Assembly (NCBI GenBank): GCA_000092065.1
Contig: CP000594.1
Reading direction: 5' to 3' (one strand)
DNA length: 64,000 nucleotides
From: Ostreococcus lucimarinus
Lineage: Eukaryota
Shown: positions 1 through 64,000 of the stretch, one piece after another
Layout of the letters: each line of letters starts with the position of its first letter
Position numbering within the stretch: position 1 is the stretch's first letter
Position numbers and translations under genes: made by a program
The notes under the pieces: model-generated
Databases searched by the model: none
Seen by the model: the letters and a program-made list of their open reading frames with translations, nothing else
What the model was told of the DNA's origin: nothing

Positions 1-814
1 TAGCGGCGCGCGTTTTTGCATCCTCAGCCTCCTTCTTCGCCTTTTCGGCGGCTTCGGCGGCTTCGGCTTCGGCTTCCTCGGCCGCTTTCTTCGCCGCCTC
101 GCGCTCGGCGGCTTCCTTTCTCGCGGCCTCGGCTTCAGCCTTGGCCTTTTCAGCGTCAGCCTTAGCCTTTGCTTCGGCGGCGATGCGTTCCTCTTCGGCC
201 TTGTTCTTCGCCGCCTCCTCGGCTTCCTTGATCGCCTGCTTTGCCGCCTCCTCGGCTCGCTTCTTCTCTTCCTCGAGCGCCTTTTCGGCCGCCTTCCTCT
301 CCTCCTCGGCGGCCTTTTCAGCCGCCTTCTTCTCCTCGGCAGCCTTCGTCGCGGCCGCCTCCTCAGCCGCAGCCTTCGCCTCAGCCGCGGCCGCGGCCGC
401 CTTCTCAGCCGCCTCGCGCTCGTCGTTCTCAGCCTTTCTGTACGCCTCCCTCGCCTCCTCCAACTTTGCCTCCTCCGCCGCCTTCTCCGCCGCCAACTCC
501 GCGAGCTTCGCCTCCGCCGCCGGATCCGCGTTCTTTTTACTCGCGCTCTTCGCCAGCTTCGCCTCCGTCTTCGCGTTCGTCTTGATCGACTTTTGCGACG
601 TCAAGATCGCCTTCACCGCCTCCTTCTTCGTCGTCTCGGAGTCCGCCTTCGTCGCCTTCGCCTCCGCCTCCGCCCGCGCCCGCACCTCCGCCTTCGCCGC
701 GGCCTCGGCCTCGGCCTCCGCCACGATGTCCTCCTGCGCGCGACGCATGAAGCTCAGCATCCCACCGAACTTCTTCTCCGACGGCTGTCTCGCCAATTCT
801 CCCGACTCGCTCAT
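1..814 (-). CDS. Partial Lys/Glu/Ala-rich coiled-coil protein. The N-terminal ~270 aa lie in the window; the gene runs past the window start
   Basis: Reverse complement of 1..814 reads MSESGELARQPSEKKFGGMLSFMRRAQEDIVAEAEAEAAAKAEVRARAEAEAKATKADSETTKKEAVKAILTS...AEEAKLEEAREAYRKAENDE...KKAAEEAEAEAAEAAEKAKKEAEDAK, with ATG as the complement of 812..814 and no stop before position 1. It is not in the ORF track because it is open-ended. The plus-strand Ala/Ser-rich ORF 141..1484 is its antisense shadow. Confidence 0.5.
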   Translation of the reverse strand, partial: MSESGELARQPSEKKFGGMLSFMRRAQEDIVAEAEAEAAAKAEVRARAEAEAKATKADSETTKKEAVKAILTSQKSIKTNAKTEAKLAKSASKKNADPAAEAKLAELAAEKAAEEAKLEEAREAYRKAENDEREAAEKAAAAAAEAKAAAEEAAATKAAEEKKAAEKAAEEERKAAEKALEEEKKRAEEAAKQAIKEAEEAAKNKAEEERIAAEAKAKADAEKAKAEAEAARKEAAEREAAKKAAEEAEAEAAEAAEKAKKEAEDAKTRAA

Positions 815-1306
815 CGTCGACGGATGGATTGGATTGAATGCGAAATTAATGAATGCTCGCGGTCACGTCGTCGATGCCGACGCCTTCCGCGCGTTCGGAC
901 GCCGCGCGTTTTACGCCGCGCGGTGTTTCGATGCGCGACGATCGACTCCGGCGCGCCGTCGCGTTCGGCCTCGATTCGGGCGCGTCGCGTCGGCGTGTGC
1001 GCCGCGCCGATTCGACGATTCGACAATTCGCGGATTCGACGCGAACGCATCGTCGGATCGCGATCGGATCGTTTTTAGCGCGCGCTCGACGCGTCGACGT
1101 CTCGTACGCGACGTCGCGATTCGCCCATGTGGTGCGCGCGCGATCGGCGATCGGACGATCGGCGGGTGGTCGATCCCGTCGACTCGCGATCGGTCGATCG
1201 GGGGGGGGTCTCTTTGCGCGACACGGACCGACGGACGCGCGCGACGCGACCGCCCGATCGACCGACGGCGCGCGCGCGCTCCAGCGCGACGCGACCGCGC
1301 GGGACG

Positions 1307-2344
1307 ATGGCGCGCGCGCGACGGCGCGACTCGGCGCGCGTCGTCGTCGCGGCGTGCGTCGCGGCGTGCGTCGTCGTCGGTCGATCGGGCCGCGCGGATG
1401 GGTTCGCGGGACGGCGACCGGCGCGGGACGGCGACGGCGCGCGCGACGGCGACGACGACGGCGCGCGCGAGAACTGGGCGCTGATCGTGGACGCGTCGAG
1501 GTATTGGTTCAATTATCGACACGGCGCGAACGCGCTGTCGATGTACAGGAGCGTGAAACGGATGGGGATTCCGGATTCGCGCGTGGTGCTCATGCTCGCG
1601 GACGACCACGCGTGCGACGCGAGGAATCCCGCGCACGGACGCGTGTACGGCGACGAGGACAGGGGCGTGGAGCTGTACGGAGACGACGTGGAGGTGGATT
1701 ACAGAGGGACGGAGGTGACGCCGGAGCGCGTGATTCGAGTGCTGACGAATCGACACGAACGCGGGACGCCGCGGTCGAAAAAGTTGCTCCCGGGGGCGCG
1801 GAGCAACGTGTTGATATACATCACGGGACACGGCGGCGATGGGTTCATTAAGTTTCAGGATCAGACGGAGTTGCGGGCGGAGGAGATCGCGGACGCGCTG
1901 GCGCAGATGCACGCGCGGGATCGGTACAACGAGGTGTTGTTTTTGGCGGATACGTGTCAGGCGGCGACGCTCGCCAAGGCGATTCGATCGCCGAGGGTGC
2001 TGGCGCTGAGCTCGAGCGGGTTGGGGGAGAACTCGTACTCGCGGTTTCTCGATCCCGGGCTCGGCGTGCACGTGATCGATAGGTTCACGTATCACGTGTT
2101 GGAGTTTTTCGAAAAGCTCAAACCGGAGAGCGCGAACACGATGGGCGAGCTCGAGGCGTCGCTCACGCCGGATAAGTTGATGTCGCGCGCGGTGTTGGAC
2201 GTGAAGACGTTCACGCACAGAAACGCGCGCGCGATGAAACTGAGCGAGTTTTTCGGCGCGGTGTGCAAGGCGCGCGCGTTGACGGGGGCTTTCGATTGGT
2301 TCGTCGGGGCGAAATCGACGGCGGACGCGCCGGTAGACGGTTAG
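1307..2344 (+). CDS. GPI8: GPI-anchor transamidase catalytic subunit (GPI8/PIG-K, C13 legumain-family cysteine peptidase)
   Basis: ORF 1127..2344 contains NWALIVDASRYWFNYRHGANALSMYRSVKRMGIPDSRVVLMLADD...GDDVEVDYRGTEVT...NVLIYITGHGGDGFIKFQDQTEL...YNEVLFLADTCQAATL, a near-identical match to conserved PIG-K blocks including the catalytic His and Cys. Start moved to the in-frame ATG at 1307 (MARARRRDSARVVVAACVAACVVVG, a signal-peptide-like hydrophobic stretch); the upstream part is Arg/Asp-rich low complexity. Confidence 0.85.
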   Translation: MARARRRDSARVVVAACVAACVVVGRSGRADGFAGRRPARDGDGARDGDDDGARENWALIVDASRYWFNYRHGANALSMYRSVKRMGIPDSRVVLMLADDHACDARNPAHGRVYGDEDRGVELYGDDVEVDYRGTEVTPERVIRVLTNRHERGTPRSKKLLPGARSNVLIYITGHGGDGFIKFQDQTELRAEEIADALAQMHARDRYNEVLFLADTCQAATLAKAIRSPRVLALSSSGLGENSYSRFLDPGLGVHVIDRFTYHVLEFFEKLKPESANTMGELEASLTPDKLMSRAVLDVKTFTHRNARAMKLSEFFGAVCKARALTGAFDWFVGAKSTADAPVDG

Positions 2345-2727
2345 AAACGTAGAAGTTGTATTAGTCATAGCGACGCAAGCATGTGTGTACACGACGCGCG
2401 CGCGAGACGTGGTGATTGGATCCGTCGCGAACACTCCAACTGTCCATTCTTGGCGGCAGTCTGGCACGCGGTCCGGTCGCGCGATCGAGCAGCCATTTCT
2501 GTAGAGTCACGATGTGACGACGTCGACGTGACTGGATCGACGTGACTCGATCACGAAAGCTAACGGACCACACAAACGCGACGATCGTACGAGTTCTGCG
2601 CCGAAGACGAGCAAAACAGTGTTTGTACGTGCGATCACAATCATCCAAACCCGCATCGACGCCGAAGACGCGTCGTCATCCGCGACACGCATCCGCGCGA
2701 GAGAATCGACGCCGCGCGCCCGATCGC

Positions 2728-3309
2728 TCACGCCGCCGCCGACTTTTTCGGCGCGGTTTCCTCGAGCCATTGTTTCGCCTCTTCTTTAATCGTGCGCAGC
2801 TCAATCATCAATTTCGGGTTGAACAGTAAGAAGTAATCGTTTGTCGCGACGACCGTGTTCAAAAGCAGCTCCGTAGATTCGACGACCATCTCCTCCAGCG
2901 TTCCTTTCAGCTCGTCGACGCGGCGAACGGCGCGAGCGACGTCCTCGCGCGCCTCAGCCTCCGCGACCGTCTCCGGCGACGGCGGTTCATCCGGCGGCGA
3001 AACGTCGTCACCGAAATCGTCTTCACCCAAGTCAAACTGCTGTTCCGGAGGCGACGCGGCGAGTCCTTCCGCCAGCGCGCGCGCGTCGACGCCGTCGTCC
3101 ATCCGCGTCTCCGGCGTCGGATCGGGCGTCGGACGCGGCGTCGCCGCCATCGCCGCGCGCGGCGTCAGCGTCGGCGCGCGCGACGACGGCACTTTGAAAA
3201 CGATCTCGCGCTTCGCCGGCGTCGTCGTCGCGGCCATAGTCGCCGGCGTCGTCGCCGTCGATCTCGCCGCGCCCGCGTCCGCCGCCTTCGTCTCTCGCGC
3301 GACGTCCAT
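2728..3309 (-). CDS. Hypothetical protein with acidic/Pro-rich middle and a conserved-looking helical C-terminus (…VDELKGTLEEMVVESTELLLNTVVATNDYFLLFNPKLMIELRTIKEEAKQWLEE)
   Basis: Track ORF 2728..3360; codon 1 at 3358..3360 is GTG, so I moved the start to the first ATG (MDVARETK…). The C-terminal ~70 aa have normal, non-low-complexity composition, but I recognise no family. Confidence 0.4.
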   Translation of the reverse strand: MDVARETKAADAGAARSTATTPATMAATTTPAKREIVFKVPSSRAPTLTPRAAMAATPRPTPDPTPETRMDDGVDARALAEGLAASPPEQQFDLGEDDFGDDVSPPDEPPSPETVAEAEAREDVARAVRRVDELKGTLEEMVVESTELLLNTVVATNDYFLLFNPKLMIELRTIKEEAKQWLEETAPKKSAAA

Positions 3310-3439
3310 CTTCCCCCCCGACGCCTCCGACGCCCCGCGCGCGTCGCGCGCCGTCTCCACGCTTTTCCTGCGCGCCGTCTCCGCGCGCGGCGTCGCTCGC
3401 GCCGTCGCAGTCGTCGTCTCTCGCGCGTCTCGATCGCGT

Positions 3440-3444
<5 letters not shown>

Positions 3445-3474
<30 letters not shown>
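3445..3474. repeat. (GTC)n trinucleotide microsatellite, ~9-10 units
   Basis: gtcgtcgtcgtcgtcgtcgtcgtcgtc read directly; it lies in GC-rich sequence upstream of the 2728..3309 gene. Boundaries ±2 nt. Confidence 0.7.
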
Positions 3475-3822
3475 CTTCTCCTCGCCATCGTCGATCGCCC
3501 GCGCGTCGCGCGCGTCCGCGCGCGCGCGCGCCGATCCGTCGTCGTCGGCGTCATCGCGCGCGCGCGCCGGCGCGTCCTCGTCGCTGTCGCTGACGTCGAA
3601 CTCCGTCAGCGACGGCGCGTCGTACCTGTCGCGAATCGAACCGTCGCGCGATAAAACTCAGTCTCCGCGCGTCGCTCCGTCTCCGCGCGCGCGCCGCGCG
3701 CGCGCGCGCGTCACGCACGTCATCGCGCGTCGTCGCTTGCGCGCGTCGTCGTCGTCGCGCGCCGCGTCGCGTTTCGGCGGTCGAAACGACGCCATTCGGC
3801 GGTCGAAACGGCGCGCGACAGA

Positions 3823-4554
3823 ATGACGCGCGACGGCGACGGCGACCGCGCGTGGTGCGTCGCCGGCGCGCGCGCGAGCGACGCGCATCGCGTGACGTAC
3901 GCCGCGTACGAGGTCTCGACGAGCGCGATCGCGGTGTACGTCGCGCGCAGACGAGCGATTGGTGAATTCGAATCGAGGCACCGCGATGACGACGAAAACG
4001 ACGACGCGACGACGCGCGACGCGCGCGCGTTCGTCGTCGACGTCGAAAAAACGCGGCGACGCGTTCGCGCGGAGCGAGGGTACGAGCTGGCGAGGACCGC
4101 GGCGGAGATGATGGCGAGGACGAAGCGGGCGTTCGAGCGGGACGAGGTGGCGGTGGCGGGGACGACGGCGACGCCGCGGCGAAAAGCGACGACGACGACG
4201 ACGACGGGAGCTTGGGCGGACGAGGGCGCGAGGGAAGGAGACACGGTTGAGATCGAGTGGGTGGAGCGCGAGGACGGGGAGGCGCGGGAGGTGACGTACG
4301 TGGAGGCGTTGGAATGGATCAACGAGGCGTTCGCGCGAGCGAGCGAACGAACGAAACGCGAACGGGAGGCGAAGAGACGGAGAGATGAGGGAAAGGGCGA
4401 GGATGAGAAAGGCTCGAGGAGCGCGAGTGCGACGCCGAAAGCGTCGCCGGCGAAGGGGACGAGCGTGGGGAAGTGGATGAGCGAGGCGACGCGGACGCGG
4501 CCAAAGTTGAAAGCCGTGGCGGAGCGAGAGAGATTGAATGAAGAAAACGAATGA
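3823..4554 (+). CDS. Hypothetical charged protein (243 aa), divergent partner of the 2728..3309 gene
   Basis: True ATG at 3823. The sequence is not Arg-only junk (…GDTVEIEWVEREDGEAREVTYVEALEWINEAFARASERTKREREAKRRRDEGKGEDEK…). I see no recognisable domain. Confidence 0.4.
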   Translation: MTRDGDGDRAWCVAGARASDAHRVTYAAYEVSTSAIAVYVARRRAIGEFESRHRDDDENDDATTRDARAFVVDVEKTRRRVRAERGYELARTAAEMMARTKRAFERDEVAVAGTTATPRRKATTTTTTGAWADEGAREGDTVEIEWVEREDGEAREVTYVEALEWINEAFARASERTKREREAKRRRDEGKGEDEKGSRSASATPKASPAKGTSVGKWMSEATRTRPKLKAVAERERLNEENE

Positions 4555-4575
4555 TTGATTGAATTACGCGGCTAA

Positions 4576-6309
4576 TCATTTACCGTCGTTGAGCGTCCAG
4601 TCGTACGCGCGCGTCGTTAACGTGACGTCTTTGCCTTCGTCGAGCGCGCGCAGTAAACCTTCGCGATGTTTGCCTTGGCGCATGTACTTTGAGACGTATC
4701 GCAGACGCTCGGCGTCGGAATCGCCGAAGTCGAATTTGTACCACTCGCCGACGATTTTACTCACCGCCGCCGACGTCGCGTCGCCGTTTTCGGAGAGCTC
4801 TACGTCGATTTCCGACTCGAAGAAGGAAAACGCCGCGTCTTCGAGCTCGCGGTCGATATTCTCAGCCGTGTAGACGCGAATGGGAGGGCACGAACGCGCG
4901 CCGCACACCAACGCAAAGTGAATTCGAGGATCCATCGGCAGCACGACGTGGTTCCTTCGCGGATCCTTCTCGCGAAAAGGACCTCGCGACAGCGATGGTT
5001 TTCCCGCGAGCGCACCGATCGTGGCCGCGCCCGGTCGGTTCCCGCGCAAGATTCCGTTCTCGATGTCGTCGCACGTGTACACGGCGCCGGCGACGTCGTA
5101 CGAAACCTTGGAGAAGAAATCCAAACGCTCGAGCGTGTTCTTGGGCGTGCCAAACACACACGTTCCGTGAATCACGAGGGCATTGTACAGATTGATGAAA
5201 AACGCCATGCGTTCTTCGCGCGACAACGCGTTCAAGTTGACGCGCTGAAGCTCTTCGCACGCTTCGACGAAATCTTTAAAGCCGTCGCTCTGACGAACGC
5301 CATCGTAATCCACCGCGCGCCCGTCGTCGCTGAGAAATTCGTCATAGAGCTTCAGTATGCGTCCGCGAACATCCTCCGCGACGATTTTAGCGTCTCGCGC
5401 TTGTCCAACGTACAAATTCGCCGCGTTCAACGGCGCACACCCCAAAGACGGCGCCTCGGATCGAAAGCGAAACAGCGGCGCGTCCGCGGCGTCGACGACG
5501 CGAAACGCGTGCGTCGCGTCGACGTCACCGATCAATCGCTCGCGCACCATGGCCGCCCCCAACCGCGCAGCCTCTTCTTCCGTCGACGCTTTACCGTTTT
5601 TCATCATCCAATCCACCGCATCTTTCGCCGTGAACACGCCCTTATGCGTCTTCACCAGCCCGAAGACGCCATCCGACAACCCGCCGAATCGTCGCTCCGT
5701 CCTTCGCGTCACCCCCCCCGTCGTCGCCGCCATCGCCCGCGCCACCGCCGCCGCGTCCCCCGCCTCATTCGATCCCTTATTCACCAATTTCGTCAACCAC
5801 GACGACGACGACGACGTCGCCACCGCCGGCGCTTTCGGCGTCTCCAGCGTCCCGTTCGCGAACGCCTCGCTCGCCTCGCGAAGCGCCCGCGGCGCGCCGT
5901 CCATCCCTCTCTCCCTCGCCTCCCGCGCCTTGGCCACGAGATCGCCGCTTTCGATCCCCGCGCACGTATCGTCGGCGCCGCCGTATATCTCTCCCCCCAC
6001 GAACACCTGCGGCACCGATCGAAAGCCCGCGAGCGCCGACGACGCCGCGCGCAGCGCCGCCGCGTCGTCGACGCTAATCTCATCGAACGCGATCCCCGCC
6101 TCGCCGAGCGCGCTCTTCGCGCGCTTGCAGTGCGGACACGACGACGTGCCGACCACCGTGACCGACGTCGCGCCGTCCGTCGTCGCCGCGCGCGCGCGCG
6201 ACGCCGCGCGAGTCGACGCGTGATGTCCCGAGCGATGACGCATTCGCGTCGCGCGCGCGTCGACGAGCGCGCCGATCGTCGCGCGGACGCGACGCGGCGT
6301 CGCGCGCAT
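4576..6309 (-). CDS. Glutaredoxin–DEP–DUF547 multidomain protein with N-terminal transit-peptide-like region
   Basis: Grx motif SCPHCKRAKSAL…VPQVFVGGEIYGGADDT. DEP-like GVFTAKDAVDWMMKNGKASTEEEA. DUF547 block FFINLYNALVIHG…HFALVCGARSCPPIRVYTAENIDRELEDAAFSFF. Start set to internal ATG M194 (MRATPRRVRATIGALVDARATRMRHRS…); the 193 codons upstream are His/Arg-rich antisense of the MINDY gene. Confidence 0.8.
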   Translation of the reverse strand: MRATPRRVRATIGALVDARATRMRHRSGHHASTRAASRARAATTDGATSVTVVGTSSCPHCKRAKSALGEAGIAFDEISVDDAAALRAASSALAGFRSVPQVFVGGEIYGGADDTCAGIESGDLVAKAREARERGMDGAPRALREASEAFANGTLETPKAPAVATSSSSSWLTKLVNKGSNEAGDAAAVARAMAATTGGVTRRTERRFGGLSDGVFGLVKTHKGVFTAKDAVDWMMKNGKASTEEEAARLGAAMVRERLIGDVDATHAFRVVDAADAPLFRFRSEAPSLGCAPLNAANLYVGQARDAKIVAEDVRGRILKLYDEFLSDDGRAVDYDGVRQSDGFKDFVEACEELQRVNLNALSREERMAFFINLYNALVIHGTCVFGTPKNTLERLDFFSKVSYDVAGAVYTCDDIENGILRGNRPGAATIGALAGKPSLSRGPFREKDPRRNHVVLPMDPRIHFALVCGARSCPPIRVYTAENIDRELEDAAFSFFESEIDVELSENGDATSAAVSKIVGEWYKFDFGDSDAERLRYVSKYMRQGKHREGLLRALDEGKDVTLTTRAYDWTLNDGK

Positions 6310-6411
6310 GTCTCGCGCGCGCGTCGACCCGCGCGCGCGCGACGCGAGCGCCGACGCGCGACGCGACGCGTCGAAGAGTGTCGGCACGTCGGGACACCGC
6401 GACGCGAGACG
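6310..6411. promoter_or_regulatory. ~100-bp shared (bidirectional) promoter/5'-UTR region between the divergent Grx–DEP–DUF547 and MINDY genes
   Basis: The two ATGs sit at 6309 (minus) and 6412 (plus). Function is inferred from gene arrangement only. Confidence 0.4.
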
Positions 6412-7788
6412 ATGGCCGCGAGCGCCGTCGACGACGCGTGGTTCGCCGTCAAGGCGGTCGAGACGACGCATCCCGTGCGTCGCGTCGTCGCGCTGCGATG
6501 CCAGAACGAAAACGGCCCGTGTCCGCTGCTCGCGGTGGTGAACGCGCTGGAATTCAAGTCTGAGCTCGGTCGAGCCGGCGACGAAAACGACGCGAGCGAC
6601 GCGACGCGCGCCTCGACGCCGGCGTCGCTGCGCGAGACGATGTCGCGAGTGATGGAACACATGCTCGTGCGCGCGGAGGCGATGGCGAAGCGCGAAGACG
6701 TGGATGAGGAGACGGTGCGGATGACGCTGGACGACGCGACGGCGACGCTGGAGAGAAGCGCGAAGGGCGTCGACGTGAACGTGCGCTTCGACGCGTGCGA
6801 GAGCTTTGAGTACACGAAAGAGATGACGATGTTTGATCTGTGTGGGTTGAGGTTGGTGCACGGCTGGGTGGTGGGCGAGGTCGAACACGGCGCGGAGACG
6901 GCGCGGTTGTGCTCGAGCGTCGGTTACAACGGTTTGGTGGAGCGCCTGATTGATTTACGGACGACGGCGAGCGGTGAGGGGACGAGGGAAGGGCGAGAGG
7001 AAGGAAACGGTGAAACGCGAACGCTCGAGGCGTCGGTGAGCGGTGCGAGCGCGGGCGAGGCGCGGGAGGGGGAAACGTCGGGCGAACGCGAGGAGCGAGA
7101 ACTGTTGGAGCGCGCGATGAGGCTTTCGATGGAGGATTCGCGAGACGCCAAGCTCGCGAGAGCGATGCACGAGGCGGATTTGATCGAAACGTTTCTCAAC
7201 GATACCGCGAGTCAACTCACGCTCACGGGATTGGCGCAGATACGGGAGCGGATTCAAGAGCGCGAGTACGCGGTGCTGTTCCGAAACAATCACTTCTCCG
7301 TAATAACCAAGGTGGACGGCGAGCTCTACGCCCTGGTCACCGACAGCGGGTACCAGGATGAACCGGACGTCGTGTGGGAGGTGCTCGGCGGCGCGCGCGA
7401 TGGAACGTTCGCGAATTCAGAATTCAGACCGTTCGAGCCGCGCGCGGAGGGCGCCGGAGCAGCGTCGCCGACGACGCAAACGGCGTCGGCGCTTCCCGAC
7501 ACTTTTCTCCGCGCCGCGCCGTCGACGACGGAGCCCGCGTCGTCGCCGACGAGCGATGAAAAGTCCGATTACGCCGTCGCCCTCGAACTCCAAGCGCAAT
7601 TTGAAGAGGAGGAGCGCCTCGCGCTTCGCGCGGCGGAGCGACGCGTCGCCGAACGCCGCGCCGAGGCGCGAGCCGCGCAATCCCAACCGGCACCACCCGC
7701 GTCCTCGCGTCCGACGACTCGCGGCGCGCGCAAACCCAAACCTAAAAAATCATCTTCCTCCGTCGCCGACTCGTGCGCCATCATGTGA
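6412..7788 (+). CDS. MINDY: MINDY-family (FAM63/DUF544) K48-specific deubiquitinase with UIM-like and C-terminal MIU motifs
   Basis: QNENGPCPLLAVVNALEF (catalytic Cys block), GVDVNVRFDACESFEYT, FDLCGLRLVHGWVV, EREYAVLFRNNHFSVITKVDGELYALVTDSGY: hallmark MINDY-1/2 blocks. ERELLERAMRLSMEDS resembles a UIM. DYAVALELQAQFEEEE matches the MIU consensus (D-x-Φ-x-L-A-x-x-L-Q-x-E-E). Start is the ATG at 6412; the 498 codons upstream in the track ORF are antisense of the Grx gene. Confidence 0.85.
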   Translation: MAASAVDDAWFAVKAVETTHPVRRVVALRCQNENGPCPLLAVVNALEFKSELGRAGDENDASDATRASTPASLRETMSRVMEHMLVRAEAMAKREDVDEETVRMTLDDATATLERSAKGVDVNVRFDACESFEYTKEMTMFDLCGLRLVHGWVVGEVEHGAETARLCSSVGYNGLVERLIDLRTTASGEGTREGREEGNGETRTLEASVSGASAGEAREGETSGEREERELLERAMRLSMEDSRDAKLARAMHEADLIETFLNDTASQLTLTGLAQIRERIQEREYAVLFRNNHFSVITKVDGELYALVTDSGYQDEPDVVWEVLGGARDGTFANSEFRPFEPRAEGAGAASPTTQTASALPDTFLRAAPSTTEPASSPTSDEKSDYAVALELQAQFEEEERLALRAAERRVAERRAEARAAQSQPAPPASSRPTTRGARKPKPKKSSSSVADSCAIM

Positions 7789-7914
7789 TACCAATCTCAG
7801 ACGGTCCCGCCGTCGTCCCGCGCCGTCCGTCCCGCTCGCCGTCCCCGCGCCGAGCGGCACACTCTCGCCCGCGGTGCGATCGTCGCGCCTCGCCGATCGG
7901 CGCGAGATTTCACC

Positions 7915-7990
7915 ATGTCGTGGACGTGGGATTCCTTCGCCAAGGGCGCCGCCGACGCCGCCGAGACCACGCGTCTGGTCGCCATCAAGG
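7915..7990 (+). CDS. Exon 1 of a small two-exon coiled-coil protein gene (MSWTWDSFAKGAADAAETTRLVAIK|G…)
   Basis: ORF 7915.. runs straight into GTGCGT (the donor used elsewhere in this window) after AAG G. Confidence 0.45.
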
Positions 7991-8055
7991 GTGCGTCTCC
8001 CTCCGCGCCTTTAAACTTCAAACTCACTTCAACTTCTTCGTCGACCCGTTCCCAG

Positions 8056-8357
8056 GCGCGAAACAGGCTGAAATCATGTACAAAGAGCGTAACATCACGT
8101 CCACGACGCAACAATTCGGCGTCGACTGCTTCGCGGCGATGGAGGCGAACGATCAGGCGCGCGCGGCGTCGCTCTTCGCCGCGGCCAAGCGCGAGGTCGA
8201 CGCGTACCGCGCCGACATCGCGCAGCTCAATCGCGAGATCGACGGCGTGAACGTCGAGATAGAAAATGTAGGTCGGGAGGACGCCGCGAGCGCGGCGCCG
8301 CCGGTCGTGCGGGCGACGCCGCCGAACGCGCGCGGCGCTTCGCTGCAAGACTTGTAA
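8056..8357 (+). CDS. Exon 2 of the same small gene (…AKQAEIMYKERNITSTTQQFGVDCFAAMEANDQARAASLFAAAKREVDAYRADIAQLNREIDGVNVEIENV…LQDL*)
   Basis: The acceptor cccag|GC restores the frame of track ORF 7773..8357 (the split codon gives Gly). The putative intron 7991..8055 is only ~65 nt. Confidence 0.45.
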
Positions 8358-8744
8358 AGGTAACAACATTCTTCGAAATCGCGGCACACCGCGACGCCGC
8401 GCGTCGACGCGCGCGCGACGATGCGGACCGCGCGCGCGACGCGCGTCGCGCCGCCGCCGAGGCGCGCTGGAAGCGCGAGACGCGCCGCGCGCGAGACGCA
8501 GACGCGCGCGAAAGGGCGAGCGCCGCCACATCGTTCGGGACACTCGTCGAGGATTTCGATCGCGACGCGCGCGTACGAGCGCGATCGCGACGATGATGCG
8601 TACGCGAACGCGCAGAGGGATGTGTTCGATGATCGAGCGTTGGTCAGAGCGCCCGCGCGGCGACGACGAGGGCGCGAGGGGGAGCGGGATGGACGACGAG
8701 GCGCGTTCGGCGACTTCAAGACGCCGCGGACGCCGACGGAGGCG

Positions 8745-9278
8745 ATGCGGGCGCTGTTGTCGCCGTTCGGAGCGTTTGTCGTCGCCGCGATCGTGAGTGT
8801 GGCGAATCCAACGTTCATGACGAGCGGGCGAGAGGCGATACTGATGAAACTTTACGAAAGGCAGAGCGGCGGCGAAACCTCGGCGTACGTCAAGGACGGC
8901 GTTTTGTATCGCATGGACGCGTCGGGGAGCATGACGGCCAACGCGAAGGATGGGATCATGGTGGATAAGAATGGGGGGATATGGGTGATCGTTCCGCAGA
9001 AGGATGATGTGACGTTGATCAAGCAGAAGTATTACATGGGACAGATCGAAGACGTGCCGACGCTGCCGAAGAATCCGTCGGCGGCGGAGCAGAAAAAGTA
9101 CGACGAATTCATGGCCAAGTTGTTCGATTTCGAAAAGCTTCCGAACGTTAAGAAGGTGTACGATGGACCCTATCCCGTGCCCGTTCGTAAAGAGACGGAG
9201 AAATTCTTCCGCGAAGGGTTGCCCGCGAGCGTGATGGATGAAATCGAAGGTGTGGGCGCGTTGTTTGAACAACGATGA
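8745..9278 (+). CDS. Small secreted/membrane protein (N-terminal hydrophobic segment MRALLSPFGAFVVAAIVSVANPTF, then conserved-looking soluble domain)
   Basis: Internal ATG (codon 109) of ORF 8421..9278; the upstream part is Arg-rich. The downstream sequence (…SGREAILMKLYERQSGGETSAYVKDGVLYRMDASGSMTANAKDGIMVDKNGGIWVIVPQKDDVTLIKQKYYMGQIEDVPTLPKNPSAAEQKKYDEFMAKLFDFEKLPNVKKVYDGPYPVPV…) has ordinary protein composition; family not recognised. Confidence 0.5.
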   Translation: MRALLSPFGAFVVAAIVSVANPTFMTSGREAILMKLYERQSGGETSAYVKDGVLYRMDASGSMTANAKDGIMVDKNGGIWVIVPQKDDVTLIKQKYYMGQIEDVPTLPKNPSAAEQKKYDEFMAKLFDFEKLPNVKKVYDGPYPVPVRKETEKFFREGLPASVMDEIEGVGALFEQR

Positions 9279-9316
9279 CGACGTGCGCGCTTTTAATACT
9301 GTACATCTACTTTGTT

Positions 9317-11038
9317 TCATCTAATTCTACTGTTCAACACCATTCGTATGTCGTCGCGAAGGCTCAAGATTTTTCGCGCGTGCTCAGCGCTCGCGTCTTC
9401 GATTTCAAACCTGATTTGCCGCGTCGCCTTTTCGAGCTCGCCGAGCGCGTGCTCGCGATCGTGCTTGATTTCCTCTTCGATCGCGAGTTTGTGCTCGTCG
9501 AGAATACCACCATCGCGCGTGATCGTCGCTGCGCGCGCAGATACTTCGCTCAGCGCGATTTGCGCCGATGACATCGCCTGACGAAGCTCATTCAACTCAA
9601 ACGATGCTTGCGACTTGTATGTCTCGAATTCGCCGCGAACGGCGAGGATTTCTTCGCGAACTTCCGCAATGGCGGCGTCGTACGTCTCTGCTTGATCCTC
9701 GAGCGCCTTTTCCAAAGCCTGCGCGTATAACTCGCCTCGTTTTCGCGCGTCCGCTTCGTTCTCGCGCAACGTTTTCATGTCCTGAAGCATGCGCTCCTCC
9801 TCTGCTCGCAGCGCTCTGAGCACGGCGTCTCGTTCGACGCGATCGCTTTCGTTCAAACCTTCTTCGTCCCGCACGACTTTTTCCACATCTTTGGCCATTG
9901 TTTCGGACACCTCACGAATTTCCGCGCTAGCGCGGAGGAGGAGCTTGACGTGCGCCGCCGTAGAAGTTTCGTAGTGCCGCGCCATGTCGTCTCTCGAGCA
10001 TCGAAAAACGCAACCAACCTCGTGAAATTCGCACAGCAACTCCACCGATGGGCACGTCAACTCCAAATGTTGCTTCATGTCCGCCGCAGATACCAGCGCG
10101 CCGCATCCCGCGGTGCACGCGCGACGAATCTTCACGCACACCTGCTTGTGACGAAGCGCGCTTCGCTCGCTCACGAGCGTTTGACAATCCGAGCACGCCA
10201 CCGTTCGCGCGTACTCGCACATCTCCTGTCTATGTCTCGCCAGCGCGTTTCGTTTCATCATCGCCGGACAGCATCGCGTGTGTTCATCCGCATCCGCCTC
10301 ATCGACGACGCCGCACAAAACTTCCTTCACCGGACAAATCTCTTCGTGCCGCGCCACCGCGTCGGCGTTCGTCATCGTCGCCCGGCACCCGTGCCTACAC
10401 GCCACCGGTTTATGCTCGCACACGTCCGCGTGATCCCTCGCGTACATCGCGCTCCCCACCCAATCACACCCCGCGTTCGCGCACCCCCTCGCGGCGTACG
10501 CGCACTCCTCCCGATGTCCCTCCAGCGCCCTCCTCGCGCACTCCGCCGCGCACGTCCCCGTCAACCGCCTTCCCGCGTCCCGCTCCGCGAGTCCGCAAAT
10601 CACAATCTTAAAATCGCACTCCTCCGCGTGTCGCGCCAGATCTGCGAACCGCACGATCGCCCCGCAGCATCGATCGCCGAATCCTCGATGATCGAGCGTC
10701 GCGCTCCCGTCCGCGCTCGCGTCGTCCCGTCGCCACGCGTACGGGCAGTGCGCGCGCAGGTTGGAGATTTCAAGCATCAGCGCCTCGTCCGCGACGTAAT
10801 CCTCCTCCGTCGCCGCGCGTCTGCACACCGCGCACGTACCGCTCTGTGCGATCGATTCGCGCGCGCACAGCGCGCACAGCGCGTGTCCGCACGGCGCGCG
10901 ACGCGGTTTTCGCAGCACGTCTTTGCACGCGGGACACATCGTCGAATCGGGCGGTCGCGACGCGAACACCACGCGCTCGCGCGACGCGGAGACGTAGACG
11001 ACGCCGTAGCCCTCGACGGCGACCGCGCGGAGCACCAT
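9317..11038 (-). CDS. RING (C3HC4) + TRAF-type zinc-finger + C-terminal coiled-coil protein; putative E3 ubiquitin ligase
   Basis: RING CPACKDVLRKPRRAPCGHALCALCARESIAQSGTCAVCRR, followed by several Cys/His-rich TRAF-type zinc-finger repeats (…CPYAWRRDD…HAEECDFKIVICG…CEHKPVACRHGC…HEEICPVKEVLCG…) and a ~200-aa heptad-rich tail. Start set to the first ATG (MVLRAVAVEGYG…). Confidence 0.8.
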   Translation of the reverse strand: MVLRAVAVEGYGVVYVSASRERVVFASRPPDSTMCPACKDVLRKPRRAPCGHALCALCARESIAQSGTCAVCRRAATEEDYVADEALMLEISNLRAHCPYAWRRDDASADGSATLDHRGFGDRCCGAIVRFADLARHAEECDFKIVICGLAERDAGRRLTGTCAAECARRALEGHREECAYAARGCANAGCDWVGSAMYARDHADVCEHKPVACRHGCRATMTNADAVARHEEICPVKEVLCGVVDEADADEHTRCCPAMMKRNALARHRQEMCEYARTVACSDCQTLVSERSALRHKQVCVKIRRACTAGCGALVSAADMKQHLELTCPSVELLCEFHEVGCVFRCSRDDMARHYETSTAAHVKLLLRASAEIREVSETMAKDVEKVVRDEEGLNESDRVERDAVLRALRAEEERMLQDMKTLRENEADARKRGELYAQALEKALEDQAETYDAAIAEVREEILAVRGEFETYKSQASFELNELRQAMSSAQIALSEVSARAATITRDGGILDEHKLAIEEEIKHDREHALGELEKATRQIRFEIEDASAEHARKILSLRDDIRMVLNSRIR

Positions 11039-11137
11039 CGCGGCGCGGCGCGGCGATCGCGTCGCGAGCGCGTTTCTGGCGGTTGGTCGGCGGCGGCGGC
11101 GCGTTTCGAGGCGGCGGCGCGCGGTCGGTCGATTCAA

Positions 11138-12145
11138 TCATGAACTATTGGACACGTTTCGGGCGACTTCTAAGTGCGCGTCGCGGTAACCTTCTCTGTG
11201 CGCTACCCATAACGGCAGGAACTCGCGCATGGAGATCTCGCCGCCGTTTCGATGGAACGCGAGCGCGACTTCGACGCCGAATCGCTCGTCGACGACCGGG
11301 ACGACGACTTCGTTCAGCGCCTCGGCGTAACGATCGGAGCCTGGACATTCGCAAGCGCACGCGTACTTCAAACAGTCCAAATGTCCTTTCCAGGCGGCAG
11401 ACGCGCACATCGTTTCGTTCCAATCACACCCGTTCTCGTGCGCGTACTTCAGACAGTCCAAATGTCCTTCCCAGGCGGCAGACGCGCACGTCCTCTCGTC
11501 CCAATCACACCCGCGCTCGTGCGCGTACTTCAAACACTCCAAATGTCCACCATCGGCGGCATTGTCGCACGTCCATGCGTCCCAATCACACCCTTGCTCG
11601 TGCGCGTACTTCAGACAGTCCAAATGTCCTTTCCAGGCGGCAGACGCGCACGTCCTCTCGTTCCAAGGATACCCGTGCTCGTGCGCGTACTTCAAACAGT
11701 CCAAGTGTCCATTCCAGGCGGCAGCGATGCACGTGTTCTCGTTCCAAGGACACCCGTTCTCGTGCGCGTACTTCAAACAGTCCAGATTTCCATAATAGGC
11801 GGCAATCGCGCACGTCCACTCGTCCCACGGCGCCACGTGCTCGCGCGCGAACTTCAAACATCCTGAACCCATAATGCGCGCAGCCCGCATGCACGCCCCC
11901 GCATGTACTGTTCGAAAGAAACTCTCCTTGTCATCAAACTCGCCACCGTCGCCAACCCGCCAACTCTCCTTGTCATCAAACTCGCCACCGTCGCCAACCC
12001 GGTACCAATCGACGCCGTCGCGTCTCAAATCTTGTAAAAACGACGCCACCGCATCCCTCACGTCGTCCGGGACGCGCACGAGTTCACGGATGAGTGCGTC
12101 GTAGACTTCATTCTGCCTCCGCGGCTCTTCCTCGTCGAACTCCAT
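11138..12145 (-). CDS. Ankyrin-like tandem-repeat protein: ~6.5 copies of a 27-residue unit GHLDCLKYAHENGCPW(D/N)ExTCxxAAWx
   Basis: Track ORF 11138..12319 (codon 1 is GTG); start moved to ATG M59 (MEFDEEEPRRQNEVYDALIRELV…). Repeats GNLDCLKYAHENGCPWNENTCIAAAWN / GHLDCLKYAHEHGYPWNERTCASAAWK / GHLDCLKYAHEQGCDWDAWTCDNAADG / GHLECLKYAHERGCDWDERTCASAAWE / GHLDCLKYAHENGCDWNETMCASAAWK. This matches the short ankyrin-like 'LKxAHENGCPWDE' family common in marine protists and nucleocytoplasmic large DNA viruses (my recollection). Confidence 0.75.
   Translation of the reverse strand: MEFDEEEPRRQNEVYDALIRELVRVPDDVRDAVASFLQDLRRDGVDWYRVGDGGEFDDKESWRVGDGGEFDDKESFFRTVHAGACMRAARIMGSGCLKFAREHVAPWDEWTCAIAAYYGNLDCLKYAHENGCPWNENTCIAAAWNGHLDCLKYAHEHGYPWNERTCASAAWKGHLDCLKYAHEQGCDWDAWTCDNAADGGHLECLKYAHERGCDWDERTCASAAWEGHLDCLKYAHENGCDWNETMCASAAWKGHLDCLKYACACECPGSDRYAEALNEVVVPVVDERFGVEVALAFHRNGGEISMREFLPLWVAHREGYRDAHLEVARNVSNSS
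11342..11899. repeat. 81-bp tandem repeat array (~6.5 units) encoding the 27-aa ankyrin-like repeats
   Basis: gtacttca(a/g)aca(g/c)tccaaatgtcc… recurs with an 81-nt period on the plus strand; copies share ~85-95% identity. Confidence 0.8.
11921..12007. repeat. Direct ~42-bp duplication inside the ankyrin-like gene (encodes W(Y)RVGDGGEFDDKES twice)
   Basis: ctctccttgtcatcaaactcgccaccgtcgccaacccg occurs twice in tandem. Confidence 0.7.
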
Positions 12146-12170
12146 CCCGCGCGTCGCGCCGTGGCGCGCG

Positions 12171-12210
12171 TCGTCTCGTCTCGTCTCGTCTCGTCTCGTC
12201 TCGTCTCGTC
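12171..12210. repeat. (CGTCT)8 pentanucleotide microsatellite, in-frame in the 5' region of the ankyrin-like ORF (encodes RRDETRRDETRRD)
   Basis: cgtctcgtctcgtct… ×8 read directly. A 5-nt unit cycles through all three frames every 15 nt, giving the RRDET peptide repeat. Confidence 0.8.
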
Positions 12211-12522
12211 TCGGAGGACCCGAACCGCCGCGAGTGACGGGAGGGTCAGCCAAAGTGACGCACTGTCGGAGCGTCGACCTCGCAAAAAACGGACCATCGA
12301 TAGGTAAAAATGCCGACACGAGCTCACAGTTAAACTAAAACCCTAAAAATATGATGCCGTATGCGATGAACACGCGTCCGCCACAGTGGGCTTCGACGAC
12401 GTGAAGTGGAGGAATGAGCGCCGCACTCGGGCGCCCCGCGCGCGGCGCCGCTGTGGCGAAAGTTACGGTTTTTTCGTCGTCAACAACCGTCGACTCGACG
12501 ACGCCGAGCGCGCGAGGCGCGA

Positions 12523-13641
12523 TCACCAGCGACGGGAATCTCGAGACTTGCCGACGCGGTCGGCGTCTCGCGACGCGACGTACGCCTGGTCGCGGCGATC
12601 CCAGCCGCCGCGAAAACCGCGCTGGCGGTCGCGGTCGCGATGTTGGTCGCCGCCGCCGGTTTTGTGTTCCTCGTACGGGACGTTCGGGAACGTCATCGAT
12701 GACTCCGGCGCGTGCGCTGACTTCGTGCTCGTCGACCACGTTTCGAAGACGCGATCGCGAGAGAAGACGAGCTGACGGTCGTCGCCGCGCTGCGTTTGTA
12801 AAGCCATGAGCTTGCGCACGTCGACGCCTCGCTTTTCCATCAGCGCCGTCTTCAAGGATTGATCGCGACTGATGATGAACGCGGCGTGCATGTCCTTGAG
12901 TTCGTCTGCGAACCAATCCGCGACGTCGTCTTCGCACATGTACATCTTGTACACGTAGCTCGCCAGCGCGAAATCCACGGCGCCGCCGCACGTCTCGGCG
13001 ACTTTACCGCTTCGCATGTCCCACTGAAAAAAACGCAACCCCAACGCCTCGGCGCTCGCGCGCCAGCTCTCTTCCAGATCTAAAGACACTAAATCTAACG
13101 TCACGCTCGGGAAATGCGCCTTGAAAAACTCTCGCACGGCGACCAACTCGAATCCCGGTCCGCCGCCGAGCGACGCCACTCGCCGCGTCTCCCCGTCTCC
13201 GCCCTTACCCACGTCCTCGAACACCCCTCGCGCGCGCGCGCGCTCGAGGCACGCCCACGTTTCCGTGAATCTCTGCACCGACTTGAATCGACAGTATTCG
13301 CGCTGTAATCCGAGATGCGCGTACTCCGTCTGCGACCACGTGACGTCCCGCTCGCGTATGCTCGGCTTCTTGGCGTAAATATCAACCCCCGAGCGCACGA
13401 TCGCTTCCCGCGCCGCGTCATCGGGCGCCAAGGTGGCGATCGCGGCGTCGAGCGCCGCGATGACGCGTCGAGCGTCGTCGAAGAGCTGTCCCAGCAGCGC
13501 CGCGCCCTGGGCGTTGGTGTGAAATGGCCACTTTCTGTTTCTGTCTTGGTAGTACTTGTACCCGCACGCGGCGGTCGATGTCGACGCGGGGGGGATGAGA
13601 ACGCCGTCGAAGACGTCGGTGCGTCGCTCGGGGGCGGACAT
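12523..13641 (-). CDS. Putative Rossmann-fold SAM-dependent methyltransferase (possibly FtsJ-like), function uncertain
   Basis: True ATG at 13641. The motif RRVASLGGGPGFELVAV resembles methyltransferase motif I (cf. FtsJ 'DLGAAPGGW'). It is followed by an acidic motif (…MYMCEDDVADWFADE…). The C-terminus is Arg/Asp-rich. Confidence 0.5.
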   Translation of the reverse strand: MSAPERRTDVFDGVLIPPASTSTAACGYKYYQDRNRKWPFHTNAQGAALLGQLFDDARRVIAALDAAIATLAPDDAAREAIVRSGVDIYAKKPSIRERDVTWSQTEYAHLGLQREYCRFKSVQRFTETWACLERARARGVFEDVGKGGDGETRRVASLGGGPGFELVAVREFFKAHFPSVTLDLVSLDLEESWRASAEALGLRFFQWDMRSGKVAETCGGAVDFALASYVYKMYMCEDDVADWFADELKDMHAAFIISRDQSLKTALMEKRGVDVRKLMALQTQRGDDRQLVFSRDRVFETWSTSTKSAHAPESSMTFPNVPYEEHKTGGGDQHRDRDRQRGFRGGWDRRDQAYVASRDADRVGKSRDSRRW

Positions 13642-13803
13642 GGCGCCGATCGCGACCTGGCGCGCGCGCGTGTGTGAGGGACGGAGATTTGCGTGGTGAC
13701 TGAGTGAGTACTAAATACGCTGCTAGAAGTTGATCGTACTCTTCGCTCGCGACGCGCGTGACGTCGGAGAAAAGTGTATTGTACAAGGAAAATGTTCTCC
13801 CTA

Positions 13804-15612
13804 CTAGATCTCCAAGGCTGCGGTGCCTTCGCGAATTTCCGAATCGAGCTGAGACGCTCGGCGCGCGGCGAGGGCGTTCACGGCTACGAGCCAGCAGATG
13901 GCGATGGCGCTGTGACAGCATACGAGCACGGGGAGGGCGCCGATGATGGAGCCATACGCGAATATTAAGCCTTGCTGCATGAAGGATCCACCGGTTTTAC
14001 CGATTTGAGCGCCGAGGACGTCCACCGCGGCTTTACCTTTGGTTCGACTGTCTTCGTCGAGAGTGATGTACACCATCTCTTCAGCCGGTTTGAAGAGAGA
14101 AAACTTCGCCGCACGCTCGACGATGTAAATCACCGCGCCTCCTAAGACGAGCCAAGGCAAGATGGCGGACGACTGCGCGAGCTGTCCGTGACGAAGGGCG
14201 TAGATGGACGTTCCAAAGAACACCCACCCAAGAGCGATGACGGTTTTCGGCGTCACCGAGAGCGTCCCTTTCCATCCAAGATTCTTAAACAAGAACGGCG
14301 CGGCGACCATGAAGATGCCGGTAACCATTCCGCTGTACGTTTGTACGTCGCCCATGTACGCGGCGTAAGAGGTGGGATCTGGACGGTATATGCGCAACTG
14401 CGTCTTCCAAGCGACTTGGAAGATGATGGAGCTCAAACCTTGCGCGACAGCCATGACGGCCAGACACGCGACTTCGGGGGATTCGAAGACGTACATCAAC
14501 GAAGACAACAAACCGGCTTTCTTCGTCTTCTTGTTCGCCGCCTTGTCTGCGTCAGATTGGGTTTTAGAGTCTCGCTGCTTTTCCATCATCGCCGAGTTTG
14601 GATCTTTTCTCGCTTCGTCGCAAATGTACTTGTGGCACGCCATGATGGAAGCTCCGCAGAACATGACGACGGTCATGAACAACTTTAACTTTGCCGCCCA
14701 CATGTCTTCCGGTGCCACGCCCGCGGGATGCCACTGCGTGGTGACAAACTTCATGAAGAGCCCCGAGCACGCCTGCGCGACGTTGGCGCCGATGCCGAGC
14801 AAAGGATAAATGATACCAGCCTCGCTCACGCGCGTGATTTCGTTCGCCAAACCCCAAAATAGCAGACTTAACACGACATCACCCCAAAGCTCGCCGGCGA
14901 CGTAGAAGAGCGAATACGTCCAGTTCGTGAAGACGGCGATGCCGCCCGCGAGACCTCTCGGGAGCGTCGTCGCCAGCGTCGCCGCCAACTCGTACGGGTG
15001 TAAGACGTCTCGCATCGGATACAAAACCCCCGTGAACAGCGCGAAGAAGCACATGAAGAACGTCACCGCCATGTAAAACAACTTTTCCCGTCCAAACTTC
15101 GAGCTCAACCGCGCAAACAGCGACACGAACAGCAGACTCGTGGGCAAAACCGCGTACACCGTCAGGTACGGAATCTGTTCCGCCCCCCCGAACGCCGTCA
15201 CGACGAGCGTGTCCTTCACGGCGTCCATGATCGAGTTCGCGAACGCCATAAAGTAAAACATCAACGACATCGGCACCAATCGTCCCCAGAGGCCGTCCAT
15301 GGGCTTGAGAATCTTTCGCGCGTGCTTCGCGAAAAAGTTCTCTTCTCGCGCTTCGCCGCCGTCCCCAGCCGCCGCGCTCGCGGCGACGATCGCCCCTCGC
15401 ATCACCACCCCCGCTCGTCGTCCATAACACACCTCATTCGCGCGCGCGCACGTCTCCATCGACCATCTCTCACGATCCCGCGCCGTCGCGCGTTCGACGC
15501 GCCGTTCCGCGCGTCCCGCGCGTCCCGCCCGCCGCGTCTCCCCGCGCCCCACACGCGCGTCCGCGCGCGCGCGCGCGCGCGCCGCGATCACCGGCGCGCT
15601 CACGGCCGTCAT
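13804..15612 (-). CDS. NTT: Plastidic ATP/ADP translocator (nucleotide transporter NTT, TLC family) with N-terminal transit peptide
   Basis: Multi-TM protein; LYILGELWGDVVLSLLFWGLANEITRVSEAGIIYPLLGIGANVAQACSGLFMKF matches the NTT/AATP signature (…ELWGSVVLS.LFWGFANQIT…EAKKFYPLFGLGANVAL). ~600 aa with ATG at 15612. The N-terminus MTAVSAPVIAARARARADARVG… is transit-peptide-like. Confidence 0.9.
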   Translation of the reverse strand: MTAVSAPVIAARARARADARVGRGETRRAGRAGRAERRVERATARDRERWSMETCARANEVCYGRRAGVVMRGAIVAASAAAGDGGEAREENFFAKHARKILKPMDGLWGRLVPMSLMFYFMAFANSIMDAVKDTLVVTAFGGAEQIPYLTVYAVLPTSLLFVSLFARLSSKFGREKLFYMAVTFFMCFFALFTGVLYPMRDVLHPYELAATLATTLPRGLAGGIAVFTNWTYSLFYVAGELWGDVVLSLLFWGLANEITRVSEAGIIYPLLGIGANVAQACSGLFMKFVTTQWHPAGVAPEDMWAAKLKLFMTVVMFCGASIMACHKYICDEARKDPNSAMMEKQRDSKTQSDADKAANKKTKKAGLLSSLMYVFESPEVACLAVMAVAQGLSSIIFQVAWKTQLRIYRPDPTSYAAYMGDVQTYSGMVTGIFMVAAPFLFKNLGWKGTLSVTPKTVIALGWVFFGTSIYALRHGQLAQSSAILPWLVLGGAVIYIVERAAKFSLFKPAEEMVYITLDEDSRTKGKAAVDVLGAQIGKTGGSFMQQGLIFAYGSIIGALPVLVCCHSAIAICWLVAVNALAARRASQLDSEIREGTAALEI

Positions 15613-15981
15613 CGCGCGCGCGTTTCGCGCGCACGATCGACGCGCGCGCGTCGGCGTCGACCGAACCGTCGCCGTTTATTTAAACCTCGCTTTAAACGTC
15701 GCGAAATTTAAAATGTCGTCGCGCGTCGCGCGCGTCGAGCGACGCCGGTTCGGCGGCGACGAGGGAACGCGTTCGTGCGCGTCGTCGCGAGCGCTCGCGA
15801 CGCGGCGCGGCGTCGTCGCGACGCTGTGCCGCGGCGGCGCGCGCGCGCGGTCCGTTTGTCACGAGTATAATACAGGATGGGTTTTATTAGTGCCGTAATA
15901 AATCCTCGTATAGGAGTGTGTTTAGTGTGTAGTGTGTGTGACGCCGCCGACGGGACGCGCCGCGCGTCACATCCGCGCGCC
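15613..15981. promoter_or_regulatory. Shared divergent promoter region between NTT (minus) and prolyl-tRNA synthetase (plus); contains AT-rich islands (atttaaacctcgctttaaacgtcgcgaaatttaaaatg ~15676-15713; gagtataatacagg ~15863-15876, TATA-like)
   Basis: Head-to-head ATGs are 370 bp apart. These are the only AT-rich patches in an otherwise ~70% GC interval. Promoter function is inferred, not shown. Confidence 0.35.
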
Positions 15982-17685
15982 ATGCTCGCCGCGCGCGTCA
16001 CCGCCGCGCGCGCGACGCTTCGCACGCGATCCGTCACGATGCGCGCGCACGTCCTGTGCGCCTCGCGTCGCGTCTCCGCGCGCGCCGACGTCAAAACGAG
16101 CGCGAACTCGAAGAGCCACAAGGTTCACCTTCGCGCCGGCGCGACGCCGCGCGCGACGACGACGACGCGCACCGCGCGCGCGGCGACGCGGACGCGCGCG
16201 AAAAATAAGTCCACGCAGGCGGAGGCGGAGAAATCGCGCGAGGGCGCGATCACCAAGCGGAGCGAGGATTTTTCAAAGTGGTACCTGGATTGCATCCGCG
16301 AGTGCCAACTCGTCGACTACGGACCGGCGCGAGGGACGATGGTGATCCGGCCGTACGGGTACGCGATATGGGAGGGGATTCAAAAGTATATGGATGCGAA
16401 GTTTAAGGCGACGGGGGTGCAGAACGCGTACTTTCCGCAGTTGATACCGTATTCGTTCATAACGAAGGAGGCGTCGCACGTGGAGGGTTTCGCGCCGGAG
16501 TTGGCGTTGGTGACGCGAGGGGGAGGGAAGGAGTTGGAGGAGCCGCTGGTGGTGCGACCGACGAGTGAGACGATTGTGAATAATATGCTATCGCAGTGGA
16601 TTCAGAGTTATCGGGATTTGCCGATGCTGTTGAATCAGTGGTGCAACGTGCACCGGTGGGAGATGCGCACGCGGCCGTTCATTCGCACGTTGGAGTTTCT
16701 TTGGCAAGAGGGTCACACCGCGCACGCGACGGCGGAGGAAGCGGAGGAGAGAGCTATGCAGATGATTCGTGTTTACGCCGAATTCGCCCAGACGCAGGCG
16801 GCGATGCCGGTGATTCCTGGGAGAAAGTCGCGCGTCGAATCCTTCGCCGGGGCCAACGTGACGTACACCATCGAGGCGATGATGGGAGATAAAAAGGCGC
16901 TTCAAGCGGGAACATCGCACAATTTGGGCGATAACTTCGCCAAGGCGTTCGACACTACGTTTTTAGACGACAAGGGCGAGACGCAGTACGTGCATCAGAG
17001 CTCTTGGGGGGTCTCTACGCGCTTGATTGGCGGTATTCTCATGACGCACGGCGACGATTCCGGGTTAATTTTGCCCCCGCGTTTGGCGCCGATTCAAGTC
17101 GTCGTGGTGCCAATTTGGAAGAAGGACGAAGAGAAGGAAGCGGTCATGGCATCTGTCGATAGCATCATTTCTTCTCTCTCCAACGCGGGCGTTCGAACCC
17201 ATCTTGACGCGGATCAAAGTAAGTCGCCGGGGTGGAAATTCAACCAGTACGAAATGAAGGGCGTGCCGATTCGCATTGAAGTCGGTCCGAAGGATGTCGC
17301 GAAGGGTGCGTGCGTCGTCGCTCGTCGCGATGTTCCGGGCAAGGAGGGTAAGGAGTTCGGCGTGAGTATCGAGCCAGCCGCGCTCGAGACCAAGGTCAAC
17401 GACGTGCTGAATGACATTCAAAACTCGATGTTGCAAAAGGCGACCGAGTTTCGCGACGCCAACATCGTCGACGTTAAAACTATGGACGAATTAAAGGCGA
17501 CGATTGAGGCGGGGAAGTGGGCGCGATGCGGCTGGGAAGGTACCGACGAAGAAGAAAAAGCCATCAAGGAGGAGACCGGGGCAACGATTCGGTGCTTCCC
17601 GTTCGATCAACCCGCGGGCGAGCACACGTGCTTGATGTCGGGTAAGCCGGCGAAGGAGGTGTGTATCTTTGCAAAATCGTACTAA
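15982..17685 (+). CDS. Prolyl-tRNA synthetase (class II, eukaryotic/archaeal type) with organellar presequence
   Basis: …FSKWYLDCIRECQLVDYGPARGTMVIRPYGYAIWEGIQKYMD…NAYFPQLIP…LVVRPTSETIV…NQWCNVHRWEMRTRPFIRTLEFLWQEGHTAH… (class II motifs 1-3), plus a C-terminal zinc-binding-type domain. Start set to ATG M36 (MLAARVTAARATLRTRSVTMRAHVLCASRRVSARA…). Confidence 0.9.
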   Translation: MLAARVTAARATLRTRSVTMRAHVLCASRRVSARADVKTSANSKSHKVHLRAGATPRATTTTRTARAATRTRAKNKSTQAEAEKSREGAITKRSEDFSKWYLDCIRECQLVDYGPARGTMVIRPYGYAIWEGIQKYMDAKFKATGVQNAYFPQLIPYSFITKEASHVEGFAPELALVTRGGGKELEEPLVVRPTSETIVNNMLSQWIQSYRDLPMLLNQWCNVHRWEMRTRPFIRTLEFLWQEGHTAHATAEEAEERAMQMIRVYAEFAQTQAAMPVIPGRKSRVESFAGANVTYTIEAMMGDKKALQAGTSHNLGDNFAKAFDTTFLDDKGETQYVHQSSWGVSTRLIGGILMTHGDDSGLILPPRLAPIQVVVVPIWKKDEEKEAVMASVDSIISSLSNAGVRTHLDADQSKSPGWKFNQYEMKGVPIRIEVGPKDVAKGACVVARRDVPGKEGKEFGVSIEPAALETKVNDVLNDIQNSMLQKATEFRDANIVDVKTMDELKATIEAGKWARCGWEGTDEEEKAIKEETGATIRCFPFDQPAGEHTCLMSGKPAKEVCIFAKSY

Positions 17686-17753
17686 AAGGAGCGCGCGCAG
17701 TAGAGCTTGTCATATCTATCAAGTGCATGTTTATCACATCTAGTCGTACTAGT

Positions 17754-20700
17754 TTACGCCGCTTGGGCGAGCATTTGCGTGTCCGTCTTCAAGCGAGCCT
17801 CGTGAGACGAAATCGCCGCGCTCAACGCGTCGCAAAGCTGTTGAAGAGAATCGTCGTTCGCACAACGATCGCGCGCGTCGAAGATCAAATCCATCGGGAA
17901 CCAGCACGCAGCGTGCGCGGTGCGGTCGATGGCCGAGCGCTTGGCCCAGAACGAGAGTTCTTTGAGCGCCAACTGAGCGGCGTCCTCGGCGCGGTTGAAC
18001 GCGAGGTAGATGCGCAAGAGCGCCGCGGGATCCGCCCCGCGTCTTGCCATACCACCGCCGCTGAAAAGCGCAGTAGGGTTGACAAAACGTTTGATGAGCC
18101 AGCTCGGGAGCGCTAGCTTGGCGTTGACAGCGAGAATCGACCGAGCGGTGGCTTCAGAGAGGGCAAAGTTGCGTTCCGGCGCGTCGAAGCGCTCGACAAA
18201 GGCGCGCAACTCGTTCCAGTACGTGTCGACGGACGTGACCGGCGCTTCGACCCCGATTAATCCCGCGATCGCTTGCAAGTCGCTTGCTCGAGCGTTCCAA
18301 CGCTTCAACGCAGCGTCTTGTTCGGCTTGCAGGACGGACGCATCGCCAACTTGAGCCATGCTCGCGCGCGCCGCCATGGCACCAGCGATTAAAGCGAGCG
18401 AAGACGTGAGCTTTTCGCCATCCAACCACGCGGTGCAAAGCGTCTTGGCGGCCGCGAAGCAACCGTACGCAATCAAGCTTTGCACTAAGTCTTGAATGAC
18501 TTTTCGAGGTTCACTATCGACGTGAAGCATAGCGGTTTCGCAGCCCACGTGCAAGAGTTCTAGGCGAGCGGCGGAGAGCACGTACTCACGGGTGACGGTG
18601 GCCAGAGGACTCTTCTTCGTATCCAGTCCACTCGAAACAACATTTACTGAAGAAACATCATCGTTTCCTTCCATGTGTTCATCCTCTACGACCGTTTCAA
18701 AGCTCACCGAACAGGGATCCGACACCATGGCCAAGGCGTTGGCGGAGGAGAGCGCCGCCGAGGCATGACGCGCGAGAGCGTCGACCAGCTCGTCGTACGT
18801 TACGTCGGGTTTACGAGCGATCTCGATCGTGTGCTCGCTCAAACGATTGGCGTACTCGTGCATGGATACTGCCGCTTTGGCTGGGTCCCCACGACTCAAG
18901 TAGAATCCGTACAAGATCTCGCTCGGCGACGGCTGCGAGTCCACTGGCGCTGTGGACGCCCTACCCTCGAGCGCGTTTATGATTGTGTCGTAATGCGTTC
19001 GCTCGCTTTCATCCAAGCAAAGCGTGCTCAGCACCGCGCCACCGTTCTTCGCACCCCTTTCACAAACACTGGCGACGAGTCGACGCATCGCCGCCGCCTG
19101 GCGATGCTCGCCCGCAGTGCTCGCAGCGGCGCAATACGCCGCGCGCCAATCCCCGGCGTCCGTGGCGTATTGCAACGCATTGGCCCACAATCGTGCACTT
19201 TGGTTTTCATCATCTCGAACCTCATGCAGCGCTGCGTATGCGGCCGCCTGAGCGCCTGGAGCGCATCCGAGACGCTCGAAGAACAGCATGACAATTTCGT
19301 AGTACTCCAAGCGCGAGACGACGTCGTTTGGAAACGCGGCGTCGTCGGTACCCATCAGAATGCTTTGAATCACTCGCAACAGCTGCACGAGGAGGGAGTC
19401 GACTGGACCAGCGACTTCTGGAACAAACGCAGCCGCTCTACTGAATAATGCGATCGCGCTGTCGATCGAGGCGTTGCGCTCGGCGTTTGCGTCGTCGGTT
19501 TGATTGAGACCGACCAAATCCGCGCACGTCCACAGCGCTTGCAGAAACAGCGGTGCCGGCGCGTCGAACGGCGCCTTGGCGACCGATTCGCTTCCGGGGA
19601 CTTGCTGCCGAGCAAACGCAAGTAGCGTGCCGAGGGCGTCGACTTCGCCAGAGGCGTAGAGTGTGGTACCGATCTCTATCACTCGTCGCGTGTGAGACGA
19701 AGGTTCGTCGTCGCTGGCGTCGAGCGCTGAGGCGAGTAAGGTACCGGCGCTTCGCAAGCGATCGCCCACGGAAGAAGAGCATTCGAGAATATCAGGATGT
19801 TCTAAATTCGCGAGGGTGACCGCCAAGCGAGGCGGATCTTCGCGGTTGATGCTCAAGCTCGATCTGCGCTCCGTCAGGAGCCAAGAGGAGAGAATCGCCG
19901 AGCGATACGCGCTCATCGCAGCGGGCAAAGCATTGGTGATGGAGTCGGCGGCGTCAGCGGCGAAGCCAATCTTTGGACCGAGTCGAATGCATCCCAAAAG
20001 AAGCACTAATCCGCGCGACACCTCCACGCGTGCCCGAGTTTGTTGCTTGGTGGCGTTCAAAACCAACGCGACAAACTGCGATTCGTCCATCTCACTCGCC
20101 TCGTCGTCGACGGCGCCGAGGCTTCGTCCCTCCGATGGCAGAGTCCATTCATCAACGCGCTCACGAAGCGCTTGCGCTGGCTCTGCAAGCGTGCTCAGCG
20201 CATCTTGTAACAGACGGATGACGATTCTTTGCTTGGCGCGCCTCGAAGCCTTTCGGGATTTCGCTTGCGTCTCGGTTTCGTCGCTCTGCACCGCTGGAAA
20301 GACGTCACCGATCAACACTCCAGCGAAAGACTCAAGCCAATCTTTTGTGGTGTGGCTCGACGCTTCGATGTTTTCGTCGTAATTGTCGAACGCCGTCGCC
20401 TTGCTTGAGGTTGACGTGTCCACGCACAATCCACCGGCGATTAAATCCATCGCCGAGCACGCCGAGCTACCGAGAACGCTGTTCAAACGCGCAAACAGAG
20501 CGGTGAGCGCCGACACCACTTGTCGTTTACCACCACTAAAGTTCAACATCGGCGAATCCTCGTTCGTGATTTGTGCGCGAAGCAGAGACTCTTCAACGTC
20601 GTCGCCTGCCCGAATGGCGCCCAGCGCGTCGCCCGCGCGCAGTAGCACGAGGGACGACGACCACGACGCGTCCGTGTCCAAAAGGAAGGCCATCGGCGCG

Positions 20701-22241
20701 TGCGCGCGCGACCACTCACGAGCATACGTAGGCGCTACGCGACACCACGTCTCCACGACGCGCTGGATGCTGGCGTTCGCCCCAGCCGCGGCGACGAGCG
20801 CGTCGCTCGCGGTTTTCGCTTCGTCCAAACCGAGCTCATCGCAGGTATTTTGCAACGCCAGCTCCGAGCTCAAACCTCGTAGAGCGATTTCACTGGCTAA
20901 GCTGTTCGCCACAGAGGCCGCAGTGTACCCATTTAGCTTACCAAACCTTCGGAGGAGTTCAACCGCCGCGCCGTTGCCTCGACCGGCGTGCCCCCACTCG
21001 GCGAGCACGTTGGCTTCGACGTCGCCGCATCGAAGATCTCGCGCGCGATGGAGCGCGTCCAGCGGCCAGGACAGTAGAGTCGAAGTCGAAGTGGACGATG
21101 CGTCGTCGTCGTCGAAATTCTCGAGCGCAGCGACGACGCTATCGGGCGTCAGCGCGAGCGCACGAGCGACGCCCTTGGATCCCTCGATGGACGACCCGAA
21201 AGCCAACGCGCCGTGCTTGACCGTGTAGAACGCCAAGGTGGCGGCATCCGCAGCTGTTTCGATCGTTGTCGTTGCTGCGGCGGCTTCGTCGTCTGCCTCC
21301 ACTGGCGCTAATCTAGAGGACACTACGACGTTCAACGTGAGACCTTTCTCCGACGGCGCGCACGCGAACGACGTCGCCACGCGATCCGGCGCGGGCGTCT
21401 TCGTCCCGGGTGCGGGAGGCAAGTGCGATCCGCACACGCGCGAGACCTTCGCGGTTGCCGGTTTTAGCGAACCATCGGTTGTTCTGGCTTGCGAGGCGTG
21501 AATGGCGTTTGTGACGTCCCAAACCTGCACGAAGCCGTCCGACGAGAGCGTGGCCACCAAGTCCTTCGCCCCGACGCGCACGCACCGAGGGGTCACGTCC
21601 ACCACCGCCTGCCCGCTCGAACCCTTGATTGTGTTCCAAACTCGACTCAGCGTCGACGTCTGAAGCTCACACACCGTGGTTAACCTATCGGTTCGAACGA
21701 TCGCGCATCCGCTCGCGTCGCACAAAATAGCCGCCGCAGCGCCGCACGCCCCGATTCTCTGTACCCCACTCATCGAGCTCGGCGCCCGACCGACGATCGC
21801 TTCGTAGGATCCATCGTCATCGAAATCACCATCCAACCGCACGCGCACGCGCACGACGAACGCCCCATCGGCGGTCGCCAACACGACGTCGACCCGTTCG
21901 CCGTCCGACGCGCACGCGCACGACGGCGCCAACGCGCTCGGCGTCACCACGCGCACCGCCCACCCGCGCGTGCTCTTAATCACGCACACGTCTCCACCGA
22001 ACTCCCCGCCGACGTTCCACGCGATGACGTCTCCGGTCTTCGAGTCGACGACGCCGCCGCCGCGCGCCCCTCGGGCGCCGTCGCTCGGCGTCTCGCCGCC
22101 CTCGCCCCGATGTCGCTTCGACGCCCTCCAATCGTCCGCGGACGCCCGCACGCCCGCGTCGACGTCGACGACGAACGTCCGCGCTCGCGTCGTCGACGTC
22201 GCGCGCGCCGTCGCGCGCGGGGTTTCGCACGCGACGGACAT
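17754..22241 (-). CDS. Large (1495 aa) β-propeller + α-solenoid protein; possibly nucleoporin Nup160-like (tentative)
   Basis: Single uninterrupted ORF with a true ATG and normal composition throughout. The N-terminal ~450 aa are β-strand-rich (…DVIAWNVGGEF…SSDGFVQVWDV…); the remainder is helical-repeat-like. Length and architecture fit Nup160, but I see no diagnostic motif. Confidence 0.75.
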   Translation of the reverse strand: MSVACETPRATARATSTTRARTFVVDVDAGVRASADDWRASKRHRGEGGETPSDGARGARGGGVVDSKTGDVIAWNVGGEFGGDVCVIKSTRGWAVRVVTPSALAPSCACASDGERVDVVLATADGAFVVRVRVRLDGDFDDDGSYEAIVGRAPSSMSGVQRIGACGAAAAILCDASGCAIVRTDRLTTVCELQTSTLSRVWNTIKGSSGQAVVDVTPRCVRVGAKDLVATLSSDGFVQVWDVTNAIHASQARTTDGSLKPATAKVSRVCGSHLPPAPGTKTPAPDRVATSFACAPSEKGLTLNVVVSSRLAPVEADDEAAAATTTIETAADAATLAFYTVKHGALAFGSSIEGSKGVARALALTPDSVVAALENFDDDDASSTSTSTLLSWPLDALHRARDLRCGDVEANVLAEWGHAGRGNGAAVELLRRFGKLNGYTAASVANSLASEIALRGLSSELALQNTCDELGLDEAKTASDALVAAAGANASIQRVVETWCRVAPTYAREWSRAHAPMAFLLDTDASWSSSLVLLRAGDALGAIRAGDDVEESLLRAQITNEDSPMLNFSGGKRQVVSALTALFARLNSVLGSSACSAMDLIAGGLCVDTSTSSKATAFDNYDENIEASSHTTKDWLESFAGVLIGDVFPAVQSDETETQAKSRKASRRAKQRIVIRLLQDALSTLAEPAQALRERVDEWTLPSEGRSLGAVDDEASEMDESQFVALVLNATKQQTRARVEVSRGLVLLLGCIRLGPKIGFAADAADSITNALPAAMSAYRSAILSSWLLTERRSSLSINREDPPRLAVTLANLEHPDILECSSSVGDRLRSAGTLLASALDASDDEPSSHTRRVIEIGTTLYASGEVDALGTLLAFARQQVPGSESVAKAPFDAPAPLFLQALWTCADLVGLNQTDDANAERNASIDSAIALFSRAAAFVPEVAGPVDSLLVQLLRVIQSILMGTDDAAFPNDVVSRLEYYEIVMLFFERLGCAPGAQAAAYAALHEVRDDENQSARLWANALQYATDAGDWRAAYCAAASTAGEHRQAAAMRRLVASVCERGAKNGGAVLSTLCLDESERTHYDTIINALEGRASTAPVDSQPSPSEILYGFYLSRGDPAKAAVSMHEYANRLSEHTIEIARKPDVTYDELVDALARHASAALSSANALAMVSDPCSVSFETVVEDEHMEGNDDVSSVNVVSSGLDTKKSPLATVTREYVLSAARLELLHVGCETAMLHVDSEPRKVIQDLVQSLIAYGCFAAAKTLCTAWLDGEKLTSSLALIAGAMAARASMAQVGDASVLQAEQDAALKRWNARASDLQAIAGLIGVEAPVTSVDTYWNELRAFVERFDAPERNFALSEATARSILAVNAKLALPSWLIKRFVNPTALFSGGGMARRGADPAALLRIYLAFNRAEDAAQLALKELSFWAKRSAIDRTAHAACWFPMDLIFDARDRCANDDSLQQLCDALSAAISSHEARLKTDTQMLAQAA

Positions 22242-22516
22242 TGATGCGTTCGAATCGTTGAGCGATTTCGAGTCGTTTCGCGGCGGTTTCGTCGGCGCGA
22301 CGGGGTCTTCGGCGCGAGCGACGCGCGCGAGACGGTCGTCCGCGCGCGTTCTTTCGTCGGCGCGGCGCGCGAGCGACGGAAGCGCGGTAGCGCGCGCGAA
22401 AGTGCAGCGATAGGCGATGGGTGTGGCATCTTTTGTCGGCGTCGGCGCGGCGACGCGCGCGAGGACGGCGGTGAATGAATGGTTTGATATTTTATTGCAA
22501 CGCGTAAACGTACGTC

Positions 22517-22621
22517 TAGTTGCCCTTGGCGGCTTCTTTTTCCTTCTTCTTGAGCTCGCGCGCCGCCTTCGCGGCGGCGCCGGCGTCTTCTCCCAAATAC
22601 TGTTGCGCGTACACGTTCGAC
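22517..22621 (-). CDS. EF3: eEF3 terminal exon (exon 2): SNVYAQQYLGEDAGAAAKAARELKKKEKEAAKGN*
   Basis: The main ORF ends …DLDQ followed immediately by GTTAGT. About 79 nt downstream, ctgacag| precedes an in-phase 34-codon lysine-rich ORF. Fungal eEF3 proteins end in a basic Lys-rich tail. Coordinates ±1-2. Confidence 0.6.
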
Positions 22622-22700
22622 TGTCAGTCTCGGTTCGCGATCGAGGGTCGCATCGCGCGCGTTCGTGCGGTCGTCGTGTCGCATCGCATCGTCAACTAAC

Positions 22701-25700
22701 CTGGTCCAAGTCCCAATCCGAGTCTGTGGTTATGTCCTGGCCAGCGGCTAATTTAGCCGCTCTCGTCTTTTGCATAGCCTTGATCTCCTTGCGAGACAAC
22801 TTCTTCTTCGGTCCCTTGACCTTAACCTTGTTCCCGAGCGCGTCGACGGTGTCCTCTTGGACTTCGAATTCAACCTTGGCACCCTTAGCGGACTTGCCTT
22901 GACCCCACTTGTTACCTTCAATTTCAACAAAACCATTACCCGGAACGTTCCACGTTTCTTCCTTCAACGCATCGGCGAATTCGCAGTTGTGCGTGATGAG
23001 AAGAACGCCACCGTCGTATTCCTTGACGGCGCACGCGAGCGCGCCGAGGGCGTCGCGATCCAAATAGTTGGTCGGTTCGTCCATGACGACGATGTGCGGT
23101 TGCTGCCACATGGCGGAACCGAGCACGAGCTTAACCTTTTGGCCACCGGAAAGACCCTTGATGCGGTTGTGGGTACCGAATTCGGCATCCAAACCAAAGT
23201 CGATCAAGTGCTTCTCGACGTTCGCTTGCGTGAGCGGGCGCGCGTACAAGCCCGCGCGAGCGGCTTCGCGCTCGTCAACGCGGTTGAGGTACTTGGTGAA
23301 ACCATACTTTTCGAGCTTTTCGCGCTCCATCCAAGAGTTGGAGTCCATGGAGAGACCCTTCCATTGGCACTCGTACTCGTACTTGGACTTCTTTTGGCGG
23401 CGACCAAGAATCTTCTCGACGACGAGCTTGAGAATGGAACCATCCTCTTGCGGGACCGGAATCTTTTCCTTCATCATGCGCTCTTCCTCTTCGGTGTATT
23501 GCGCGGTGACCTTGGTCAAGTTTTCCTTGTCTTCGCCCGTGGAGAAACGCCAGCGGATGTATTCGTTCGGCGTTTTGTCCAAGTGCTGCTCGACGTGATG
23601 GAACGCGTGCTGCGCGACGTACGCGTAACGCATGTTCGGGTGACGCCAGACGGTACCCTGGTCCGGTTCGGCTTCACCGGTGAGAAGCTTGATGAAGGTA
23701 GACTTACCAGCACCGTTCGGGCCGAGGCACGCGACACGAGAGCTCAAAGAGAGCTGAATGGTCGCGTCTTGGATGATTTGACGCGTCGTGTTCGGGTACT
23801 TGAACCAGCACTTGGTCGCCTTGACGATGGCCTTGTCCTTGTTCTTCACGCCCTCGAGGAAACCCGGAACCGGGAAGATGAACTTGAGTTCGTCGTTGGA
23901 GAGCTCGGTGTACTTCTTCGCCGCCGGGCACTGCTTGACGAATTCGGTGAGATTACCTCTGTACGTCACCAACTTGCGGTTCTCGTAGTGAATGATGTGA
24001 GTACACACGCGATCCAAGAAACCGGAATCGTGAGACACAATCATGGAGGAAACTTGCGTTTGCGAGTTGAGGTACTCTTCCAACCACGCGACGTTCTTCA
24101 CGTCCAAGTGGTTCGTCGGCTCATCGAGTAACAAAATGTCCGCCTTCATGAGGATGGCGCGCGCGAGCGCGAGCTTCATCTTCCAGCCACCGGAGAGGGC
24201 GACAACCGGGCCGTTGATCATCTCGTCGGTGAATTGGAAAGAGGAGAGCGTGGAAGCGACAGATTCCTTGCTCGTGCCGTGGCCTTGGATGACAGAGTCG
24301 GAGAGAACGAACTCAACGACGTTCATCGTGTGTTGATCACCCTGGATGTCGTGCTCGACGTACACCGTGCGGAGTTCCTCCGGCGGCGGGAAGTTTTCGA
24401 CTTGGCCGTTGTTGATAGCCTTCATCAAAGTGGACTTACCGCAACCGTTCGGGCCGCACAGACCGTAACGCTTACCCTTCTTCATGTGAAGCGTGGCGTT
24501 GTTCAGCAAAATGAGCGCACCGTACGCCAAAGAGAAGTCGCACTTGCAAAGATCTTCGCCTTCTTCGTCCTCGACGACGAAGACCTTCTTGGAGGCTTCG
24601 TACACGGCGTGAGCGCGTTCGACGAGAGACTTGGTCATGGCATCGGCCTCGGAGAAGAAAAGCTTCAAGTAAGAGGTCGCGCAAGACTTGGTCCAGGTGT
24701 CGAGATCGAAGTTCTTCGCCAACAACGCGTTGGCGGACAAGGAGCAAATGTAGTCAAAGTACACCTTGACGCCGTCGCCTTGGACAAACTTCGTGACGTC
24801 TTCCTTGGAAGAACCGGAGGATTCGGCCAAAAGCGCGATGAACTGCTCGCTGACGGTTTCTTCGTTGTAGACACCCTTGCCTTCTTGGCCATCTTCGGCA
24901 CCGGTTTCGTTGCCCGCGGCTTGGAGCAAAGTCTTGTACGCGCGAGTACACACTTGGCGGCACTCCGGGTCGGCGACTTCGTCCATGGCGCGCTTCAAAA
25001 GCGGCAAAAGCTTGGGCAAGAACGGCGCGGCATCCATCGGATCTTCGACAAGTTTGCACATGTTGTCAATGATGACGGCAGACTTACGCTTGATCGGGGT
25101 GGTTTGCTGGAAGAACAAACCGCGCTGGAGAAGCGGACCCAGGAGGGAGAGCGTCGGGGATTCAACTTGTTGAACAAAAGTCGTCGCCGCGAGCTTGTGC
25201 ACGCATTCCGGAACTTCATCGACGTTGTTGATGCATTCAATCAAGGTCGGGATGAAAGGCTCGATGTCCAAGTTACCGACGCACGTCGCAACCTTGGCCA
25301 TGGACGCGGTGGACGCCTCCTTGACTTCCGAGCGCATGTGCACCATGACTTGCGCGAGCTCCGGGATGATTTCCGGCAAGTTCGCCGCGACCGCCTTGCG
25401 GTTGCGATCGACGAAAGCATCGAGCACACGCAAAGCAGCCATGGTGGACTGCCAGAACTGAGACTGAAAACCAACAAAGATCGCTCGCAACGCCGGGCGA
25501 ACCGCGAACTCGCTCAACTTGGGCGCGATGGCCGCCACCGCCGCGTCGCCAGCCGCGCGCACATTGCTAGACTTGTTATCACCCGCGAGCGTGATCGCAA
25601 CCTCGAGCAAATCAATCAAATACGGTTCCTCCGCGAACGAAGCCGCGTTCGCAATCTCCGTAATCTTTTCCGCCGCCGCCTTGCGCGCGTCCTCGTCCTT

Positions 25701-25787
25701 CTTCTTCGCCGCCTCCGTCTTGATCCCTTCGACGTCAGCCGGCGTCACCTTCGCCGCCGCGGGCACGTTGCACTTGCTCGGCGCCAT
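22701..25787 (-). CDS. EF3: Translation elongation factor 3 (eEF3, ABC-F ATPase with HEAT repeats and chromo-like insert), exon 1
   Basis: 1031-aa track ORF. N-terminal HEAT region, then two ABC cassettes ([14 protein letters not shown]…[14 protein letters not shown]…; [15 protein letters not shown]…[12 protein letters not shown]…DEPTNYLD) with a chromodomain-like insert ([24 protein letters not shown]), the eEF3 hallmark. True ATG at 25787. Confidence 0.9.
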
Positions 25788-26483
25788 TATTTACTTTTTG
25801 TCTGCGCAGGTCACGATCGCGCGCGTCCGCGGTTCACCGTCAGTCTTCCTTCTCCCGCGTCCCGTCCCCGCGCGCGCGAAGGGCTTTTTATGGATAGGCT
25901 TGCAGCCGCCACCGCCATCGGCGCGCTTTCGCGACCGTCTCTCCTCCCCCCATCGCCTCCATTCGCCGCGCGCGCGCGCGCGCGCCGTCGACCAATTTTA
26001 CACCATCGATCGCGCGCGCCCGCGCGTCCCGATCGAACGCCCGCCGCGTCGCGCGCGTCGTTCGCGTTCGCCCTCGCGCCGCCGCGCCGCGCGCCATCGC
26101 GCCTAATCATCCCTCGCGTCGCGCGTACCGTCTCCCGTGCGCGGGCGTGCGTGCGTTCGAGCGTCGAGTCGCTGGAACGTATTTATTTCGTCGTGTGTGT
26201 GCGCTGCGCGTCGTGCGTGACGGTCGCAGGCGAGGGAACGCGCGTGAGAGTGCCGCGCGGCGCGTCGCGCGCGACGGTCGCGGGCGAGGGCGCGCGCGCG
26301 TTTTCGCGATGCATCATGACGTGTGCGCATACAGTGAGACATCTATTACGATGCGAAGACGTCGAAAAACGCGCACATGGCGTTTCGAGCGCGCGCAATG
26401 CGATCGCCGCGACGCGCGCGGAGGCGCGTCGCGTCGGCGTCGCGCGCGGCGACGACCAACGACCGCGTCACACGTCGACGACG

Positions 26484-26594
26484 ATGATCGCGGCGTTCGC
26501 GCGACGCGCGCGTCGGGATGCGTGCGGCGCGATGCGGCGCGCGCTCGCGAACACCGCGATGAGGGCGTCGGCGAGCGCGAGCGCGTCCACGAGC

Positions 26595-26628
<34 letters not shown>

Positions 26629-27329
26629 ACGTGCAACAGTTTAGGGTGTATCGCTGGGATCCCGATTCGGGGGACGAACCGAAGTATAAAACCTACGACG
26701 TCGACACGAACGATTGCGGACCGATGATGCTGGACGTGCTGTTTAAGATCAAGGACGAACAGGATCAGACGCTGAGCTTTCGACGATCGTGCAGAGAGGG
26801 GATCTGCGGGTCGTGCGCGATGAACATTAACGGGCGAAACGGATTGGCGTGCCTGACCAAGGTGGAGAAGACGGAGAAGGGGGCGCAGACGATCGCGCCT
26901 CTGCCGCACATGTTCGTGGTGAGAGATTTGGTGGTGGATATGGCGAACTTTTACGCGCAGTATAAGTCGATTGAACCATTTTTGAAGACGAAGAGCGACG
27001 CGCCGGCGAACGGCGCCGAGCGCTTGCAAACCAAGGAAGATCGAGCCAAGCTCGACGGGTTGTACGAGTGCATCTTGTGCGCGTGCTGCTCGACGTCTTG
27101 TCCGTCGTATTGGTGGAACAGCGACAAGTATCTCGGACCCGCGGTGCTACTTCAGGCGTACCGATGGATCATCGACTCGCGCGACGAGTTCACCGAGGAG
27201 CGGTTGGCCAACGTCAACGACGCGTTCAAGTTGTACCGATGTCACACGATCATGAACTGCAGCAAGGTGTGCCCGAAAGGCTTGAATCCAGCGCTTAAGA
27301 TTGCGAAAATTAAGCAAATGGTGGCGTGA
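26484..27329 (+). CDS. SDHB: Succinate dehydrogenase iron-sulfur subunit (SDHB/SDH2), mitochondrial precursor
   Basis: FRVYRWDPD…KTYDVD…[46 protein letters not shown]…[19 protein letters not shown]…[19 protein letters not shown]: all three Fe-S cluster Cys motifs are present. Start set to [11 protein letters not shown]… (alternative upstream ATG at 26316). The first ~2.2 kb of track ORF 24234..27329 is antisense of eEF3. Confidence 0.9.
26596..26629. repeat. (GAC)~11 microsatellite inside the SDHB presequence (encodes poly-Thr TTTTTTTTTT)
   Basis: gacgacgacgac… read directly; it is in-frame as ACG codons. Confidence 0.7.
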
Positions 27330-27425
27330 GGACGCATTAACGACGCGAGACGCCGCGAGCGCGCGCGGCGCTTTCATTTAAACTTTAGTACGTGTTTCAA
27401 TTTTCAAGCGCTTCGACGCCGATCA

Positions 27426-27935
27426 TCACAGCTTCTTCGACCGCCAGTTGACGAGCTCGTCGACATCATCGCCGCTATCATCGCTATCGCTATCGCTACG
27501 CGTCGCCGTCCCGACCGTCGGCCGCGCCGTCTTCGCCCCTCCCGCGGCTTCGCGCTTGCGTCGCTTCGCCTCCGCCGCGGCTTCCCTCAACCGATCCACC
27601 CGATCGAAGCACTCCACCTGCTCCGCGATTTCGCCTCGCGTCCGCGACACCGCCTCGGCCTCGGCCCGCTCCATCGCCGCCCGCTCCTCCGCGTCCTCGC
27701 GTTCGCGCTTCTCCCGCGCCGCCGCCGCCGCCGCCGCCGCCGCCGTCGACGCCGCCTCCCTCGCCGCCTCGCTCCCTCGACCTCCTCCCGCGCCCCGCGC
27801 GGGCGCGCGCGTCGCCGACGCGACCGCCGTCGTCCCTCCCGTCGCGCGTCCCGTCGTCGCCGCGCGTCCCGTCGTCGCCGTCGCCTTCACCGCGCCGTCG
27901 AAGAAATCGCTCGGCAGCGCGTTCGACGTCCCCAT
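27426..27935 (-). CDS. Small (169 aa) charged coiled-coil protein (MGTSNALPSDFFDG…EKREREDAEERAAMERAEAEA…VDELVNWRSKKL)
   Basis: Internal ATG M99 of ORF 27426..28229; the upstream part is Arg/Ala junk. The C-terminal half has real-looking composition; family not recognised. Confidence 0.45.
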   Translation of the reverse strand: MGTSNALPSDFFDGAVKATATTGRAATTGRATGGTTAVASATRAPARGAGGGRGSEAAREAASTAAAAAAAAAREKREREDAEERAAMERAEAEAVSRTRGEIAEQVECFDRVDRLREAAAEAKRRKREAAGGAKTARPTVGTATRSDSDSDDSGDDVDELVNWRSKKL

Positions 27936-28330
27936 CGCGCGCGCGTCGCTCGCGGCGCGCGCGGTCGCCGCGTCGCGACGCGCGCGCGTTCGCGCGTCCC
28001 GAGGCGGTCGCGCGGCGTCGGCGCGCGCGGCGATGCGGCGCGCCGCGCGGCGACGCGCGCGCGACCGCGACCGCGCGTCCGCGTGTACACACATACCACT
28101 CGAACGCATCTGTATACGATACTCCGTATGTCCGAATAGCATACACAATGCACATACGGACATAAATTTCGAGCATTTGAACGGGGGAAAGAACGCGCGC
28201 GCGAGCTGTCGCGAGATTCGCGCGCGCACACGCCCGCGCGCGAAACAGATCGCGCGAGCGCGCGACGCACGAACGCGCGAACGAACGAGGCATCGAACGA
28301 GGTCGAACGTCGGCGCGCGAAGCGGACGCG

Positions 28331-29320
28331 ATGGGCGGACACTCGATCAACGATGCGTACGAAAAGCTGGAAAAGATTGGACAGGGGACGTACGGGAAGG
28401 TGTACAAGGCGCGCGAACGGGCGAACGGACGGCTGGTGGCGCTGAAGAAGACGAGGTTGGAGATGGAGGAGGAGGGCGTGCCGTCGACGGCGCTGCGAGA
28501 GGTGAGCCTGTTGCAAATGTTGAGCGAGAGCCCGTACATCGTGCGATTGCTTCGCGTCGAGCACGTGGAGGAAGACGGCAAGGCGATGCTGTATCTGGTG
28601 TTCGAATTCTTGGATCAAGATTTGAAGCAATACATGGATATGACTGGACGCGGGCCGACGAACCCGTTGCCGACGAGCGTGGTGCAAAACTACATGTACC
28701 AGCTGTGTTTGGGGTGCGCGCACTTGCACAAGCACGGGGTGATGCATCGGGATTTGAAACCGCAGAACATGCTGGTGGATAAGGCGAAGAATCTGCTCAA
28801 GATTGCGGATTTAGGACTCGGTAGAGCGTTCAGCGTGCCGGTGAAGAGTTACACGCACGAAATCGTCACGCTGTGGTATCGCGCGCCCGAAGTCTTGCTC
28901 GGGGGCTCGCATTACTCCACTCCGGTCGATATGTGGAGCGTCGGGTGTATGTTTGCCGAGATGGCGCGCAAGCAACCGCTTTTCCCGGGTGACTCCGAGC
29001 TTCAACAGTTGTTGCACATCTTCAAGCTTCTCGGAACGCCGAGCGAGCAAACGTGGCCGGGCGTCTCCAACCTTCGCGACTGGCACGAGTTCCCGCAGTG
29101 GAAGCCGCAAGATCTGTCCAAGGTGATCCCGCAGCTCGACGAGCACGGCATCGACTTGCTCTCCAAGCTTCTCGTCTACGATCCTGCCAAGCGCATCCAC
29201 GCCACGGACGCCTTGGAGCACCCGTACTTTGACTCTCTCGACAAGTCGCAGTTCGAGCAAATCGAACGCGAGTTCGAAATCGAGTTCGCGCAAGAAAAGG
29301 AGAATCGCATGGCGCAATGA
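28331..29320 (+). CDS. CDKB: B-type cyclin-dependent kinase (plant/algal-specific CDKB) with PSTALRE motif
   Basis: MGGHSINDAYEKLEKIGQGTYGKVYKA…EGVPSTALREVSLLQML…HRDLKPQNMLVD…DLGLGRAF…YTHEIVTLWYRAPEVLLG. PSTALRE, rather than PSTAIRE/PPTALRE, is the variant reported for Ostreococcus CDKB. True ATG. Confidence 0.95.
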   Translation: MGGHSINDAYEKLEKIGQGTYGKVYKARERANGRLVALKKTRLEMEEEGVPSTALREVSLLQMLSESPYIVRLLRVEHVEEDGKAMLYLVFEFLDQDLKQYMDMTGRGPTNPLPTSVVQNYMYQLCLGCAHLHKHGVMHRDLKPQNMLVDKAKNLLKIADLGLGRAFSVPVKSYTHEIVTLWYRAPEVLLGGSHYSTPVDMWSVGCMFAEMARKQPLFPGDSELQQLLHIFKLLGTPSEQTWPGVSNLRDWHEFPQWKPQDLSKVIPQLDEHGIDLLSKLLVYDPAKRIHATDALEHPYFDSLDKSQFEQIEREFEIEFAQEKENRMAQ

Positions 29321-29526
29321 TTCACTCGTCGCACGACCGATCGACGCACGATCAGCGGTTTTCACCGCTAACTTAATCACTCACACTTCATTGTATTCTA
29401 CACTACAATCGTCGAAGCCAAAGTCGCCGCGCTATCCACTCGTCGCGCGCGTCCCGCCGCCCCGACCTCAGAACGTCGCGTCTCGCCCGACGCCTCGCTC
29501 GCGCGCGCGGACGACGGTTCGTCACC

Positions 29527-31209
29527 ATGCGCGCGACGCCGTCGACGCTTCGAACGCCGTCCCGCGCGCGCGCGCCCGGTGCGGCGAACAGTCGGGGCTC
29601 GACCGCGCGCGCGCGCGCCATCCAACCGCCGAAAGCGCCCGATGCGTACCGCGGCGCGCTGTTCCCGGGCGTCGAGGTCCCCGATAATGATCTCGCGCGA
29701 TCGTTCAGCGCGCTGTTTCCGTGGGGAAACGGGGCGCGGGTGACGGAGAAGGTGCTGGGGGATTTGCTGAAGCCCGAGGTGCGCGCGGCGCCGCTCTTCG
29801 TGCCGCTGTACGATTACTACCGCGAATACGGCGGCGTGTACAACTTGGGCGCCGGACCGAAGTGGTTCGTCGTGGTGAGCGATCCGGTGGCGGTGCGGAC
29901 GATGTTCAAGGACCAGGCGGATAGCTTTTCGAAGGGGATACTGACGGATATCATGGAGCCGATTATGGGCGACGGGTTGATTCCGGCGAATAAGGAGATT
30001 TGGGCCAAGCGTCGACCGGTGATCGGGGCAGGATTCCACGGGGCGTGGTTGAAACACATGTGCAACTTATTTGGAGCGTCGGCGATGCGGTTGGCCGATA
30101 AGTTGGACACGTTCGTGGAGTCGGAGAAGACGGTGGAGCTCGAGAGCGAACTGTACGCGATGGCGCTCGACGTCATCGGCAAGGCGGTGTTTAATTATGA
30201 ATTCGGGGCGTTGAAGCAAGAGACACCGATCATCAAGGCAGTCTATCGCGTTTTGCGGGAAAGTGAGCACCGTTCGACGTTTCCGTTGCAGTATTGGCAG
30301 ATTCCTGGGGCGATGGAGCTCGTGCCGAGACAAAAGCAATTCAAGGAGGATATGAAAATGGTCAACGACGAGCTGTCAGTGTTGATTAATAACGCTATCG
30401 CGTCGCGAAACGAAACTGGCTTGGAGGAAATGGAGCGCAGAGACTATTCTAACGTCGAAGACGCGAGTCTGTTGCGGTTTTTGGTGGACATTCGTGGCGA
30501 CGAGGCGACGAGCACGCAGTTGAGAGACGACTTGATGACGATGCTCATCGCCGGCCACGAAACCACCGCCGCGGTGCTCACGTGGACGCTTTATTTACTT
30601 GCGCAGCACCCGGAAATCGCGGATGATGCGGTGGCTGAAATTAACGCCTGTGTTGAAAACGCTGACGGCATCCCCACGCCCGAGGAGGTGCGCAAGCTGG
30701 AAAAGGTTCGCATGATTCTCGCCGAGGGTATGCGCCTGTATCCGGCGCCGCCGATTTTGATTCGTCGTGCGATTAAGGATGTCACGCTCCCGCGCGGAGG
30801 TAACGGGAAGGAAATCACCTTGAAAGCCGGCACCGACTGTTTTATCGCGGTTTGGAACCTCCATCGGTCACCTGATTTGTGGGAGGATCCAGAAAAATTT
30901 GACCCGAGCCGGTTTTCGCGAAGGTTTGAAAATCCCGCCATTGAGGGCTGGGGCGGCTTGAATCCCGAACTAATGACTGGTTTATACCCGAACGAGCAGT
31001 GCACAGACTTTAGTTACGTGCCTTTCGGTGGCGGACAGCGTCGCTGCGCCGGTGATCAGTTTGCGATGCTCGAGGCAGTGACGGCGTTGAGCGTCTTGTT
31101 GAAAAAGTTTAAATTTGAGCTCGCGTGCGAGCCGGGCGAGGTCGAGATGATCACCGGGGCGACGATTCACACGAAGAAAGGGTTACCTATGAAGCTTAAG
31201 AGACGATAG
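29527..31209 (+). CDS. CYP97: Cytochrome P450 CYP97 family (chloroplast carotenoid ring hydroxylase, LUT1/LUT5-like)
   Basis: …LIPANKEIWAKRRPVIGAGFH…LIAGHETTAAVLTWTLYLL…EGMRLYPAPP…FDPSRF…FSYVPFGGGQRRCAGDQFAMLEA (heme-binding loop), with an N-terminal transit-peptide-like region. True ATG at 29527. Confidence 0.9.
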   Translation: MRATPSTLRTPSRARAPGAANSRGSTARARAIQPPKAPDAYRGALFPGVEVPDNDLARSFSALFPWGNGARVTEKVLGDLLKPEVRAAPLFVPLYDYYREYGGVYNLGAGPKWFVVVSDPVAVRTMFKDQADSFSKGILTDIMEPIMGDGLIPANKEIWAKRRPVIGAGFHGAWLKHMCNLFGASAMRLADKLDTFVESEKTVELESELYAMALDVIGKAVFNYEFGALKQETPIIKAVYRVLRESEHRSTFPLQYWQIPGAMELVPRQKQFKEDMKMVNDELSVLINNAIASRNETGLEEMERRDYSNVEDASLLRFLVDIRGDEATSTQLRDDLMTMLIAGHETTAAVLTWTLYLLAQHPEIADDAVAEINACVENADGIPTPEEVRKLEKVRMILAEGMRLYPAPPILIRRAIKDVTLPRGGNGKEITLKAGTDCFIAVWNLHRSPDLWEDPEKFDPSRFSRRFENPAIEGWGGLNPELMTGLYPNEQCTDFSYVPFGGGQRRCAGDQFAMLEAVTALSVLLKKFKFELACEPGEVEMITGATIHTKKGLPMKLKRR

Positions 31210-31378
31210 AGGCGTGTTGTAATGCATTTTTAGCGGCGGCGATTTTTATCAAGTGAACGATGGAGCTGTTCATCACAACGTCATGTACTTGTACAAAAGA
31301 ATTGGTGCAAATAGGATACAGGCTTCGTGTTAGTGGTGTGGGTGGTAGAGAAGAATCTTGAAACTTGAATTGGTCGGT

Positions 31379-32983
31379 TTACGCCGTCTTAACGACGGAC
31401 TTCCGACCTTTGCGTCGAGCGTTGCCGTAACGTGCCTCGAGATCGAGAACACGCTCGAGAAACTCGGGCGGCGTGTCTTGCTTGCGACGCGACTGCGCGG
31501 GGAGCGATGCGAGTTGAAGAAGGTTACGCCACTTATCCTTCAAATCCATCGCAGTACGACGCTCGAGGGCTGGATCGTCTGACTTTTTAATGACAGTCCA
31601 TCGGCACCCGCCGCAGCGTTCGACGCCGTCGACGAGCGCCTCCGCCTCCACCGCCGTCCACGGCGAATGGTGCTTGCTTCGACGCACGCCCTTGACGTTC
31701 GACGAAGGCGATGCGGCGATTGGCTCTGCCTTGACCGCGGTGACCGCATCCGTCGCCGCTGCTTTCACCGTCGCAACCGACGTACCACTGCGCGGCGCGC
31801 GATTTTCCTTGGAGCTTCGCTGCGCGCCCTCGTTCCCTTTGCTCGACGCCAACACGCGAACTTGCTCGAGAATATCTGCTGGCACACCATTCACTTCACG
31901 ACGCTTGTACAGAGCGGGCAGCATGGCCACGCGCAAGAGGTTACGCCATTTATCCTTGAGATCGACGGCGCTGCGGTTGACGAGCGCATCGGAAACGCCG
32001 TCGAGGCGCAAGGCCTTGATATCCGCCCATTGCCCACGTCCGTAGTGCGTGACGCCGCGAACCAAAGCTTTAACTTCGGGTAGACTCCAAGGGCGATGCG
32101 TCTTGGGTTTCGCGGGTGCCGCCATCGCGCCAACGTCGAAGCGCGCCGCTTCGGGCGCCGACGGGGGCTTGGGCGCCGCGCTCGGCGCCGCGTCAAACGT
32201 CGTCAAATTCGATCGTGCCCTAGAGGTTTTCATCGTTCGGCGCTTCTTCGGGCATCTCACCGAAAGTGGGCCGAGGTACTCGCTTCGTCGTTTCCCTTGC
32301 CCGCGCGGTTTAGGCGCCGGAGCCGTCGGGTGTTCGTTTTCGTCATCCGATCCGCGCGTCATCATGGCGCACAGCACGTTTGCCGCGGAGAACGGGGATT
32401 GAATCCCCGGCGTTTGCGTGCGGTCGGGCACGGACAACGCCTCGAGACGAGCATTTTTCAAAGACGTCGGCACGGTGAGCATGGGCGGCGGCGGTATCAT
32501 CATCGCCAATCCTCTTCCCGAGCACGTCGCCTCTTGCCCAGCCTCCACGCGCTCGCCGCCCTCGACGTCTTCGCCATCGACGTGCGTCGTCGTTCGATGG
32601 CTCCCATCGCTCGCACTCGGCGAGTTTTTCTTCTCGTCCTCAACACCGCCGCGAAACGTCGCACCGGCGGGCGTCGCGCCCATCCCCACCATCGGCATCA
32701 TCGCGAACGGATTAAACGGCATCGGCGCGAAAATCATCGGCGCCGTGACCCCTCCATCCGTCATCCCGCCCTTCATCACCGCCGCCTGTCGCCGCAATCC
32801 CTCAACGTTCGGCCCGAACGCCGCCATCATCATCGCGTTGCCCGGCATGGCGAACGGAAACCCGCCCGCCGCCGTCGCCGCCGCCGTGCGCGTCGCCGCG
32901 CCCCCCCCCTCGCGCGCCTTCGCGTCCCCATCTCTTCGCATCTCCGCCGCATGCCGTCGCACCGCGATCGCCGGAGGCGTCAT
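31379..32983 (-). CDS. Double Myb/SANT telobox-type protein (TRF-like telomere-repeat-binding-factor family)
   Basis: Two Myb domains end in the telobox signature: WSLPEVKALVRGVTHYGRGQWADIKAL…AVDLKDKWRNLL and WTAVEAEALVDGVERCGGCRWTVIKKSDDPALERRTAMDLKDKWRNLL. The N-terminus is low-complexity (M/A/G/P-rich). Codon 1 of the track ORF is TTG; start set to the first ATG (MTPPAIAV…). Confidence 0.75.
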   Translation of the reverse strand: MTPPAIAVRRHAAEMRRDGDAKAREGGGAATRTAAATAAGGFPFAMPGNAMMMAAFGPNVEGLRRQAAVMKGGMTDGGVTAPMIFAPMPFNPFAMMPMVGMGATPAGATFRGGVEDEKKNSPSASDGSHRTTTHVDGEDVEGGERVEAGQEATCSGRGLAMMIPPPPMLTVPTSLKNARLEALSVPDRTQTPGIQSPFSAANVLCAMMTRGSDDENEHPTAPAPKPRGQGKRRSEYLGPLSVRCPKKRRTMKTSRARSNLTTFDAAPSAAPKPPSAPEAARFDVGAMAAPAKPKTHRPWSLPEVKALVRGVTHYGRGQWADIKALRLDGVSDALVNRSAVDLKDKWRNLLRVAMLPALYKRREVNGVPADILEQVRVLASSKGNEGAQRSSKENRAPRSGTSVATVKAAATDAVTAVKAEPIAASPSSNVKGVRRSKHHSPWTAVEAEALVDGVERCGGCRWTVIKKSDDPALERRTAMDLKDKWRNLLQLASLPAQSRRKQDTPPEFLERVLDLEARYGNARRKGRKSVVKTA

Positions 32984-33780
32984 CTTTAATCTGCATCGCG
33001 AGAAATCGCACGCATTCGTCAGTCTCGCGTCCTTCGCGCGCGCGCGCGGGTGGATAATCCACTCCCGAGCGTTACTCAAAATAAACAATACTCGGACATT
33101 CGACTCGTATACGAGTATACGAAATCCCGATCACCCAAAACCGTATCTGATCGCGTCCCACCGCTGTCTCCGCGTCGCTTCCGTCGGGTCGTTGACGACG
33201 CCATCGAACGCGCGCGCGGACGCGCGCGCCGACGCCCTCGCGCCGCGCGCGCCGCGCGCGTGATGCGCAAGAATCTTTCGCACCCCTCGACGCGGCACCA
33301 CCCCCCCCTCCCGCGCGCGCGCGCGAGATCGACGCCCGCGGTCGACCTCCGCGCGCACGCGCCATCGTCCGTCCGCGCCGCGCCCCCGTCCGCGCGACGC
33401 CCTTCCGTCCGCGCGCGCGACGCCATCGCGCGAAGTCCTAACTCACGCACCGTATCCGCGAGCGCTCGCGCCGTTCGACGCCCCTCGCGCGCGCGCGTCG
33501 CCGACGTCGCCGCGCGTTCGAATGTCGCCGCGCGTGGCGACCGCGACGTGTCGGGCGTCCGCGATTTTGGCGCGAAAAAGATTTCCCATACTCCAGCGCG
33601 TTTTCGCCCATCGTTGCGTGTTTATACCGTATAGGCACCCTCGGCGATCCAGGGCAACTCTATCCGGGCGAGAGATTTTTTTAACTTTTCGGGTGTCTTT
33701 TTGCGCGTCGTGTCGAGTCGTGACTCGTCGATGGGGGGGGACTCGCGACCGCCCCCGGAGATATCTGACGTGGATTGTGT

Positions 33781-35769
33781 ATGAGTGTGCGGTCGAGGAG
33801 GGGGGTTGCTAAGATGTTGGCAGATGTTGCCGATCGAATTGACGTCCGCGTCGACGCGCGCGCGCCGGGATTCGTCGACGCGCGCGTCGACGCGCGGTCG
33901 CGGACGTCGGCGTCGATGTGGTCGAACGCGTCGACGCCGTCGATGCCGAGCGCGGAGGAACTGCGCGCGGCGTACGCGGCGAAACAGCGCGTCGACGCGA
34001 TGGCGGATTACGCGAGTCGCGCCGCGGCGGGCGCGCGCGAGGGCGTCGCGAGCGCGCTCGCGAGCGCGAGGACGGGCGCGAGCGAACCGCGGGATGCGTC
34101 GGTGCGCGCGGGGGGGGTAGGCGGCTCGGGAGGGGCGGGGGGTCTGGGGGAGAGGCGATGGACGTGTCACGCGTGCGAGCGGCTCGAGGGCGGCGGGCGA
34201 GGGCCGACGCGCGACGGGACGATCGTGCAGCCGGCGAACGTGCCGATGGTGCTGTTGGAGGTGAAGGGGGAGGTTGTGGAGCGGTGCGCGCTGCCGATGG
34301 GGAAGGATGATTTGGTGAAGGGGGAGATGATGACCATCGGGAAGTGGTTGGCGCGCGTCGTCGGGGCGGAGGGCGCGACGCCGGAGAAGCCGAGGGTGTT
34401 GGTGCGACCGCCTGAGGCGGAGGATGAGGCGAGCAAGCGCGCGGGCGGAGCGGTGGTGGCGCAGCACGCGGTGGCGCAGCACGCGGTGGCGCAGCACGCG
34501 CCACCGTTGATGATTCCGACGCCGAGTTTGGCGACGCAGCCTCGAGCGGGCGGGCTCGAGGCGCCGGGCGCGCGACGAGAATATTATCGCGAAGAACATC
34601 AGCAGCAGTATCAGCAGCATCCGTCGCCGCCGCAGCAGCAGCCTAGATACCAGATATACGAACCGCCGCCGAGATTCGAGCGCGCGGTCGATCCCGACAC
34701 CGGCACCCGCGAACGGTGGATGGGCGGCGGTTGGCGAGGGCGAGGGAGCGGAGACGATCGTCCGCGCGGTGTGACGCAGCAAGAGGTCGACGCTGCGCGA
34801 GCGCGTTTGTTAGAGCTCGAGCAAGAAGCGAGAATTCGCGCCGAGGTCGCTGCCGCCGAGGCGATGGCGCGTCAACAACAAGCTGAAGCCGCGAGGCTTT
34901 CAGCGGAAACTGCGCTGGAGCAAATGTCTCAAGCCGAGGCGGCGAATCGCGCGGTAAGAGACGCAGAGTACGCCGCCGCGGAGGCGAAACGATTAGCGTA
35001 TTTCGCTGCAGAAAATCAACGCGAAGCAGAGAGTCAATTCATCTCCATGCTTCCCTTGGACGGCGTGGAGACGGCAGTAGAGGCGCAGCGCCGAGTAACG
35101 GAACTCGACGATATTCAGCGTCGCATCGCGGAGCACGAGCGCGCGGCGGCGGCGCACACGCTCGCCCCGCCGCCGCGAGAAGTGCCGCATCAGTATCCAT
35201 CGTCTGTGGCGCCTCAGGCACCACCCATGGTGACGTACGCGCCGCCGCTACCGCAACAGGAACAGCAGCAATACCAGCCGCCGCAACAGCAGTACCGGCC
35301 GCCACAACAACAGCAGGAATACCAGCCGCCGCATCGGCAACAACAGTACCAGCCGCCGCCGCAACAACAGCAGCAGCAGCCAGCTTCCACCGTTTCAGTG
35401 CGTTTCGAGGCTCCATATCAGCCGCCTCCGCAATCAGCGCCGAAACGGGCGGAGGCGGAGATCGAGTACACGACTTCGCCATCCAACGTCAAGGACAGAG
35501 CGGCGGCGTTCGGGCACGTCACCATCAAATCCAAGCCAGCGTCTCGTCCCGTCGACCCAGTCGCTCAAACGTACGCGAACAGTGGTACGTCGCAAACGAG
35601 CGCAAGTCCGCACGCGTTGGCGCAAGTCATGCGTCAAGAGCGCCCACCGACGGCATCCCAACAGCAGCAGCAGCAGCTCCCTTCGAAGAAGGAAGAAACG
35701 CCCGAGGAGCTCCGGCGAAAGATTGCACTGCTCGAGCGCTTGGCGCGTTCGAGAGGTCTTATCGCGTGA
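33781..35769 (+). CDS. Gln/Pro-rich low-complexity protein with central coiled-coil (QQQYQPP-type imperfect repeats), function unknown
   Basis: Long ORF with mixed composition: structured-looking N-terminal third (…RWTCHACERLEGG…VKGEVVERCALPMGKDDLVKGEMMTIGKWLARVVG…), coiled-coil middle, then PPQQQYRPPQQQQEYQPPHRQQQYQPPPQQQQQQ. The track start is TTG; the first ATG is 33781 (a second at 33814). Confidence 0.55.
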   Translation: MSVRSRRGVAKMLADVADRIDVRVDARAPGFVDARVDARSRTSASMWSNASTPSMPSAEELRAAYAAKQRVDAMADYASRAAAGAREGVASALASARTGASEPRDASVRAGGVGGSGGAGGLGERRWTCHACERLEGGGRGPTRDGTIVQPANVPMVLLEVKGEVVERCALPMGKDDLVKGEMMTIGKWLARVVGAEGATPEKPRVLVRPPEAEDEASKRAGGAVVAQHAVAQHAVAQHAPPLMIPTPSLATQPRAGGLEAPGARREYYREEHQQQYQQHPSPPQQQPRYQIYEPPPRFERAVDPDTGTRERWMGGGWRGRGSGDDRPRGVTQQEVDAARARLLELEQEARIRAEVAAAEAMARQQQAEAARLSAETALEQMSQAEAANRAVRDAEYAAAEAKRLAYFAAENQREAESQFISMLPLDGVETAVEAQRRVTELDDIQRRIAEHERAAAAHTLAPPPREVPHQYPSSVAPQAPPMVTYAPPLPQQEQQQYQPPQQQYRPPQQQQEYQPPHRQQQYQPPPQQQQQQPASTVSVRFEAPYQPPPQSAPKRAEAEIEYTTSPSNVKDRAAAFGHVTIKSKPASRPVDPVAQTYANSGTSQTSASPHALAQVMRQERPPTASQQQQQQLPSKKEETPEELRRKIALLERLARSRGLIA

Positions 35770-35840
35770 GTGACGTTCGATCACGTTCTTTCCAGTCGTT
35801 CATTGTCATGTACAATAATGTATCTAGTATTTCTATGTGT

Positions 35841-37895
35841 CTACTTTTTGCCCTTACCTCGCCGTGGCGGCCCGCCTTTATTTGCCTTGTCCATCTTGCC
35901 GAGTACGCCGTCCATGCCGCGGCGCTTGCCTCGCGCGTGCCCCGACACTTGTTCCTTCCACGCGCCCTCGGCGCGTAAACCTTCGTCAACACCGTATTCA
36001 TCTGCCGTCCGAGCTTTACCGAGACGCTTCATGGACTCGCTCTTCGGCGCGGAAGCGTCGAAGAAGGCTTCTCGATTACCCGTGACGCGAGCGCGTTTGG
36101 TCTTTTCCTGAGCGCGCTCGAGCTTGGCGCGCTCTTGCAAAGGCAAGTCAGCCTTGGTGGCGCGACCGTCTTTGAACGCGTTGGCGTGGAACTCGTCTTT
36201 CGCGGCGTACATCTTCGGTTCGTTGGCGTCGTCGTCGTCGACTTCGTCTCCGCCGTCTGCGTCTCCTTCGTCGTCGCTCACCAACTCGAAATGATCCTCC
36301 AATATCTCCTTGCGCTCATTTTTCTTGAGTTTTGGCGCGTTAGGGTGCAGCGCCTTGAACGCTTCGTCGTCTTCATTGATTTCGAATTGCTCATCCTTGA
36401 ACATCGCCGCAAAACGGTCGTCATCGAGCAAGCTTCCGCCAGGCGCGACGACGCCGACGTCGTCGCCGTCCTCGTCCACGCCTTCGACATCCTCCCTTTC
36501 GGCGGTACCGATGCGCGCGGCGAGCATGGCGTTGACCTTTGGCGCCTTCTTTTTGACCGTAATTCTGCTCGTACGCTCCTCCTCGAGCTTCTCCTTGATT
36601 TTCTTCTTCTTGAAGTCTTCGTAAGAGAATGGCTCAGCGATCGCCTTTGCCTTGCCGTACAGGCGATTGTCCATGAAGTAACCGTGCATGTACGCCCTGA
36701 GCATCTTGGTCCCGATCAAGTGCGAGAGATGGAGCTTGTCTAACTCCTCCTTTGTGACGAATCTGTAATCGTCGTACAAGGTCTCTTGCTGTTGCTCTTC
36801 CATTTCTTCCGTGAGATTTTCGAGGAACGAGCACCACTTCGGCGCCGCGCCGAGCGCCGGCGTGAAATATACGCTCATCTGCGTGTGCTCCTGTGTCATC
36901 ATCATCAGCCCAGTTTTGTCCCACATGCACAAATCATTGATTTCGTATCCGGGCTCGATCGAGGTGTACGGCGTGCCCGTGCGTTCGTCCCAAACTTTGA
37001 CGATTTTCTTATCCGTCGACACCACGCGTCGCGTGCCATCCACCGACGTGTGATACTTCAAATCAATAATTGGAAATCCGTTCATGTGATCCTTCACCCT
37101 GAGCGGTCGCGAGCTTCGCAAATCATACAGCCTGATGTATCCACCCTCGCTACCGACGGCGATTTGCAACCCATTCGGGTCGAATCGCAGCGAAGTCACG
37201 CCGCCCTCGTCTCGCTGGTCGCACACCCGCATCGTCGCGCACGACTTTCTCGCGCGCAAATCAAAACACTCCAACTCTCCATCCCCCGATCCCGCGGCGA
37301 ACAATCCGTGCGTCGGTGATATTCCACACACATTCAACTCCTCGCACGCGCTCTCTAACGGCTGTAAGAACCGCCCTTGCTCTAAATTCAACCGCCACAC
37401 CTCGCTCGAGCTCCCGACCACGCACAAGTCCCCGGTGTTCTCCGAGTACGCCAAATCCCGTCCCTGCTTCGGCGTTCGCGTCTGATAATACGCCCCAAAC
37501 TTTGCGTGAAACCGAATCGACCTATCCGCGCACAAAAACGCCAACTTCGAGTAATCATCGCTCAGGCATTGAAAATCCACCACCTCCGCGTCCAGCCCGC
37601 GCGACCACTTCGCGCTCAGCTGGCTCAAATCGTAGCACTTCACCTGCGGCGGGTGCAGCCCGCTCACGATCGCGTACCGCCCGTCCGCCGTCACCTTACA
37701 CCGCCCCGACGACGCCGGAAAGTTCAAGTCCTGCACCAGCTCGATCCGCCGCTGATACTCGACGTTCTTCCGCAGCTTGCGCGTCGATTTCTCGAGCTTG
37801 GCCCACTCCGGCGCCGCGCGCGCCGCGCTCACCTCGTACACCTTCACCCCGTTCAGCTCGCGGAGCTTGATGGCGCCGCCGTCGAGGGACGTCAT
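35841..37895 (-). CDS. NOL10: Nucleolar protein 10 (NOL10/Enp2; WD-repeat + NUC153 domain, ribosome biogenesis)
   Basis: Collinear match to NOL10 blocks: NGVKVYEVS, RRIELVQDLNFP, VKCYDLSQLS, FQCLSDDYSKLAFL, EVWRLNLEQGRFLQPL, YRFVTKEELDKLHLSHLIGTKMLRAYMHGYFMD. Start set to ATG M55 (MTSLDGGAIKLREL…). Confidence 0.9.
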   Translation of the reverse strand: MTSLDGGAIKLRELNGVKVYEVSAARAAPEWAKLEKSTRKLRKNVEYQRRIELVQDLNFPASSGRCKVTADGRYAIVSGLHPPQVKCYDLSQLSAKWSRGLDAEVVDFQCLSDDYSKLAFLCADRSIRFHAKFGAYYQTRTPKQGRDLAYSENTGDLCVVGSSSEVWRLNLEQGRFLQPLESACEELNVCGISPTHGLFAAGSGDGELECFDLRARKSCATMRVCDQRDEGGVTSLRFDPNGLQIAVGSEGGYIRLYDLRSSRPLRVKDHMNGFPIIDLKYHTSVDGTRRVVSTDKKIVKVWDERTGTPYTSIEPGYEINDLCMWDKTGLMMMTQEHTQMSVYFTPALGAAPKWCSFLENLTEEMEEQQQETLYDDYRFVTKEELDKLHLSHLIGTKMLRAYMHGYFMDNRLYGKAKAIAEPFSYEDFKKKKIKEKLEEERTSRITVKKKAPKVNAMLAARIGTAEREDVEGVDEDGDDVGVVAPGGSLLDDDRFAAMFKDEQFEINEDDEAFKALHPNAPKLKKNERKEILEDHFELVSDDEGDADGGDEVDDDDANEPKMYAAKDEFHANAFKDGRATKADLPLQERAKLERAQEKTKRARVTGNREAFFDASAPKSESMKRLGKARTADEYGVDEGLRAEGAWKEQVSGHARGKRRGMDGVLGKMDKANKGGPPRRGKGKK

Positions 37896-37990
37896 CGCTC
37901 GCGCGTCCGCGCCGCGTCGCGTGTCCCGCCGCTCGCGCGCGCGCGTCGTCGTGTGCGACGTCGCGCCGCCGCCGGTCGCCGGTCGCGTTC

Positions 37991-38215
37991 GTTCGATCGA
38001 TCGATCGATCGATCGCGCGCGTCGCGCGTCAAACCTCGACGCGTCGATGCGACGCATCTATCGATCGACGCGCGCGGGTTCAATCGGCGCGCGGCGTCGT
38101 CGATCGATCGATCGATCGCGCGCGTCGCGCGTCGAACCTCGACGCGCCGATGCGACGCATCTATCGATCGACGCGCGCGGGTTCGATCGGCGCGCGGCGT
38201 CGTCGATCGAACGAT
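37991..38215. repeat. Two tandem copies of a ~109-bp unit, each starting with a (GATC)4-5 tetranucleotide run, in the NOL10/GT47 divergent promoter
   Basis: …cgatcgatcgatcgatcgcgcgcgtcgcgcgtc(a/g)aacctcgacgcg(t/c)cgatgcgacgcatctatcgatcgacgcgcgcgggttc(a/g)atcggcgcgcggcgtcgtcgatcga… occurs twice at ~96% identity. The same peptide (SIDRSIDRARRASNLDASMRRIYRSTRAGSIGARRRRS) appears twice in the spurious upstream extension of ORF 37777. Boundaries ±3. Confidence 0.75.
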
Positions 38216-38259
38216 CGACCGCGCGACGCCGCGCGCGCACACGGCGACGGCGCGCGTCG

Positions 38260-40554
38260 ATGGCGCCGCCCGCGCGCGCGCGCGCGCTGGGCGCGCTGGG
38301 CGCGCTCGTCGCCGCGCTCGCGGCGCTCGCGACGCTGGAGGTGGGCGCGCGCGCGCGCGCGGGCGCGACGCGGGCGACGACGACGTACGGCGCGCGGGAG
38401 GGGGACGGGACGCGCGCGCGCGAGGCGCGGACGACGGCGGCGGCGGCTCCTCGCGCGCGGGCGCGACCCTCGCCGCTCGCCGCGGACGCGTCGCCGCCGC
38501 CGACGACGACGCCGACGACGAAGGCGACGACGACGGCGACGAAGGCGACGAAGGCGACGAAGGCGACGACGGAGAAGGAGAAGGCGCCGTCCGAGACGGT
38601 TCGAAAGAATGCGTTTGATTCGAAATCGATCGCGGCGTTGTCGTCGTCGCCGACGGTGGGTGAAACGGGGACGTCGTCGCGGAACGCGTCTTCGGCGTCG
38701 AGTTCGATCGAAGCGTGCGCGCACGGCTATCGCTCCGCGTCCGATCCAAAGCTCGGGTGCGCGTGCGGTCACGCGTACGCGGGCGAACGTTGTGAGATCG
38801 ACTCCATCGCCGCGTGCGATAGGGGCGAGATTATGACGTGCGCGTACGTGTTCAGTCCTTGGGGCGACGCGCTCGAGTATCAGAGTTGCGGTTGCGTGAG
38901 CGAATGCGAAAAAGTTTTGAAGCGCGAGCACAATCTTACGGATGCGGAATGGCACAAAATGTCGCACGAAATGCCGGAAAGTATGCAAGTTTGCGTCGAC
39001 AGCGAGGGGAGAAAAGTGAATATGTTCACGCGACAAGCCGTCGCGGCTCCCAGAGCGATTAAAGAGAAGCAGATTTCCACGCACCAACGCAACGTGTGCA
39101 TGCACAACTGTTTCGGGCGAGGCGTGTGCAAGGATCGCGTTTGCTATTGCGAAACCGGACGATTCGGGATGTTGTGCCAATTTGACGCAGACGATGTGTC
39201 GGTCGACACGATCCAGGCGTCCATGGGTACGAAACTCGACGGGAAGCGCGAGATGCGAATAGAGTATTACGACGGTTTGTCGTCTCACGCGCGCATTCCA
39301 CTCTTCACGAAGGCGTATTACTTAGATATTAAAAAGGAACATCTCGGCGAAGATGACCTGCACGAGCAGTCGCAAATTGACGCCTCGGCGTACGCCTCGG
39401 CGGCACATGTAGCGGAGACCATCGTAGAGAAACGCTGGAAGCGAACATTGCTGACGCCTCGATCGGGAACACACAGATTTGTGCCCTTCTTTCCTACAAA
39501 CATAGGAGGCAATGTGGGCGCTGCCGACGTGTATCTCCCATACGTCGTCAGACAGTTGCCAAACAACGATGGCGACGACGATCCGTGGTACATTTTCGTG
39601 AGCATGCAAGACCGAGGCTTCTGTCTGCACGATCGCATGCGCGATATGCTGCCCCCACGTTCCATCGTGGTGCACAGTTTCGGCTGGCAAAAGTTTACAT
39701 CTGAAGATGTCAACGCAGAGGCAAGGTGTCACAGACCGGATTTTGACGTCGTCATCCCTTCGCGCCGACACGCATACCAAACGGCGTTCGACGAGAACGA
39801 TTTCAATGCTTCCTCGAAAACCGGTCCTATGCTTTTCTTTAGCGGTAGCCTCAGAGACGAACCCGGTTGCAAGGGTGAAGATCTATTGCAGAACAGACTG
39901 AAGTGTATAGACGTGTACAGTCAAGGCGTTCGGATGTACGTCGTCGAAACGTTTCAGAACGTCAGCGATTTTAGCTTGAACGCTCCGGGAGGAAAAGAGG
40001 CGTTCTCGCGAGACGTCATGAAGACGGCGAAATACTGCCTGGTCGCGGGTGGACATGGGTTCGACATGCGTCTAGTCGACGGAGTCGCCCGAGGTTGTGT
40101 GCCGTTACTCACGGCCATCCAGATGAGTTATCCGTACGACAACGTCTTGGATTATTCCAAATTCGCCCTCGACATCGGCGATAGATGGGGTAAAACTAGC
40201 GATAAACTCCGGAATTTACCCGACACGCTGAAAGAGGCGTACGCAAAGGGCGATCACGGTGACATGGTTCGTCGTCTGCGGTATGTGCATGAAGTGTACG
40301 TAATGGAAGACGAACTCACCGATGAAGAGTACCGAGAAGCGCACTTGAACAACGTCACCGACGCCGGTTTTGCGACCATGTTAGCTTCCATCGCGCTCGG
40401 CACGAATGTCGTCTTGCCGCCATATTTCCGAACAACGCTCTGCACTCTGGCGTATGATTTTTTAGATGGGCGTGGACACGAGATATTTAAGAAGGAGGCG
40501 CTCGATTCGTTTCGCTGCTCACAAGCCCAGCGGACAAACCCAGCGAACTTGTAA
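38260..40554 (+). CDS. GT47 exostosin-family glycosyltransferase, type II membrane topology, with Thr/Lys-rich stalk and EGF-like module
   Basis: Start set to ATG M162 (MAPPARARALGALGALVAALAALATLEV, a signal-anchor). Stalk: TTTPTTKATTTATKATKATKATTEKEK. EGF-like: CMHNCFGRGVCKDRVCYCETGRFGMLCQ. Exostosin domain: …MLFFSGSLRDEPGCKG…AKYCLVAGGHGFDMRLVDGVARGCVPLL…. Confidence 0.8.
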   Translation: MAPPARARALGALGALVAALAALATLEVGARARAGATRATTTYGAREGDGTRAREARTTAAAAPRARARPSPLAADASPPPTTTPTTKATTTATKATKATKATTEKEKAPSETVRKNAFDSKSIAALSSSPTVGETGTSSRNASSASSSIEACAHGYRSASDPKLGCACGHAYAGERCEIDSIAACDRGEIMTCAYVFSPWGDALEYQSCGCVSECEKVLKREHNLTDAEWHKMSHEMPESMQVCVDSEGRKVNMFTRQAVAAPRAIKEKQISTHQRNVCMHNCFGRGVCKDRVCYCETGRFGMLCQFDADDVSVDTIQASMGTKLDGKREMRIEYYDGLSSHARIPLFTKAYYLDIKKEHLGEDDLHEQSQIDASAYASAAHVAETIVEKRWKRTLLTPRSGTHRFVPFFPTNIGGNVGAADVYLPYVVRQLPNNDGDDDPWYIFVSMQDRGFCLHDRMRDMLPPRSIVVHSFGWQKFTSEDVNAEARCHRPDFDVVIPSRRHAYQTAFDENDFNASSKTGPMLFFSGSLRDEPGCKGEDLLQNRLKCIDVYSQGVRMYVVETFQNVSDFSLNAPGGKEAFSRDVMKTAKYCLVAGGHGFDMRLVDGVARGCVPLLTAIQMSYPYDNVLDYSKFALDIGDRWGKTSDKLRNLPDTLKEAYAKGDHGDMVRRLRYVHEVYVMEDELTDEEYREAHLNNVTDAGFATMLASIALGTNVVLPPYFRTTLCTLAYDFLDGRGHEIFKKEALDSFRCSQAQRTNPANL

Positions 40555-40653
40555 AAAGTTGTAAAATAGTGTAAATAGCCGCTGTCGACGTGTCCATGTC
40601 GACGAGTCGATCGATCGATTTAACGTTATAACATGGATTACACAAATTAAAAC

Positions 40654-41472
40654 TCAGTCTTGGTTGATTTCCTCGCGGTCGTTTCCCCAGAGCTTAGTGC
40701 CGTGGTCCTGGTACCGCTTGCACGCGGCCCAATACATCGCGTACGCGCCCAAACCGATCATGGCCCCGAGCGCGTTTCTTGCCACGGGCGTCCCTAAAAC
40801 CGCCAACGGGTTCAGCGTCTCCGCGGGTAAAATACCACACCCCTGCAGCATCTCCTTCTCCCGCACCGTGTACTTTCCCGGCGGCAACAGCACCTTCGTT
40901 CCCGCTTTCAGCGCGCCGAGTTTCGGATTTAACCGCTCCACCTCCGCCTTTGAGATCTTTCTCGGCTCGATGATATCGTTCAGCGACTCCCCTCCCCGGC
41001 ACGGATACACTCGCGGTTCATTCACTCCTCGTATCCCATCGATGATCTCTTGATCACGTTTGCTCACGCGATTCGCCGGGAGTAAAATCGTCGTCCCCGG
41101 CGCCAGCCCCTCGCCCCGCAAACTCTTGTTATACTTCTTCACCTCGCCCGCGCTCATCGACCGCTTGGACGCGATCGACTCCAGCGTGTCGCCCTTTCGC
41201 ACCGTGTACGGTCGCACCGCGCGCGCGATCGTCGCCGTTCGCGCGTCGCCGCGCGCGCGTCGCCGCGGCGTCGGCGATCGCGCGCTTTCCGAAGAGATTC
41301 GATTCGCCAACTTTGACCGCGTCGCGCGCGTCGCGACGACGGATTCGCGCCCCGCGACGGCGCGCATGACGACGCGAGCGCGCGCGCGCGCGAAACGAGG
41401 ACGCGGGCGGCGCGACGGAGGACGCGCGGCGGCGATGGACGCGATAATGCGTCGAATTGTGAAGGTTCGCAT
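40654..41472 (-). CDS. LysM-domain protein (two LysM motifs) with transit-peptide-like N-terminus and C-terminal hydrophobic segment
   Basis: YTVRKGDTLESIASKRSMSAGEVKKYNKSL and YPCRGGESLNDIIEPRKISKAEVERLNPKL are LysM-like. C-terminus: …LGAMIGLGAYAMYWAA. Codon 1 of the track ORF is TTG; start set to the first ATG (MRTFTIRRIIASIAAARPP…). Confidence 0.7.
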   Translation of the reverse strand: MRTFTIRRIIASIAAARPPSRRPRPRFARARARVVMRAVAGRESVVATRATRSKLANRISSESARSPTPRRRARGDARTATIARAVRPYTVRKGDTLESIASKRSMSAGEVKKYNKSLRGEGLAPGTTILLPANRVSKRDQEIIDGIRGVNEPRVYPCRGGESLNDIIEPRKISKAEVERLNPKLGALKAGTKVLLPPGKYTVREKEMLQGCGILPAETLNPLAVLGTPVARNALGAMIGLGAYAMYWAACKRYQDHGTKLWGNDREEINQD

Positions 41473-41515
41473 CGCTCGCGTCACGTCGCGACGCGCGCGC
41501 GACGCCGCGCGCGCG

Positions 41516-44263
41516 ATGTCGTCCTCGAGCGACGACGACGACGGGTCGGACGGCGGCGCGGACTTGGCGCGGCGCAAGCGCGCGAGGCGCGGGCGCGACG
41601 AGGCGATTTACGGGTCGTTTTTGGATGATTTCAGAGGCGGCGACGACGACGACGCGACGCGACGCGAACGAGGAAGCGCGCGCGCGCGCGAGCGATCGGG
41701 CGCGCCCGTGGCGTTTCGCGCCGCGAGCGCGGGCGGCGGCGGCGGTGGCGGCGGATTGGGGCTCGCGGCGAGCGCGGGGGCGAGCGGCGGCGGCGGCGGC
41801 TTCGGCGGGTTCGCGCGCGGAGGCACGATGACGGCGGACGACGCGATGCGAGGGACCGACGCGAACGGGAGCGATGATCAGAGCGATGGCGCGGTGAGCG
41901 AGGAAGAGGAAGAGGAAGAGGAAGAGGACGAGGATTTGTTGCCGTCGACGTTCGGGCAGAGGTGCGGGACGCGCGAAGACGCGACGATCGACGCGACGAC
42001 GCGCGCGAACGCGATGAAGGAGAGACTGACGAGCGATGATTGTTATTTTAGATTGGTCGCCGGAGCGGCGCAGCGAGCGAAGATGGCGGAGGATGAACGC
42101 AAGGCGAAGGCGGCGAAGCGACGAGCGGAGGAAAAGGCGGCTCGGGCGAGGAATAAGGATAACGAGGACGCTTTTGCGGGGACGAGCTCGCGCAGAGATG
42201 GCGGCGGACGTAACAGTCGCGCGAACGACGACGTGGGTTCGTTCGAAAAGCACACGAAAGGGATCGGGATGAAACTTTTGGAAAAGATGGGATACAAGAA
42301 GGGCGAAGGTTTGGGCAAGGGCGCGAGCGGTATCTCGCGAGCGTTGGAGACGCAATTGAGACCGAAGAATATGGGTATGGGTTTCAACAACTTTAAGGAA
42401 AACGTGAACGATCCCACTCGGTCGAGTAAACGCGAGGATGACGAAGGTGAAGCGAGCGAGGACGATATGGACGTCGACGACATCACGAGGGCTCGAGATG
42501 AAGCCAAGCGCGCGAGAGAGCAGTCTATGTGGAAGAAACGTAACGAGTTGCGGCGACAAAAGCGCGAATACAAGACAGCGGAAGAGCTGTTGGCGGAAGA
42601 GCAAGAGAACGCATCGTCAGTACAGACGACGACGAACAAATTAAACATCATCGACATGCGCGGCGCGCACGCGACGGTGGTCAACGCCAATGAACTTCAC
42701 AAGGCTCGGGTCGTGCGCGCTGGGGAGGAAGACATCATGCTCCCAGAGTTACAACACAATCTCAAGCTCGTCGTTGATCTCGCTGAAAGCGATATCACGA
42801 AGCTTGATGGAAAGATTCGAAGCGAGAAAGATACACAGGAGATTTTACGTCGGGAAAAGATTCGACTATCCAAAGTTGCTGAGGCCCACGACGAACTTGC
42901 GGCGAGAACTAAGAGCGCGCTCGCGCTCGTCGAGATGTGCAACACACATGGTAAGGCATGCGACACGGCCGAACAATTCGATGCGCTCACGCAATCTTGG
43001 ATGGAGGTTGTCAAGCAATTTCCAAAAGAGTACTACGGACACAGATTAAATCGTCTCGCCCTCGCGCACGCGGCGCCGTACGTGCGTGCGATGTACAAGA
43101 GCTGGGATCTAAGCAAAGATCCAACGCTTGGTGTTGATATTCTGAGACCTTGGCGATCTTTACTCTCACCGGAGCTCGTTCCGGATGAGTACAAGGGCGT
43201 ATTTGAAGACGACTCGTACGAGGACTTGTTACGAGATCCGATGCTTTCGAGACTTCGCCCGATTATTTCATCCAAGTGGGATCCAACGAAGCCCGAGGAT
43301 ATTTTGAATTTCGTTCAAGCGTGGTCTGACGTGATGCCCGAGGCACTCATGCGCGAAATCACGCACGCTCTGGTGTTGCCCAGGCTACAGCGTCGCGTCG
43401 GGGAGTGGGAGCCTACGAAGGAGCGCGTCGCGCTCCACGTTTGGTTCCATCCGTGGTTGCCCATGTTGCATAAAAACCTCAAGGATTTGTATCCTTCTAT
43501 TCGTCAAAAGTTCACGGTGTCCTTGGCAGAGTGGGAAGCGAGCGATTCGAGCGCGTTGACGCTCTTAAAGCCTTGGCAGAGAGTGTTCGAGGCGAAGGAC
43601 TGGTCATCGCTCATGCGCCGTTGCGTCACGCCCAAGCTCGAAGACGCCTTGGCTATGCTCCAAATCAATCCTTCCAACCAAGTACTGGACCCAGTACGAA
43701 CGGTGCTGAAGTGGGAGTCTATGCTTGGCCCGAGCGCGTTCATCACGCTTCTGGAACAGCACTTTTTCCGCAAGTGGCACGCCGCCCTGCACAAGTGGCT
43801 CACCGCAAGCAACGTCGATTTGGACGAGGTCGCGCAATGGTACATCGGATGGAAGACCGTATTCTCCGAAGAACTTCTATCCCACGAACGCATGCGTGTC
43901 CAATTGAACGTTGCCCTAGATATGATGAACCAAGCTGCCGCAGGCGAAGGCGTCGTCATGCCGAACGTTGCTGCACCGCAACCCACCGCACCGCTCGCGG
44001 ACGAACGGCCCGTGCCTCACCCCATGGATGAATCTACGATGTCTCTAAAAGAGATGATTGAAGAATTCGCCAACGCTCACGAGCTTGAATTCATACCGAG
44101 CGCCTCTGGTCGCCGCCACGACGGCTTAGCCGTGTACGTCTTTGGCGGCGTCAGCGTCGTCGTCGACACGGCGCGCGAATCCATTCGCGCCCTCATCGAC
44201 GGCGATTGGACCCCAATTAGCCTAGACCAACTCCTTGATCGCGCCCGCGCGATCAAGCGATGA
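41516..44263 (+). CDS. TFIP11: Tuftelin-interacting protein 11 / STIP / Spp382-Ntr1 homolog (G-patch + GCFC spliceosome-disassembly factor)
   Basis: G-patch: FEKHTKGIGMKLLEKMGYKKGEGLGKGASGISRALETQLRPKNMGMGF. N-terminal DEAIYGSF parallels metazoan TFIP11 (EATYGVWAE). A long helical GCFC-like C-terminal region follows. Start chosen at ATG M153 (MSSSSDDDDGSDGG…); upstream in-frame ATGs at 41366/41435 would overlap the LysM gene 5' end. Confidence 0.85.
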   Translation: MSSSSDDDDGSDGGADLARRKRARRGRDEAIYGSFLDDFRGGDDDDATRRERGSARARERSGAPVAFRAASAGGGGGGGGLGLAASAGASGGGGGFGGFARGGTMTADDAMRGTDANGSDDQSDGAVSEEEEEEEEEDEDLLPSTFGQRCGTREDATIDATTRANAMKERLTSDDCYFRLVAGAAQRAKMAEDERKAKAAKRRAEEKAARARNKDNEDAFAGTSSRRDGGGRNSRANDDVGSFEKHTKGIGMKLLEKMGYKKGEGLGKGASGISRALETQLRPKNMGMGFNNFKENVNDPTRSSKREDDEGEASEDDMDVDDITRARDEAKRAREQSMWKKRNELRRQKREYKTAEELLAEEQENASSVQTTTNKLNIIDMRGAHATVVNANELHKARVVRAGEEDIMLPELQHNLKLVVDLAESDITKLDGKIRSEKDTQEILRREKIRLSKVAEAHDELAARTKSALALVEMCNTHGKACDTAEQFDALTQSWMEVVKQFPKEYYGHRLNRLALAHAAPYVRAMYKSWDLSKDPTLGVDILRPWRSLLSPELVPDEYKGVFEDDSYEDLLRDPMLSRLRPIISSKWDPTKPEDILNFVQAWSDVMPEALMREITHALVLPRLQRRVGEWEPTKERVALHVWFHPWLPMLHKNLKDLYPSIRQKFTVSLAEWEASDSSALTLLKPWQRVFEAKDWSSLMRRCVTPKLEDALAMLQINPSNQVLDPVRTVLKWESMLGPSAFITLLEQHFFRKWHAALHKWLTASNVDLDEVAQWYIGWKTVFSEELLSHERMRVQLNVALDMMNQAAAGEGVVMPNVAAPQPTAPLADERPVPHPMDESTMSLKEMIEEFANAHELEFIPSASGRRHDGLAVYVFGGVSVVVDTARESIRALIDGDWTPISLDQLLDRARAIKR

Positions 44264-44362
44264 TTCATTTGCCCAACATTAGCTCGTAGAGTTTGCAAAC
44301 GATCGATTGATCCCGCGACACACCTCCACGACCGCCGCCCTCAGTCGCCGCCTCGCGCCGTC

Positions 44363-45721
44363 ATGACCGACGCCGACCCACCGTCGACGTCGTCCGCGGT
44401 GGACGTCCGCGAAACGACCACCGCGCCCGTGGTTCGGCGTTTCGTTCGCAATCAGGTGCGCACGCGACGCTCGCGCGTTGTCCCACTCGCCGAAAAGTGT
44501 CCCGAACCGAAACTGACCGCGCCGACGCAGATTCCGGACGAGATCGCCAACGATCCCGAGCTCGAGACGGCAATGAAAGTGTTGCCGGTGAATTACGACT
44601 TCGAGGTGAAGAAGACGGTGTGGCGGTTGCGACAGGTGGGGGTGAAGACGCTCGCGCTGCAGTTTCCCGAAGGTTTGTTGCTGTACGCGACGACGCTGTC
44701 GGATATATTTCAAACGTTCGCGGGCGTGCGAGACGTGGTGATACTGGGAGACGTGACGTACGGTGCGTGTTGCGTGGATGATTACACCGCGGAGTCGCTG
44801 GGGTGCGACTTTTTAGTGCATTACGGGCACTCGTGCTTGGTGCCGGTGGACGTGACGCGAATGAAGTGTCTGTACGTCTTTGTGGATATTTCGTTCGACG
44901 TCGGGCACTTGTGCGCGTCTGTGGAGCACAATTTTAAACCTGGGTCGAGGTTGATCCTGGCGGGGACGATTCAGTTCGCGAGTGCGATCCAAGAGACGCG
45001 GACGCGATTGGCGGAAAGGTATCCCTCGCTCGCGGTACCGCAAGCCAAGCCGTTGTCGCCGGGAGAGGTTTTGGGATGCACGGCACCTGTGATCGAAGAC
45101 GCGAAGGATAGAGACGCAATAGTGTTCGTCGCCGATGGACGATTCCATCTCGAGGCGATTATGATCGCCAATCCGACGGTGCCGGCGTTTCGCTATGATC
45201 CGTACCAGCGCATTCTGACGCGCGAAGAGTACGCGCACAAGGAGATGCGTTCGGTGCGTAAAAGCATGGTATCTCGAGCGAAAGACGCAAAAACATTCGG
45301 CATAGTTCTCGGCACGCTCGGTCGTCAGGGAAATCCGGCGATTCTGGAACATTTAATGTCTCTCATGCGCGTCAAGGGTCGAGAGTACGTCGTGTTTTTA
45401 ATCAGTGAGATGAACCCTGCGAAGATGGCCGCGCTCGAGGGCCTCGACGCGTTCGTCCAAGTGGCTTGTCCGCGATTATCGATCGATTGGGGGGAAGAAT
45501 TCGATCGACCGGTGTTGACGCCGTATGAGGCGGAAGTCGCGCTCGATAACGTCGAGCCGTGGTGGTTACTGGCTGGCGTCGCCCCGGGCGAGGAATACGC
45601 ACCTTACCCGATGGACTACTACGCCAAAGACGGCGGCTCGTGGAGCAGTAGCTACCACAAGCAAACAGGTAAGAATGGCAAGCCCAAGCGCGCGCCAGTG
45701 CGCATCGAAACCGCCGAGTGA
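44363..45721 (+). CDS. DPH1: Diphthamide biosynthesis protein 1 (DPH1; 2-(3-amino-3-carboxypropyl)histidine synthase subunit 1)
   Basis: IPDEIANDPELETAMKVLPVNYDFEVKKTVWRLRQ…TLALQFPEGLL…LGDVTYGACCVDD…GCDFLVHYGHSCLVP…: collinear with DPH1/DPH2-family radical-SAM [4Fe-4S] enzymes. Length 452 aa, true ATG. Confidence 0.9.
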   Translation: MTDADPPSTSSAVDVRETTTAPVVRRFVRNQVRTRRSRVVPLAEKCPEPKLTAPTQIPDEIANDPELETAMKVLPVNYDFEVKKTVWRLRQVGVKTLALQFPEGLLLYATTLSDIFQTFAGVRDVVILGDVTYGACCVDDYTAESLGCDFLVHYGHSCLVPVDVTRMKCLYVFVDISFDVGHLCASVEHNFKPGSRLILAGTIQFASAIQETRTRLAERYPSLAVPQAKPLSPGEVLGCTAPVIEDAKDRDAIVFVADGRFHLEAIMIANPTVPAFRYDPYQRILTREEYAHKEMRSVRKSMVSRAKDAKTFGIVLGTLGRQGNPAILEHLMSLMRVKGREYVVFLISEMNPAKMAALEGLDAFVQVACPRLSIDWGEEFDRPVLTPYEAEVALDNVEPWWLLAGVAPGEEYAPYPMDYYAKDGGSWSSSYHKQTGKNGKPKRAPVRIETAE

Positions 45722-45778
45722 TGTGATTCGTCTCTCGCGCAGTCGTCTTTGTTGCATTTTAGCTCTAGCTCTAGTTTT

Positions 45779-46447
45779 CTATTCAGTCCTCGCGGACGAT
45801 CGCGTCGAGTACCTCACGCTCGCCATGTCGCTCTGTCGCACTAAATCCCACTCCCCGTTCCCCACCTCGCACGCCTGCATCACCTCACCGAACCACCGCG
45901 CGTACACGTACCCCATCGGCACCCCGCCCAACTCCTCGTCCCTCCGTTCGCTCACCACCACCAACCGCTCCTCTCCGCTCTCATCATCCCTCGCGCTCTC
46001 GTGCAGCGCCGCCAACGTTTTCGCGTACGCTATCTCTCGTTTCACTCTATCCTTCCCACCACACTTGATCAAACTTCCCAAATCGTCGACGACGTACGCC
46101 GTCGGCTGCGCGTTCGCCGGCGCCGCGTGTCTGAAGCAGCACAGCGCCCGCACGTCCTGGTCGTCCTCCGCGTACTTGATTCCGATTCGATCGAGCGCGC
46201 GCGGGTCGTCTTTCAGCAGCTCATCCCGCGTGGCGTGCACGCGCGCGCGATCCATCGCCCGTTCGCTCGCGATGTACAGCACTCGCCCATCCGGATTTTC
46301 CCGCACGTAACGCACGCAGAAGCGAAGCAACAGCGTCGTCTTCCCGCATTCCGGCGGGCCGACGAGCACGACGCGCGTCTGCGCGCGCTCCGACGTCTCC
46401 GCGCGCGTCGCCGCGTCCAAAGGTTCGGCGAACGCGCGCGGATGCAT
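45779..46447 (-). CDS. Small RecA-fold P-loop ATPase (Rad51-paralog/XRCC2-like or Elp6-like), 223 aa
   Basis: Walker A VVLVGPPECGKTTLLLRF, then …VLYIASERAMD… and Walker-B-like AYVVDDLGSLI. Start set to ATG M90 (MHPRAFAEPLDAATRAETSERAQTRVVLVG…); the upstream 89 codons are Arg-rich. Confidence 0.6.
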   Translation of the reverse strand: MHPRAFAEPLDAATRAETSERAQTRVVLVGPPECGKTTLLLRFCVRYVRENPDGRVLYIASERAMDRARVHATRDELLKDDPRALDRIGIKYAEDDQDVRALCCFRHAAPANAQPTAYVVDDLGSLIKCGGKDRVKREIAYAKTLAALHESARDDESGEERLVVVSERRDEELGGVPMGYVYARWFGEVMQACEVGNGEWDLVRQSDMASVRYSTRSSARTE

Positions 46448-46863
46448 CGCTCGCGCCCAACAATGCGGTACAAATGAACGCGTCGCGCGACGTCGTGCGC
46501 GTCGCGGTGCGCGACGGTGACGCGGAGGCGACCGTGGATGACGTCGCGATCGATCGATCGCGTCCGAACGCGCTCGAACGCGCGGTGAGGGCGAGTAAAC
46601 GCGCGTGCATGAAGCGATTGAACGCGCTGATGGGCGTCCCGGACGAAGAGAGCGACGAAGAGCGCGACGACGCGGGCGAAGACGACGCCGAAGACGACGA
46701 GAATCGATAGCCATGTAATGTGTACGCGCTTCACGACGCGCGCGGCGCGCGAAAACGCCCCGCGGCGCGCGATGCGACGCGATGCGCGTTGAATAATCAA
46801 AAGCGTCCCCGAGTCGACCGCGCGCGTCACTCTCGCGCGCGCGTGGGCCGCGCGCGCGCGCCG

Positions 46864-48528
46864 ATGTCGCGCAAAAACGCGAACGCGCCGCCGCACTGGA
46901 TGTCCGAGGCGCAGACCGAGCGCGCGGACGCGCGAACGGCGACGCGGGAGGCGCAAACGCTTCGTCATCCAGAGGGACATCTTGAACGAGAGGCGACGAC
47001 GGCGGCGACGACGGCGTGGGAAACGCACGTCGCGCCGGATGGGCGAACGTATTACTATCACCCGGAGACGCGGCGGAGCACGTACGCGAAGCCGGAGGAG
47101 ATGATGACGACGATGGAGCGCGCGGAGGCGGCGACGCGGTGGCGAAAGTTTACGGCGCCGGCGGCGGACTCGACGGGAGCGATGAAGACGTATTGGGCAC
47201 ACGAGGACACGGGAGTGACGACGTGGGAGACGCCGAAGGAGATTGAGGAGGTGAGGGAGATCGTGCGGCGAGCGGAGGCGCGGGCGACGGGGCCGGGAGG
47301 TCGAGGAACGGGAGCGGGGCGCGCGGAGAGTCGAAACGAGAGCGGACGAGCGAGCGGCGAGGATGCGGCGCCGTTTGCGAAGGAATACGCGAGTATGGAG
47401 GAAGCGAAACAGGCGTTTAAGAAGATGCTCGCCGAGTACGGCGTTCGGGGATCGACGAAGTGGGATGAAGTGGTGAATCGAGCTGGGGCGGATGCGCGGT
47501 TTTCGGCGCTGCGGTCGACGGGGGAGAAGAAGCAGTGTTTGAATGAGTATCAGATGGCGCAGGCGAAGATCGAGCGCGAGGCGAAGAGAATGGCGGAAAA
47601 GAAGGCGCGCGAGGCGTTTAGAGCGATGCTCGAGGAGCACGGAGAAGCGTTGGGCTTGACGTCGAATTCCAGATTGTCGCGAGACGGATCGCTGGAGCAG
47701 GCGCTGCGGGACGACGCGCGGTGGCGCGCGGTGACTGATCAACGCGAACGTGCGGAAATATTTGAAGACTACACGCGAGATTTACGTGTGCGCGAAAAAC
47801 ACGAGCGCGAGCACACGAAAACGAAGCGTGCTTCGGAGTTTAGGGAGTGTTTGATCGAAGCTGGCGCGACGTCAGAGATGACGTGGCGAAAGATTTATGA
47901 AGTCGTCAAGGACGACCCGCGATGCGAGCGATGCGAACCTTTGGCTCGTTTGGATGTGTTCGAAAGCATAGTGCGTGATTTGGCTCGCGCAGAGAGGGCC
48001 AAACTCGAAGTCGAGCGCAAGGCCAAAGCGCGCGAAGAGCGCAAGCGTCGCGAAGACTTTGTTGCGCTGCTCGCCGAGTCGCAAGCCGACGGCATCATAA
48101 CGCCACGGATGCCGTGGAAGTCGTTCGTGAAGCGCATCGAGAACGACGAGCGATACGTCAGATTGTGTCAAAACCTCGATGGATCGCGACCGCGCGAGTT
48201 ATTTGAGGATTTAATCGACGAGATCGAGGGCGAGATTGATCGAAAGTTGGACGATTTTGAAGACTTGCTGCGCGACGGATACAAGGCGCGCGAGTTGCAC
48301 GGCAACACGACGTGGGAAAAGGCGGAGAAGCTGTACAGACACGACAAGGCTTGGAAGCAAGCGCCTCGGGACGAGGCGCGTAAGCTGTTTGTGAAGTTTA
48401 TCGCGAAAGTTTTCCGGCGTGAGCAAGAGAAAGAGCGCCGTAAGCGCGAGGGCATTCGCAGCGAGGACGACGCGGACAGGCCGTCGTCGCGCAAAAAGTC
48501 TCGTCGCGATCGTAGCGCGAGTCGATGA
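46864..48528 (+). CDS. PRP40: Pre-mRNA-processing factor 40 (PRP40/FBP11-like; two WW domains + FF domains)
   Basis: WW1 WETHVAPDGRTYYYHPETRRSTYAKP; WW2 TYWAHEDTGVTTWETP; FF domains begin EEAKQAFKKMLAEYGVRGSTKWDEV…. The track ORF start 46720 is GTG; the first ATG is 46864 (MSRKNANAPPHWMSEAQ…). Confidence 0.85.
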   Translation: MSRKNANAPPHWMSEAQTERADARTATREAQTLRHPEGHLEREATTAATTAWETHVAPDGRTYYYHPETRRSTYAKPEEMMTTMERAEAATRWRKFTAPAADSTGAMKTYWAHEDTGVTTWETPKEIEEVREIVRRAEARATGPGGRGTGAGRAESRNESGRASGEDAAPFAKEYASMEEAKQAFKKMLAEYGVRGSTKWDEVVNRAGADARFSALRSTGEKKQCLNEYQMAQAKIEREAKRMAEKKAREAFRAMLEEHGEALGLTSNSRLSRDGSLEQALRDDARWRAVTDQRERAEIFEDYTRDLRVREKHEREHTKTKRASEFRECLIEAGATSEMTWRKIYEVVKDDPRCERCEPLARLDVFESIVRDLARAERAKLEVERKAKAREERKRREDFVALLAESQADGIITPRMPWKSFVKRIENDERYVRLCQNLDGSRPRELFEDLIDEIEGEIDRKLDDFEDLLRDGYKARELHGNTTWEKAEKLYRHDKAWKQAPRDEARKLFVKFIAKVFRREQEKERRKREGIRSEDDADRPSSRKKSRRDRSASR

Positions 48529-48820
48529 CGGGGCGAACGAGACGGATTGATTTAATTGTAATTCAGTGATACGTAGAATTCAACAAGTGTTGTACGATTC
48601 GCTGACATAGTTAGGCGGTGACCCATCCGCGCCGAAATTCGCCGAAACTTTACCCTCGGCTCTACTCAACGGTGGTTGTTGCTTTTGCTCACTCTCCTCT
48701 CAAGTCATCTTCTTCTTCCGTTCTTCTCTTCTTCTTCATAACACGCTGCCCATATCTTCGTGGCCGTACGTTGTATTTTTTCTTCTTGCTCTCTTTTAAA
48801 CAGATGTCGTCGACGCGCGC

Positions 48821-49476
48821 TTAGTCGTAGCGGTCGAGCTTGATTTGCATCGGTCGGTGCTCCAACTCGACGCCGTTGAAACCTTGGATCGCGGCTTGCG
48901 CCTGTTCGCGGGTTTCGAAGAGCACGGTACCCCAGCCCTTGGATCGGCCGGTGTCGGTGTGGCACACCGCAACGGCGTTCACGACGTTACCAACTTGTTG
49001 GAACACTTGGCGGAGATCCTCGCTGGTGGTGGTCCACGGCAAGTTGCGAACGACGATTTGCAAGCCGCTCGAGTTCTCCGGACGAGTCTCGACGCGCGCG
49101 CTCTTTTGGCCAGCTCCCGGACGCTCGACGCGAACGATGATCGATCGGCCTTGAATCTCAGAGTTGTGCATTTGCTCGATGGCGTTTTGCGCCTCCTCCG
49201 GCGTGGCGAAGTCGACCAAGGCCCAACCCTTGGATCGCCCGCCGCTTTGGCGCGCCACCTCGCATTGCACGACGTTCACGCCGAAGCTCGCGCAGTGCGA
49301 CGTGAGCGTTTCCTCCGAGGTTTCCCACGCGAGGTTACCGAAGTAGCATCGGCATCCGTCGCCGCCCGCCGGGGCGTCGCCGAGCACGCTCGCGCTCGCC
49401 TTCTTCGCGCCGCCCGCCGCCTTCGTCGGCGCCTTGTCTTCGCGCACCGTGATCGTGCGATCACCGAGCGGCGTGC
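48821..49476 (-). CDS. RNA-binding protein with three RRMs, exon 2 (RRM2 + RRM3)
   Basis: …CYFGNLAWETSEETLTSHCASFGVNVVQCEVARQSGGRSKGWALVDFATPEEAQNAIEQMHNSEIQGRSIIV… and …LQIVVRNLPWTTTSEDLRQVFQQVGNVVNAVAVCHTDTGRSKGWGTVLFETREQAQAAIQGFNGVELEHRPMQI… (RNP1/RNP2 motifs). The track ORF begins at GTG; the frame is opened by the acceptor ccgcag| (minus 49479..49477). Confidence 0.75.
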
Positions 49477-49649
49477 CTGCGGTTCGCCAACGCCGCGCGT
49501 TCCATCGTCAGTCTCCACCACATTCCCTCGTTTTCACCCATCTCGCGCGCTCGCGCCCGTCGCTCGCAATCTTCGTCTCGCCCGCGATCTCGATCTTCGC
49601 CCCGCGATCGCGTCCAATCCGCGCCCGATCCGCGTCTCTCTTCACGCAC

Positions 49650-49860
49650 CGTCCATCCGCGTCACCGCGGCCTGCGCCTCGGCCTCGGAGTTAAACTCCA
49701 CGAGTCCGTACCCCCGGCTTCGCCCCTGGCGCCCCGTCGGGATGTCCACGCGCGTCACGCCGCCGCACTCCGCGAAGAGCTCGCGCAAATCCTCGATCGT
49801 CGTGCTCCACGGGATGTTCCCGACGTATAATCGCGCGCTCGATCCCCCGTCGACGTCCAT
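49650..49860 (-). CDS. Same RRM gene, exon 1 (RRM1: LYVGNIPWSTTIEDLRELFAECGGVTRVDIPTGRQGRSRGYGLVEFNSEAEAQAAVTRMDG|)
   Basis: Track ORF 49642..49860 ends …RMDGA*, where GAC G|GTGCGTGA is a canonical GTGCGT donor. Joining to 49476 (phase 1) gives …RMDG TPLGDRTITVREDKAPTK…: 211 + 656 nt = 289 codons. Intron 49477..49649 (173 nt). Confidence 0.7.
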
Positions 49861-50319
49861 GGTGATGTGCGGATGTGCGTCCGCGTTCTCGCCGTGCGTC
49901 CGTGCGCGTCGCTGTGTGTCGCGGTGTGCGGCGTCGACGTCGCGCGACGATCGAACAATCGTCGCGATCGAGCGATCGATCGGCGGCGGTGCCGGCGGCG
50001 CGCGCGGGACGCGTGATTCGTGGTTTTTCGGTGTTCAATGCGTGTTTTTTCGCGCTTTGTACGGTCGATGTGCGCTATCGACGACGACGCGCGATCGCGC
50101 GCGGCCCCGTTCACGTGTCCCACTCCGAATGTCCGAACGCGTCAACCAATCGTATGGGTAAACAGTGATAGTCAGCTGGTGCGTCCCGCGCGTCCCGAAC
50201 ATCGGTCGTTTCGCACTGTTTGTCCACACGAATCGTCTGGTGCGCGCGTTACATCGCGGCGCGCGTCGTTCGCGCGCGATTCGCGCGCGCGCGCGGCGAC
50301 GCCGCGGCGCGTCGCGGCG

Positions 50320-51804
50320 ATGGCGAGCGCGAACGGCGGCGCGGCGTCGGACGCGACGTCGACGCTCGTCGTCGCGTGCACGACGGCGTCGCTGTACGCG
50401 TTCGGGGACTGGTTCCTGAAACACATCCTGTGCGCGGAGACGCGGGATCTCATCAGCGCGCGCGTGTCGGCGACGTTCTCGGCGACGTTCGCGGTGACGT
50501 CGTCGATGCTGTTCCTGATCGGGTACGAGATCGCGAACGCGGTGAACGCGAGGACGCTGCGGTGGTCCTGGGCGGGCGCGCTCGGGAGCGGGACGGCGGC
50601 GCTGCTGGGCGTCGCGCCGTGGGAGCTGTTCGCGCTCGGATTCGAGGCGCTGGGAGGGAAGGGAGGGGGGAGGGACGGCGCGGGAGGCGCGGGAAGGGGA
50701 CGAAGGCGACGGGCGTACGCGTGGGCGACGGCGGCGACGGGGGGGTTCGCGTACGCGTTTTTGGGGTTGGCGAGACGAGGCGCGAGCGGGGAAGACGACG
50801 GCTCCGTGATGGTTCGCGTCGTGTCGCGCACGGCGGTGTTGGGGATTTGTCTGTTGGGCGTGTTGTCGGGGTTCGGGATGGTGCACTTTCCGTACACGAC
50901 GGTGCGGATTTTTCACCGCGCGATTCCGGACGCCGAGGTCTCTGGTCTCGAACGGCGTTTGGTGCAGAGCGTGGAGACGATCGTGGAGCGAAAGAAACGC
51001 ATTGAGATCTTGAAGTACGAGATCGCGCGCGAGGCGCGGATGGAGCGCGATAGGAATAGCAAAAATGGAGGCGGCGGAAGTTTGTTCAACCGTCTCGCCG
51101 GCGGGTTTCGCCTTCCGGGCCTCGGCGAAGCTCGAGGGGAACAGATCTTAGCCATAAGCGCCGAAATAGAGGCGCTAGAGATGGTGAACAACACTCTGTT
51201 CTTCGATCTCCACGACGTCAACTTGCAGCGACAGCGCGCAAAGATGTCCAAAACCCCCTACGGCCGCTTTCTCGAGCTCTGCGGCGTCGGCATGGCCGTC
51301 GTGTGCGGCTACCGCCTCGTCGCCGGATTCAAGCGTTTGATTTTCAAACAAACCCCCACGAGCGATCCAATCTCTTTCGCTCTACACATATTCTTAGCCA
51401 ACAAGGCCATTCACATCGATCCCGCGACGTTGGCGCAGTACCTCAGCCTGCTCTTGATCGCCTTCCTCGTCATCAACTCGATGCAAAACTTCATCACCCA
51501 GCTCGTCAAGCTCTTCTTCGCCTACGGCGGCGGCGTCACCACGGACGCCCTGGTGCTATTCACCACCGAGATGGTCGGTCTGTACTTCCTCTCCTCCGTG
51601 TTATTAGTCCGAGAGCAGCTTCCCGAGCGTTACCGCCACGTCGTCACCGAGGCGCTCGGCGCCGACTTGGAGTTTCGCTTCTACGCCAAATTCTACGAGC
51701 TCATCTTCATGGCGAGCGCCGCGCTCACCGCCATCGCGCTCTACGCCAAGCACGTCACCGCCACCGTCACCGCGGACGTCTCCAAGCCCGTTCGTCGCGC
51801 GTGA
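50320..51804 (+). CDS. GPR89: Golgi pH regulator / GPR89 / GTG-type 9-TM protein
   Basis: Multi-TM protein with the conserved central block EIEALEMVNNTLFFDLHDVNLQRQRAKMSKTPYGRFLELCGVGMAVVCGYRLVAGFKRLIF and a C-terminal TM bundle. Start set to ATG M101 (MASANGGAASDATSTLVVA…); the upstream 100 codons are junk. Confidence 0.8.
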   Translation: MASANGGAASDATSTLVVACTTASLYAFGDWFLKHILCAETRDLISARVSATFSATFAVTSSMLFLIGYEIANAVNARTLRWSWAGALGSGTAALLGVAPWELFALGFEALGGKGGGRDGAGGAGRGRRRRAYAWATAATGGFAYAFLGLARRGASGEDDGSVMVRVVSRTAVLGICLLGVLSGFGMVHFPYTTVRIFHRAIPDAEVSGLERRLVQSVETIVERKKRIEILKYEIAREARMERDRNSKNGGGGSLFNRLAGGFRLPGLGEARGEQILAISAEIEALEMVNNTLFFDLHDVNLQRQRAKMSKTPYGRFLELCGVGMAVVCGYRLVAGFKRLIFKQTPTSDPISFALHIFLANKAIHIDPATLAQYLSLLLIAFLVINSMQNFITQLVKLFFAYGGGVTTDALVLFTTEMVGLYFLSSVLLVREQLPERYRHVVTEALGADLEFRFYAKFYELIFMASAALTAIALYAKHVTATVTADVSKPVRRA

Positions 51805-53307
<1,503 letters not shown>

Positions 53308-53647
53308 TCTTCCGGTGCTGATCCAATCAGAATCGTCTCTTGCACGAACTATTTACGAAAACTTTAATCGCGCGCGCGGCTCCGCAACGCAGCATGTCTC
53401 TCATATTACTATCATACCACATCAATAAACTTGTAATGAACACAAAAAACGAAAAAAATCGAACGTGACGCGCGCGCTGTGGTGTGTGATGGTGGATGGA
53501 TGGATATTCAGTGGAGTTACAACATCATCCTGGTAAGTAAACTACAGTTGCTGGGATTGTTTTGTTTTGTTGTACACGTTGGTTGGACGAGACAAAATAT
53601 TAACTCGACGACGATCTCTTCCTTGAAAGCGAGTGTGGTCGCCCTTG

Positions 53648-54829
53648 TTAGAGATCGTCACAGAGTATCTGATTATGCTCCTCCAAGTACTGCTCGAGCA
53701 CCCAAGTAGGGAGCGTCGTAGAACTCGAAGGCTTCGACTTGTGTCGCGTTCCGTGTAAACGCTTGGCCTCATCCTTCCACGACACCGCTCTGTGCGTGGC
53801 CTCGGTGGGCTCTTTCGGCGTCGCCGGGATCCCCGTGCGCTCGGCGGCGCGCGCAGTGGGATAGTACAACAAACAACTGCCGGCGACGGCGGCTTCGGGG
53901 GAGTGATCGGGACGAACAATTTCCGTAGGGGGAAAATGGAAAGATGTTCCGAACTCGTCGCCCACGTTGTGGCCGTAGACGTCCATGCGTCGTCGGTAAC
54001 TCTCTTGCGCGAGCGCGTCGGCCGTTCTCTTCGCATCTCCCATGCGATCGAACCGATCGAAAGAGTCTTCGACGTGTATGTTCACCGCCTCGTCGTCATC
54101 GTAGCCACTGTTGTAAGGTTCGTCGACGACGAAGTGCATGGGCGACCGCGCGCGCGGCGCGTACTGCGGCGCGCGATGCTTCTTCTGTTGTCTGCCGTGC
54201 CCTTGGCCCGACTGACACGCACCGCTGTCGCCATTTCTGCCGTTACCGTGTCCAATTCCAGTGGTGCCACTGTCGTGGGATCCACTCGACGTGCGCGGGG
54301 CTGGCAAGTCGTTGCCGCTGCCGCGCAGCTGCGAACGCAAGCAGTACGTCGACGGCGCGATTCGGACAAAGGTTTCATCCTGACTCAGCGCCGCGGTGAC
54401 GGAGTTGTTCGGCGTCTTACACGTCCCCCAACTGTACATCGATAATCTCTGCGCCGTCCCCACGATCGATGCCACGGTCATCCCGCGCGTGCCGCTCTCC
54501 GCGAGCAACACGTACGCGCTGTGTTTGATGGTGCCGATTTCGTACCCGAGCGCCACCGCGTCGGCGCTCCAATTCTTCTTCGCTCTCTTCACCATCATCG
54601 CCTCCTCATCGGTATCGCTGGACGACGTCGGCACCGCCCGTCCCTTAGCGAGCGTGTTTACCAGCACATTATCCGGCGTTCTCTTCCCATCCTCGTCGAC
54701 GTGCGCGTCGCCCCGATTTCTCGTGCTCATGTGTCCCCCCTTCGTCGTCGCCTCGGCGTGCGCCTCCTTGCGATCAATCACCTCGTGATCACCGCGCGCG
54801 CCGCGACGCGCCTTCGTACTCGCCACCAT
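53648..54829 (-). CDS. Nuclear-type protein with a HARE-HTH-like winged-helix domain (tentative) and Gly/His/Ser-rich low-complexity middle
   Basis: WSADAVALGYEIGTIKHSAYVLLAESGTRGMTVASIVGTAQRLSMYSWGTCKTPNNSVTAALSQDETFVRIAPSTYCLR fits the HARE-HTH pattern (HB1/ASXL/RNAP-δ type). Codon 1 of the track ORF is TTG; start moved to the first ATG (MVASTKARRG…). Confidence 0.6.
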   Translation of the reverse strand: MVASTKARRGARGDHEVIDRKEAHAEATTKGGHMSTRNRGDAHVDEDGKRTPDNVLVNTLAKGRAVPTSSSDTDEEAMMVKRAKKNWSADAVALGYEIGTIKHSAYVLLAESGTRGMTVASIVGTAQRLSMYSWGTCKTPNNSVTAALSQDETFVRIAPSTYCLRSQLRGSGNDLPAPRTSSGSHDSGTTGIGHGNGRNGDSGACQSGQGHGRQQKKHRAPQYAPRARSPMHFVVDEPYNSGYDDDEAVNIHVEDSFDRFDRMGDAKRTADALAQESYRRRMDVYGHNVGDEFGTSFHFPPTEIVRPDHSPEAAVAGSCLLYYPTARAAERTGIPATPKEPTEATHRAVSWKDEAKRLHGTRHKSKPSSSTTLPTWVLEQYLEEHNQILCDDL

Positions 54830-56029
54830 GACGTCGTCTACGCGACGAGATCTCCCCGCGTTCAACCCTCGAGTCCGTCGCCTTCGCGAGTTCGCTCGCG
54901 CGAATCGCCGTCTCGGCGAAACCTGTCCCGTCGCGCGCGTCGCGTCGCTTCGTCAGTCACCCATTCTCACCGCGCGCCCGAACCTCTCGCCGCGATTCGC
55001 GATCATCGCGATCGCGTTCGCCCCCGTTTTCGACGTCCGATTCGATCCCGCGCCGTCGCCGCGCCGCGTCCCGGCGCGTCCCGGCGCGTCCCGGCGTCCC
55101 CACGGTTTAGTACCCCTCGTTAACGACCGCGCCGTCCTCGCCCGCGCCCGCGCCGGCGACCGCCCGCGCGCGCGCGCGACGCGCGCGATCGACGCGTTCG
55201 AAACCCAACTCTCGATCTCGCGCCTCTTCGCGCGCGTCCGCGCCGTCCGCGCGCGACGCCGCGCCGGCGCGCGCCCTCCGCCGCGCGCCGCGGGGGAACG
55301 CGGCGCATCCGCGTCACGGGATCCGAGACGACGACGCGTCGCCCGCTCGCGTCGTCGTGCCTCGCGCGTCTCGCCCCCCGACGCGCGCGCGCGATCGACG
55401 AATATATCGCGCGCCCATTCCCGGCGCGCGCGACGCGCGCGCGTCGTCGCGGACGCGCGCGCGTCGACATTTTCGCGCGAATGTCACGCGCGCGCCACGC
55501 GGTTCCGACACATCGTGCGACGCGTCTCTCCGCGCGCGCGACCGCGCGTTTCCGCGCGCGCGCGCGCGATCGATGTGAAGACTAAAGACGCACCGTGTGT
55601 CGGCCTCGCGCTCGAGGCTTCGCGACGCGAGCTCTCGGGAACCCGTCGAGACGCGATCCCGCGCGCGCGCGATTGTGCCACGCGCGGCGCGCCAAAGATC
55701 TTTTGCGCGCGGCGCGCCGCTTTTTCTGGATTCGTTTGATGCTGTTTCTTTTATCTAGTGTACGAGATTTGTGTGCGTGCGGAAAGGGCACTCTGAGATA
55801 AATCGTGTGAAACTGGGCGCGTGCTGTGGTGATTTTTCGCGCGATGATCGGGATTTCGCGACCAGTGTACGACGTCGTCGAGGCCCCCTGTTTTGATCGG
55901 ACGCGCGGTCGGTCGCACCAATCAAAACGCGATCTCGGCCGACGATATTTTTGGCGCCCTTTTCGGGAGGCGGGCGCGAACGCGTTCGCTTCTGTCGCTA
56001 AAACGTCTAAAGTCGAAACGCGGCGAGGG

Positions 56030-56800
56030 CTAGCGAACGATCAAACCGTGGAGCATGGTTAACAGAAATATCTGTAACGCCGCGCGCGCGAGATGGCCCT
56101 GCCACGGCAAGACTTGCATGGACTCGTCGGCGTTCGGCGGCAGCGGACCGGGCGAATTGTGAGTCCACATGTACGTGTTCGCGGGCGTGACGACGATGGT
56201 CAACAGAAACAACCCCGCCGCGCTCGCGGGCGTCAGCCAGGATTCGCAAAAATCGGGCGTGAGACCGAACGGGAGCGAGCCGAGGACGACGCCGAAGCCG
56301 CCCAAAATTTCCGCGACGCCCGTCCAGTTGACGTGAAAACTCGCGCTTCCCGGTAAGTTCCAGAATCCCCACGCGCCTTTGTGCGGCATCATGGACGTGA
56401 ACCCATCGTGCACGGCGAAATGTGCCGCGCCCGCGGCGATGTACGTGAGTCCGATGAGCGGCCAACTTCTCGCCGACCAAGCCGCGAGCTCCGGCGCGAG
56501 CGCTCGCGTCGCCGGGCCGACGACCTCGCAGCACTCGTACGTGCCGAGAAGGATCGCGGCCCACACCGCGAGCACGCACGCGGTCTGCGCGCGCTCGTCG
56601 AGCGCGGAGACGCGCGCGCCGCGATAGCCGGGCGCCGTCCAGGGCGCGACGTCCCGAGGCTCGAGCTCTGGGGACGCAGAAACTCGCGTCGCTCGCGGAC
56701 GACGCGTCGACGACGCGGGCCGACGCGCGCGCGACGCGCGCGGACGCGCGACGCGGGCGAACGCGGCGGCGCGCGCGACGACGGCGACGCTCGGACGCAT
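56030..56800 (-). CDS. Multi-pass membrane protein (DoxX-like?) with transit-peptide-like N-terminus
   Basis: Start set to ATG M39 (MRPSVAVVARAAAFARVARPRASRARRP…). It has four hydrophobic segments (…ACVLAVWAAILLGTY…WPLIGLTYIAAGAAHFAV…VAEILGGFGVVLGSLPF…AAGLFLLTIVVTPANTYMW…). The family assignment is weak. Confidence 0.55.
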   Translation of the reverse strand: MRPSVAVVARAAAFARVARPRASRARRPASSTRRPRATRVSASPELEPRDVAPWTAPGYRGARVSALDERAQTACVLAVWAAILLGTYECCEVVGPATRALAPELAAWSARSWPLIGLTYIAAGAAHFAVHDGFTSMMPHKGAWGFWNLPGSASFHVNWTGVAEILGGFGVVLGSLPFGLTPDFCESWLTPASAAGLFLLTIVVTPANTYMWTHNSPGPLPPNADESMQVLPWQGHLARAALQIFLLTMLHGLIVR

Positions 56801-57491
56801 GGCGACGTGTGCGGCCGGGACGCCGAGCCGGCGGCGCCGAACTTTACCTTTACGGAATCTAATGTTACACACGCCGTCGCGATCACCGCCGCGACGCCTT
56901 CGCTGTTCGACCACGCCCCACCGCTCGACGCTCGCTCGGCGCGGCGGGACCGAGGACGTGCGCGCCGCTTCGGTCGCGCTCTTGCTGCGGCGTCAACCGC
57001 CTCTTCGGCTCGGCCTTCGCCCTCGCGCGCGCGTCTTCGTCCGACCGTCCCGTCCGCGCGTCGTCCGCGACGCCGGAGATGATGTGATTCGAAATCGCCG
57101 CGATCGGATTCGAGCGAAACGTCGGGTGCGCGAGCACGGCTTGCATCCGCGTCGTCTCCCGCGCCACGAGCGCCGTCCGCCGCCTCGCCGTCGGCGTCTT
57201 CGCCCCGTTCCCCATCCCTCGCCCCCCGCCCGTCGCCGCGACGTCCGCGAGCGACATCGACAGCGCCCTGACGTCCACCGTCGTCCCTCGCCCGCTTTTC
57301 TTCCCTATTTTCTTCATCTTCGTCTCCGTCGCCACGCGAATCTCTGTCCCGACCGCGCGCGCCGAGCGCGTCCGCCGTCAGTCGCCCCGCGCGCGCCGTC
57401 CGTCGCCGTCGGTCGCCGCGATTCGCGCCCTCGAACGCACTCTCTAAAAATTTCGCGCGCCGCTTCGCCTTGCGCCGATGCGACGGCGCGA

Positions 57492-57493
<2 letters not shown>

Positions 57494-57524
<31 letters not shown>

Positions 57525-57531
57525 TCGTCTC
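57494..57531. repeat. (GTC)n microsatellite (~9 perfect units plus an interrupted unit)
   Basis: gtcgtcgccgtcgtcgtcgtcgtcgtcgtcgtcgtc read in the divergent promoter region upstream of the SET gene. Boundaries ±2. Confidence 0.7.
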
Positions 57532-57712
57532 CGCCGCCGGTTCGCCTCGCGTCGCGCCGTCGTCGTCCCGTCCCGCCTCGCCTGCGCGCGCGCGCCGCCG
57601 ACCGAGCGCGCGCTCCACCTTCCGTCGGAGCTCTCGCTTGACCATCGCGCGGACGCGGCGCGTCGCGGCGTCGCCGAGTGTCGACCGCGCGCGTCGTCAT
57701 CGTCTTCGCGCC

Positions 57713-58711
57713 ATGTCGCGCCGCGTCGTCGCCGGCGCGCGCGCGCTCCAGCGCGAGCTCGACCTCGAGCGCCTCGCGCGCCTCGTCGCGCCCGCGCGCG
57801 ACGCGTCGTCGCGCGCGCGCGCGGTGAACGACGCGCTCGTCGCGCAGCTCGCCGAGCTCGCGCGCGCGACGCCCGCGCGCGCGTGCGACGTCGCGCCGTC
57901 CACCGCGGGACGATCGGGCGCGAGCGCGGGCGACGGGCTGTTCGCGCGCGGCGCCGTCGCCGCGGGACGCGTCGTCGCGACGTATCCGGGGCTGACGTAC
58001 GTCGGCGCGGCGACGCGATTCATGAAGGATTATCCGCGCGTGACGCGCGAGAACGAATACCTGATCGCGCGAAGCGATGGGAGCGTGATCGACGCCGAGC
58101 CGTGGGGACGGGGCGGTGAGAACGACGACGCGTGGCCGGGCGCGCCGGTGGCGCTGAGCGAGGCGGAGGCGAGACGGGCGGACGGCGCGAGCTGGCTGGA
58201 GCGGTTGCGAAAGCCGACGCTGCCGAGGGCGACGCGAGCGCGGTTGGCGAGGGAGTGCGCGACGCTAGATCGAGGAGATGAGCTGGCGCTGGCGCACTAC
58301 GCGAATCATCCGCCGAGTGGGACGGCGCCGAACGTCGTCGTGGCGTCGGTGGACGTGCCGAGGGACTCGGACGCGCGGAGGCGCACGCAAAACGTAAACG
58401 TGGAGTGCGAGGAGGAGGGGGAGGAGACGGAGAGCGTGTGGTCGATCGTGCGCGATGGCGAACGGTCGCTCGTGGAACGCGCGCGAGACGCGTCGTTGGC
58501 GATGTTCGGGGAAGATGCGGATAAACCCAGAGCTCGAGGAGGGACGGTTCGGCGAGACGTCGTTCGAGGCTTGGTTTTAGTGTCGACGCGAGACATCGAG
58601 GATGGGGAGGAGATTTGGTTGAATTATAGATTATCGACGCACGTGACGCCGCCGGCGTGGTACGTGCGCGTCGATCCAGAGGAGGACGAGCGTCGCTGGT
58701 CGTTGGATTAG
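57713..58711 (+). CDS. SET-domain protein (putative protein-lysine methyltransferase)
   Basis: GDGLFARGAVAAGRVVATYPGLTY…, …ALAHYANHPPSGTAPNVV… and …EDGEEIWLNYRL… correspond to the SET N-region, the NH(S/x)xxPN motif and the ELxxxY C-motif. Start set to ATG M82 (MSRRVVAGARAL…). Confidence 0.75.
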   Translation: MSRRVVAGARALQRELDLERLARLVAPARDASSRARAVNDALVAQLAELARATPARACDVAPSTAGRSGASAGDGLFARGAVAAGRVVATYPGLTYVGAATRFMKDYPRVTRENEYLIARSDGSVIDAEPWGRGGENDDAWPGAPVALSEAEARRADGASWLERLRKPTLPRATRARLARECATLDRGDELALAHYANHPPSGTAPNVVVASVDVPRDSDARRRTQNVNVECEEEGEETESVWSIVRDGERSLVERARDASLAMFGEDADKPRARGGTVRRDVVRGLVLVSTRDIEDGEEIWLNYRLSTHVTPPAWYVRVDPEEDERRWSLD

Positions 58712-58737
58712 AGAAACTAGATTATTTGCTATAGAGA

Positions 58738-60522
58738 CTACGCGCCGTTTAGACATCTACCGTGCACGCATTTCCCACCGACGTACGTGGCGACGATGTC
58801 GCTATCGCTAGAACTATCGAGAATTATAAAATCAGCGAACGCCCCGGGTGCCATAGTACCGACGAGACCGTCCAACGTGAGCGCGTGCGCGCCGCCGCGA
58901 GTGAACATCGTCGTCGCCTCCTCGGCCGTGAGACTTTGGCTCTCGTGTCCGTCTCCGCGCTCCACCGCCGCTCGCATGCCGGCGAAGACGTCAGCGCTGA
59001 CGATTGGCCAATCGCTACCGCCGGCAAGAGGCACGCCGTTTTCCAGAAATGTCCGCAAAGCGTAATATCTGCTCGCTCGTTCCTCGCCGAGCTTTTCCCC
59101 GGCGCTTCGCCCGTCGAGCGCTATTTGCGCAGGCTGCACGCTCGCCACCGCGCCGAGCCTCTTGAATCGTTTGGGTTGGCCATCGATTGGCGCCGTTAAG
59201 TGCTGCGAGTGCTCGATTCGAAATCTCCGCAGCGAACGCTCGCCGTTGGCGGCCTCGATCGAGGCTAGGAGCTCGAGCGCTTGTTCCACCGCGGCGTCTC
59301 CGATGGCGTGCACGGCGATCTGAAGACCCGCTGCGTCCGCGAGAGTGGCTTGCTTGCGCAAAATTTTCTCTCTTTTACCTCTGGGGTACATCAAATGTCC
59401 AGACGTCGACCCGTCGTCTAGATACGGCGCCATCATCGCCGCGGTTCGCCCGCCCAAGCTACCGTCGAGAAACGCCTTGACGCCGCCCAATCGAACCCGA
59501 GAAGCCGCGGTCTCATTCTCTCGCGTCCAACCACTGTTCCACGCGACGTGGGATTGAACGCTTGCCCAGTCCCCGAGTGGCATGTACGACGTGATGCGAA
59601 TCGGAAGGTCGCCGACCGCGTCCCATCGCTCGAGCGTCTCAAAATCTTCCCAGAGCTGCGCGTATCCATCCGCGCCCGCCACCAAGCTCTCGATGTCCCC
59701 GAAATCACCCACGGTCGTGATTCCTTTACTGAGTAAGTACTCAAACGCCCGTTTAAACGCTTCATCGCGCTCGCTCCGCGACCGCTTCGGCACCGCGTTC
59801 GACATCGCCGCCGTGGCCAACTCCTTTAGAATCCCAGTCGGCGCCCCCTCGTCGTCCAACTCCACGATCCCACCCGCGATCACCGTCTTCGCGCCCGTGA
59901 TCTTCGCGATTTCCAACGCCGCCTCGCTCGCGAATCCGACGTGTCCGCACGTCCGCGTGACCCACACCTTCGCTCCGACGAATCGTTCGTCGCCGCGCGT
60001 CCACGCGTTCGACGGCGTCTCGCCGCCCCACGACGTCTCGTCCCAACCGTGTCCCAGCACCCATTTTTCCTTCCCAGCGTCGATCGCTCGCGCGAGGGTC
60101 TCTATGAACTCTTCTTTGGACCGCACGCCTCGCAGATCGAGCGCGTCGAGCGCGAATCCGCCCGTGACGACGTGCGCGTGCGCGTCGACGAAGCCGCTTC
60201 GCAGCGCGCGCCCGCCGCAGTCCAACACGACGCCGAATCTCGTCGACGGAACGTCTTCGACGGCGATGATTCGCCCGTGTCGGGATACCGTGATGTCTTT
60301 GATCGCGCCCGCGTCGCCGACGGCGCAGTTCGCGAACGTGGTGACGTCGGCGTCGCGTTCGGCGTCGGTCGAGTGATGACGCGCGCGAGCTGGACCGGTG
60401 GTTTTAGCGCCGTAGCCGAGCGGGCAGGCGGAGAATCGAGCCTCGAACGCGGGCCAGGCGATCGCGAGGAGTGCGCTCGCGATTGCGAGGGCGAACGCGA
60501 CGTCGCGGGGGGTCCATCGCAT
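58738..60522 (-). CDS. Metal-dependent amidohydrolase (Amidohydro_3/YtcJ-like family) with N-terminal signal peptide
   Basis: MRWTPRDVAFALAIASALLAIAWPAF (signal). GFVDAHAHV (HxH metal motif), …AVHAIGD…, …IEHSQHL…, …AGGSDWPIV… are characteristic metal-ligand blocks. True ATG at 60520-60522. Confidence 0.85.
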   Translation of the reverse strand: MRWTPRDVAFALAIASALLAIAWPAFEARFSACPLGYGAKTTGPARARHHSTDAERDADVTTFANCAVGDAGAIKDITVSRHGRIIAVEDVPSTRFGVVLDCGGRALRSGFVDAHAHVVTGGFALDALDLRGVRSKEEFIETLARAIDAGKEKWVLGHGWDETSWGGETPSNAWTRGDERFVGAKVWVTRTCGHVGFASEAALEIAKITGAKTVIAGGIVELDDEGAPTGILKELATAAMSNAVPKRSRSERDEAFKRAFEYLLSKGITTVGDFGDIESLVAGADGYAQLWEDFETLERWDAVGDLPIRITSYMPLGDWASVQSHVAWNSGWTRENETAASRVRLGGVKAFLDGSLGGRTAAMMAPYLDDGSTSGHLMYPRGKREKILRKQATLADAAGLQIAVHAIGDAAVEQALELLASIEAANGERSLRRFRIEHSQHLTAPIDGQPKRFKRLGAVASVQPAQIALDGRSAGEKLGEERASRYYALRTFLENGVPLAGGSDWPIVSADVFAGMRAAVERGDGHESQSLTAEEATTMFTRGGAHALTLDGLVGTMAPGAFADFIILDSSSDSDIVATYVGGKCVHGRCLNGA

Positions 60523-60652
60523 GGCGCGGGAGCGCGCGCGAGGCGGACGCTGACGCGAGGAGCGGCGAGCGGGCGCGTGGCGGCGGCGGCGGTATGATTA
60601 CATGAATGCCTGCGTGCTGGACGATCGGTGGTCGTCGTGAACGCGAGACGCT

Positions 60653-61396
60653 CTATTTGTTGTTGCTTTCGGCTTCGGAAATTTTTCTGAGAGCCTCCTT
60701 TTGAGACGCGTCGAACGCGTGCTGCATGTCTCGCTCGTTCCAACGCAAACATCTTCGAAGCGAATTGATGAAATCGCCCGTTTGATCGGCGTAGTTGATG
60801 GTGGGAATCGGGTATTGGCTCATGCGGACGAACACGGAATCCCCGCTCTCGAGCTCGCAGCGATCGCGGCCGTCGAAGGAGACCCAGGCGGAACATCGAG
60901 CGTCTTGCGCAACGCGTAGCTCGATTTCGACGCTGTCGGGGAAAATGACGGGTCGGAAAGACAGCGTGTGTGGGCAAATCGGAGTCATCAAGATTGCTGG
61001 AACGTTCGGGTGCACCATCGAACCTCCAGCGGACACGCTGTAAGCAGTGGAACCGGTGGCGGTGGCGACAATGACGCCGTCGGCTTGAATAGTCGTGATG
61101 AGTTCTCCGCGATCGTACGCCTCAATTTGAGATAAATACGGACTTGGACCTCGATCAACGAGCAACTCATTCAAGACGGTGATCTTTTTCGTGAATTCGC
61201 CCGTTCCACCGCTTCCGATCTTGTCCTTTGCCTTGACCAGTGTACACTCGAGACGCATGCGAAGCGTAATCGGCACGCCTCCTTGGATGTTCACCACGGG
61301 CTTCCCTCGTCCGATGGATTGAAGCAAGCTCGAAGCCATTTCGTCCGATGGGTGGCTTGTCAAAAACCCGAGCGAGCCGAAATGGAACCCCGAGAA
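60653..61396 (-). CDS. NADK2: NAD kinase, C-terminal fragment (frame B), from FSGFHFGSLGFLT to the stop
   Basis: Track ORF 60653..61531 reads …QCRRFSGFHFGSLGFLTSHP…TLRMRLECT…TVLNELLVDRG…ADGVIVATATGSTAYSVSAGGSMVHP…ILMTPICPHTLSFRPVIF…, the NAD kinase C-terminal half (GSLGFLT, DGxxxxTxxGSTAYSxSAGG). Only the part from F46 matches NADK. Confidence 0.8.
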   Translation of the reverse strand, partial: FSGFHFGSLGFLTSHPSDEMASSLLQSIGRGKPVVNIQGGVPITLRMRLECTLVKAKDKIGSGGTGEFTKKITVLNELLVDRGPSPYLSQIEAYDRGELITTIQADGVIVATATGSTAYSVSAGGSMVHPNVPAILMTPICPHTLSFRPVIFPDSVEIELRVAQDARCSAWVSFDGRDRCELESGDSVFVRMSQYPIPTINYADQTGDFINSLRRCLRWNERDMQHAFDASQKEALRKISEAESNNK

Positions 61397-61397
61397 G

Positions 61398-63092
61398 CGG
61401 CGGCACTGGCCCTTGGAATAACTTGCTCGCGTGCAGGATGACGCCGTCACCGCCCAAACACACGATGATATCAGTTGTACCCCAGTCCTCTTGAGGGATG
61501 ATGCCGTCCACTTTGCGCAGTTTTTCGGCATTTTTTAAAACTACCGCTCTGTGCAGGGTGTCTTCGAGGATGTCTGCGTTCGCCAATTCATCCATGACGT
61601 CTTCGTCGAGGACGACGGTGATCCCCATCGTCATCATCGCGTGCGCGATCTCTATGAGTTCTGGCAGCAGGCCAAAGCCAATCTTCTTCAGTAAGAAAAC
61701 ACGCCGCGGTTGTTGACGCCATACCAATATCAATTGTTGCGTGCTCGGGTGAGATATCTTCAGTTCCCGGTTCTCGACGAGCTCGCGCGTGCACGAGAAA
61801 CCGTCGGTTCGAATTATGTACATATCCGGAGCGTCCGTCAGAGAGCTGTGTTCGCCAACGACAATTTCTTCCCCGTTTGCAGTACTATCGAATTCATGAT
61901 CCGCGATAAACTTTTCTCCGTTGAATGTCTTGTTATTCAACTTCGCGGCGTACTCGCGAACAAACGCCTCCTGTGCGATCGATCCGAAGTCGCACACGAG
62001 CGATTCAGCCGAGAGCGCCTCGTCGACGTCCATTCCTTGGTGCACACGCCAGCACGCGACGAGTGATCCGGTCCGTCCAATTCCAGCTTTACAGTGCACC
62101 AGGATCGGTCGCATCTTGTCATCGTTTACAGTCTCGATGAATCGTTTCACATCCTCCTCCGTCGGCGGCTCCATGTCGGGAATCGGTATGTGTACGATGT
62201 TGAGCGCGCTCGCGCCGAACGTCCCTTGGCCCGAGCCTCCCCCGAACGCTTGTAGCCACTGGTTATCTCTATCGCTCCCGCGCAAATCGATGACAGTTTT
62301 GAAGTTGTTGCGAACCAGCCAAGCTCGACCTTCCGCGGTGGGCTGCCCTCCTCGATAATACGCCGCAGCGCTCTCGTCGCCAACTTCGGTGACGATTTGC
62401 AAGTTTGGGATCGCCGTTCCGCTCGGCGCGTTCGGCGCGCGTAATCGCGGATGCACCAAGTCCAGCGACGCGCTTCGAAGCGCCTCGAAGCGATGCCGCA
62501 CCGTTACCGAGCATCCGCCGATCTCTTCGCACGACTGTTCCAGTATCACTCGCAACTCCCACAGCGCCGTGCGAAGACGCGACAACTCCTTACTTCGCAA
62601 GTTGTTACTGAACCTCCCGGCGACTTCCGCGGCGGACGCGTACACGACCATCCTCCCCAACGCCTCCGTCACCTCTCCCGAGCATGAAGCGAGCGTGTTA
62701 TTCGAAAAGTCCACCTCGCACTCCGCCGATAAGACGTCGGCGAACGACGCCAGCACCGCGCGTTCTAATTGCGCCGCCAACTGCGGCAACGGGACGTAAC
62801 TCTGATCCGAGGTCGAAGGAAACTCCACGACATCTCCCTTTTCCTGTTTCTTCGCCCCGGTATCGACCGACGGGAACATTTCAGACTCTGAAATCGCGCG
62901 TCGCTCGCCGCCGCCTCGACCTCGCGACGCGTCCCGCGCGTTCGGGCGCGCACCTCCGAAGGCCGAGCGCCGTCCGGGCAAATGCGCGCGCCGCGCCGTC
63001 ACTGTGCATACATTAGACCGTTCACGCGCGAGTTTCGTCGTCGACGACGCGCTGACGCGCGATGCCGCGGCGATCATCGTCCCGCTCGCCAT
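61398..63092 (-). CDS. NADK2: NAD kinase 2-type precursor, N-terminal fragment (frame A): transit peptide + PFA-DSP/Siw14-like phosphatase domain + first half of NADK domain up to GGDG…LFQGPVPP
   Basis: Track ORF 61167..63092 has true ATG MASGTMIAAASRV…, a phosphatase signature IPIPDMEPPTEEDVKRFIETV…ILVHCKAGIGRTGSLVACW (HCxxGxxRT), then …DIIVCLGGDGVILHASKLFQGPVPP. After that it decays into 76 nonsense codons (LLGVPFRLARVFDKPP…) while frame +1 carries the NADK continuation. Confidence 0.8.
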
Positions 63093-64000
63093 CCCTCGTC
63101 ACCGGGCGCCGCACACGATTCCCGCGCGCTCGCGCGTCCGCGGGACTCGCGAGACCTCGCGACGGGCGCGAACGATGCTCTCGCGCTCGTTCCACGCGCT
63201 CTTCCGGCGATCGCGGCGTGCGCGTGCGTCGACGCGCGCGCGTGTGCGCCCGGGCGCGACGCGACGGCGAAGCGCGAAAACGCCCTCGCGCGCGTCGCGA
63301 CGCCCAGCTTCGCGAAACCGAAACGTCCGAACCTTTAAGCGCCGTCATCGCAATCTACTCGAAGCACGATCAGTGTCGCGAACCACACCATCGATCGAAC
63401 GCGCGACGAGCACCGCTTCGCGAAACATGAAACCGATCGACCCACCGTCAGGTTCACGAACCTGCAAGCCCCGAACCCGCGCGCGGGTTCGATTCGACAT
63501 CAACGAACCTCGCGCGGTTCAGCGAACCTTCGATCGGGTGACAAAAATAGCATCCCGAATGATGCGCGCCATCGTGGATCGCGGAATGGATGTCCGATCG
63601 AAAAAATACGACCGCGATCCCACGGATGCGTGGGTGTGCGAACATCGATATCGATATCATCGATGACCGGGGTTTCGATCGTTTCGTCGCCCCGTCCGCG
63701 ATCGCGCGCGCGGGCCCGGTCGCGCGCGCGATTGCGATTACAAGGGGCCTCCCGACGCGTCGCATCGCGACGCGCGCACGCCATGGCCCTCTCTCTCGCG
63801 CAGGTCGCGCCCGCGGCGCAGGTGCGTCGCGTCTCGCACCGTCGCGCGCGTCGCGCGCGTCTCTCGGCGTCGCGAACGCGCGCGCGTCGTCGCGAACGGC
63901 GGCATCGCTCGGCATCGGATAGGATGGCCATCGGCGCGTCGTCGCGGGTCGACGCGCGACCGGGACGCGACGACGCGCGACGTCGACGGAGGGCGAGAGA

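Follow-up and report, generated by a model that had tools for sequence, protein, structure and literature searches.

The window analysed here, a 64-kb stretch of the Ostreococcus lucimarinus genome, carries on its minus strand a gene for an ankyrin-repeat protein, whose parts and upstream elements are as follows.

11138-12145, minus strand: ankyrin-repeat coding sequence with Pfam Ank matches, 335 codons plus stop, beginning at the first in-frame ATG (MEFDEEE...)
11141-11347, minus strand: C-terminal helical domain of 69 residues (CPGSDRYAEALNEV...GEISMREFLPLW...), from the AlphaFold model
11348-11872, minus strand: ankyrin array of six 27-residue (81-bp) units followed by a C-terminal capping half-unit
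11872-11792, 11791-11711 and 11710-11630, minus strand: ankyrin units 1 to 3
11629-11549, 11548-11468 and 11467-11387, minus strand: ankyrin units 4 to 6
11920-12001, minus strand: 42-bp segment repeated exactly in tandem, coding for RVGDGGEFDDKES(W/F) twice (2.0 copies, 100% identity by Tandem Repeats Finder, TRF)
12020-12139, minus strand: N-terminal helical hairpin, residues 3-42, from the AlphaFold model and the family alignment
12146-12172, minus strand: almost invariant 27-nt leader GACGCGCGCCACGGCGCGACGCGCGGG, which separates the microsatellite from the ATG
12173-12212, minus strand: microsatellite, (GAGAC)8 in coding-strand orientation, 27 nt ahead of the ATG; TRF reports it as (TCGTC)8.6 at 12171-12213
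12146-12472, minus strand: upstream intergenic region with the putative promoter and 5' leader, homologous between paralogous loci

The sequence-only reading had proposed a longer open reading frame at 11138-12319, but its 393 codons require a GTG start, i.e. the bacterial code. Between the upstream gene and position 12145 the minus strand has no in-frame ATG, and the sole other ATG in this interval, at 12297, lies in another frame and begins a uORF of 16 codons. The RefSeq model of a paralogue, XP_001421506, likewise begins at the homologous methionine (MEFDEEE). Because the host is a eukaryote, no in-frame ATG lies upstream and the paralogue starts at the same residue, we adopted the 335-aa model with its start at 12145. 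Exact matches in the protein collection were found neither for this protein nor for the 393-aa form or two shorter start variants, and given this absence the reference annotation of O. lucimarinus may omit the gene.

The gene is embedded in an ordinary part of the chromosome. Its neighbours are Nup160, ProRS, TLC-transporter and RING/TRAF genes (the ProRS ORF in the window is 100% identical to XP_001421209), the regional GC content is normal, and the GC3 of the ankyrin gene (0.70, against 0.64-0.79 in neighbouring genes), as well as its GC content and codon usage, falls within the range of the adjacent housekeeping genes. The 64-kb window contains no Rfam or tRNA matches. Neither terminal inverted repeats nor target-site duplications were found around the gene, leaving a mobile-element origin of its dispersed copies unsupported. 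A linkage with the adjoining RING/TRAF E3 and MINDY deubiquitinase was considered as well; this arrangement is not kept at the paralogous loci, and we treat it as coincidence.

The 81-bp array is the strongest tandem repeat of the whole window (TRF, 11360-11860, 6.2 copies, 82% matches, score 609). Searching the window with a degenerate probe for the CLKYAHE helix gave six matches, all within the array, versus 0.04 expected by chance, and CLK[YF]A helices recur at intervals of exactly 27 residues. The internal units share 73-90% DNA identity, while both ends are diverged caps, the first unit being 62-69% and the last 42-56% identical to the others. The three repeat layers described in the sequence-only reading are all present where it had placed them; with 82% matches, however, the 81-bp units are not near-identical as it had called them.

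Its suggestion of an ankyrin-like motif can be made more definite, as the array is a true ankyrin repeat. Among the Pfam Ank clan models tested (PF00023, PF12796, PF13637 and PF13857), scores exceed the gathering cut-offs for Ank_4 (71.2 bits, cut-off 22.7), Ank_5 (65.5, 27), Ank_2 (50.7, 27.3) and Ank (27.3, 21.1). The AlphaFold model of the 335-aa protein (pLDDT 81.6, pTM 0.73) predicts regular stacked antiparallel helix pairs forming a solenoid over residues 84-264. With this predicted model as the query, Foldseek returned probabilities of 1.0 against DARPins, designed ankyrin proteins and FEM1C, and an rmsd of 2.8 over 217 columns against the solved ankyrin protein 4o60. As modelled, the protein thus has an ankyrin-solenoid fold. 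Alignment to the 33-residue consensus leaves one 6-residue gap per repeat, located in the loop; the 27-residue period and this recurrent gap identify the array as a short variant of the ankyrin fold.

Conservation within the repeat is strongly position-dependent. The signature positions T20, A24, A25, G1, H2 and L3 are retained, an invariant C21 replaces proline, and positions 22 and 23, which correspond to the L-H of the signature, are hypervariable. Together with positions 19, 26 and 27 they reach entropies of 2.2-3.3 bits, whereas most framework positions stay below 1 bit. The variable positions coincide in part with what we take to be the positions randomised in DARPins, and judging from the alignment they may partly correspond to the surface by which canonical ankyrin domains bind their targets.

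The array is flanked by two further structured parts. In the N-terminal hairpin, helices 3-24 and 27-42 are modelled with pLDDT of about 90, and F36, L37 and W47 are invariant across the family alignment. The 69-residue C-terminal domain is predicted to form helices at 271-279, 283-299 and 306-334. No credible Pfam family was found for either domain. An exhaustive search of 1.84 billion representative proteins matched the C-terminal domain to 13 proteins only, a word-index search with the same 69 residues returned nine short fragments and nothing else, and both terminal domains are restricted to Ostreococcus-like sequences. An EF-hand-like reading of the segment NGGEISMREF was rejected; the residues that would bind calcium are not conserved, and the loop in the model is too short. 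Between the hairpin and the array lies an acidic linker predicted to be disordered (pLDDT below 50 over residues 52-81), in which the 42-bp duplication is coding and accounts for two 14-aa copies, residues 49-62 and 63-76. This duplication had been noticed from the bare letters and holds up as exact; an independent environmental assembly (P0028/L126) has it as well, and it is missing from L001/P0001 and most relatives.

The protein as a whole has a net charge of about -28. Its first 25 residues are hydrophilic (mean Kyte-Doolittle -0.99), and by simple hydropathy rather than a dedicated predictor no signal peptide or transmembrane segment was detected, the maximum over 19-residue windows being 1.17. 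By these sequence properties it is a soluble protein, and the surface location that had been proposed for it is unlikely.

O. lucimarinus-like DNA contains at least three loci with this architecture.

Locus 1, in the window: gene order 372aa, ANK, RING-TRAF
Locus 2, on the 66-kb contig L005: gene order CBS, ANK, RPL6
Locus 3, on contigs L125 and L126: gene order tRNA-Thr, ANK, HDAC

The protein of the second locus (P0022) has the long N-terminus and the NLIAHD C-terminus of XP_001421506, and its contig also matches O. lucimarinus-like flanks. Homology between loci extends beyond the coding region: positions 925-1814 of L126 correspond to 12472-11578 of the window at 95% identity, and L005 matches 12331-12092 at 93% with homology continuing to 11126, 12 nt beyond the stop codon. 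Since the upstream region is shared by paralogous loci, the duplicated unit comprises promoter, leader and coding sequence.

Scanning of metagenome contigs yielded mostly generic ankyrin genes, with about 12 matches being true members of the family. The comparison sequences are mostly short-read metagenome assemblies (megahit k141, SPAdes), in which 81-bp repeats may collapse or paralogues may be joined; taken as assembled, 58 full-length relatives contain 3-9 ankyrin helices in an exact 27-residue period with no frameshift. The framework and the terminal caps remain fixed, while the cassettes, drawn from a limited set, change their order and are gained by duplication or lost by deletion. For instance, units of the near-identical environmental contig L001 match the window units at a shift of two repeats, and most of its variant k-mers recur at other loci.

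Comparison of the window with this contig revealed 40 substitutions in the gene itself (~1 kb), versus 12 across 7.98 kb of flanking sequence. The divergence of the gene thus appears ~27-fold that of the flanks (about 4% vs 0.15%); L001 ends within the microsatellite, so its 5' part is not anchored to the window locus. Synonymous sites are elevated as much as non-synonymous ones (pS 0.040, pN 0.042), which points to recombination or conversion and not to selection alone; a dN/dS close to 1 between two alleles would also fit relaxed constraint. The expectation of a length-variable, fast-evolving locus is borne out by the range of 3-9 units, the presence or absence of the 42-bp duplication, the microsatellite counts given below and the excess divergence over the flanks.

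A part of this variability could nevertheless have been produced by the assemblies themselves. A slowly evolving cellular ankyrin adaptor under relaxed constraint, its hypervariability and mosaic contexts being mostly short-read artefacts, is a reading that we regard as unlikely while giving it appreciable weight. It would account for three contigs (L002, L003 and L004) that join the upstream flank of one locus to the downstream flank of another, with the switch inside the shared repeat region, as chimeric assembly through a shared ~300-bp stretch would do. It would also account for P0005, which is P0001 lacking the stretch that separates two identical ASWE cassettes, as expected from repeat collapse, and the dN/dS of about 1 fits it too. 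However, repeat number differs also among long contigs and the finished reference, with B-type genes having six units in XP_001421506, seven on contigs of 66, 99 and 144 kb and nine on a 22-kb contig. The same variants were recovered repeatedly, from independent samples and by more than one assembler (the P0028 cluster counts eight members, and the L125 contig occurs in three samples), and the 42-bp duplication is shared by the reference and L126 and lacking elsewhere. Finally, the reference paralogue, itself B-type, carries the A-type N-terminal segment RRQNEVYDAL in place of the RRDDAFYDEL of most environmental B-type genes, which argues for real gene conversion.

The sequence-only reading had further linked the repeat family to giant viruses. 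The 27-residue subtype is indeed abundant there and in protists: its consensus (GHLDCLKYAHENGCPWD..TC..AA..) occurs in many giant-virus MAGs, 40 giant-virus loci match, the identity reaching 64% across about 240 residues, and the translated viral loci L085-L097 carry the consensus GHLxCLKYAHENGCPW. Proteins of Pandoravirus, Bodo saltans virus and Cedratvirus reach 48-49% identity and an rmsd of 1.6 Å (Foldseek/BFVD). A hypervariable putative binding face is what would be expected of a conflict gene, and viral ankyrin families are thought to have been shaped by arms races (PMC5871332).

Acquisition of the gene or its repeat module from a giant virus, with a role in virus-host interaction such as that of a prasinovirus-derived or anti-prasinovirus factor, is nonetheless improbable in our assessment. 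The viral matches cover the ankyrin part alone and never the N- or C-terminal domains, and the C-terminal domain is limited to a handful of Ostreococcus-like clusters. The host-like composition and the housekeeping neighbourhood described above give no sign of recent transfer, and the same repeat type occurs in diatoms (Chaetoceros) and other protists, so that a transfer, if any, could have gone in either direction. Prasinoviruses in particular are absent from the viral matches and from the literature found, and the proposed prasinovirus link is not supported.

It is similarly doubtful that the dispersed paralogues constitute a recombining cassette system in which gene conversion and unequal exchange would keep generating new binding surfaces on an intracellular receptor-like protein in natural populations, as a basis for strain-specific recognition of proteins of prasinoviruses or other parasites, with the flank-joining contigs representing real chromosomal rearrangements that arose through exchange between the paralogues.

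The microsatellite upstream of the gene had been described as a (CGTCT)8 tract tolerated in frame and encoding 'RRDET x2.6'. This segment is not translated, and its in-frame appearance is an artefact of applying bacterial start codons to a eukaryotic gene. At related loci the (GAGAC)n tract has 5, 5, 6 (plus one imperfect), 7, 7, 7, 8, 8, 8, 9 and 9 copies; such single 5-nt steps, which would break a reading frame, and the position upstream of the first ATG establish that it is non-coding. The adjacent 27-nt leader is identical in eight contigs (L002-L005, L125, L126, L014 and L007); in the divergent L012 a single base is changed. A leader hairpin was considered and rejected: no significant RNA structure is predicted for the leader including the microsatellite, the fold being less stable than shuffled controls (z = +1.8). 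We suggest that (GAGAC)n is a hypermutable non-coding element of the leader or promoter that may tune expression. A contingency-type locus, in which simple-sequence repeats would switch or alter a surface protein, is very improbable, since the tract, although fixed in site in all family members and variable in count (5-9), lies outside the coding sequence where frameshift switching is impossible, the protein lacks a signal peptide or membrane segment, and the leader lacks a predicted stable structure.

Taking these observations together, we favour, with a probability of roughly 60%, a soluble, acidic, intracellular ankyrin-repeat adaptor of O. lucimarinus that belongs to a small dispersed multigene family and whose array evolves by recombination and conversion of cassettes. 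The protein has four parts, namely the N-terminal hairpin, the acidic linker predicted to be disordered, the six 27-residue repeats with their cap, and the lineage-restricted C-terminal domain, and in each family copy a putative promoter and a (GAGAC)n leader precede the coding sequence. Repeat numbers of 3-9 may have arisen by slippage or unequal recombination between the 81-bp cassettes, and gene conversion between cassettes and between paralogues may have reshuffled a limited cassette library. Variation at positions 19, 22, 23, 26 and 27 would diversify binding specificity with the framework retained, while the 42-bp duplication would represent a recent, polymorphic and neutral-looking growth of the linker. 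Any biological role that might follow from such a binding surface is equally conjectural.

If confirmed, the variability would mark this small family as a pronounced hotspot of divergence within a stretch that is otherwise almost clonal, and would make the protein a candidate diversifying recognition protein in a highly abundant marine picoeukaryote. The genetic basis of strain-specific virus resistance in Ostreococcus is still poorly understood. The 27-residue ankyrin subtype dominates the genomes of giant viruses; the gene is also a clean example of it in a cellular organism, and could help to polarise gene exchange between viruses and their hosts.

Several known systems can be compared with this gene. 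Families of LRR or ankyrin repeats that diversify through unequal crossing-over and gene conversion are analogous recombining repeat-cassette families, and they share with it a limited cassette set that is reordered, duplicated and deleted between a fixed framework and caps. No sign of a programmed or somatic mechanism was seen here; the variation is germline or population-level, a part of it possibly stemming from assembly.

The canonical 33-residue ankyrin proteins (DARPins, FEM1C) resemble it in Pfam scores above the cut-off, in the modelled stacked helix-turn-helix solenoid and in the retained T..AA..GHL pattern. They differ in repeat length (27 vs 33 residues), six residues of the beta-hairpin or loop being gone here, and in having TPLH where T-C-x-x is found. 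Each repeat of the Ostreococcus protein has three cysteines, two histidines and one tryptophan that are conserved.

The short-ankyrin families of giant viruses (148 copies in Bodo saltans virus, and those of Pandoravirus, Cedratvirus and GVMAGs) are similar in their almost identical 27-residue consensus and in a variable repeat number per gene, which is 4-17 in Bodo saltans virus (PMC5871332). In contrast to them, the Ostreococcus gene resides on a cellular chromosome among housekeeping neighbours, has host-like composition and additional N- and C-terminal domains, and belongs to a small and dispersed family as opposed to a terminal tandem array.

A cellular counterpart by description is HOM000035, a Mamiellales ankyrin family without known function that has 149 members in Bathycoccus, 56 in M. 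pusilla, 17 in O. lucimarinus and 6 in O. tauri (Moreau et al. 2012, PMC3491373). Both are ankyrin families of the same algal order with an N-terminal part that has no database match; the ankyrin repeats of HOM000035 are described at the C-terminal end, whereas the present gene has an additional conserved C-terminal domain of 69 residues. Compared on the basis of that description, the at least three loci of shared architecture are consistent with membership in HOM000035. The gene is thus real, yet ordinary in kind, an ankyrin gene belonging to a type of family whose expansion in Mamiellales has been reported before.

Tandem repeat search located all three repeat layers that a sequence-only reading had described in one open reading frame:

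11138-12319, minus strand: open reading frame of 393 aa, GTG start, bacterial code
11360-11860, in the minus-strand gene: 81-bp tandem array, 6.2 copies, 82% matches
11920-12001, in the minus-strand gene: exact 42-bp duplication
12171-12213: pentanucleotide (TCGTC)8.6
12146-12172: 27-nt leader GACGCGCGCCACGGCGCGACGCGCGGG, between (GAGAC)n and the ATG, from comparison of paralogues

The array is the top-scoring tandem repeat of the whole window, and a degenerate probe for its CLKYAHE helix gave six matches (0.04 expected), all six within the array. The units are less alike than the "near-identical" copies first described, with 73-90% DNA identity among internal units and diverged caps as first and last units. 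The second-strongest tandem repeat in the window is a 103-bp repeat at 37997-38235 (2.3 copies, 94% matches, score 427).

A GTG counts as a start only in the bacterial code, which the ORF-finding tool used, and the genes nearby are those of a eukaryote (Nup160, a plastid-type TLC ATP/ADP transporter, prolyl-tRNA synthetase, a RING/TRAF protein). The prolyl-tRNA synthetase ORF agrees at 448/448 residues with XP_001421209.1, a protein of Ostreococcus lucimarinus CCE9901, so the window represents this strain or a nearly identical one. When the minus strand was scanned from the stop of the upstream gene (12523) to 12145, a single further ATG was found, at 12297, out of frame and opening a 16-codon uORF. 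The first in-frame ATG, at 12145, yields a 335-aa protein (MEFDEEE...), and RefSeq models the paralogue XP_001421506.1 from the same motif. With this start codon the pentanucleotide, (GAGAC)8 on the coding strand, lies outside the coding sequence, 27 nt upstream. Its copy number in related loci is 5, 5, 6 (+1 imperfect), 7, 7, 7, 8, 8, 8, 9 and 9; a conserved frame would not survive changes of one 5-nt unit at a time, and the proposed in-frame (CGTCT)8 encoding RRDET is therefore an artefact. The tract is nonetheless a true hypervariable microsatellite.

The position of (GAGAC)n is fixed in every family member, and an almost invariant leader follows, GACGCGCGCCACGGCGCGACGCGCGGG being nearly unchanged at the homologous positions of comparison contigs L002-L005, L007, L012, L014, L125 and L126. 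Paralogues sharing it differ in their first coding residues (MEFDEEE, MSLAEEQ, MAHEMA), and its near-invariance suggests that a non-coding element is conserved here or that gene conversion strongly homogenises the copies; RNA structure prediction for the leader gave no stable fold. None of four start variants of the protein had an exact match in a 15-billion-protein collection, which does contain the same-chromosome CCE9901 proteins XP_001421209 and XP_001421506; the gene at 11138-12145 may be unannotated, or otherwise modelled, in the reference.

The expectation of fast, length-variable evolution was borne out. Among 58 full-length relatives with both N- and C-terminal domains, proteins carry 3-9 CLKYA helices, always spaced by 27 residues, and none is frameshifted. 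Internal units belong to a limited set of cassette types whose order, duplication and loss vary between variants, with the caps fixed. The 42-bp duplication is absent from the JGI metagenome contig L001 and most relatives and present in the related protein and contig P0028/L126, and is therefore a real polymorphism. L001 is collinear with the window across 9 kb, and differs from it by 40 substitutions and a 42-bp indel within the ~1-kb gene, versus 12 substitutions and one (GAC)7 indel in the other 7.98 kb, a substitution density ~27-fold higher in the gene. Apart from this 21-nt indel, in a trinucleotide/18-bp tandem repeat at 3384-3475, the 8 kb of flank show no difference in length. Within the gene both divergences are ~4% (pS 0.040, pN 0.042, dN/dS 1.06); because synonymous sites are elevated too, the pattern points to sequence import by recombination or gene conversion, not to selection alone. 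Most variant k-mers of L001 are found again in other loci, and some of its units match window units two positions off. The finished reference sequence of paralogue B, XP_001421506.1, carries the A-type N-terminal segment RRQNEVYDAL, most environmental B-type genes having RRDDAFYDEL, and this is independent evidence for conversion.

The sequences compared are mostly short-read metagenome assemblies, and part of the variation could be chimeric. In L002 and L003 the upstream flank of a tRNA locus is joined to the downstream RING-TRAF flank, and in L004 the upstream flank of a CBS locus is joined to that same flank. Each switch falls within a shared repeat stretch of ~300 bp, as expected of chimeric assembly, although real ectopic exchange would give an identical picture; L001 itself stops in the microsatellite, its upstream side being without an anchor. 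Against an artefact, B-type genes on long contigs and in the reference also differ, with 6, 7 or 9 units, and variants recur across samples and assemblers, which speaks for a substantial share of the variation being genuine.

The family occupies at least three loci in O. lucimarinus-like DNA:

Locus 1, window: between a 372-aa gene and RING-TRAF
Locus 2, 66-kb contig L005: between CBS and RPL6, gene P0022
Locus 3, contigs L125 and L126: between tRNA-Thr(CGT) and histone deacetylase

P0022 shares a long N-terminus and the NLIAHD C-terminus with XP_001421506.1, which in the reference lies with prolyl-tRNA synthetase on one 708,927-bp chromosome record. Homology between loci includes ~330 bp upstream of the ATG, microsatellite within, and between the window and L005 reaches 11126, 12 nt beyond the stop codon; the duplicated unit is bordered by neither inverted repeats nor target duplications. 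At the third locus, the distance from the tRNA-Thr(CGT) gene (L002 3745-3816, L003 665-736, L125 5256-5327) down to the called start of the ankyrin paralogue is roughly 70-190 bp. A RING/TRAF-type E3 ligase gene starts ~100 nt past the ankyrin-repeat stop (window 4300-11137; also L001, L002 and L004), and a MINDY-family deubiquitinase gene lies two genes further downstream; this linkage is probably coincidental, since the paralogous loci do not share it. An ankyrin family without known function, HOM000035, was reported by Moreau et al. (2012; PMC3491373) to range from 6 copies in O. tauri and 17 in O. lucimarinus to 56 in Micromonas pusilla and 149 in Bathycoccus, and the window gene plausibly belongs to it.

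An AlphaFold model built from a 23-sequence family alignment (pLDDT 81.6, pTM 0.73) gave the following layout:

Residues 3-42: N-terminal helical hairpin
Residues 52-81: disordered segment, pLDDT <50
Residues 49-62 and 63-76: 14-aa duplication, in the disordered segment
Residues 84-264: regular helix pairs
Residues 271-334: three C-terminal helices

Pfam has no match for either terminal domain. The 335-aa protein is strongly acidic and has neither a hydrophobic N-terminus nor a membrane segment; it is therefore most likely intracellular, contrary to the suggested surface or contingency role. Each 27-residue unit retains Cys at 5, 14 and 21, His at 2 and 10, and Trp at 16, residues that might bind metal or simply pack the core; the whole protein has 21 Cys, 16 His and 15 Trp.

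The viral and protist affinity noted for the repeat type holds. The query has more than 5,000 protein matches, mainly via the ankyrin part, with Bodo saltans virus and the diatom Chaetoceros among their sources, and Foldseek matched predicted ankyrin proteins of Pandoravirus, Bodo saltans virus and Cedratvirus (up to 48-49% identity, rmsd 1.6 Å over 181 residues). An IMG/VR scan found 40 giant-virus loci with identity up to 64%, all within the repeat region only, and the consensus GHLDCLKYAHENGCPWD..TC..AA.. also occurs in viral contigs of 20-48% GC. The further idea of prasinovirus involvement or horizontal transfer finds no support: no prasinovirus was seen among the viral matches or in the literature retrieved, and nothing indicates recent viral acquisition, because none of the 40 viral loci encodes either terminal domain, the C-domain alone has 13 matches among 1.84 billion representative proteins, and the composition of the gene (GC 0.587, GC3 0.70) is within the neighbours' range (GC3 0.64-0.79). 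A role in virus conflict is possible but unsupported. Two ankyrin genes of the 27-residue subtype on IMG/VR giant-virus MAG contigs (L092 5001-5927, L096 4301-5305) have 63-65% GC in loci of 43-48% GC, which suggests mis-binned cellular DNA or recent acquisition from a GC-rich host. A protein annotated to the aphid Uroleucon formosanum, P0048, combines a BTB domain with a short-ankyrin array of the protist/virus type (covering 67% of the query at 49% identity) and may reflect contamination or transfer.

The original observation is thus real, with one of its three layers misread. In the best-supported scheme the product would be an intracellular ankyrin adaptor whose array diversifies as its 81-bp cassettes slip or exchange unequally and as gene conversion acts between cassettes and between dispersed paralogues, with changes concentrating on a putative binding face. 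The linker duplication would be a tolerated expansion of the disordered segment, and (GAGAC)n a non-coding, hypermutable part of the leader that may affect expression. Interest is modest, unless population-level cassette shuffling proves true.

The ankyrin identity of the repeat is confirmed by Pfam Ank_4, Ank_5, Ank_2 and Ank, all scoring above curated cut-offs, and by Foldseek matches to solved ankyrin proteins (e.g. FEM1C, DARPins and designed ankyrins). Within the repeat, positions 19, 22, 23, 26 and 27 have entropies of 2.2-3.3 bits, against <1 bit for most conserved framework positions. Aligned to canonical ankyrin, the variable positions include the residue preceding the conserved Thr and the two preceding Gly-His, which we take to be equivalent to the target-binding positions of DARPins. 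The period is exactly 27 residues, whereas the consensus ankyrin repeat has 33, and the two align with a 6-residue gap in the loop of every repeat; the Ostreococcus repeat is a short ankyrin variant.

Follow-up and report, generated by a model that had tools for sequence, protein, structure and literature searches.

Evidence for a 101-nt last intron and a longer C-terminus in the eEF3 gene of Ostreococcus lucimarinus

The locus described here raises the question of where the coding region of an algal eEF3 gene ends. The window, by which we mean the whole stretch of 64,000 nucleotides that was analysed, is nuclear DNA of Ostreococcus lucimarinus CCE9901 and carries the eEF3 gene on the minus strand. 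A 1031-codon ORF (25787..22692, minus strand) is residue-for-residue the protein deposited as ABO99686.1, XP_001421393.1 and UniRef A4S749 ('predicted protein'), and also the EukProt entry. The ORF ends with ...GAT TGG GAC TTG GAC CAG|GTT AGT TGA and, as a preliminary description correctly stated, stops three codons past a CAG|GTTAGT donor (GTT AGT TGA). That description proposed a short intron starting at this donor and ending about 79 nt downstream at ctgacAG| (22621), past which the frame reads SNVYAQQYLGEDAGAAAKAARELKKKEKEAAKGN to a TAG at 22518..22516. The public protein would then be truncated and lack a Lys-rich tail. Is there such an intron, where does it end, and what does it add to the protein?

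The identity of the gene follows from its domains. Pfam finds HEAT_EF3_N at residues 19-163, HEAT_EF3_GNC1 at 198-287, two ABC_tran stretches (the best at 428-559) and Chromo at 789-828, which is the architecture of eEF3 and eEF3L: N-terminal HEAT repeats and two ABC domains with a chromodomain inserted in ABC2. For the C-terminal 179 aa, the match to yeast eEF3 (7b7d_EF) has E = 1.4e-44. E-values do not discriminate eEF3 from eEF3L (Murina et al. 2019, PMC6723617), and by architecture and similarity the algal protein is placed in eEF3 and eEF3L as a whole. Its putative activity, judged from these domains, is that of a ribosome-dependent ATPase promoting E-site tRNA release.

A protein of 1056 aa (P0011) is encoded on 15 environmental contigs, all of 3.3-3.4 kb. 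Eight of the 15 were read (L001-L008), no two of them from the same JGI or ENA sample. Their alignment to the window gives three collinear blocks per contig (26255-26129, 25802-22701 and 22602-22472) at 99.8-100% identity, and in all eight the segment 22700..22600 is missing exactly, as in a mature transcript. The cDNA junction reads GACTTGGACCAG|TATTTGGGAG. A CAG repeat introduces a 3-nt ambiguity and thus four possible cuts, of which only the placement at 22700..22600 has GT-AG termini. When the window is spliced from 22701 (...GAC CAG) to 22599 (TAT TTG GGA), the translation has 1056 aa, is identical to P0011 and ends in ...DSDWDLDQ|YLGEDAGAAAKAARELKKKEKEAAKGN; the junction-spanning C-terminus is ...DLDQYLGEDAGAAAK, where the reference model has ...DLDQVS. 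Nucleotide differences between window and cDNA are synonymous in all cases in the four contigs checked. In two of the contigs, L001 and L002, a long poly(A) run follows ...CATTCATTC, at a point where the genome has ACCGCC. All of the cDNA-like contigs are confined to the gene, and none reaches the neighbouring SDHB or Nup160. Because of the poly(A) tails, the joint loss of both introns and the transcript length of the contigs, we infer that L001-L008 are derived from mRNA; this origin is read from the contigs themselves. The eight contigs are spliced, and read-through to the TGA occurs in none of them. The resulting gene model is as follows.

26129..26255, minus strand: exon 1, all 5' UTR (BLAST blocks of L001-L008; the 5' end is approximate, since the cDNA contigs begin at 26255 to 26235)
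25802..26128, minus strand: intron 1, 327 nt, in the 5' UTR (missing in 8/8 cDNA contigs)
22701..25801, minus strand: exon 2, 14 nt of 5' UTR and codons 1-1029 (BLAST blocks; ATG at 25787..25785; 3' end ...DSDWDLDQ)
22600..22700, minus strand: intron 2, 101 nt, phase 0 (precisely missing from L001-L008)
22695..22700, minus strand: 5' splice site GTTAGT of intron 2 (G of GT at 22700)
22692..22694, minus strand: in-frame TGA within intron 2, the stop of the 1031-aa reference model (...DLDQVS*)
22623..22629, minus strand: branch-point motif GACTGAC (presumed branch A at 22624, judged by motif and branch-to-AG distance)
22621..22622, minus strand: AG proposed earlier as acceptor (abuts the branch motif; unused in every contig seen)
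22600..22601, minus strand: 3' splice site AG, context caacAG|TAT (cDNA junction)
22516..22599, minus strand: coding part of exon 3, 27 codons YLGEDAGAAAKAARELKKKEKEAAKGN and TAG at 22518..22516 (spliced translation equals P0011)
22472..22515, minus strand: 3' UTR, about 44 nt (AATAAA at 22496..22491)
22473/22472, minus strand: poly(A) addition site after ...CATTCATTC (L001 and L002 run into poly(A) there)

The corrected model has two introns in total. Intron 1 has the signals GTACGC...GACTGACG...35 nt...GCGCAG, and its 3' end lies 14 nt upstream of the ATG. Exon 2 encodes the HEAT repeats, ABC1, ABC2 with the chromodomain insert and a polybasic tract of 20 residues. Intron 2 has the form GTTAGT...GACTGAC...CAACAG with a GC content of 0.61, and GC3 of exon 3 (0.79) is like that of exon 2 (0.76). 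We conclude with high confidence that 22700..22600 is an ordinary U2-type GT-AG spliceosomal intron, the last of two in the O. lucimarinus eEF3(-like) gene. The short phase-0 intron and the donor that had been predicted are those used in the cDNA contigs, and the annotation, from XP_001421393.1 and A4S749 to EukProt, is indeed a truncated 1031-aa protein ending in ...DLDQVS. The predicted acceptor is not the one in use: L001-L008 place it at caacAG| (22600), 21 nt downstream of ctgacAG|, and the intron has 101 nt instead of about 80.

In EST-confirmed O. lucimarinus introns outside chromosome 2, ACTGAC occurs in 87% and GACTGACG in 66.5%, the 5' consensus is GTGCGTG, and the branch-to-AG distance has a broad peak at 20-35 nt (Irimia & Roy 2008, PMC2483917). 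These values would apply if the eEF3 locus lies outside the atypical half of chromosome 2; the longest record with the protein has 708,927 bp. Measured as ACTGAC|Nn|AG, intron 2 with its true acceptor has a distance of 21 nt and falls within the 20-35 nt of the class. The distance is 35 nt in the eEF3 5'-UTR intron and 33 nt in the intron of a related locus, L013. The donor departs from the consensus: GTTAGTT agrees with GTGCGTG at +1, +2, +5 and +6 only, GTTAGT deviating at +3 and +4. Across the 64-kb window GACTGAC was not enriched (8 found, 7.8 expected), and the motif alone therefore has no statistical weight. Nor does the open frame downstream of the intron count as evidence in itself, since in this region of about 60% GC one other frame is open from just past the intron TGA and the third is open throughout, so that an open frame is not above chance. 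The reality of intron 2 is established by outside evidence, namely the cDNA contigs and the invariant Tyr and Gly just past the true acceptor.

Two AGs follow the branch motif within intron 2, the abutting one and the true one, and the choice between them can be put in mechanistic terms. The spliceosome would take GACTGAC (22629..22623) as the branch site. The AG at 22622..22621 would be too close to the branch adenosine for use, and the next AG, 21 nt on (caacAG, 22601..22600), would serve as the 3' splice site. With only a couple of nucleotides between it and the branch adenosine, an AG would be unable to reach the catalytic centre, which would explain why the next one is used. In the preliminary description the branch motif had been mistaken for the 3' splice site, and this put the acceptor 21 nt too early.

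A search with the C-terminus gave relatives that probably belong to other Ostreococcus and to Micromonas and Bathycoccus, a few of them under the JGI label elongation factor 3. Each has ...D-S-D-W-[DE]-L-D-x-Y-[IV]-G-... and then a short Lys-rich tail. In an alignment of 16 sequences (the window and 15 relatives), W148, Y153 and G155 are invariant and the junction Q152|Y153 of the window is ungapped. Exon 3 would contribute the invariant Tyr-x-Gly of W-[DE]-L-D-x-Y-[ILV]-G, a motif in common with eEF3-like sequences of related green algae, probably Mamiellales; next comes a short segment rich in Ala, Lys and Glu. In the genomic DNA of intron-less relatives (L009-L012 and L017) the tail is contiguous with the ORF and the gene order SDHB-eEF3-Nup160 is kept; L014 and L015 also encode the tail contiguously, on contigs too short for gene order. 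That the tail is contiguous with the ORF in several lineages shows it to be coding sequence and not a 3' UTR that is open by chance. Splicing does append a C-terminal tail rich in Lys, Ala and Glu, as had been claimed, with 27 aa in place of the 34 predicted. AlphaFold2, run on the last 179 aa with the 16-sequence alignment, gave a mean pLDDT of 42.5, too poor for a fold search; the sole weakly confident stretches were weak helices at residues 122-137 and 160-177, which are the two Lys-rich stretches. Most likely the tail, which lies past the polybasic, eEF1A-binding tract shared with fungi, forms a charged extension of flexible or helical nature, and our best guess would be that it modulates partner contacts.

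Several other readings of these data have to be weighed. The intron could have 80 nt (22700..22621) and end at ctgacAG|, with a 1063-aa main product whose tail is SNVYAQQYLGED...KGN. This AG (22622..22621) does keep phase 0, with an open frame downstream of it, but none of the eight cDNA contigs read uses it, it lies at a distance of 0 nt from ACTGAC against a species range of 20-35 nt, and seven residues (SNVYAQQ), found in no homologue of the alignment, would interrupt a motif that is free of gaps and has W, Y and G invariant in 15 homologues. The exact 1063-aa form is absent from the collection that has the 1056-aa form on 15 contigs, and an exact look-up among about 15 billion public proteins did not find it. 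This reading is highly improbable; the seven codons, which had been taken as exonic, are intron sequence, and the homologues join ...DWDLDx straight to Y-[IV]-G. We give equally little credence to an absence of splicing, by which the 1031-aa protein ending in ...DLDQVS* would be real and the downstream ORF a chance open frame in a GC-rich 3' UTR. The unspliced model is the public annotation, open frames are common near the eEF3 3' end, and the unspliced 1031-aa ORF is called on hundreds of contigs, of which those inspected are genomic. Against this reading, there are polyadenylated contigs without the 101-nt segment, the tail keeps its sequence, frame and stop position in lineages whose ORF runs straight into it, and the 1031-aa model cuts the invariant W-x-L-D-x-Y-x-G motif in half.

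The cDNA-like contigs might instead represent not spliced mRNA but genomic DNA of wild populations, either an allele without introns or a retrocopy. A polymorphism of intron presence and absence does occur at this site in a related lineage, where L013 has an intron and L017, at 98% identity, does not. Such an origin is nevertheless very improbable for L001-L008, which lack both introns at once, are transcript-sized at 3.3-3.4 kb and never extend into SDHB or Nup160; two of them carry poly(A) that is not genome-encoded, and 24 of 24 inspected genomic contigs of O. lucimarinus keep intron 2. A further reading, compatible with the main one as an added layer, is regulated alternative processing, in which sizeable retention (giving the tail-less 1031 aa) or use of the upstream AG would make the intron a switch for the C-terminal tail. 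The donor is both non-consensus and polymorphic (GTTAGT, GTGGGT, GTCCGC), a stop codon 6 nt into the intron means that retention would give a stable, defined product, and the unspliced ORF is also present in 64 collection blocks in which the longest contig with it measures 2-5 kb, the inspected contigs coming from other blocks. However, there is no positive sign of regulated processing: all transcript-like contigs seen share one junction, assembled contigs reporting the dominant isoform only, and the Tyr and Gly lost upon retention are invariant in homologues. We consider such regulation unlikely, if less so than the three readings above. A degenerate pattern for both junctions, run on the metagenome contigs, gave 0 matches; it does match L001-L008, so that collection is without these transcript contigs. 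The 101-nt intron spliced to caacAG| remains the reading that we adopt.

The preliminary description also took the tail to be the ribosome-binding basic tail known from fungal eEF3. The yeast polybasic tract (1009-1031) lies inside the eEF1A-binding region (PMC6723617). The algal protein does have a C-terminal extension with a polybasic tract, but the tract (20 residues) belongs to exon 2, on the 5' side of the intron, and the truncated model already has it; it aligns to the yeast stretch KKKLSSAELRKKKKERMKK within the 896-1037 match to 7b7d_EF. As in Saccharomyces cerevisiae eEF3 (YEF3), the algal tract is followed by an acidic, aromatic-containing motif, and the algal stretch from the tract to ...DSDWDLD corresponds to yeast KKKLSSAELRKKKKERMKKKK. 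Alignment with yeast stops at query ...AAGQDIT (chain residue 1037 of 1044); yeast eEF3 itself ends in an acidic ...SSDEEF. The match stops before the exon-3 tail.

More distant proteins give the same picture. An exhaustive search of 1.8 billion representative proteins returned 99 matches to the C-terminus. The distant full-length eEF3-like proteins among them mostly end at the acidic motif, near positions 90-100 of the 127-residue query, with ends such as ...GEEVTDSEDD, ...VFSDEDE and ...GMASESEED, and a few have short unrelated extensions. Among the matches with a recognisable eEF3 C-terminus, alignment of Y-x-G together with a short basic tail is found in close algal relatives only; P0053, P0082 and P0108 also reach the query's end, by way of a Lys-rich tail that is longer and of another kind. 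Since the distant proteins end at the acidic motif and the algal relatives go on, exon 3 is an addition common to the green-algal relatives. Yeast eEF3 and most distant eEF3 and eEF3L proteins stop about at the intron position, and Y-[ILV]-G with the Ala/Lys/Glu tail is an extra of the close green-algal relatives. Neither the yeast alignment nor the distant homologues indicate homology of the exon-3 tail to the fungal polybasic eEF1A-binding tract, and the link between the two, which holds only loosely, was overstated. In the yeast cryo-EM structure 68 residues at the C-terminal end of the tagged construct, counting the TAP-tag, are not resolved, and the eEF3 C-terminus is distant from the ribosome (Ranjan et al., PMC7957392). 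The label 'ribosome-binding-type' is therefore not well founded even in yeast.

Within O. lucimarinus the intron is conserved. Ten genomic contigs of the species are identical to the window over the region compared, and intron 2 is present in 24/24 genomic contigs of the species inspected (L021-L034 and L036-L045). Variant populations differ around the donor only: GTGGGT stands for GTTAGT, the last exon base is changed synonymously (CAA|GT), or the donor is GTCCGC with an 11-nt insertion. All of these donor variants keep the branch motif, the acceptor and exon 3 without change.

The same gene end looks different in related Ostreococcus lineages, where intron 2 is missing or a different intron lies 7-9 nt upstream. 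L013 has a 183-nt AT-rich intron 9 nt upstream, TGGGAG|GTGCGT...GACTGAC...TATATAG|TTG, and L017, the 98% identical sequence, has no intron here. L035 carries a copy of the L013 intron, about 98% identical, that is shifted 2 nt 5' into phase 1 (TGGG|GTGCGT...TTATAG|AGTTG); a 2-nt loss at the exon edge is offset by a T-to-G change that creates a new AG, and the spliced frame is intact. This second intron (180-183 nt) is conserved at about 98% between lineages, against 95% for the flanking exon. The 101-nt intron was seen in O. lucimarinus-type populations only. In local alignment the O. lucimarinus intron scored 21 against the L013 intron, which is not significant (shuffles: mean 13.4, maximum 22). 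One tentative interpretation, which we hold to be possible but not probable, is that the 3' end of eEF3 is a hot spot of recent intron turnover in Ostreococcus. If this were true, and independent recent gains or gains via gene flow had occurred instead of repeated precise losses, it would point to ongoing intron gain and sliding in an intron-poor genome. The Introner elements of Micromonas (PMC4540971) are likewise lineage-restricted within the Mamiellophyceae and show presence/absence between close relatives. They occur in repeated copies, unlike intron 2, for which none was found: when the two window introns and that of L013 were compared by BLAST with the window and related loci, short low-complexity matches were all that appeared, and an exact scan of metagenome contigs for the intron 2 core, a search that divergent copies escape, gave 10 matches, all at the same locus. 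A possible RNA gene hosted in either intron was also considered and rejected: Rfam on 22300..26400 reported a lone sub-threshold gntR-DTE (28.2 bits against a gathering threshold of 63.6), taken as chance, and no snoRNA or other RNA.

What is new here is the correction of a reference gene model; the kind of intron is already known. The protein in XP_001421393.1, A4S749 and EukProt is missing two invariant motif residues and a 25-residue charged tail, and has two spurious residues added. The host is a model picoalga in which this translation factor is essential and highly expressed, and users of the reference proteome who align, model or express it inherit the error. The corrected gene model supplies a product of 1056 aa, two introns, UTRs and a poly(A) site. 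The locus also exposes a trap for intron prediction: in genomes with a strong branch motif, an AG abutting the branch site can mimic an acceptor with the frame kept. The wider significance is modest, the intron being mechanistically ordinary.

Compared with the reference model (XP_001421393.1, ABO99686.1, A4S749; 1031 aa), the spliced product is the same over residues 1-1029; the reference reads through the donor, adds VS and a stop, and is without the 27-aa last exon, the 5'-UTR intron and the UTRs. The protein can also be set beside the eEF3L subfamily of ABCF ATPases from algae and protists (PMC6723617), with which it has in common the HEAT / ABC1 / ABC2-chromodomain order and an eEF3-like C-terminal extension, and its host is an alga. 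Intron 2 differs from the class of O. lucimarinus introns outside chromosome 2 (PMC2483917) in its donor GTTAGT, in a 3' end of CAACAG and not the preferred CGCAG, and in the A that follows the branch motif (GACTGACA), where the consensus has G. In the other respects it is like that class: it is a GT-AG intron with (G)ACTGAC, 21 nt to the AG and no polypyrimidine tract. A further likeness is that the host gene is highly expressed, and introns are in excess in highly expressed genes (PMC2367439).

The eEF3 transcript also carries a 327-nt intron in its 5' UTR, which is spliced out in all eight cDNA contigs (transcript-like environmental contigs) and follows an untranslated first exon:

Window 26255..26129 (-), eEF3 exon 1, wholly untranslated
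Window 26128..25802 (-), eEF3 5'-UTR intron, 327 nt

This intron has the donor GTACGC, then GACTGACG, then 35 nt and GCGCAG, and the ATG lies 14 nt downstream of its end. As far as can be told, the reference eEF3 model does not include it. Elsewhere in the window, GACTGACG recurs at four places that each combine a GTGCGT-like donor on the upstream side with an AG 19-31 nt further on. Judged by these sequence signals, they may be introns of the species-typical class belonging to other genes:

Window 33358..32991 (-), candidate intron
Window 41894..42051 (+), candidate intron
Window 49649..49476 (-), candidate intron
Window 57440..57343 (-), candidate intron

At the 3' end of eEF3, Rfam gave a match to the bacterial sRNA family gntR-DTE (window 22418..22595, minus strand) that spans part of exon 3 and the 3' UTR; its 28.2 bits fall short of the family's gathering score of 63.6, and it was taken as chance. 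The adjoining gene is Nup160:

Window 22241..17754 (-), Nup160

The 90%-identity protein cluster that holds O. lucimarinus eEF3 has a Nup160 protein (P0002) as its representative and mixes eEF3 and Nup160 sequences, presumably a clustering artefact of fused gene calls. In the homology search with the eEF3 C-terminus, this Nup160-represented cluster masked the species' own eEF3.

Among the contigs compared, the 101-nt intron near the eEF3 3' end was found in O. lucimarinus-type populations only. Comparison of window 22695..22701 with L031-L034, L036-L043 and L045 (O. lucimarinus-type genomic contigs) showed that the donor region is its sole variable part, reading GTTAGT, GTGGGT (sometimes with CAA|GT) or GTCCGC with an 11-nt insertion; from TTGACG through the acceptor there are no differences. 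The related lineages L009-L012, L014-L016 and L017 have no intron at this position, and L009-L012 and L017 share the gene order SDHB-eEF3-Nup160.

Two other Ostreococcus lineages (L013 and L035) have eEF3 split by an AT-rich intron of 180-183 nt, unlike that of the window; relative to the O. lucimarinus site, it lies 7-9 nt upstream:

L013 4448..4630, AT-rich eEF3 intron
L035 477..656, AT-rich eEF3 intron
L017 ~5566..5579, equivalent site, intron-less

L017, with 98% identity to L013, precisely lacks this intron. The L013 and L035 copies are ~98% identical and offset by 2 nt, in phase 0 and phase 1 respectively, with compensating changes. The AT-rich intron (~98%) is more conserved than either the adjoining exon (95%) or the 3' flank (83-88%).

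What the first reader, a model, noticed from the sequence alone, without database searches (positions are those of the whole stretch)
60653..63092. Chloroplast-type NAD kinase 2 is split by a single +1 frameshift inside its catalytic core
The ORF track itself shows the gene in two frames. ORF 61167..63092 ends its homology at …GGDGVILHASKLFQGPVPP. ORF 60653..61531 begins its homology at FSGFHFGSLGFLT. The junction maps to ~61397 by codon arithmetic from both ORFs. Conserved NADKs read …GGDG…LFxGxVPP-(3-4 aa)-F-x-x-GSLGFLT, so exactly one extra nucleotide (around CCG CCG C|TTC TCG GGG) separates the halves. The options are a sequencing/assembly indel in a GC-rich stretch, a recent pseudogenisation of an otherwise essential single-copy plastid enzyme, or, much less likely, programmed frameshifting or RNA-level correction. 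The context is not a homopolymer, which makes a trivial base-calling error somewhat less obvious.
Basis: partly seen in the sequence, partly recalled or inferred. Interest (0 to 1): 0.7.

Follow-up and report, generated by a model that had tools for sequence, protein, structure and literature searches.

The report
Reference-sequence error splits an intact NAD kinase
The chloroplast-type NAD kinase gene looks broken only because this reference sequence has one extra G in a run of Gs; two apparent re-sequencings of the same alga and 18 wild relatives all have an intact gene, so this is an ordinary sequence error.

Summary
On the minus strand, 63092..60653 encodes a PTP-NADK phosphatase domain fused to an NAD kinase, read in two frames that differ by one nucleotide.

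The window reads CTC GGGG TTC (GGGG = 61391..61388). Every other copy reads CTC GGG TTC, giving ...VPPLLG-FHFGSLGFLT...

The window is Ostreococcus lucimarinus CCE9901 chromosome 14: five window ORFs equal its RefSeq proteins exactly.

Twenty independent contigs from 20 sequencing runs cover the site. All lack the extra G and carry an intact 807-aa ORF. Two of these runs (SRR1179203, SRR23274481) match the window at every other base over 6.3 kb and 4.7 kb here, and at all but one base over 17.5 kb nearby. Wild relatives differ by 0.2-0.5%, so these two runs are most likely the same strain.

The frameshifted products occur nowhere in the protein or gene-position collections.

The reference annotation (XP_001421435.1, 313 aa) already equals the frame-corrected translation from Met500. 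It therefore bridges the shift silently and omits the N-terminal 499 residues.

Verdict: a single-base overcall in the reference assembly, not a pseudogene and not programmed frameshifting. Low interest.

The parts
60653..63092 (-). Whole gene for the PTP-NADK / NAD kinase fusion (OlNADK2). It is 2440 nt here, one base too many. The true product is 812 aa from the first ATG, or 807 aa from the ATG at 63077.
   Evidence: Intact 807-aa ORFs lie at the syntenic position in 20 independent contigs.
61388..61391 (-). GGGG run (CCCC on the + strand) holding the one spurious base. All other copies have GGG (Gly568), followed by TTC (Phe569).
   Evidence: It is the only difference inside the gene in 12 contigs, and the only difference over 6,338 bp in SRR1179203_1484.
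61167..63092 (-). Upstream reading frame (641-aa ORF). It is genuine coding down to 61389. The last 74 codons (61388..61167) are out-of-frame read-through.
   Evidence: The out-of-frame tail has no match in 5.8 billion protein clusters.
60653..61531 (-). Downstream reading frame (292-aa ORF). Only 61387..60653 (FHFGSLGFLT... to the stop) is genuine coding. The first 48 codons are out of frame.
61953..62426 (-). PTP-NADK domain (a DSP-type phosphatase fold fused to NAD kinases), with the CX5R motif VHCKAGIGRTG.
   Evidence: PF22741, residues 223-380 of the 641-aa ORF, full profile 1-163, E 2.4e-53; weaker matches to DSP phosphatases in the PDB.
61325..61652 (-). NAD_kinase N-terminal domain (GGDG motif), which spans the spurious base.
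   Evidence: the profile match stops at position 103 of 130 in the split ORF; it extends to 122 of 130 in the intact protein P0118; gapless alignment to human NADK 9cr3 across the junction.
60794..61174 (-). NAD_kinase C-terminal domain (NELLVDRG and ATGSTAYSVSAGG motifs).
   Evidence: PF20143, profile 1-125 of 126, E about 1e-36.
60653..61595 (-). Extent of the existing reference gene model XP_001421435.1 / ABO99728.1 / A4S7D7 (313 aa, Met500 to stop). The model must skip one base at the G run.
   Evidence: the 313-aa RefSeq protein is identical to the frame-corrected translation from Met500. The coordinates of the skip are inferred, not seen.

Best explanation
The window is the published reference of Ostreococcus lucimarinus CCE9901, chromosome 14. 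Its NADK2-type gene is intact in the organism. The reference carries one spurious G in a G run (GGG recorded as GGGG at 61388..61391, minus strand), most likely a base-calling or assembly overcall in a GC-rich stretch. The real gene encodes one 807-812-aa protein: an N-terminal presequence, a PTP-NADK phosphatase-like domain, and a complete NAD kinase core that reads ...GGDGVILHASKLFQGPVPPLLGFHFGSLGFLT... This protein presumably phosphorylates NAD+ to NADP+ in the plastid, as in plant subfamily II NADKs; that function is inferred from homology. The homology-based reference gene model already steps over the extra base and is truncated to the last 313 residues. That is why the defect was never flagged.
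For: 1. Source identity. Window ORFs equal XP_001421390.1, XP_001421392.1 (1495 aa, found only in the NCBI reference), XP_001421393.1, XP_001421212.1 and XP_001421216.1. All are on the 708,927-bp record of O. lucimarinus CCE9901.

2. Apparent same-strain re-sequencing.
- SRR1179203_1484 matches window 64000..57663 at 6,337 of 6,338 positions.
- SRR23274481_25875 matches 64000..59254 at 4,746 of 4,747 positions.
- In both, the only difference is the missing G at 61391.
- Contigs from the same two runs match window 38181..55721 (17,541 bp) and 41939..55721 (13,783 bp) with one substitution. SRR1179204 matches 3,058 bp exactly.
- Wild contigs differ by 0.2-0.5%.
- A strain-specific 51-aa ORF product (63345..63500) is on record only in those two runs.

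3. All 20 distinct contigs from 20 runs or samples that cover the site have GGG and an intact 807-aa ORF.

4. The window's own haplotype, including its rare N/P/A residues, exists with an intact frame as P0118 on 39 or more contigs.

5. The frameshift allele is absent elsewhere.
- The 292-, 636- and 641-aa products are not on record among 153 billion gene positions.
- The out-of-frame peptides hit nothing in 5.8 billion clusters.

6. Orthologues in O. tauri, another Ostreococcus clade, Bathycoccus and Micromonas all read VPPLLGFHFGSLGFLT. Human NADK aligns without a gap across the junction.

7. There is no other lesion. In 12 contigs the 2,440-nt gene is identical to the window apart from that G.

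8. A second reference-private difference (50567, C versus G in both re-sequencing runs and a wild contig) shows that the reference holds occasional single-base discrepancies.
Against: - I could not read the SRA metadata of SRR1179203/4 or SRR23274481. That they are strain CCE9901 is inferred from near-100% identity over about 24 kb, and no paper in the library cites these runs.
- I saw assembled contigs, not raw reads or the original Sanger traces. A minority GGGG allele in a culture cannot be excluded.
- The genome was published as finished, so errors should be rare a priori.
- I did not see the GenBank CDS coordinates. That the reference model skips a base is an inference from the protein sequence.
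Confidence: 0.88

Rival explanations
1. A real mutation, private to the material sequenced for the reference. A +1 G insertion arose in the culture sub-line, in a minority of cells, or in the clone library used for the reference. It is absent from the stocks sequenced later. In a cell carrying it, the gene would be a null allele of the only subfamily II NADK.
For: - G runs are natural slippage sites.
- Long-term clonal cultures accumulate mutations.
- The reference also differs from both later runs at 50567, which could equally mark sub-line divergence.
Against: - Two runs with unrelated accession series agree with each other and with all wild contigs at both discrepant sites. The reference is therefore the odd one out at both.
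- Loss of the only plastid-type NADK should be strongly counter-selected. PMC4072752 lists only two NADKs in this species, one per subfamily.
- No frameshifted product is on record anywhere.
Confidence: 0.09
2. Recent pseudogenisation of NADK2 in O. lucimarinus as a species or strain.
For: Only the frameshift itself, plus three rare amino-acid variants in the window's N-terminal half.
Against: - The same N/P/A haplotype occurs with an intact frame on 39 or more contigs.
- The gene is otherwise identical in nucleotide sequence to wild copies.
- All 20 contigs are intact.
- All catalytic motifs are preserved.
Confidence: 0.02
3. Programmed +1 ribosomal frameshifting, transcriptional slippage or RNA-level correction at GGG-G restores the frame.
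For: GGG-G is formally a site where a Gly-tRNA could re-pair in the +1 frame. This rests on sequence reading and general knowledge of GGGG frameshift suppression.
Against: - A programmed site should be conserved. Every orthologue and every conspecific copy has the in-frame GGG.
- The 0 frame runs on for 74 sense codons, with no stop or obvious pause codon at the site.
- A G4 run is far shorter than known transcriptional slippage tracts (general knowledge).
- The DNA of the apparent same strain lacks the extra base.
Confidence: 0.01

Closest known systems
O. lucimarinus CCE9901 'predicted protein' XP_001421435.1 / ABO99728.1 / UniProt A4S7D7 (JGI model e_gwEuk.14.189.1; 'OlNADK2', subfamily II, in PMC4072752)
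   Same: It is the same locus. The 313-aa sequence is identical to the frame-corrected translation of window 61595..60653.
   Different: The database model lacks the N-terminal 499 residues, including the PTP-NADK domain, and hides the extra base. The real ORF is 807-812 aa.
Orthologues in other Mamiellophyceae: O. tauri CEG01714.1 / XP_022841123.1 (774 aa) and OUS49150.1 (800 aa), Bathycoccus prasinos (P0023), Micromonas pusilla (P0016)
   Same: Same architecture of PTP-NADK + NAD_kinase + NAD_kinase_C. Identity is 80% to the cluster holding the O. tauri proteins (representative P0006) and 59-66% to the Bathycoccus and Micromonas proteins. The junction peptide VPPLLGFHFGSLGFLT is identical in the Ostreococcus orthologues whose sequences were read (P0001-P0006); the Bathycoccus and Micromonas sequences were not fetched.
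   Different: They are uninterrupted. Micromonas and Bathycoccus have longer N-terminal regions.
Plant chloroplast NADK2 (Arabidopsis AtNADK2, subfamily II)
   Same: PMC4072752 places OlNADK2 in the same subfamily as AtNADK2 and describes AtNADK2 as the chloroplast enzyme. Both have a long N-terminal extension ahead of the kinase core.
   Different: Plastid targeting and activity of the Ostreococcus protein were not tested here. I did not align it with AtNADK2 directly.
Human cytosolic NADK (PDB 9cr3, 8kgc, 3pfn)
   Same: The kinase core aligns over residues 439-794 with E 7e-80 and no gap at the junction. The GGDG, GSLGFLT, NE..DRG and TGSTAY motifs are conserved.
   Different: The human enzyme has no PTP-NADK domain.
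Programmed +1 frameshift genes (antizyme, prfB, Ty1)
   Same: Only the formal need for a +1 shift.
   Different: The shift is not conserved, there is no pause or stop codon at the site, and the extra base is absent from independent DNA of the apparent same strain.

Membership tests
NAD kinase (Pfam NAD_kinase PF01513 + NAD_kinase_C PF20143) | Both domains present above the gathering score, in the canonical order | tested here: met
   on the split ORFs: 30.7 bits against a cut-off of 25.5, and 126.3 bits against 23.7. on the intact protein P0118: 45.1 and 124 bits.
NAD kinase (Pfam NAD_kinase PF01513 + NAD_kinase_C PF20143) | Catalytic motifs GGDG, the NE/D motif and the Gly-rich TGSTAY..AGG motif, with canonical spacing between GGDG and GSLGFLT | tested here: met
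   After removing one G, the protein aligns without a gap to human NADK across CLGGDG...VPP...GSLGFLT. NELLVDRG and ATGSTAYSVSAGG are present.
PTP-NADK fusion (Pfam PF22741), plant/algal subfamily II (NADK2-type) | Full-length PTP-NADK domain N-terminal to the kinase core, with a CX5R loop | tested here: met
   profile 1-163 of 163, E 2.4e-53. The motif HCKAGIGRTG is read from the sequence. The subfamily II assignment of OlNADK2 comes from PMC4072752 Table S1.
PTP-NADK fusion (Pfam PF22741), plant/algal subfamily II (NADK2-type) | Chloroplast localisation and NAD+ kinase activity | not testable with these tools
   Inferred from the subfamily only. The N-terminal 70 residues are Ala/Arg/Ser-rich, as expected of a presequence, but no predictor was run.
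Pseudogene | The disabling lesion is present in the organism's DNA, not only in one assembly | tested here: not met
   Two apparent same-strain runs and 18 wild contigs all have GGG.
Pseudogene | Further lesions or relaxed constraint | tested here: not met
   apart from the extra G, the gene is identical in nucleotide sequence to 12 intact contigs; motifs are intact.
Programmed +1 ribosomal frameshift | The frameshift is conserved in orthologues and conspecifics | tested here: not met
   all are in frame.
Programmed +1 ribosomal frameshift | A shift site with a stop or slow 0-frame codon at the A site | tested here: not met
   the 0 frame continues GGG GUU CCA UUU ... for 74 sense codons. Codon-usage rarity was not computed.

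The most novel reading that the evidence does not exclude
The extra G was real in the CCE9901 cells sequenced for the reference. That would make it a culture-acquired null, or a leaky allele rescued by low-level +1 slippage on GGG-G, of the only plastid-type NAD kinase, later lost from or absent in other stocks. It would imply that this alga can survive for a time without normal plastid NADP+ synthesis.
Probability: 0.05. Interest if true: 0.4.

Novelty: not a real feature. Interest (0 to 1): 0.07.

Why it matters
There is no biological novelty. The practical value is curation:
- The O. lucimarinus CCE9901 chromosome 14 reference should lose one G at this site.
- The gene model XP_001421435.1 / A4S7D7 should be extended from 313 aa to 807-812 aa so that it includes the PTP-NADK domain.
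- Comparative studies that used the 313-aa model (for example OlNADK2 in PMC4072752) under-describe the domain architecture of this protein.

The case also shows that a homology-based gene model can step over a frameshift silently and so hide a reference error.

Tried and rejected
- **Exact look-ups of the frameshifted products** (292, 641 and 636 aa) found nothing on record.
- **Search with the two out-of-frame peptides** against 5.8 billion protein clusters gave no hit. This search sees only cluster representatives, so it is supportive rather than conclusive.
- **Junction of OlNADK2 in the published alignment** (PMC4072752 Fig. S1): the machine-read PDF repeats the same text for many rows in that block and is unusable there. 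Only the first blocks (NADILEDTLHRAV...) and Table S1 were used.
- **Literature search for the SRA run accessions**, to learn what the runs are, found no papers.
- **Retrieving the NCBI chromosome record through P0119**, to see the CDS join, returned only a Logan contig.
- **Intron explanation** was rejected. Intact copies differ from the window by exactly one base and have no extra sequence.
- **A second paralogue on chromosome 14** as the source of XP_001421435.1 was considered. It is unlikely, because PMC4072752 lists a single subfamily II NADK in the genome and the protein equals this locus's corrected translation. The whole genome was not available to check.

Full report
**1. What is in the sequence**

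On the minus strand, ORF 61167..63092 (641 aa) carries a full PTP-NADK domain (PF22741, E 2.4e-53) and the first part of the NAD_kinase N-terminal domain (PF01513, profile 18-103 of 130). ORF 60653..61531 (292 aa), in another frame, carries NAD_kinase_C (PF20143, E 7.5e-37).

Three-frame translation of 61300..61480 shows ...CLGGDGVILHASKLFQGPVPPLLG in one frame and FHFGSLGFLTSHPSDEM... in the next. The span 60653..63092 is 2440 nt (3n+1). Deleting one G of the run GGGG gives an uninterrupted 812-aa protein.

**2. Where exactly the extra base is**

The minus strand reads GTG CCG CCG CTT CTC GGG G TTC CAT TTC GGC TCG. Alignment with near-identical DNA from elsewhere shows a single gap in the run GGGG at 61391..61388, where every other copy has GGG.

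**3. Where the window comes from**

- Five window ORFs are identical over their full length to RefSeq proteins of Ostreococcus lucimarinus CCE9901 on a 708,927-bp record: XP_001421390.1, XP_001421392.1, XP_001421393.1, XP_001421212.1 and XP_001421216.1. The 1495-aa XP_001421392.1 occurs in no other source.
- A published survey of plant NADKs lists 'OlNADK2' as JGI model e_gwEuk.14.189.1, XP_001421435.1, 313 aa, subfamily II, the subfamily of chloroplast AtNADK2. It lists only one other NADK in this species, OlNADK1 of subfamily IV (PMC4072752).
- The frame-corrected translation from Met500 to the stop is exactly 313 aa. It is identical to XP_001421435.1 / ABO99728.1 / UniProt A4S7D7.

So the reference annotation already steps over the extra base. 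This is an inference, because I could not see the CDS coordinates. The annotation also omits the N-terminal 499 residues.

**4. Independent copies of the locus**

A search with the repaired protein found a 99%-identical intact 807-aa protein and intact orthologues in O. tauri, another Ostreococcus clade, Bathycoccus and Micromonas. All read VPPLLGFHFGSLGFLT.

I then fetched the DNA of contigs encoding these proteins, the neighbouring amidohydrolase and a small strain-specific ORF. This gave 20 distinct contigs from 20 runs or samples that cover the junction.
- All 20 lack the extra G and carry an intact ORF, of 807 aa wherever the contig holds the whole gene.
- In 12 of them, the 2,440-nt gene is otherwise identical to the window.
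- The window's own haplotype, including its rarer residues Asn, Pro and Ala in the N-terminal half, exists with an intact frame as P0118 on 39 or more contigs.

**5. Apparent same-strain re-sequencing**

Most of these contigs are wild relatives that differ from the window by 0.2-0.5%. Contigs from three runs are different:

| Contig or run | Window span | Result |
|---|---|---|
| SRR1179203_1484 | 64000..57663 | 6,337 of 6,338 positions match |
| SRR23274481_25875 | 64000..59254 | 4,746 of 4,747 positions match |
| SRR1179203 (second contig) | 38181..55721 (17,541 bp) | one substitution |
| SRR23274481 (second contig) | 41939..55721 (13,783 bp) | the same single substitution |
| SRR1179204 | 3,058 bp | exact match |

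- For the first two contigs, the only difference is the missing G at 61391.
- A 51-aa ORF product specific to this haplotype (63345..63500) is on record only in SRR1179203 and SRR23274481.
- The single substitution, at 50567, is C in the window and G in both runs and in a wild contig.

These runs therefore most likely come from the same strain as the reference. At both discrepant sites the reference is the odd one out.

**6. Searches for the frameshift allele**

The 292-, 636- and 641-aa products are not on record among 153 billion gene positions. The out-of-frame tail and head peptides hit nothing among 5.8 billion protein clusters.

**7. Integrity of the repaired protein**

P0118 matches PTP-NADK, NAD_kinase (now profile 18-122) and NAD_kinase_C. 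It aligns with human NADK (PDB 9cr3, E 7e-80) with no gap across CLGGDG...VPPLLGFHFGSLGFLT, and with the NE..DRG and TGSTAY..AGG motifs conserved.

**8. Interpretation**

The best explanation (about 0.88) is a single-base overcall in a G run of the published reference. The gene is intact in the organism.

| Rival | Confidence | Main argument against |
|---|---|---|
| Real insertion, private to the DNA, sub-line or clones used for the reference | about 0.09 | Not separable from a base-calling error without the traces; it would still not be a property of the strain as sequenced later |
| Pseudogenisation | about 0.02 | Same-strain and wild DNA is intact |
| Programmed +1 frameshifting or RNA-level correction | about 0.01 | No conservation of the shift; the 0 frame runs on for 74 sense codons, with no stop or pause codon at the site |

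An intron is excluded, because intact copies differ from the window by exactly one base.

**9. Limits**

- I saw assemblies, not reads or traces.
- I could not read the SRA metadata, and no paper in the library cites the runs.
- I could not fetch the NCBI record to see the CDS join.
- The machine-read alignment in the supplement of PMC4072752 is unreliable around the junction and was not used.

**10. Verdict**

Interest is low. The useful outcome is curation: remove one G, and extend the model XP_001421435.1 from 313 aa to 807-812 aa so that it includes the PTP-NADK domain.

Noticed in passing
window 50567 (+ strand), inside ORF 50068..51804 (GPHR_N / ABA_GPCR-like gene): The window has C. Both apparent same-strain runs (SRR1179203, SRR23274481) and a wild contig (L004) have G. 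In the ORF frame this is TCC Ser versus TGC Cys at codon 167. It is probably a second single-base discrepancy private to the reference.
   Followed up: partly
window 61596..63092 (-): The reference protein model for this gene (XP_001421435.1, 313 aa) omits the N-terminal 499 residues, including the whole PTP-NADK phosphatase-like domain with an apparently intact CX5R loop (HCKAGIGRTG). Gene calls on metagenome contigs and the orthologues give 807-812 aa.
   Followed up: yes
window 58738..60522 (-): The neighbouring amidohydrolase (Amidohydro_3) is a 594-aa ORF, and the exact product is found on 44 contigs. The CCE9901 reference annotation in the same cluster is a 485-aa 'predicted protein, partial' (XP_001421402.1), so this model also looks truncated.
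   Followed up: partly
window 63739; 57529; 55966; 55568; 51819-51847; 50177; 49519-49605: These are small indel polymorphisms between the window and wild relatives: a 1-bp A, a 6-bp GACGAC repeat unit, and 1-12-bp GC-rich indels. Where the apparent same-strain contigs overlap them (63739 and the sites within 38181..55721; 55966 and 57529 lie in the span 55722..57662 that no such contig covered), they agree with the window, so those are real population variation rather than errors. Whether all are non-coding was not checked.
   Followed up: partly
window 22692..25787 (-) and 24234..27329 (+): Two overlapping 1031-aa ORFs lie on opposite strands. The minus-strand ORF equals the annotated elongation factor 3-like protein XP_001421393.1. 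The plus-strand ORF is presumably a GC-rich antisense ORF with no coding value.
   Followed up: no

What the first reader, a model, noticed from the sequence alone, without database searches (positions are those of the whole stretch)
61398..63092. NAD kinase fused to an N-terminal Siw14/PFA-DSP-like phosphatase domain (HCKAGIGRTG)
Upstream of the NADK catalytic domain the same ORF carries a complete CX5R phosphatase signature (…NIVHIPIPDMEPPTEEDVKRFIETVNDDKMRPILVHCKAGIGRTGSLVACWR…). This is of the plant/fungal atypical dual-specificity 'Tyr_phosphatase_2' type, and the N-terminus is transit-peptide-like. The architecture is typical of plant NADK2. Whether the phosphatase-like module is catalytic (Cys and Arg are present here) or regulatory is not settled to my knowledge. 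An alga with a compact version is a convenient system to test it.
Basis: partly seen in the sequence, partly recalled or inferred. Interest (0 to 1): 0.5.

Follow-up and report, generated by a model that had tools for sequence, protein, structure and literature searches.

The report
Algal NAD kinase with phosphatase domain
This is the Ostreococcus lucimarinus copy of the chloroplast-type NAD kinase (NADK2), whose attached phosphatase-like domain is a published, database-curated architecture; it is worth noting because the alga keeps an intact phosphatase active site that land plants have lost, and because the reference sequence has a one-base error or lesion here that truncated the public gene model.

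Summary
One minus-strand gene (63092→60653) encodes a leader, a helical bundle, a Cys-based phosphatase domain (HCKAGIGRTG) and an NAD kinase. The fusion is already known. Pfam has a family named for it (PF22741 PTP-NADK; 179.8 bits, E 3.5e-53 here). Li et al. 2014 reported DSP/PTP domains in plant NADK subfamily II and placed this gene's own model in that subfamily. The "Siw14/PFA-DSP" label is not supported as membership: Y_phosphatase2 scores 25.5 bits against a cut-off of 27, and the P-loop lacks that family's basic residues. The nearest relatives are PDB 25xa and DUSP23.

Three things are added here.
- The window has an extra G (61388-61391) that breaks the frame. Three 99.65%-identical environmental contigs lack it.
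- The reference model XP_001421435.1 (313 aa) is exactly residues 500-812 of the repaired protein, so it omits the phosphatase domain.
- Asp306, Cys334 and Arg340 are invariant in 31 Mamiellophyceae homologs. All land-plant-type NADK2 sequences with a readable P-loop have Ser for Cys, and those with a readable acid loop lack the Asp.

The algal domain is therefore probably catalytic and the plant one probably only binds phosphate. The substrate is untested. NADP(H) is my leading guess.

The parts
60653..63092 (-). Whole NADK2-type gene (ATG at 63092, stop codon at 60653-60655). It encodes 812 aa once one G of the run at 61388-61391 is removed. No intron is needed.
   Evidence: The repaired protein is 99% identical to the continuous 807-aa P0135. 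The DNA is 99.65% identical to L005-L007 with a single 1-nt gap.
62817..63092 (-). N-terminal leader (aa 1-92). It is rich in Ala, Arg and Ser, poor in acidic residues, unconserved and predicted disordered, so it is a presumed plastid transit peptide. An alternative start is Met6, which metagenome gene callers used.
   Evidence: Composition. pLDDT is about 25 over residues 1-92 of the model. There is no consensus in A1 over this stretch. P0135 starts at the Met6 equivalent. Localisation was not tested.
62463..62789 (-). Five-helix bundle (about aa 102-210), predicted to form one compact unit with the phosphatase domain. It is conserved in Mamiellophyceae.
61953..62426 (-). Cys-based PTP/DSP-fold phosphatase domain of Pfam family PF22741 PTP-NADK (aa 223-380).
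62175..62177 (-). Asp306 codon in IPIPDMEPP, the putative general acid. It aligns with the Asp of the DUSP23 IPDFCPP loop.
   Evidence: Invariant in 31 of 31 Mamiellophyceae homologs (D301 in P0135 numbering). Asp in 55 of 67 family representatives.
62067..62096 (-). P-loop HCKAGIGRTG (aa 333-342), holding the nucleophile Cys334 (62091-62093) and Arg340 (62073-62075).
   Evidence: Invariant in 31 of 31 homologs. Across the family, Cys is present in 60 of 67 and Arg in 67 of 67. The 7 exceptions have Ser and are the land-plant type.
61653..61952 (-). Short linker (aa 381-411) followed by a highly conserved N-terminal extension of the kinase (GEHSSL..APDMYIIRTDGFSCTRE...HPSTQQ...VWR).
   Evidence: Invariant columns. 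The same motif is present in plant-type sequences. In Micromonas-type homologs the linker is more than 100 aa longer.
61325..61652 (-). NAD kinase N-terminal domain (PF01513, aa 481-589) with GGDG at 61443-61454. It is interrupted by the frame break.
61388..61391 (-). GGGG run (CCCC on the + strand) that carries one extra G relative to three near-identical environmental contigs. It shifts the frame inside ...VPPLLG|FHFGSLGFLT...
   Evidence: A more distant relative (L001) also reads through in one frame.
60794..61174 (-). NAD kinase C-terminal domain (PF20143, aa 640-766), with the NE motif (NELLVDRG, 61148-61171) and the Gly-rich motif (TGSTAYSVSAGG, 61022-61057).
   Evidence: The motifs are those defined in PMC4072752. 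Foldseek matches human NADK at E about 1e-16.

Best explanation
What it is: the Ostreococcus lucimarinus CCE9901 ortholog of plastid NAD kinase 2 (plant NADK subfamily II). It is one polypeptide of about 812 aa made of five parts: a transit-like leader, a five-helix bundle, a PTP-NADK-family Cys-phosphatase domain, a short linker, and an NAD kinase.

Shown:
- The domain architecture.
- Orthology. The public 313-aa model of this very gene was placed in subfamily II.
- An intact Asp/Cys/Arg catalytic set that is invariant across Mamiellophyceae.
- Replacement of the Cys by Ser and loss of the Asp in land-plant-type NADK2.
- One extra G in this assembly that is absent from near-identical environmental DNA. 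I read it as a reference sequencing error or a strain-private lesion, not an intron or recoding site.

Inferred mechanism: the C-terminal half phosphorylates NAD+ to NADP+ with ATP in the plastid. The N-terminal module in this alga is a working cysteine phosphatase. Cys334 would act as nucleophile, Arg340 and the P-loop amides would hold the phosphate, and Asp306 would act as general acid. My preferred substrate is the kinase's own product, the 2'-phosphate of NADP(H). That would make the protein a kinase/phosphatase pair on one chain, analogous to (not homologous with) the archaeal NAD kinase/NADPase MJ0917. In land plants the same module would survive as a phosphate-binding pseudophosphatase with a purely regulatory role.

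Likelihoods: identity and architecture about 0.95. Catalytically competent phosphatase in this alga about 0.6. NADP(H) as the physiological substrate about 0.25-0.3. The single confidence figure given (0.6) refers to identity plus an active phosphatase module.
For: Architecture: PF22741 at 179.8 bits, PF01513 and PF20143. The repaired reading frame equals the continuous 807-aa P0135.

Organism: seven neighbouring ORFs match exactly proteins in the collection, five of them with O. lucimarinus CCE9901 XP_ accessions on a 708,927-bp record.

Orthology and prior knowledge: XP_001421435.1 / A4S7D7 equals residues 500-812 of the repaired protein. It is listed as OlNADK2, subfamily II, in Li et al. 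2014 Table S1. That paper reports DSPc/PTPc domains in subfamily II.

Frameshift: three contigs from separate samples have GGG where the window has GGGG, and this is the only gap in 2601 aligned bases. Full-length 807- and 812-aa forms occur on hundreds of contigs.

Contrast with plants: 17 of 17 land-plant hits with an intact P-loop read HSxxGxxR. The 7 plant-type representatives have Ser for Cys and no Asp, while Arg is kept in 67 of 67.

Precedent for a fused NADPase/NAD kinase: MJ0917 and MMP1489 (PMC8553519; NCBIfam NF010678 exists).
Against: No biochemical test of any PTP-NADK domain was found in the ten literature searches. The substrate is therefore pure inference from the fusion.

To my knowledge no CX5R phosphatase is known to act on NADP(H).

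Among 67 family representatives only 6 are fused to NADK, and no other fusion partner points to NAD metabolism (partners include PilZ, FGE-sulfatase and a CDKN3-like domain). Gene neighbourhoods of stand-alone homologs were uninformative.

A kinase and its opposing phosphatase on one chain risks a futile cycle unless they are reciprocally regulated, and no regulatory evidence was obtained.

In Arabidopsis the chloroplast NADP(H) phosphatase is CCR4C, an unrelated fold (PMC12557515).

The full-length AF2 model was poor (pLDDT 56), so nothing can be said about geometry between the domains.

If the extra G is real in strain CCE9901, the gene is broken in that strain.
Confidence: 0.6

Rival explanations
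1. The phosphatase domain is a protein phosphatase or an autoregulatory module. It would dephosphorylate the kinase domain itself or other plastid phosphoproteins, coupling NADP+ synthesis to phospho-signalling rather than reversing the reaction.
For: The closest characterised relatives are protein phosphatases: DUSP23/VHZ, KAP/CDKN3, CDC14 and archaeal PTPs. Most family members are not fused to NADK, so the domain has uses unrelated to NADP. Animal NADKs are regulated by phosphorylation (as cited in PMC6593290).
Against: No phosphosite or partner is known. The fusion appears in red-algal subfamily II entries (PMC4072752) and in green algae and plants, which argues for a function tied directly to the kinase. 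Land plants kept the P-loop Arg and Gly residues after losing Cys, which fits ligand binding better than a lost protein phosphatase.
Confidence: 0.25
2. Even in the alga the module is mainly a phospho-ligand sensor rather than an enzyme that turns over substrate. It would bind NADP(H), another phosphorylated metabolite, or calmodulin, and control the kinase allosterically. The intact catalytic triad would be incidental or serve as a redox-sensitive switch.
For: Land-plant orthologs work without Cys or Asp yet keep the domain and its Arg. A calmodulin-binding stretch maps to the N-terminal extension of AtNADK2 (Turner 2004, as cited in PMC5890153 and PMC6593290). PTP catalytic cysteines are redox-sensitive (general knowledge).
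Against: Invariance of Asp, Cys and Arg and of the whole P-loop in 31 of 31 Mamiellophyceae, and Cys in 60 of 67 across the family, is what is expected of an active enzyme. Pseudophosphatases usually drift at these positions, as the plant lineage did.
Confidence: 0.2
3. One reading: a Siw14/PFA-DSP-type enzyme that acts on inositol pyrophosphates or polyphosphate.
Against: That match is below the Pfam gathering score, against 179.8 bits for PTP-NADK. PFA-DSP structures rank about 34th in the profile search (7e-6 against 4.8e-13 for DUSP23). The P-loop HCKAGIGRTG lacks the Arg, Lys and His residues that PFA-DSP loops use for highly charged substrates (recalled from memory).
Confidence: 0.07
4. 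The frame break is genuine. The gene would be a recently inactivated pseudogene in strain CCE9901, or would yield a phosphatase-only product ending after GGDG.
For: The extra G is in the assembly as given. The public gene model had to skip it.
Against: It is a single-base difference in a homopolymer. The downstream 245 codons are intact and match the wild-type protein. There are only 8 other differences in 2.6 kb relative to environmental copies. Plastid NADK2 loss is severe in Arabidopsis (PMC12557515).
Confidence: 0.12

Closest known systems
Plant chloroplast NAD kinase 2 (AtNADK2, At1g21640; NADK subfamily II of Li et al. 2014)
   Same: Same order of parts: leader, helical region, PF22741 domain, linker, conserved MY(L/I)(V/I)RTDGFSCTRE...HPSTQQ extension, then NAD kinase with GGDG, NE and Gly-rich motifs. 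The public model of this gene was itself placed in subfamily II.
   Different: The alga keeps Cys334, Asp306 and the helix Cys347. Land-plant-type sequences have Ser, a hydrophobic residue and Arg at those positions. The linker is about 30 aa here against several hundred in plants, giving 812 aa against about 986-1052 aa (AtNADK2 is 999 aa in PMC4072752 Table S1).
Pfam PF22741 PTP-NADK ('DSP-PTPase phosphatase fused to NAD+ Kinase')
   Same: Full-length match at 179.8 bits against a cut-off of 27.
   Different: None at domain level. Most representatives of the family are stand-alone or have other fusion partners: only 6 of the 67 surveyed carry NADK.
DUSP23/VHZ and PDB 25xa ('dual specificity protein phosphatase family protein')
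   Different: They are small single-domain proteins with no helical bundle and no kinase. DUSP23 is a protein phosphatase. The function of 25xa is unknown to me.
Siw14 / plant-and-fungi atypical DSPs (Pfam Y_phosphatase2)
   Different: The Pfam match is below the family threshold. The P-loop is not basic. These enzymes are not fused to NADK.
MJ0917 / MMP1489 bifunctional NADP phosphatase/NAD kinase of methanogens
   Same: A phosphatase domain and an NAD kinase domain on one chain. The opposing activities are experimentally shown for MJ0917 (PMC8553519).
   Different: The phosphatase half there has the inositol-monophosphatase fold, not the PTP fold. Only the kinase half of the algal protein matches NF010678 (128.5 bits against a cut-off of 493). 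This is an analogy, not homology.
CCR4C / Nocturnin NADP(H) 2'-phosphatases
   Same: A possible functional counterpart. CCR4C is the chloroplast NADP(H) phosphatase that genetically opposes NADK2 in Arabidopsis (PMC12557515).
   Different: It has an unrelated endonuclease/exonuclease/phosphatase fold and is a separate gene.

Membership tests
Pfam PF22741 PTP-NADK | Match to the family HMM above its gathering score over the whole domain | tested here: met
   179.8 bits against a cut-off of 27, profile positions 1-163 of 163, aa 223-380.
Cys-based PTP/DSP superfamily (active enzymes) | CX5R P-loop with nucleophilic Cys and Arg, plus a general-acid Asp on the preceding loop | tested here: met
   HCKAGIGRTG and IPIPDMEPP are present and invariant in 31 of 31 homologs. 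The Asp aligns with the DUSP23 IPDFCPP loop.
Cys-based PTP/DSP superfamily (active enzymes) | PTP fold | tested here: met
Cys-based PTP/DSP superfamily (active enzymes) | Demonstrated phosphohydrolase activity | not testable with these tools
   This needs a recombinant enzyme assay. No published assay was found.
PFA-DSP / Siw14 (Pfam PF03162 Y_phosphatase2) | Match to PF03162 above its gathering score | tested here: not met
   25.5 bits against a cut-off of 27. PFA-DSP structures score only 7e-6 in the profile search.
PFA-DSP / Siw14 (Pfam PF03162 Y_phosphatase2) | Basic P-loop (HCxRGKHR-type) suited to inositol pyrophosphates | tested here: not met
   The loop is HCKAGIGRTG, with Ala, Ile and Gly where PFA-DSPs have Arg, Lys and His. 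The PFA-DSP consensus is recalled from memory.
Plant NADK subfamily II (NADK2 orthologs) | [quoted passage not shown] | tested here: met
   PF01513 and PF20143 match. The motifs lie at aa 547-550, 641-648 and 679-690. They are defined in PMC4072752.
Plant NADK subfamily II (NADK2 orthologs) | Phylogenetic placement of the kinase domain in subfamily II | tested here: met
   I did not recompute the tree. The published tree places XP_001421435.1 (OlNADK2) in subfamily II, and that protein is exactly residues 500-812 of this gene.
Plant NADK subfamily II (NADK2 orthologs) | N-terminal DSP/PTP-type domain | tested here: met
   The same domain is present in land-plant hits.
Plant NADK subfamily II (NADK2 orthologs) | Plastid localisation | not testable with these tools
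   Only the leader's composition and predicted disorder are consistent with it.
MJ0917-type bifunctional NADP phosphatase/NAD kinase (NCBIfam NF010678) | IMPase-fold phosphatase half and a whole-protein score above the cut-off | tested here: not met
   128.5 bits against a cut-off of 493. Only profile positions 311-550 (the kinase half) match.

The most novel reading that the evidence does not exclude
Mamiellophyceae NADK2 would be a true bifunctional NAD kinase / NADP(H) 2'-phosphatase whose phosphatase half has the cysteine-PTP fold, an activity not known for that superfamily. This would be the ancestral state of the plastid enzyme. The streptophyte/land-plant lineage would then have converted the module into a Cys-to-Ser pseudophosphatase that only senses a phospho-ligand, with NADP(H) dephosphorylation handed over to a separate enzyme such as CCR4C.
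Probability: 0.22. Interest if true: 0.75.

Novelty: already known. Interest (0 to 1): 0.35.

Why it matters
The NADP+/NAD+ balance in plastids controls the acceptor side of photosynthetic electron transport. NADK2 supplies that NADP+ (PMC12557515). It is still not known how the kinase is restrained, or what its conserved N-terminal phosphatase-like half does.

The comparison made here gives a concrete experimental handle. Tiny green algae carry a compact version with a complete catalytic site, while land plants carry a naturally 'substrate-trap-like' Cys-to-Ser version. Testing the algal module on NADP(H) and other phospho-substrates, and back-mutating the plant one, would say whether plastid NADK2 began as a kinase/phosphatase pair.

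On the practical side, the O. lucimarinus reference protein (XP_001421435.1 / A4S7D7, 313 aa) is missing 499 N-terminal residues. The genome record has a probable one-base error at this locus.

Tried and rejected
1. Intron as the cause of the frame break: rejected. No GT..AG is present. The difference from three 99.65%-identical contigs is exactly one G in a homopolymer.

2. The first homolog search used only the N-terminal half and returned nothing above 55% identity. Exact look-ups of the ORFs also failed. This briefly suggested the gene was absent from public data. A full-length query then found the 99%-identical cluster, so the earlier miss was a limit of the word index.

3. The literature was searched for any functional study of the domain. 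Terms included NADK2 with phosphatase domain or tyrosine phosphatase, PTP-NADK, DSP-PTPase, NADP phosphatase and pseudophosphatase. Only Li et al. 2014 and reviews that repeat it were found. Turner et al. 2004 is not held.

4. Guilt by association:
- Gene neighbourhoods of stand-alone homologs P0021 and P0025 gave no NAD link.
- A Pfam survey of 67 family representatives gave no NAD-related partner other than NADK.

5. The full-length AF2 model had pLDDT 56, with the kinase half poorly modelled. It was not used for inference about geometry between the domains.

6. The afdb50 fold library was unavailable, so AtNADK2 could not be matched by name through structure.

7. The two 602-aa ORFs at 13804-15612 and 15877-17685 were checked as possible inverted duplicates. 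They are unrelated.
Full report
**Observation**

The minus strand of the window carries an ATG-initiated ORF, 63092..61167 (641 aa). It contains the quoted peptide and the P-loop HCKAGIGRTG (aa 333-342, window 62067-62096). Against Pfam, the repaired protein (see below) gives:
- PF22741 'PTP-NADK: DSP-PTPase phosphatase fused to NAD+ Kinase' at E 3.5e-53, 179.8 bits, covering all 163 profile positions (aa 223-380).
- PF01513 NAD_kinase (aa 481-589).
- PF20143 NAD_kinase_C (aa 640-766).

The finding's lower coordinate (61398) lies just upstream of a frame change. The first ORF runs on into nonsense after ...VPPLLG. The rest of the kinase is read in ORF 61531..60653. Deleting one G of the run GGGG at 61388-61391 yields a continuous 812-aa protein that reads ...VPPLLGFHFGSLGFLTSH....

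Several results show that this reading is the biological one:
- A more distant relative (L001) reads LFQGPVPPLMGFHFGSMGFLTNHP in a single frame.
- A full-length search finds P0135 (807 aa, 99% identical, a cluster of 183 sequences) with exactly the repaired reading.
- Three contigs from separate samples (ENA ERZ23487470; Logan SRR31273334 and SRR31273157) are 99.65% identical to window 60600-63200. They differ by 8 substitutions and a single 1-nt gap, GGG against GGGG.

There is no GT..AG, and only one base differs, so this is not an intron. The extra G is either an error in the reference or a private lesion of the sequenced strain. Reads are needed to decide.

**Organism and public annotation**

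Seven neighbouring ORFs are exact matches to proteins in the collection. Five carry Ostreococcus lucimarinus CCE9901 XP_ accessions on a 708,927-bp record.

The public model of this gene is XP_001421435.1 / ABO99728.1 / UniProt A4S7D7 (313 aa, 'predicted protein' / 'NAD(+) kinase'). It is exactly residues 500-812 of my repaired protein. The annotators' homology-based model therefore stepped over the extra base and omitted the first 499 residues, including the phosphatase domain. Full-length 807- and 812-aa versions occur on hundreds of environmental contigs.

**Is the architecture known?**

Yes.
- Pfam curates a family named for this fusion.
- Li et al. 2014 (PLoS One 9:e101051, PMC4072752) reported that plant NADK subfamily II proteins carry N-terminal DSPc or PTPc/DSPc (or ADK) domains, acquired by gene fusion in the rhodophyte/Viridiplantae lineage.
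- Their Table S1 lists AtNADK2 (999 aa), O. tauri OtNADK1 (721 aa), Micromonas MpNADK1 (988 aa) and this very gene as OlNADK2 (313 aa), all in subfamily II.
- UniRef names land-plant homologs 'DSP-PTPase phosphatase fused to NAD+ Kinase domain-containing protein'.
- All 31 aligned Mamiellophyceae homologs (named hits are Micromonas pusilla and Bathycoccus prasinos; the rest are unnamed environmental sequences) carry PF22741 plus NAD kinase Pfam domains.

**Which phosphatase family?**

- PF03162 scores 25.5 bits, below its 27-bit gathering score, against 179.8 bits for PTP-NADK.
- A profile built from 61 family members, searched against PDB sequences, gives 25xa (4.7e-20), DUSP23/VHZ (4.8e-13), Tk-PTP (7e-11), CDC14B (1.4e-9), and only then the PFA-DSPs At1g05000 and AtPFA-DSP1 (7e-6).
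- The P-loop HCKAGIGRTG resembles the CDC14/PTEN/DUSP23 type. It lacks the Arg, Lys and His residues of PFA-DSP loops (those loops are recalled from memory).

The model also shows a five-helix bundle (aa about 102-210) packed with the phosphatase domain into one unit. None of the top PDB hits covers this bundle.

**Catalytic or regulatory?**

This is where the analysis adds something.
- In 31 Mamiellophyceae homologs, the whole P-loop (H-C-K-A-G-I-G-R-T-G), the acid-loop Asp (D301 in P0135, Asp306 here) and flanking residues are invariant.
- A HMMER scan of 1.84 billion representatives with the domain found 4105 relatives (E up to 1e-3) and 224 at 1e-10 or better.
- Among 67 of the best representatives, Arg is invariant (67 of 67) and Cys is present in 60.
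- The 7 exceptions all have Ser and are all of the land-plant NADK2 type (for example P0297, 986 aa, with GGDG at 751). Their loops read LYLHSQGGVGRA or IYLHSKEGV(S/W)RTS. They have Phe, Ile or Val where the Asp should be, and Arg in place of the helix Cys.
- A separate search seeded with a plant sequence returned named land-plant proteins (Camellia, Trifolium 'NAD kinase 2 chloroplastic-like', Brassica, Capsicum, Gossypium, Oryza). All 17 with an intact P-loop read HSxxGxxR.

Cys-to-Ser is the classic inactivating, substrate-trapping change in this superfamily (general knowledge). The land-plant module is therefore most simply a phosphate-binding pseudophosphatase, while the algal one has everything an active enzyme needs. 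I found no paper that states this contrast or tests the domain, but the held library is incomplete.

**Mechanism**

Shown: the kinase half has the GGDG, NE and Gly-rich motifs and matches human NADK structures. The phosphatase half has an intact, conserved active site.

Inferred: the module is an active cysteine phosphatase (about 0.6). My preferred substrate is the kinase's product, the 2'-phosphate of NADP(H) (about 0.25-0.3). That would give a kinase/phosphatase pair on one chain. There is an experimentally established analogue, though not a homologue: MJ0917/MMP1489 of methanogens fuse an IMPase-fold NADPase to NAD kinase (PMC8553519). NCBIfam NF010678 matches only the kinase half of the algal protein.

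Evidence against the NADP(H) idea:
- No CX5R enzyme is known to me to act on NADP(H).
- Only 6 of 67 family representatives are NADK fusions, and no other partner points to NAD metabolism.
- Neighbourhoods of stand-alone homologs are uninformative.
- In Arabidopsis the chloroplast NADP(H) phosphatase that opposes NADK2 is CCR4C, an unrelated fold (PMC12557515).

They are scored separately.

**Verdict**

The finding is a correct reading of a known architecture, and it improves on a truncated reference annotation. The specific family label (PFA-DSP/Siw14) is wrong. 'Typical of plant NADK2' is right. The open question is genuine and is sharpened by the active-site contrast between algae and land plants.

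Novelty of the object: already known. Interest is moderate (0.35). The architecture would not surprise a specialist, but the intact algal site against the dead plant site makes the function of the NADK2 N-terminal half directly testable.

Noticed in passing
window 61388-61391 (minus-strand GGGG): One extra G relative to three 99.65%-identical environmental contigs breaks the NADK2 reading frame. The public model XP_001421435.1 (313 aa) steps over it and starts at Met500, so it omits the phosphatase domain.
   Followed up: yes
window 58738-60522 (-): The neighbouring amidohydrolase (YtcJ-like) is an intact 594-aa ORF that is found exactly on 44 environmental contigs. The NCBI model for O. lucimarinus (XP_001421402.1) is a 485-aa 'partial' protein, so this is another under-called gene model in the region.
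   Followed up: partly
L001 7281-7718 (ENA 'mantis' contig, Micromonas-like): The ortholog is called as two genes (520-aa PTP part and 430-aa NADK part). The frame changes inside the low-complexity Ala/Ser/Asp-rich linker. This could be a frameshift error, a small intron or a gene-caller artefact; it was not resolved.
   Followed up: partly
P0314, P0317, P0339-P0343 (Oryza fragments): Several Oryza gene-model fragments read IYLHCQEGN, with Cys at the catalytic position, and then diverge from one another straight after EGN. O. punctata reads IYLHSQEGNGRTS. This could be an exon-boundary artefact or a Ser-to-Cys reversion in some rice genomes.
   Followed up: no
PDB 25xa_A: The closest solved structure is a 162-aa 'dual specificity protein phosphatase family protein'. 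It also shares the post-catalytic helix motif (QE..V.EYA..L) with the NADK2 module. Its organism and function are unknown to me, and it may be the first solved member of the PTP-NADK family.
   Followed up: no
P0023, P0024 (red algae): Gracilariopsis 'putative NAD kinase 2, chloroplastic' (459 aa) and a Cyanidium protein (517 aa) carry the PTP-NADK domain at their C-terminus with no NAD kinase domain. Either these are split gene models or red algae have a free-standing version of the module.
   Followed up: no
window-wide: With about 60-67% G+C the window produces many long overlapping antisense ORFs. One example is 24234-27329 (+), 1031 aa, opposite the EF3 gene at 22692-25787 (-), also 1031 aa. 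ORF length alone is not evidence of a gene here.
   Followed up: no
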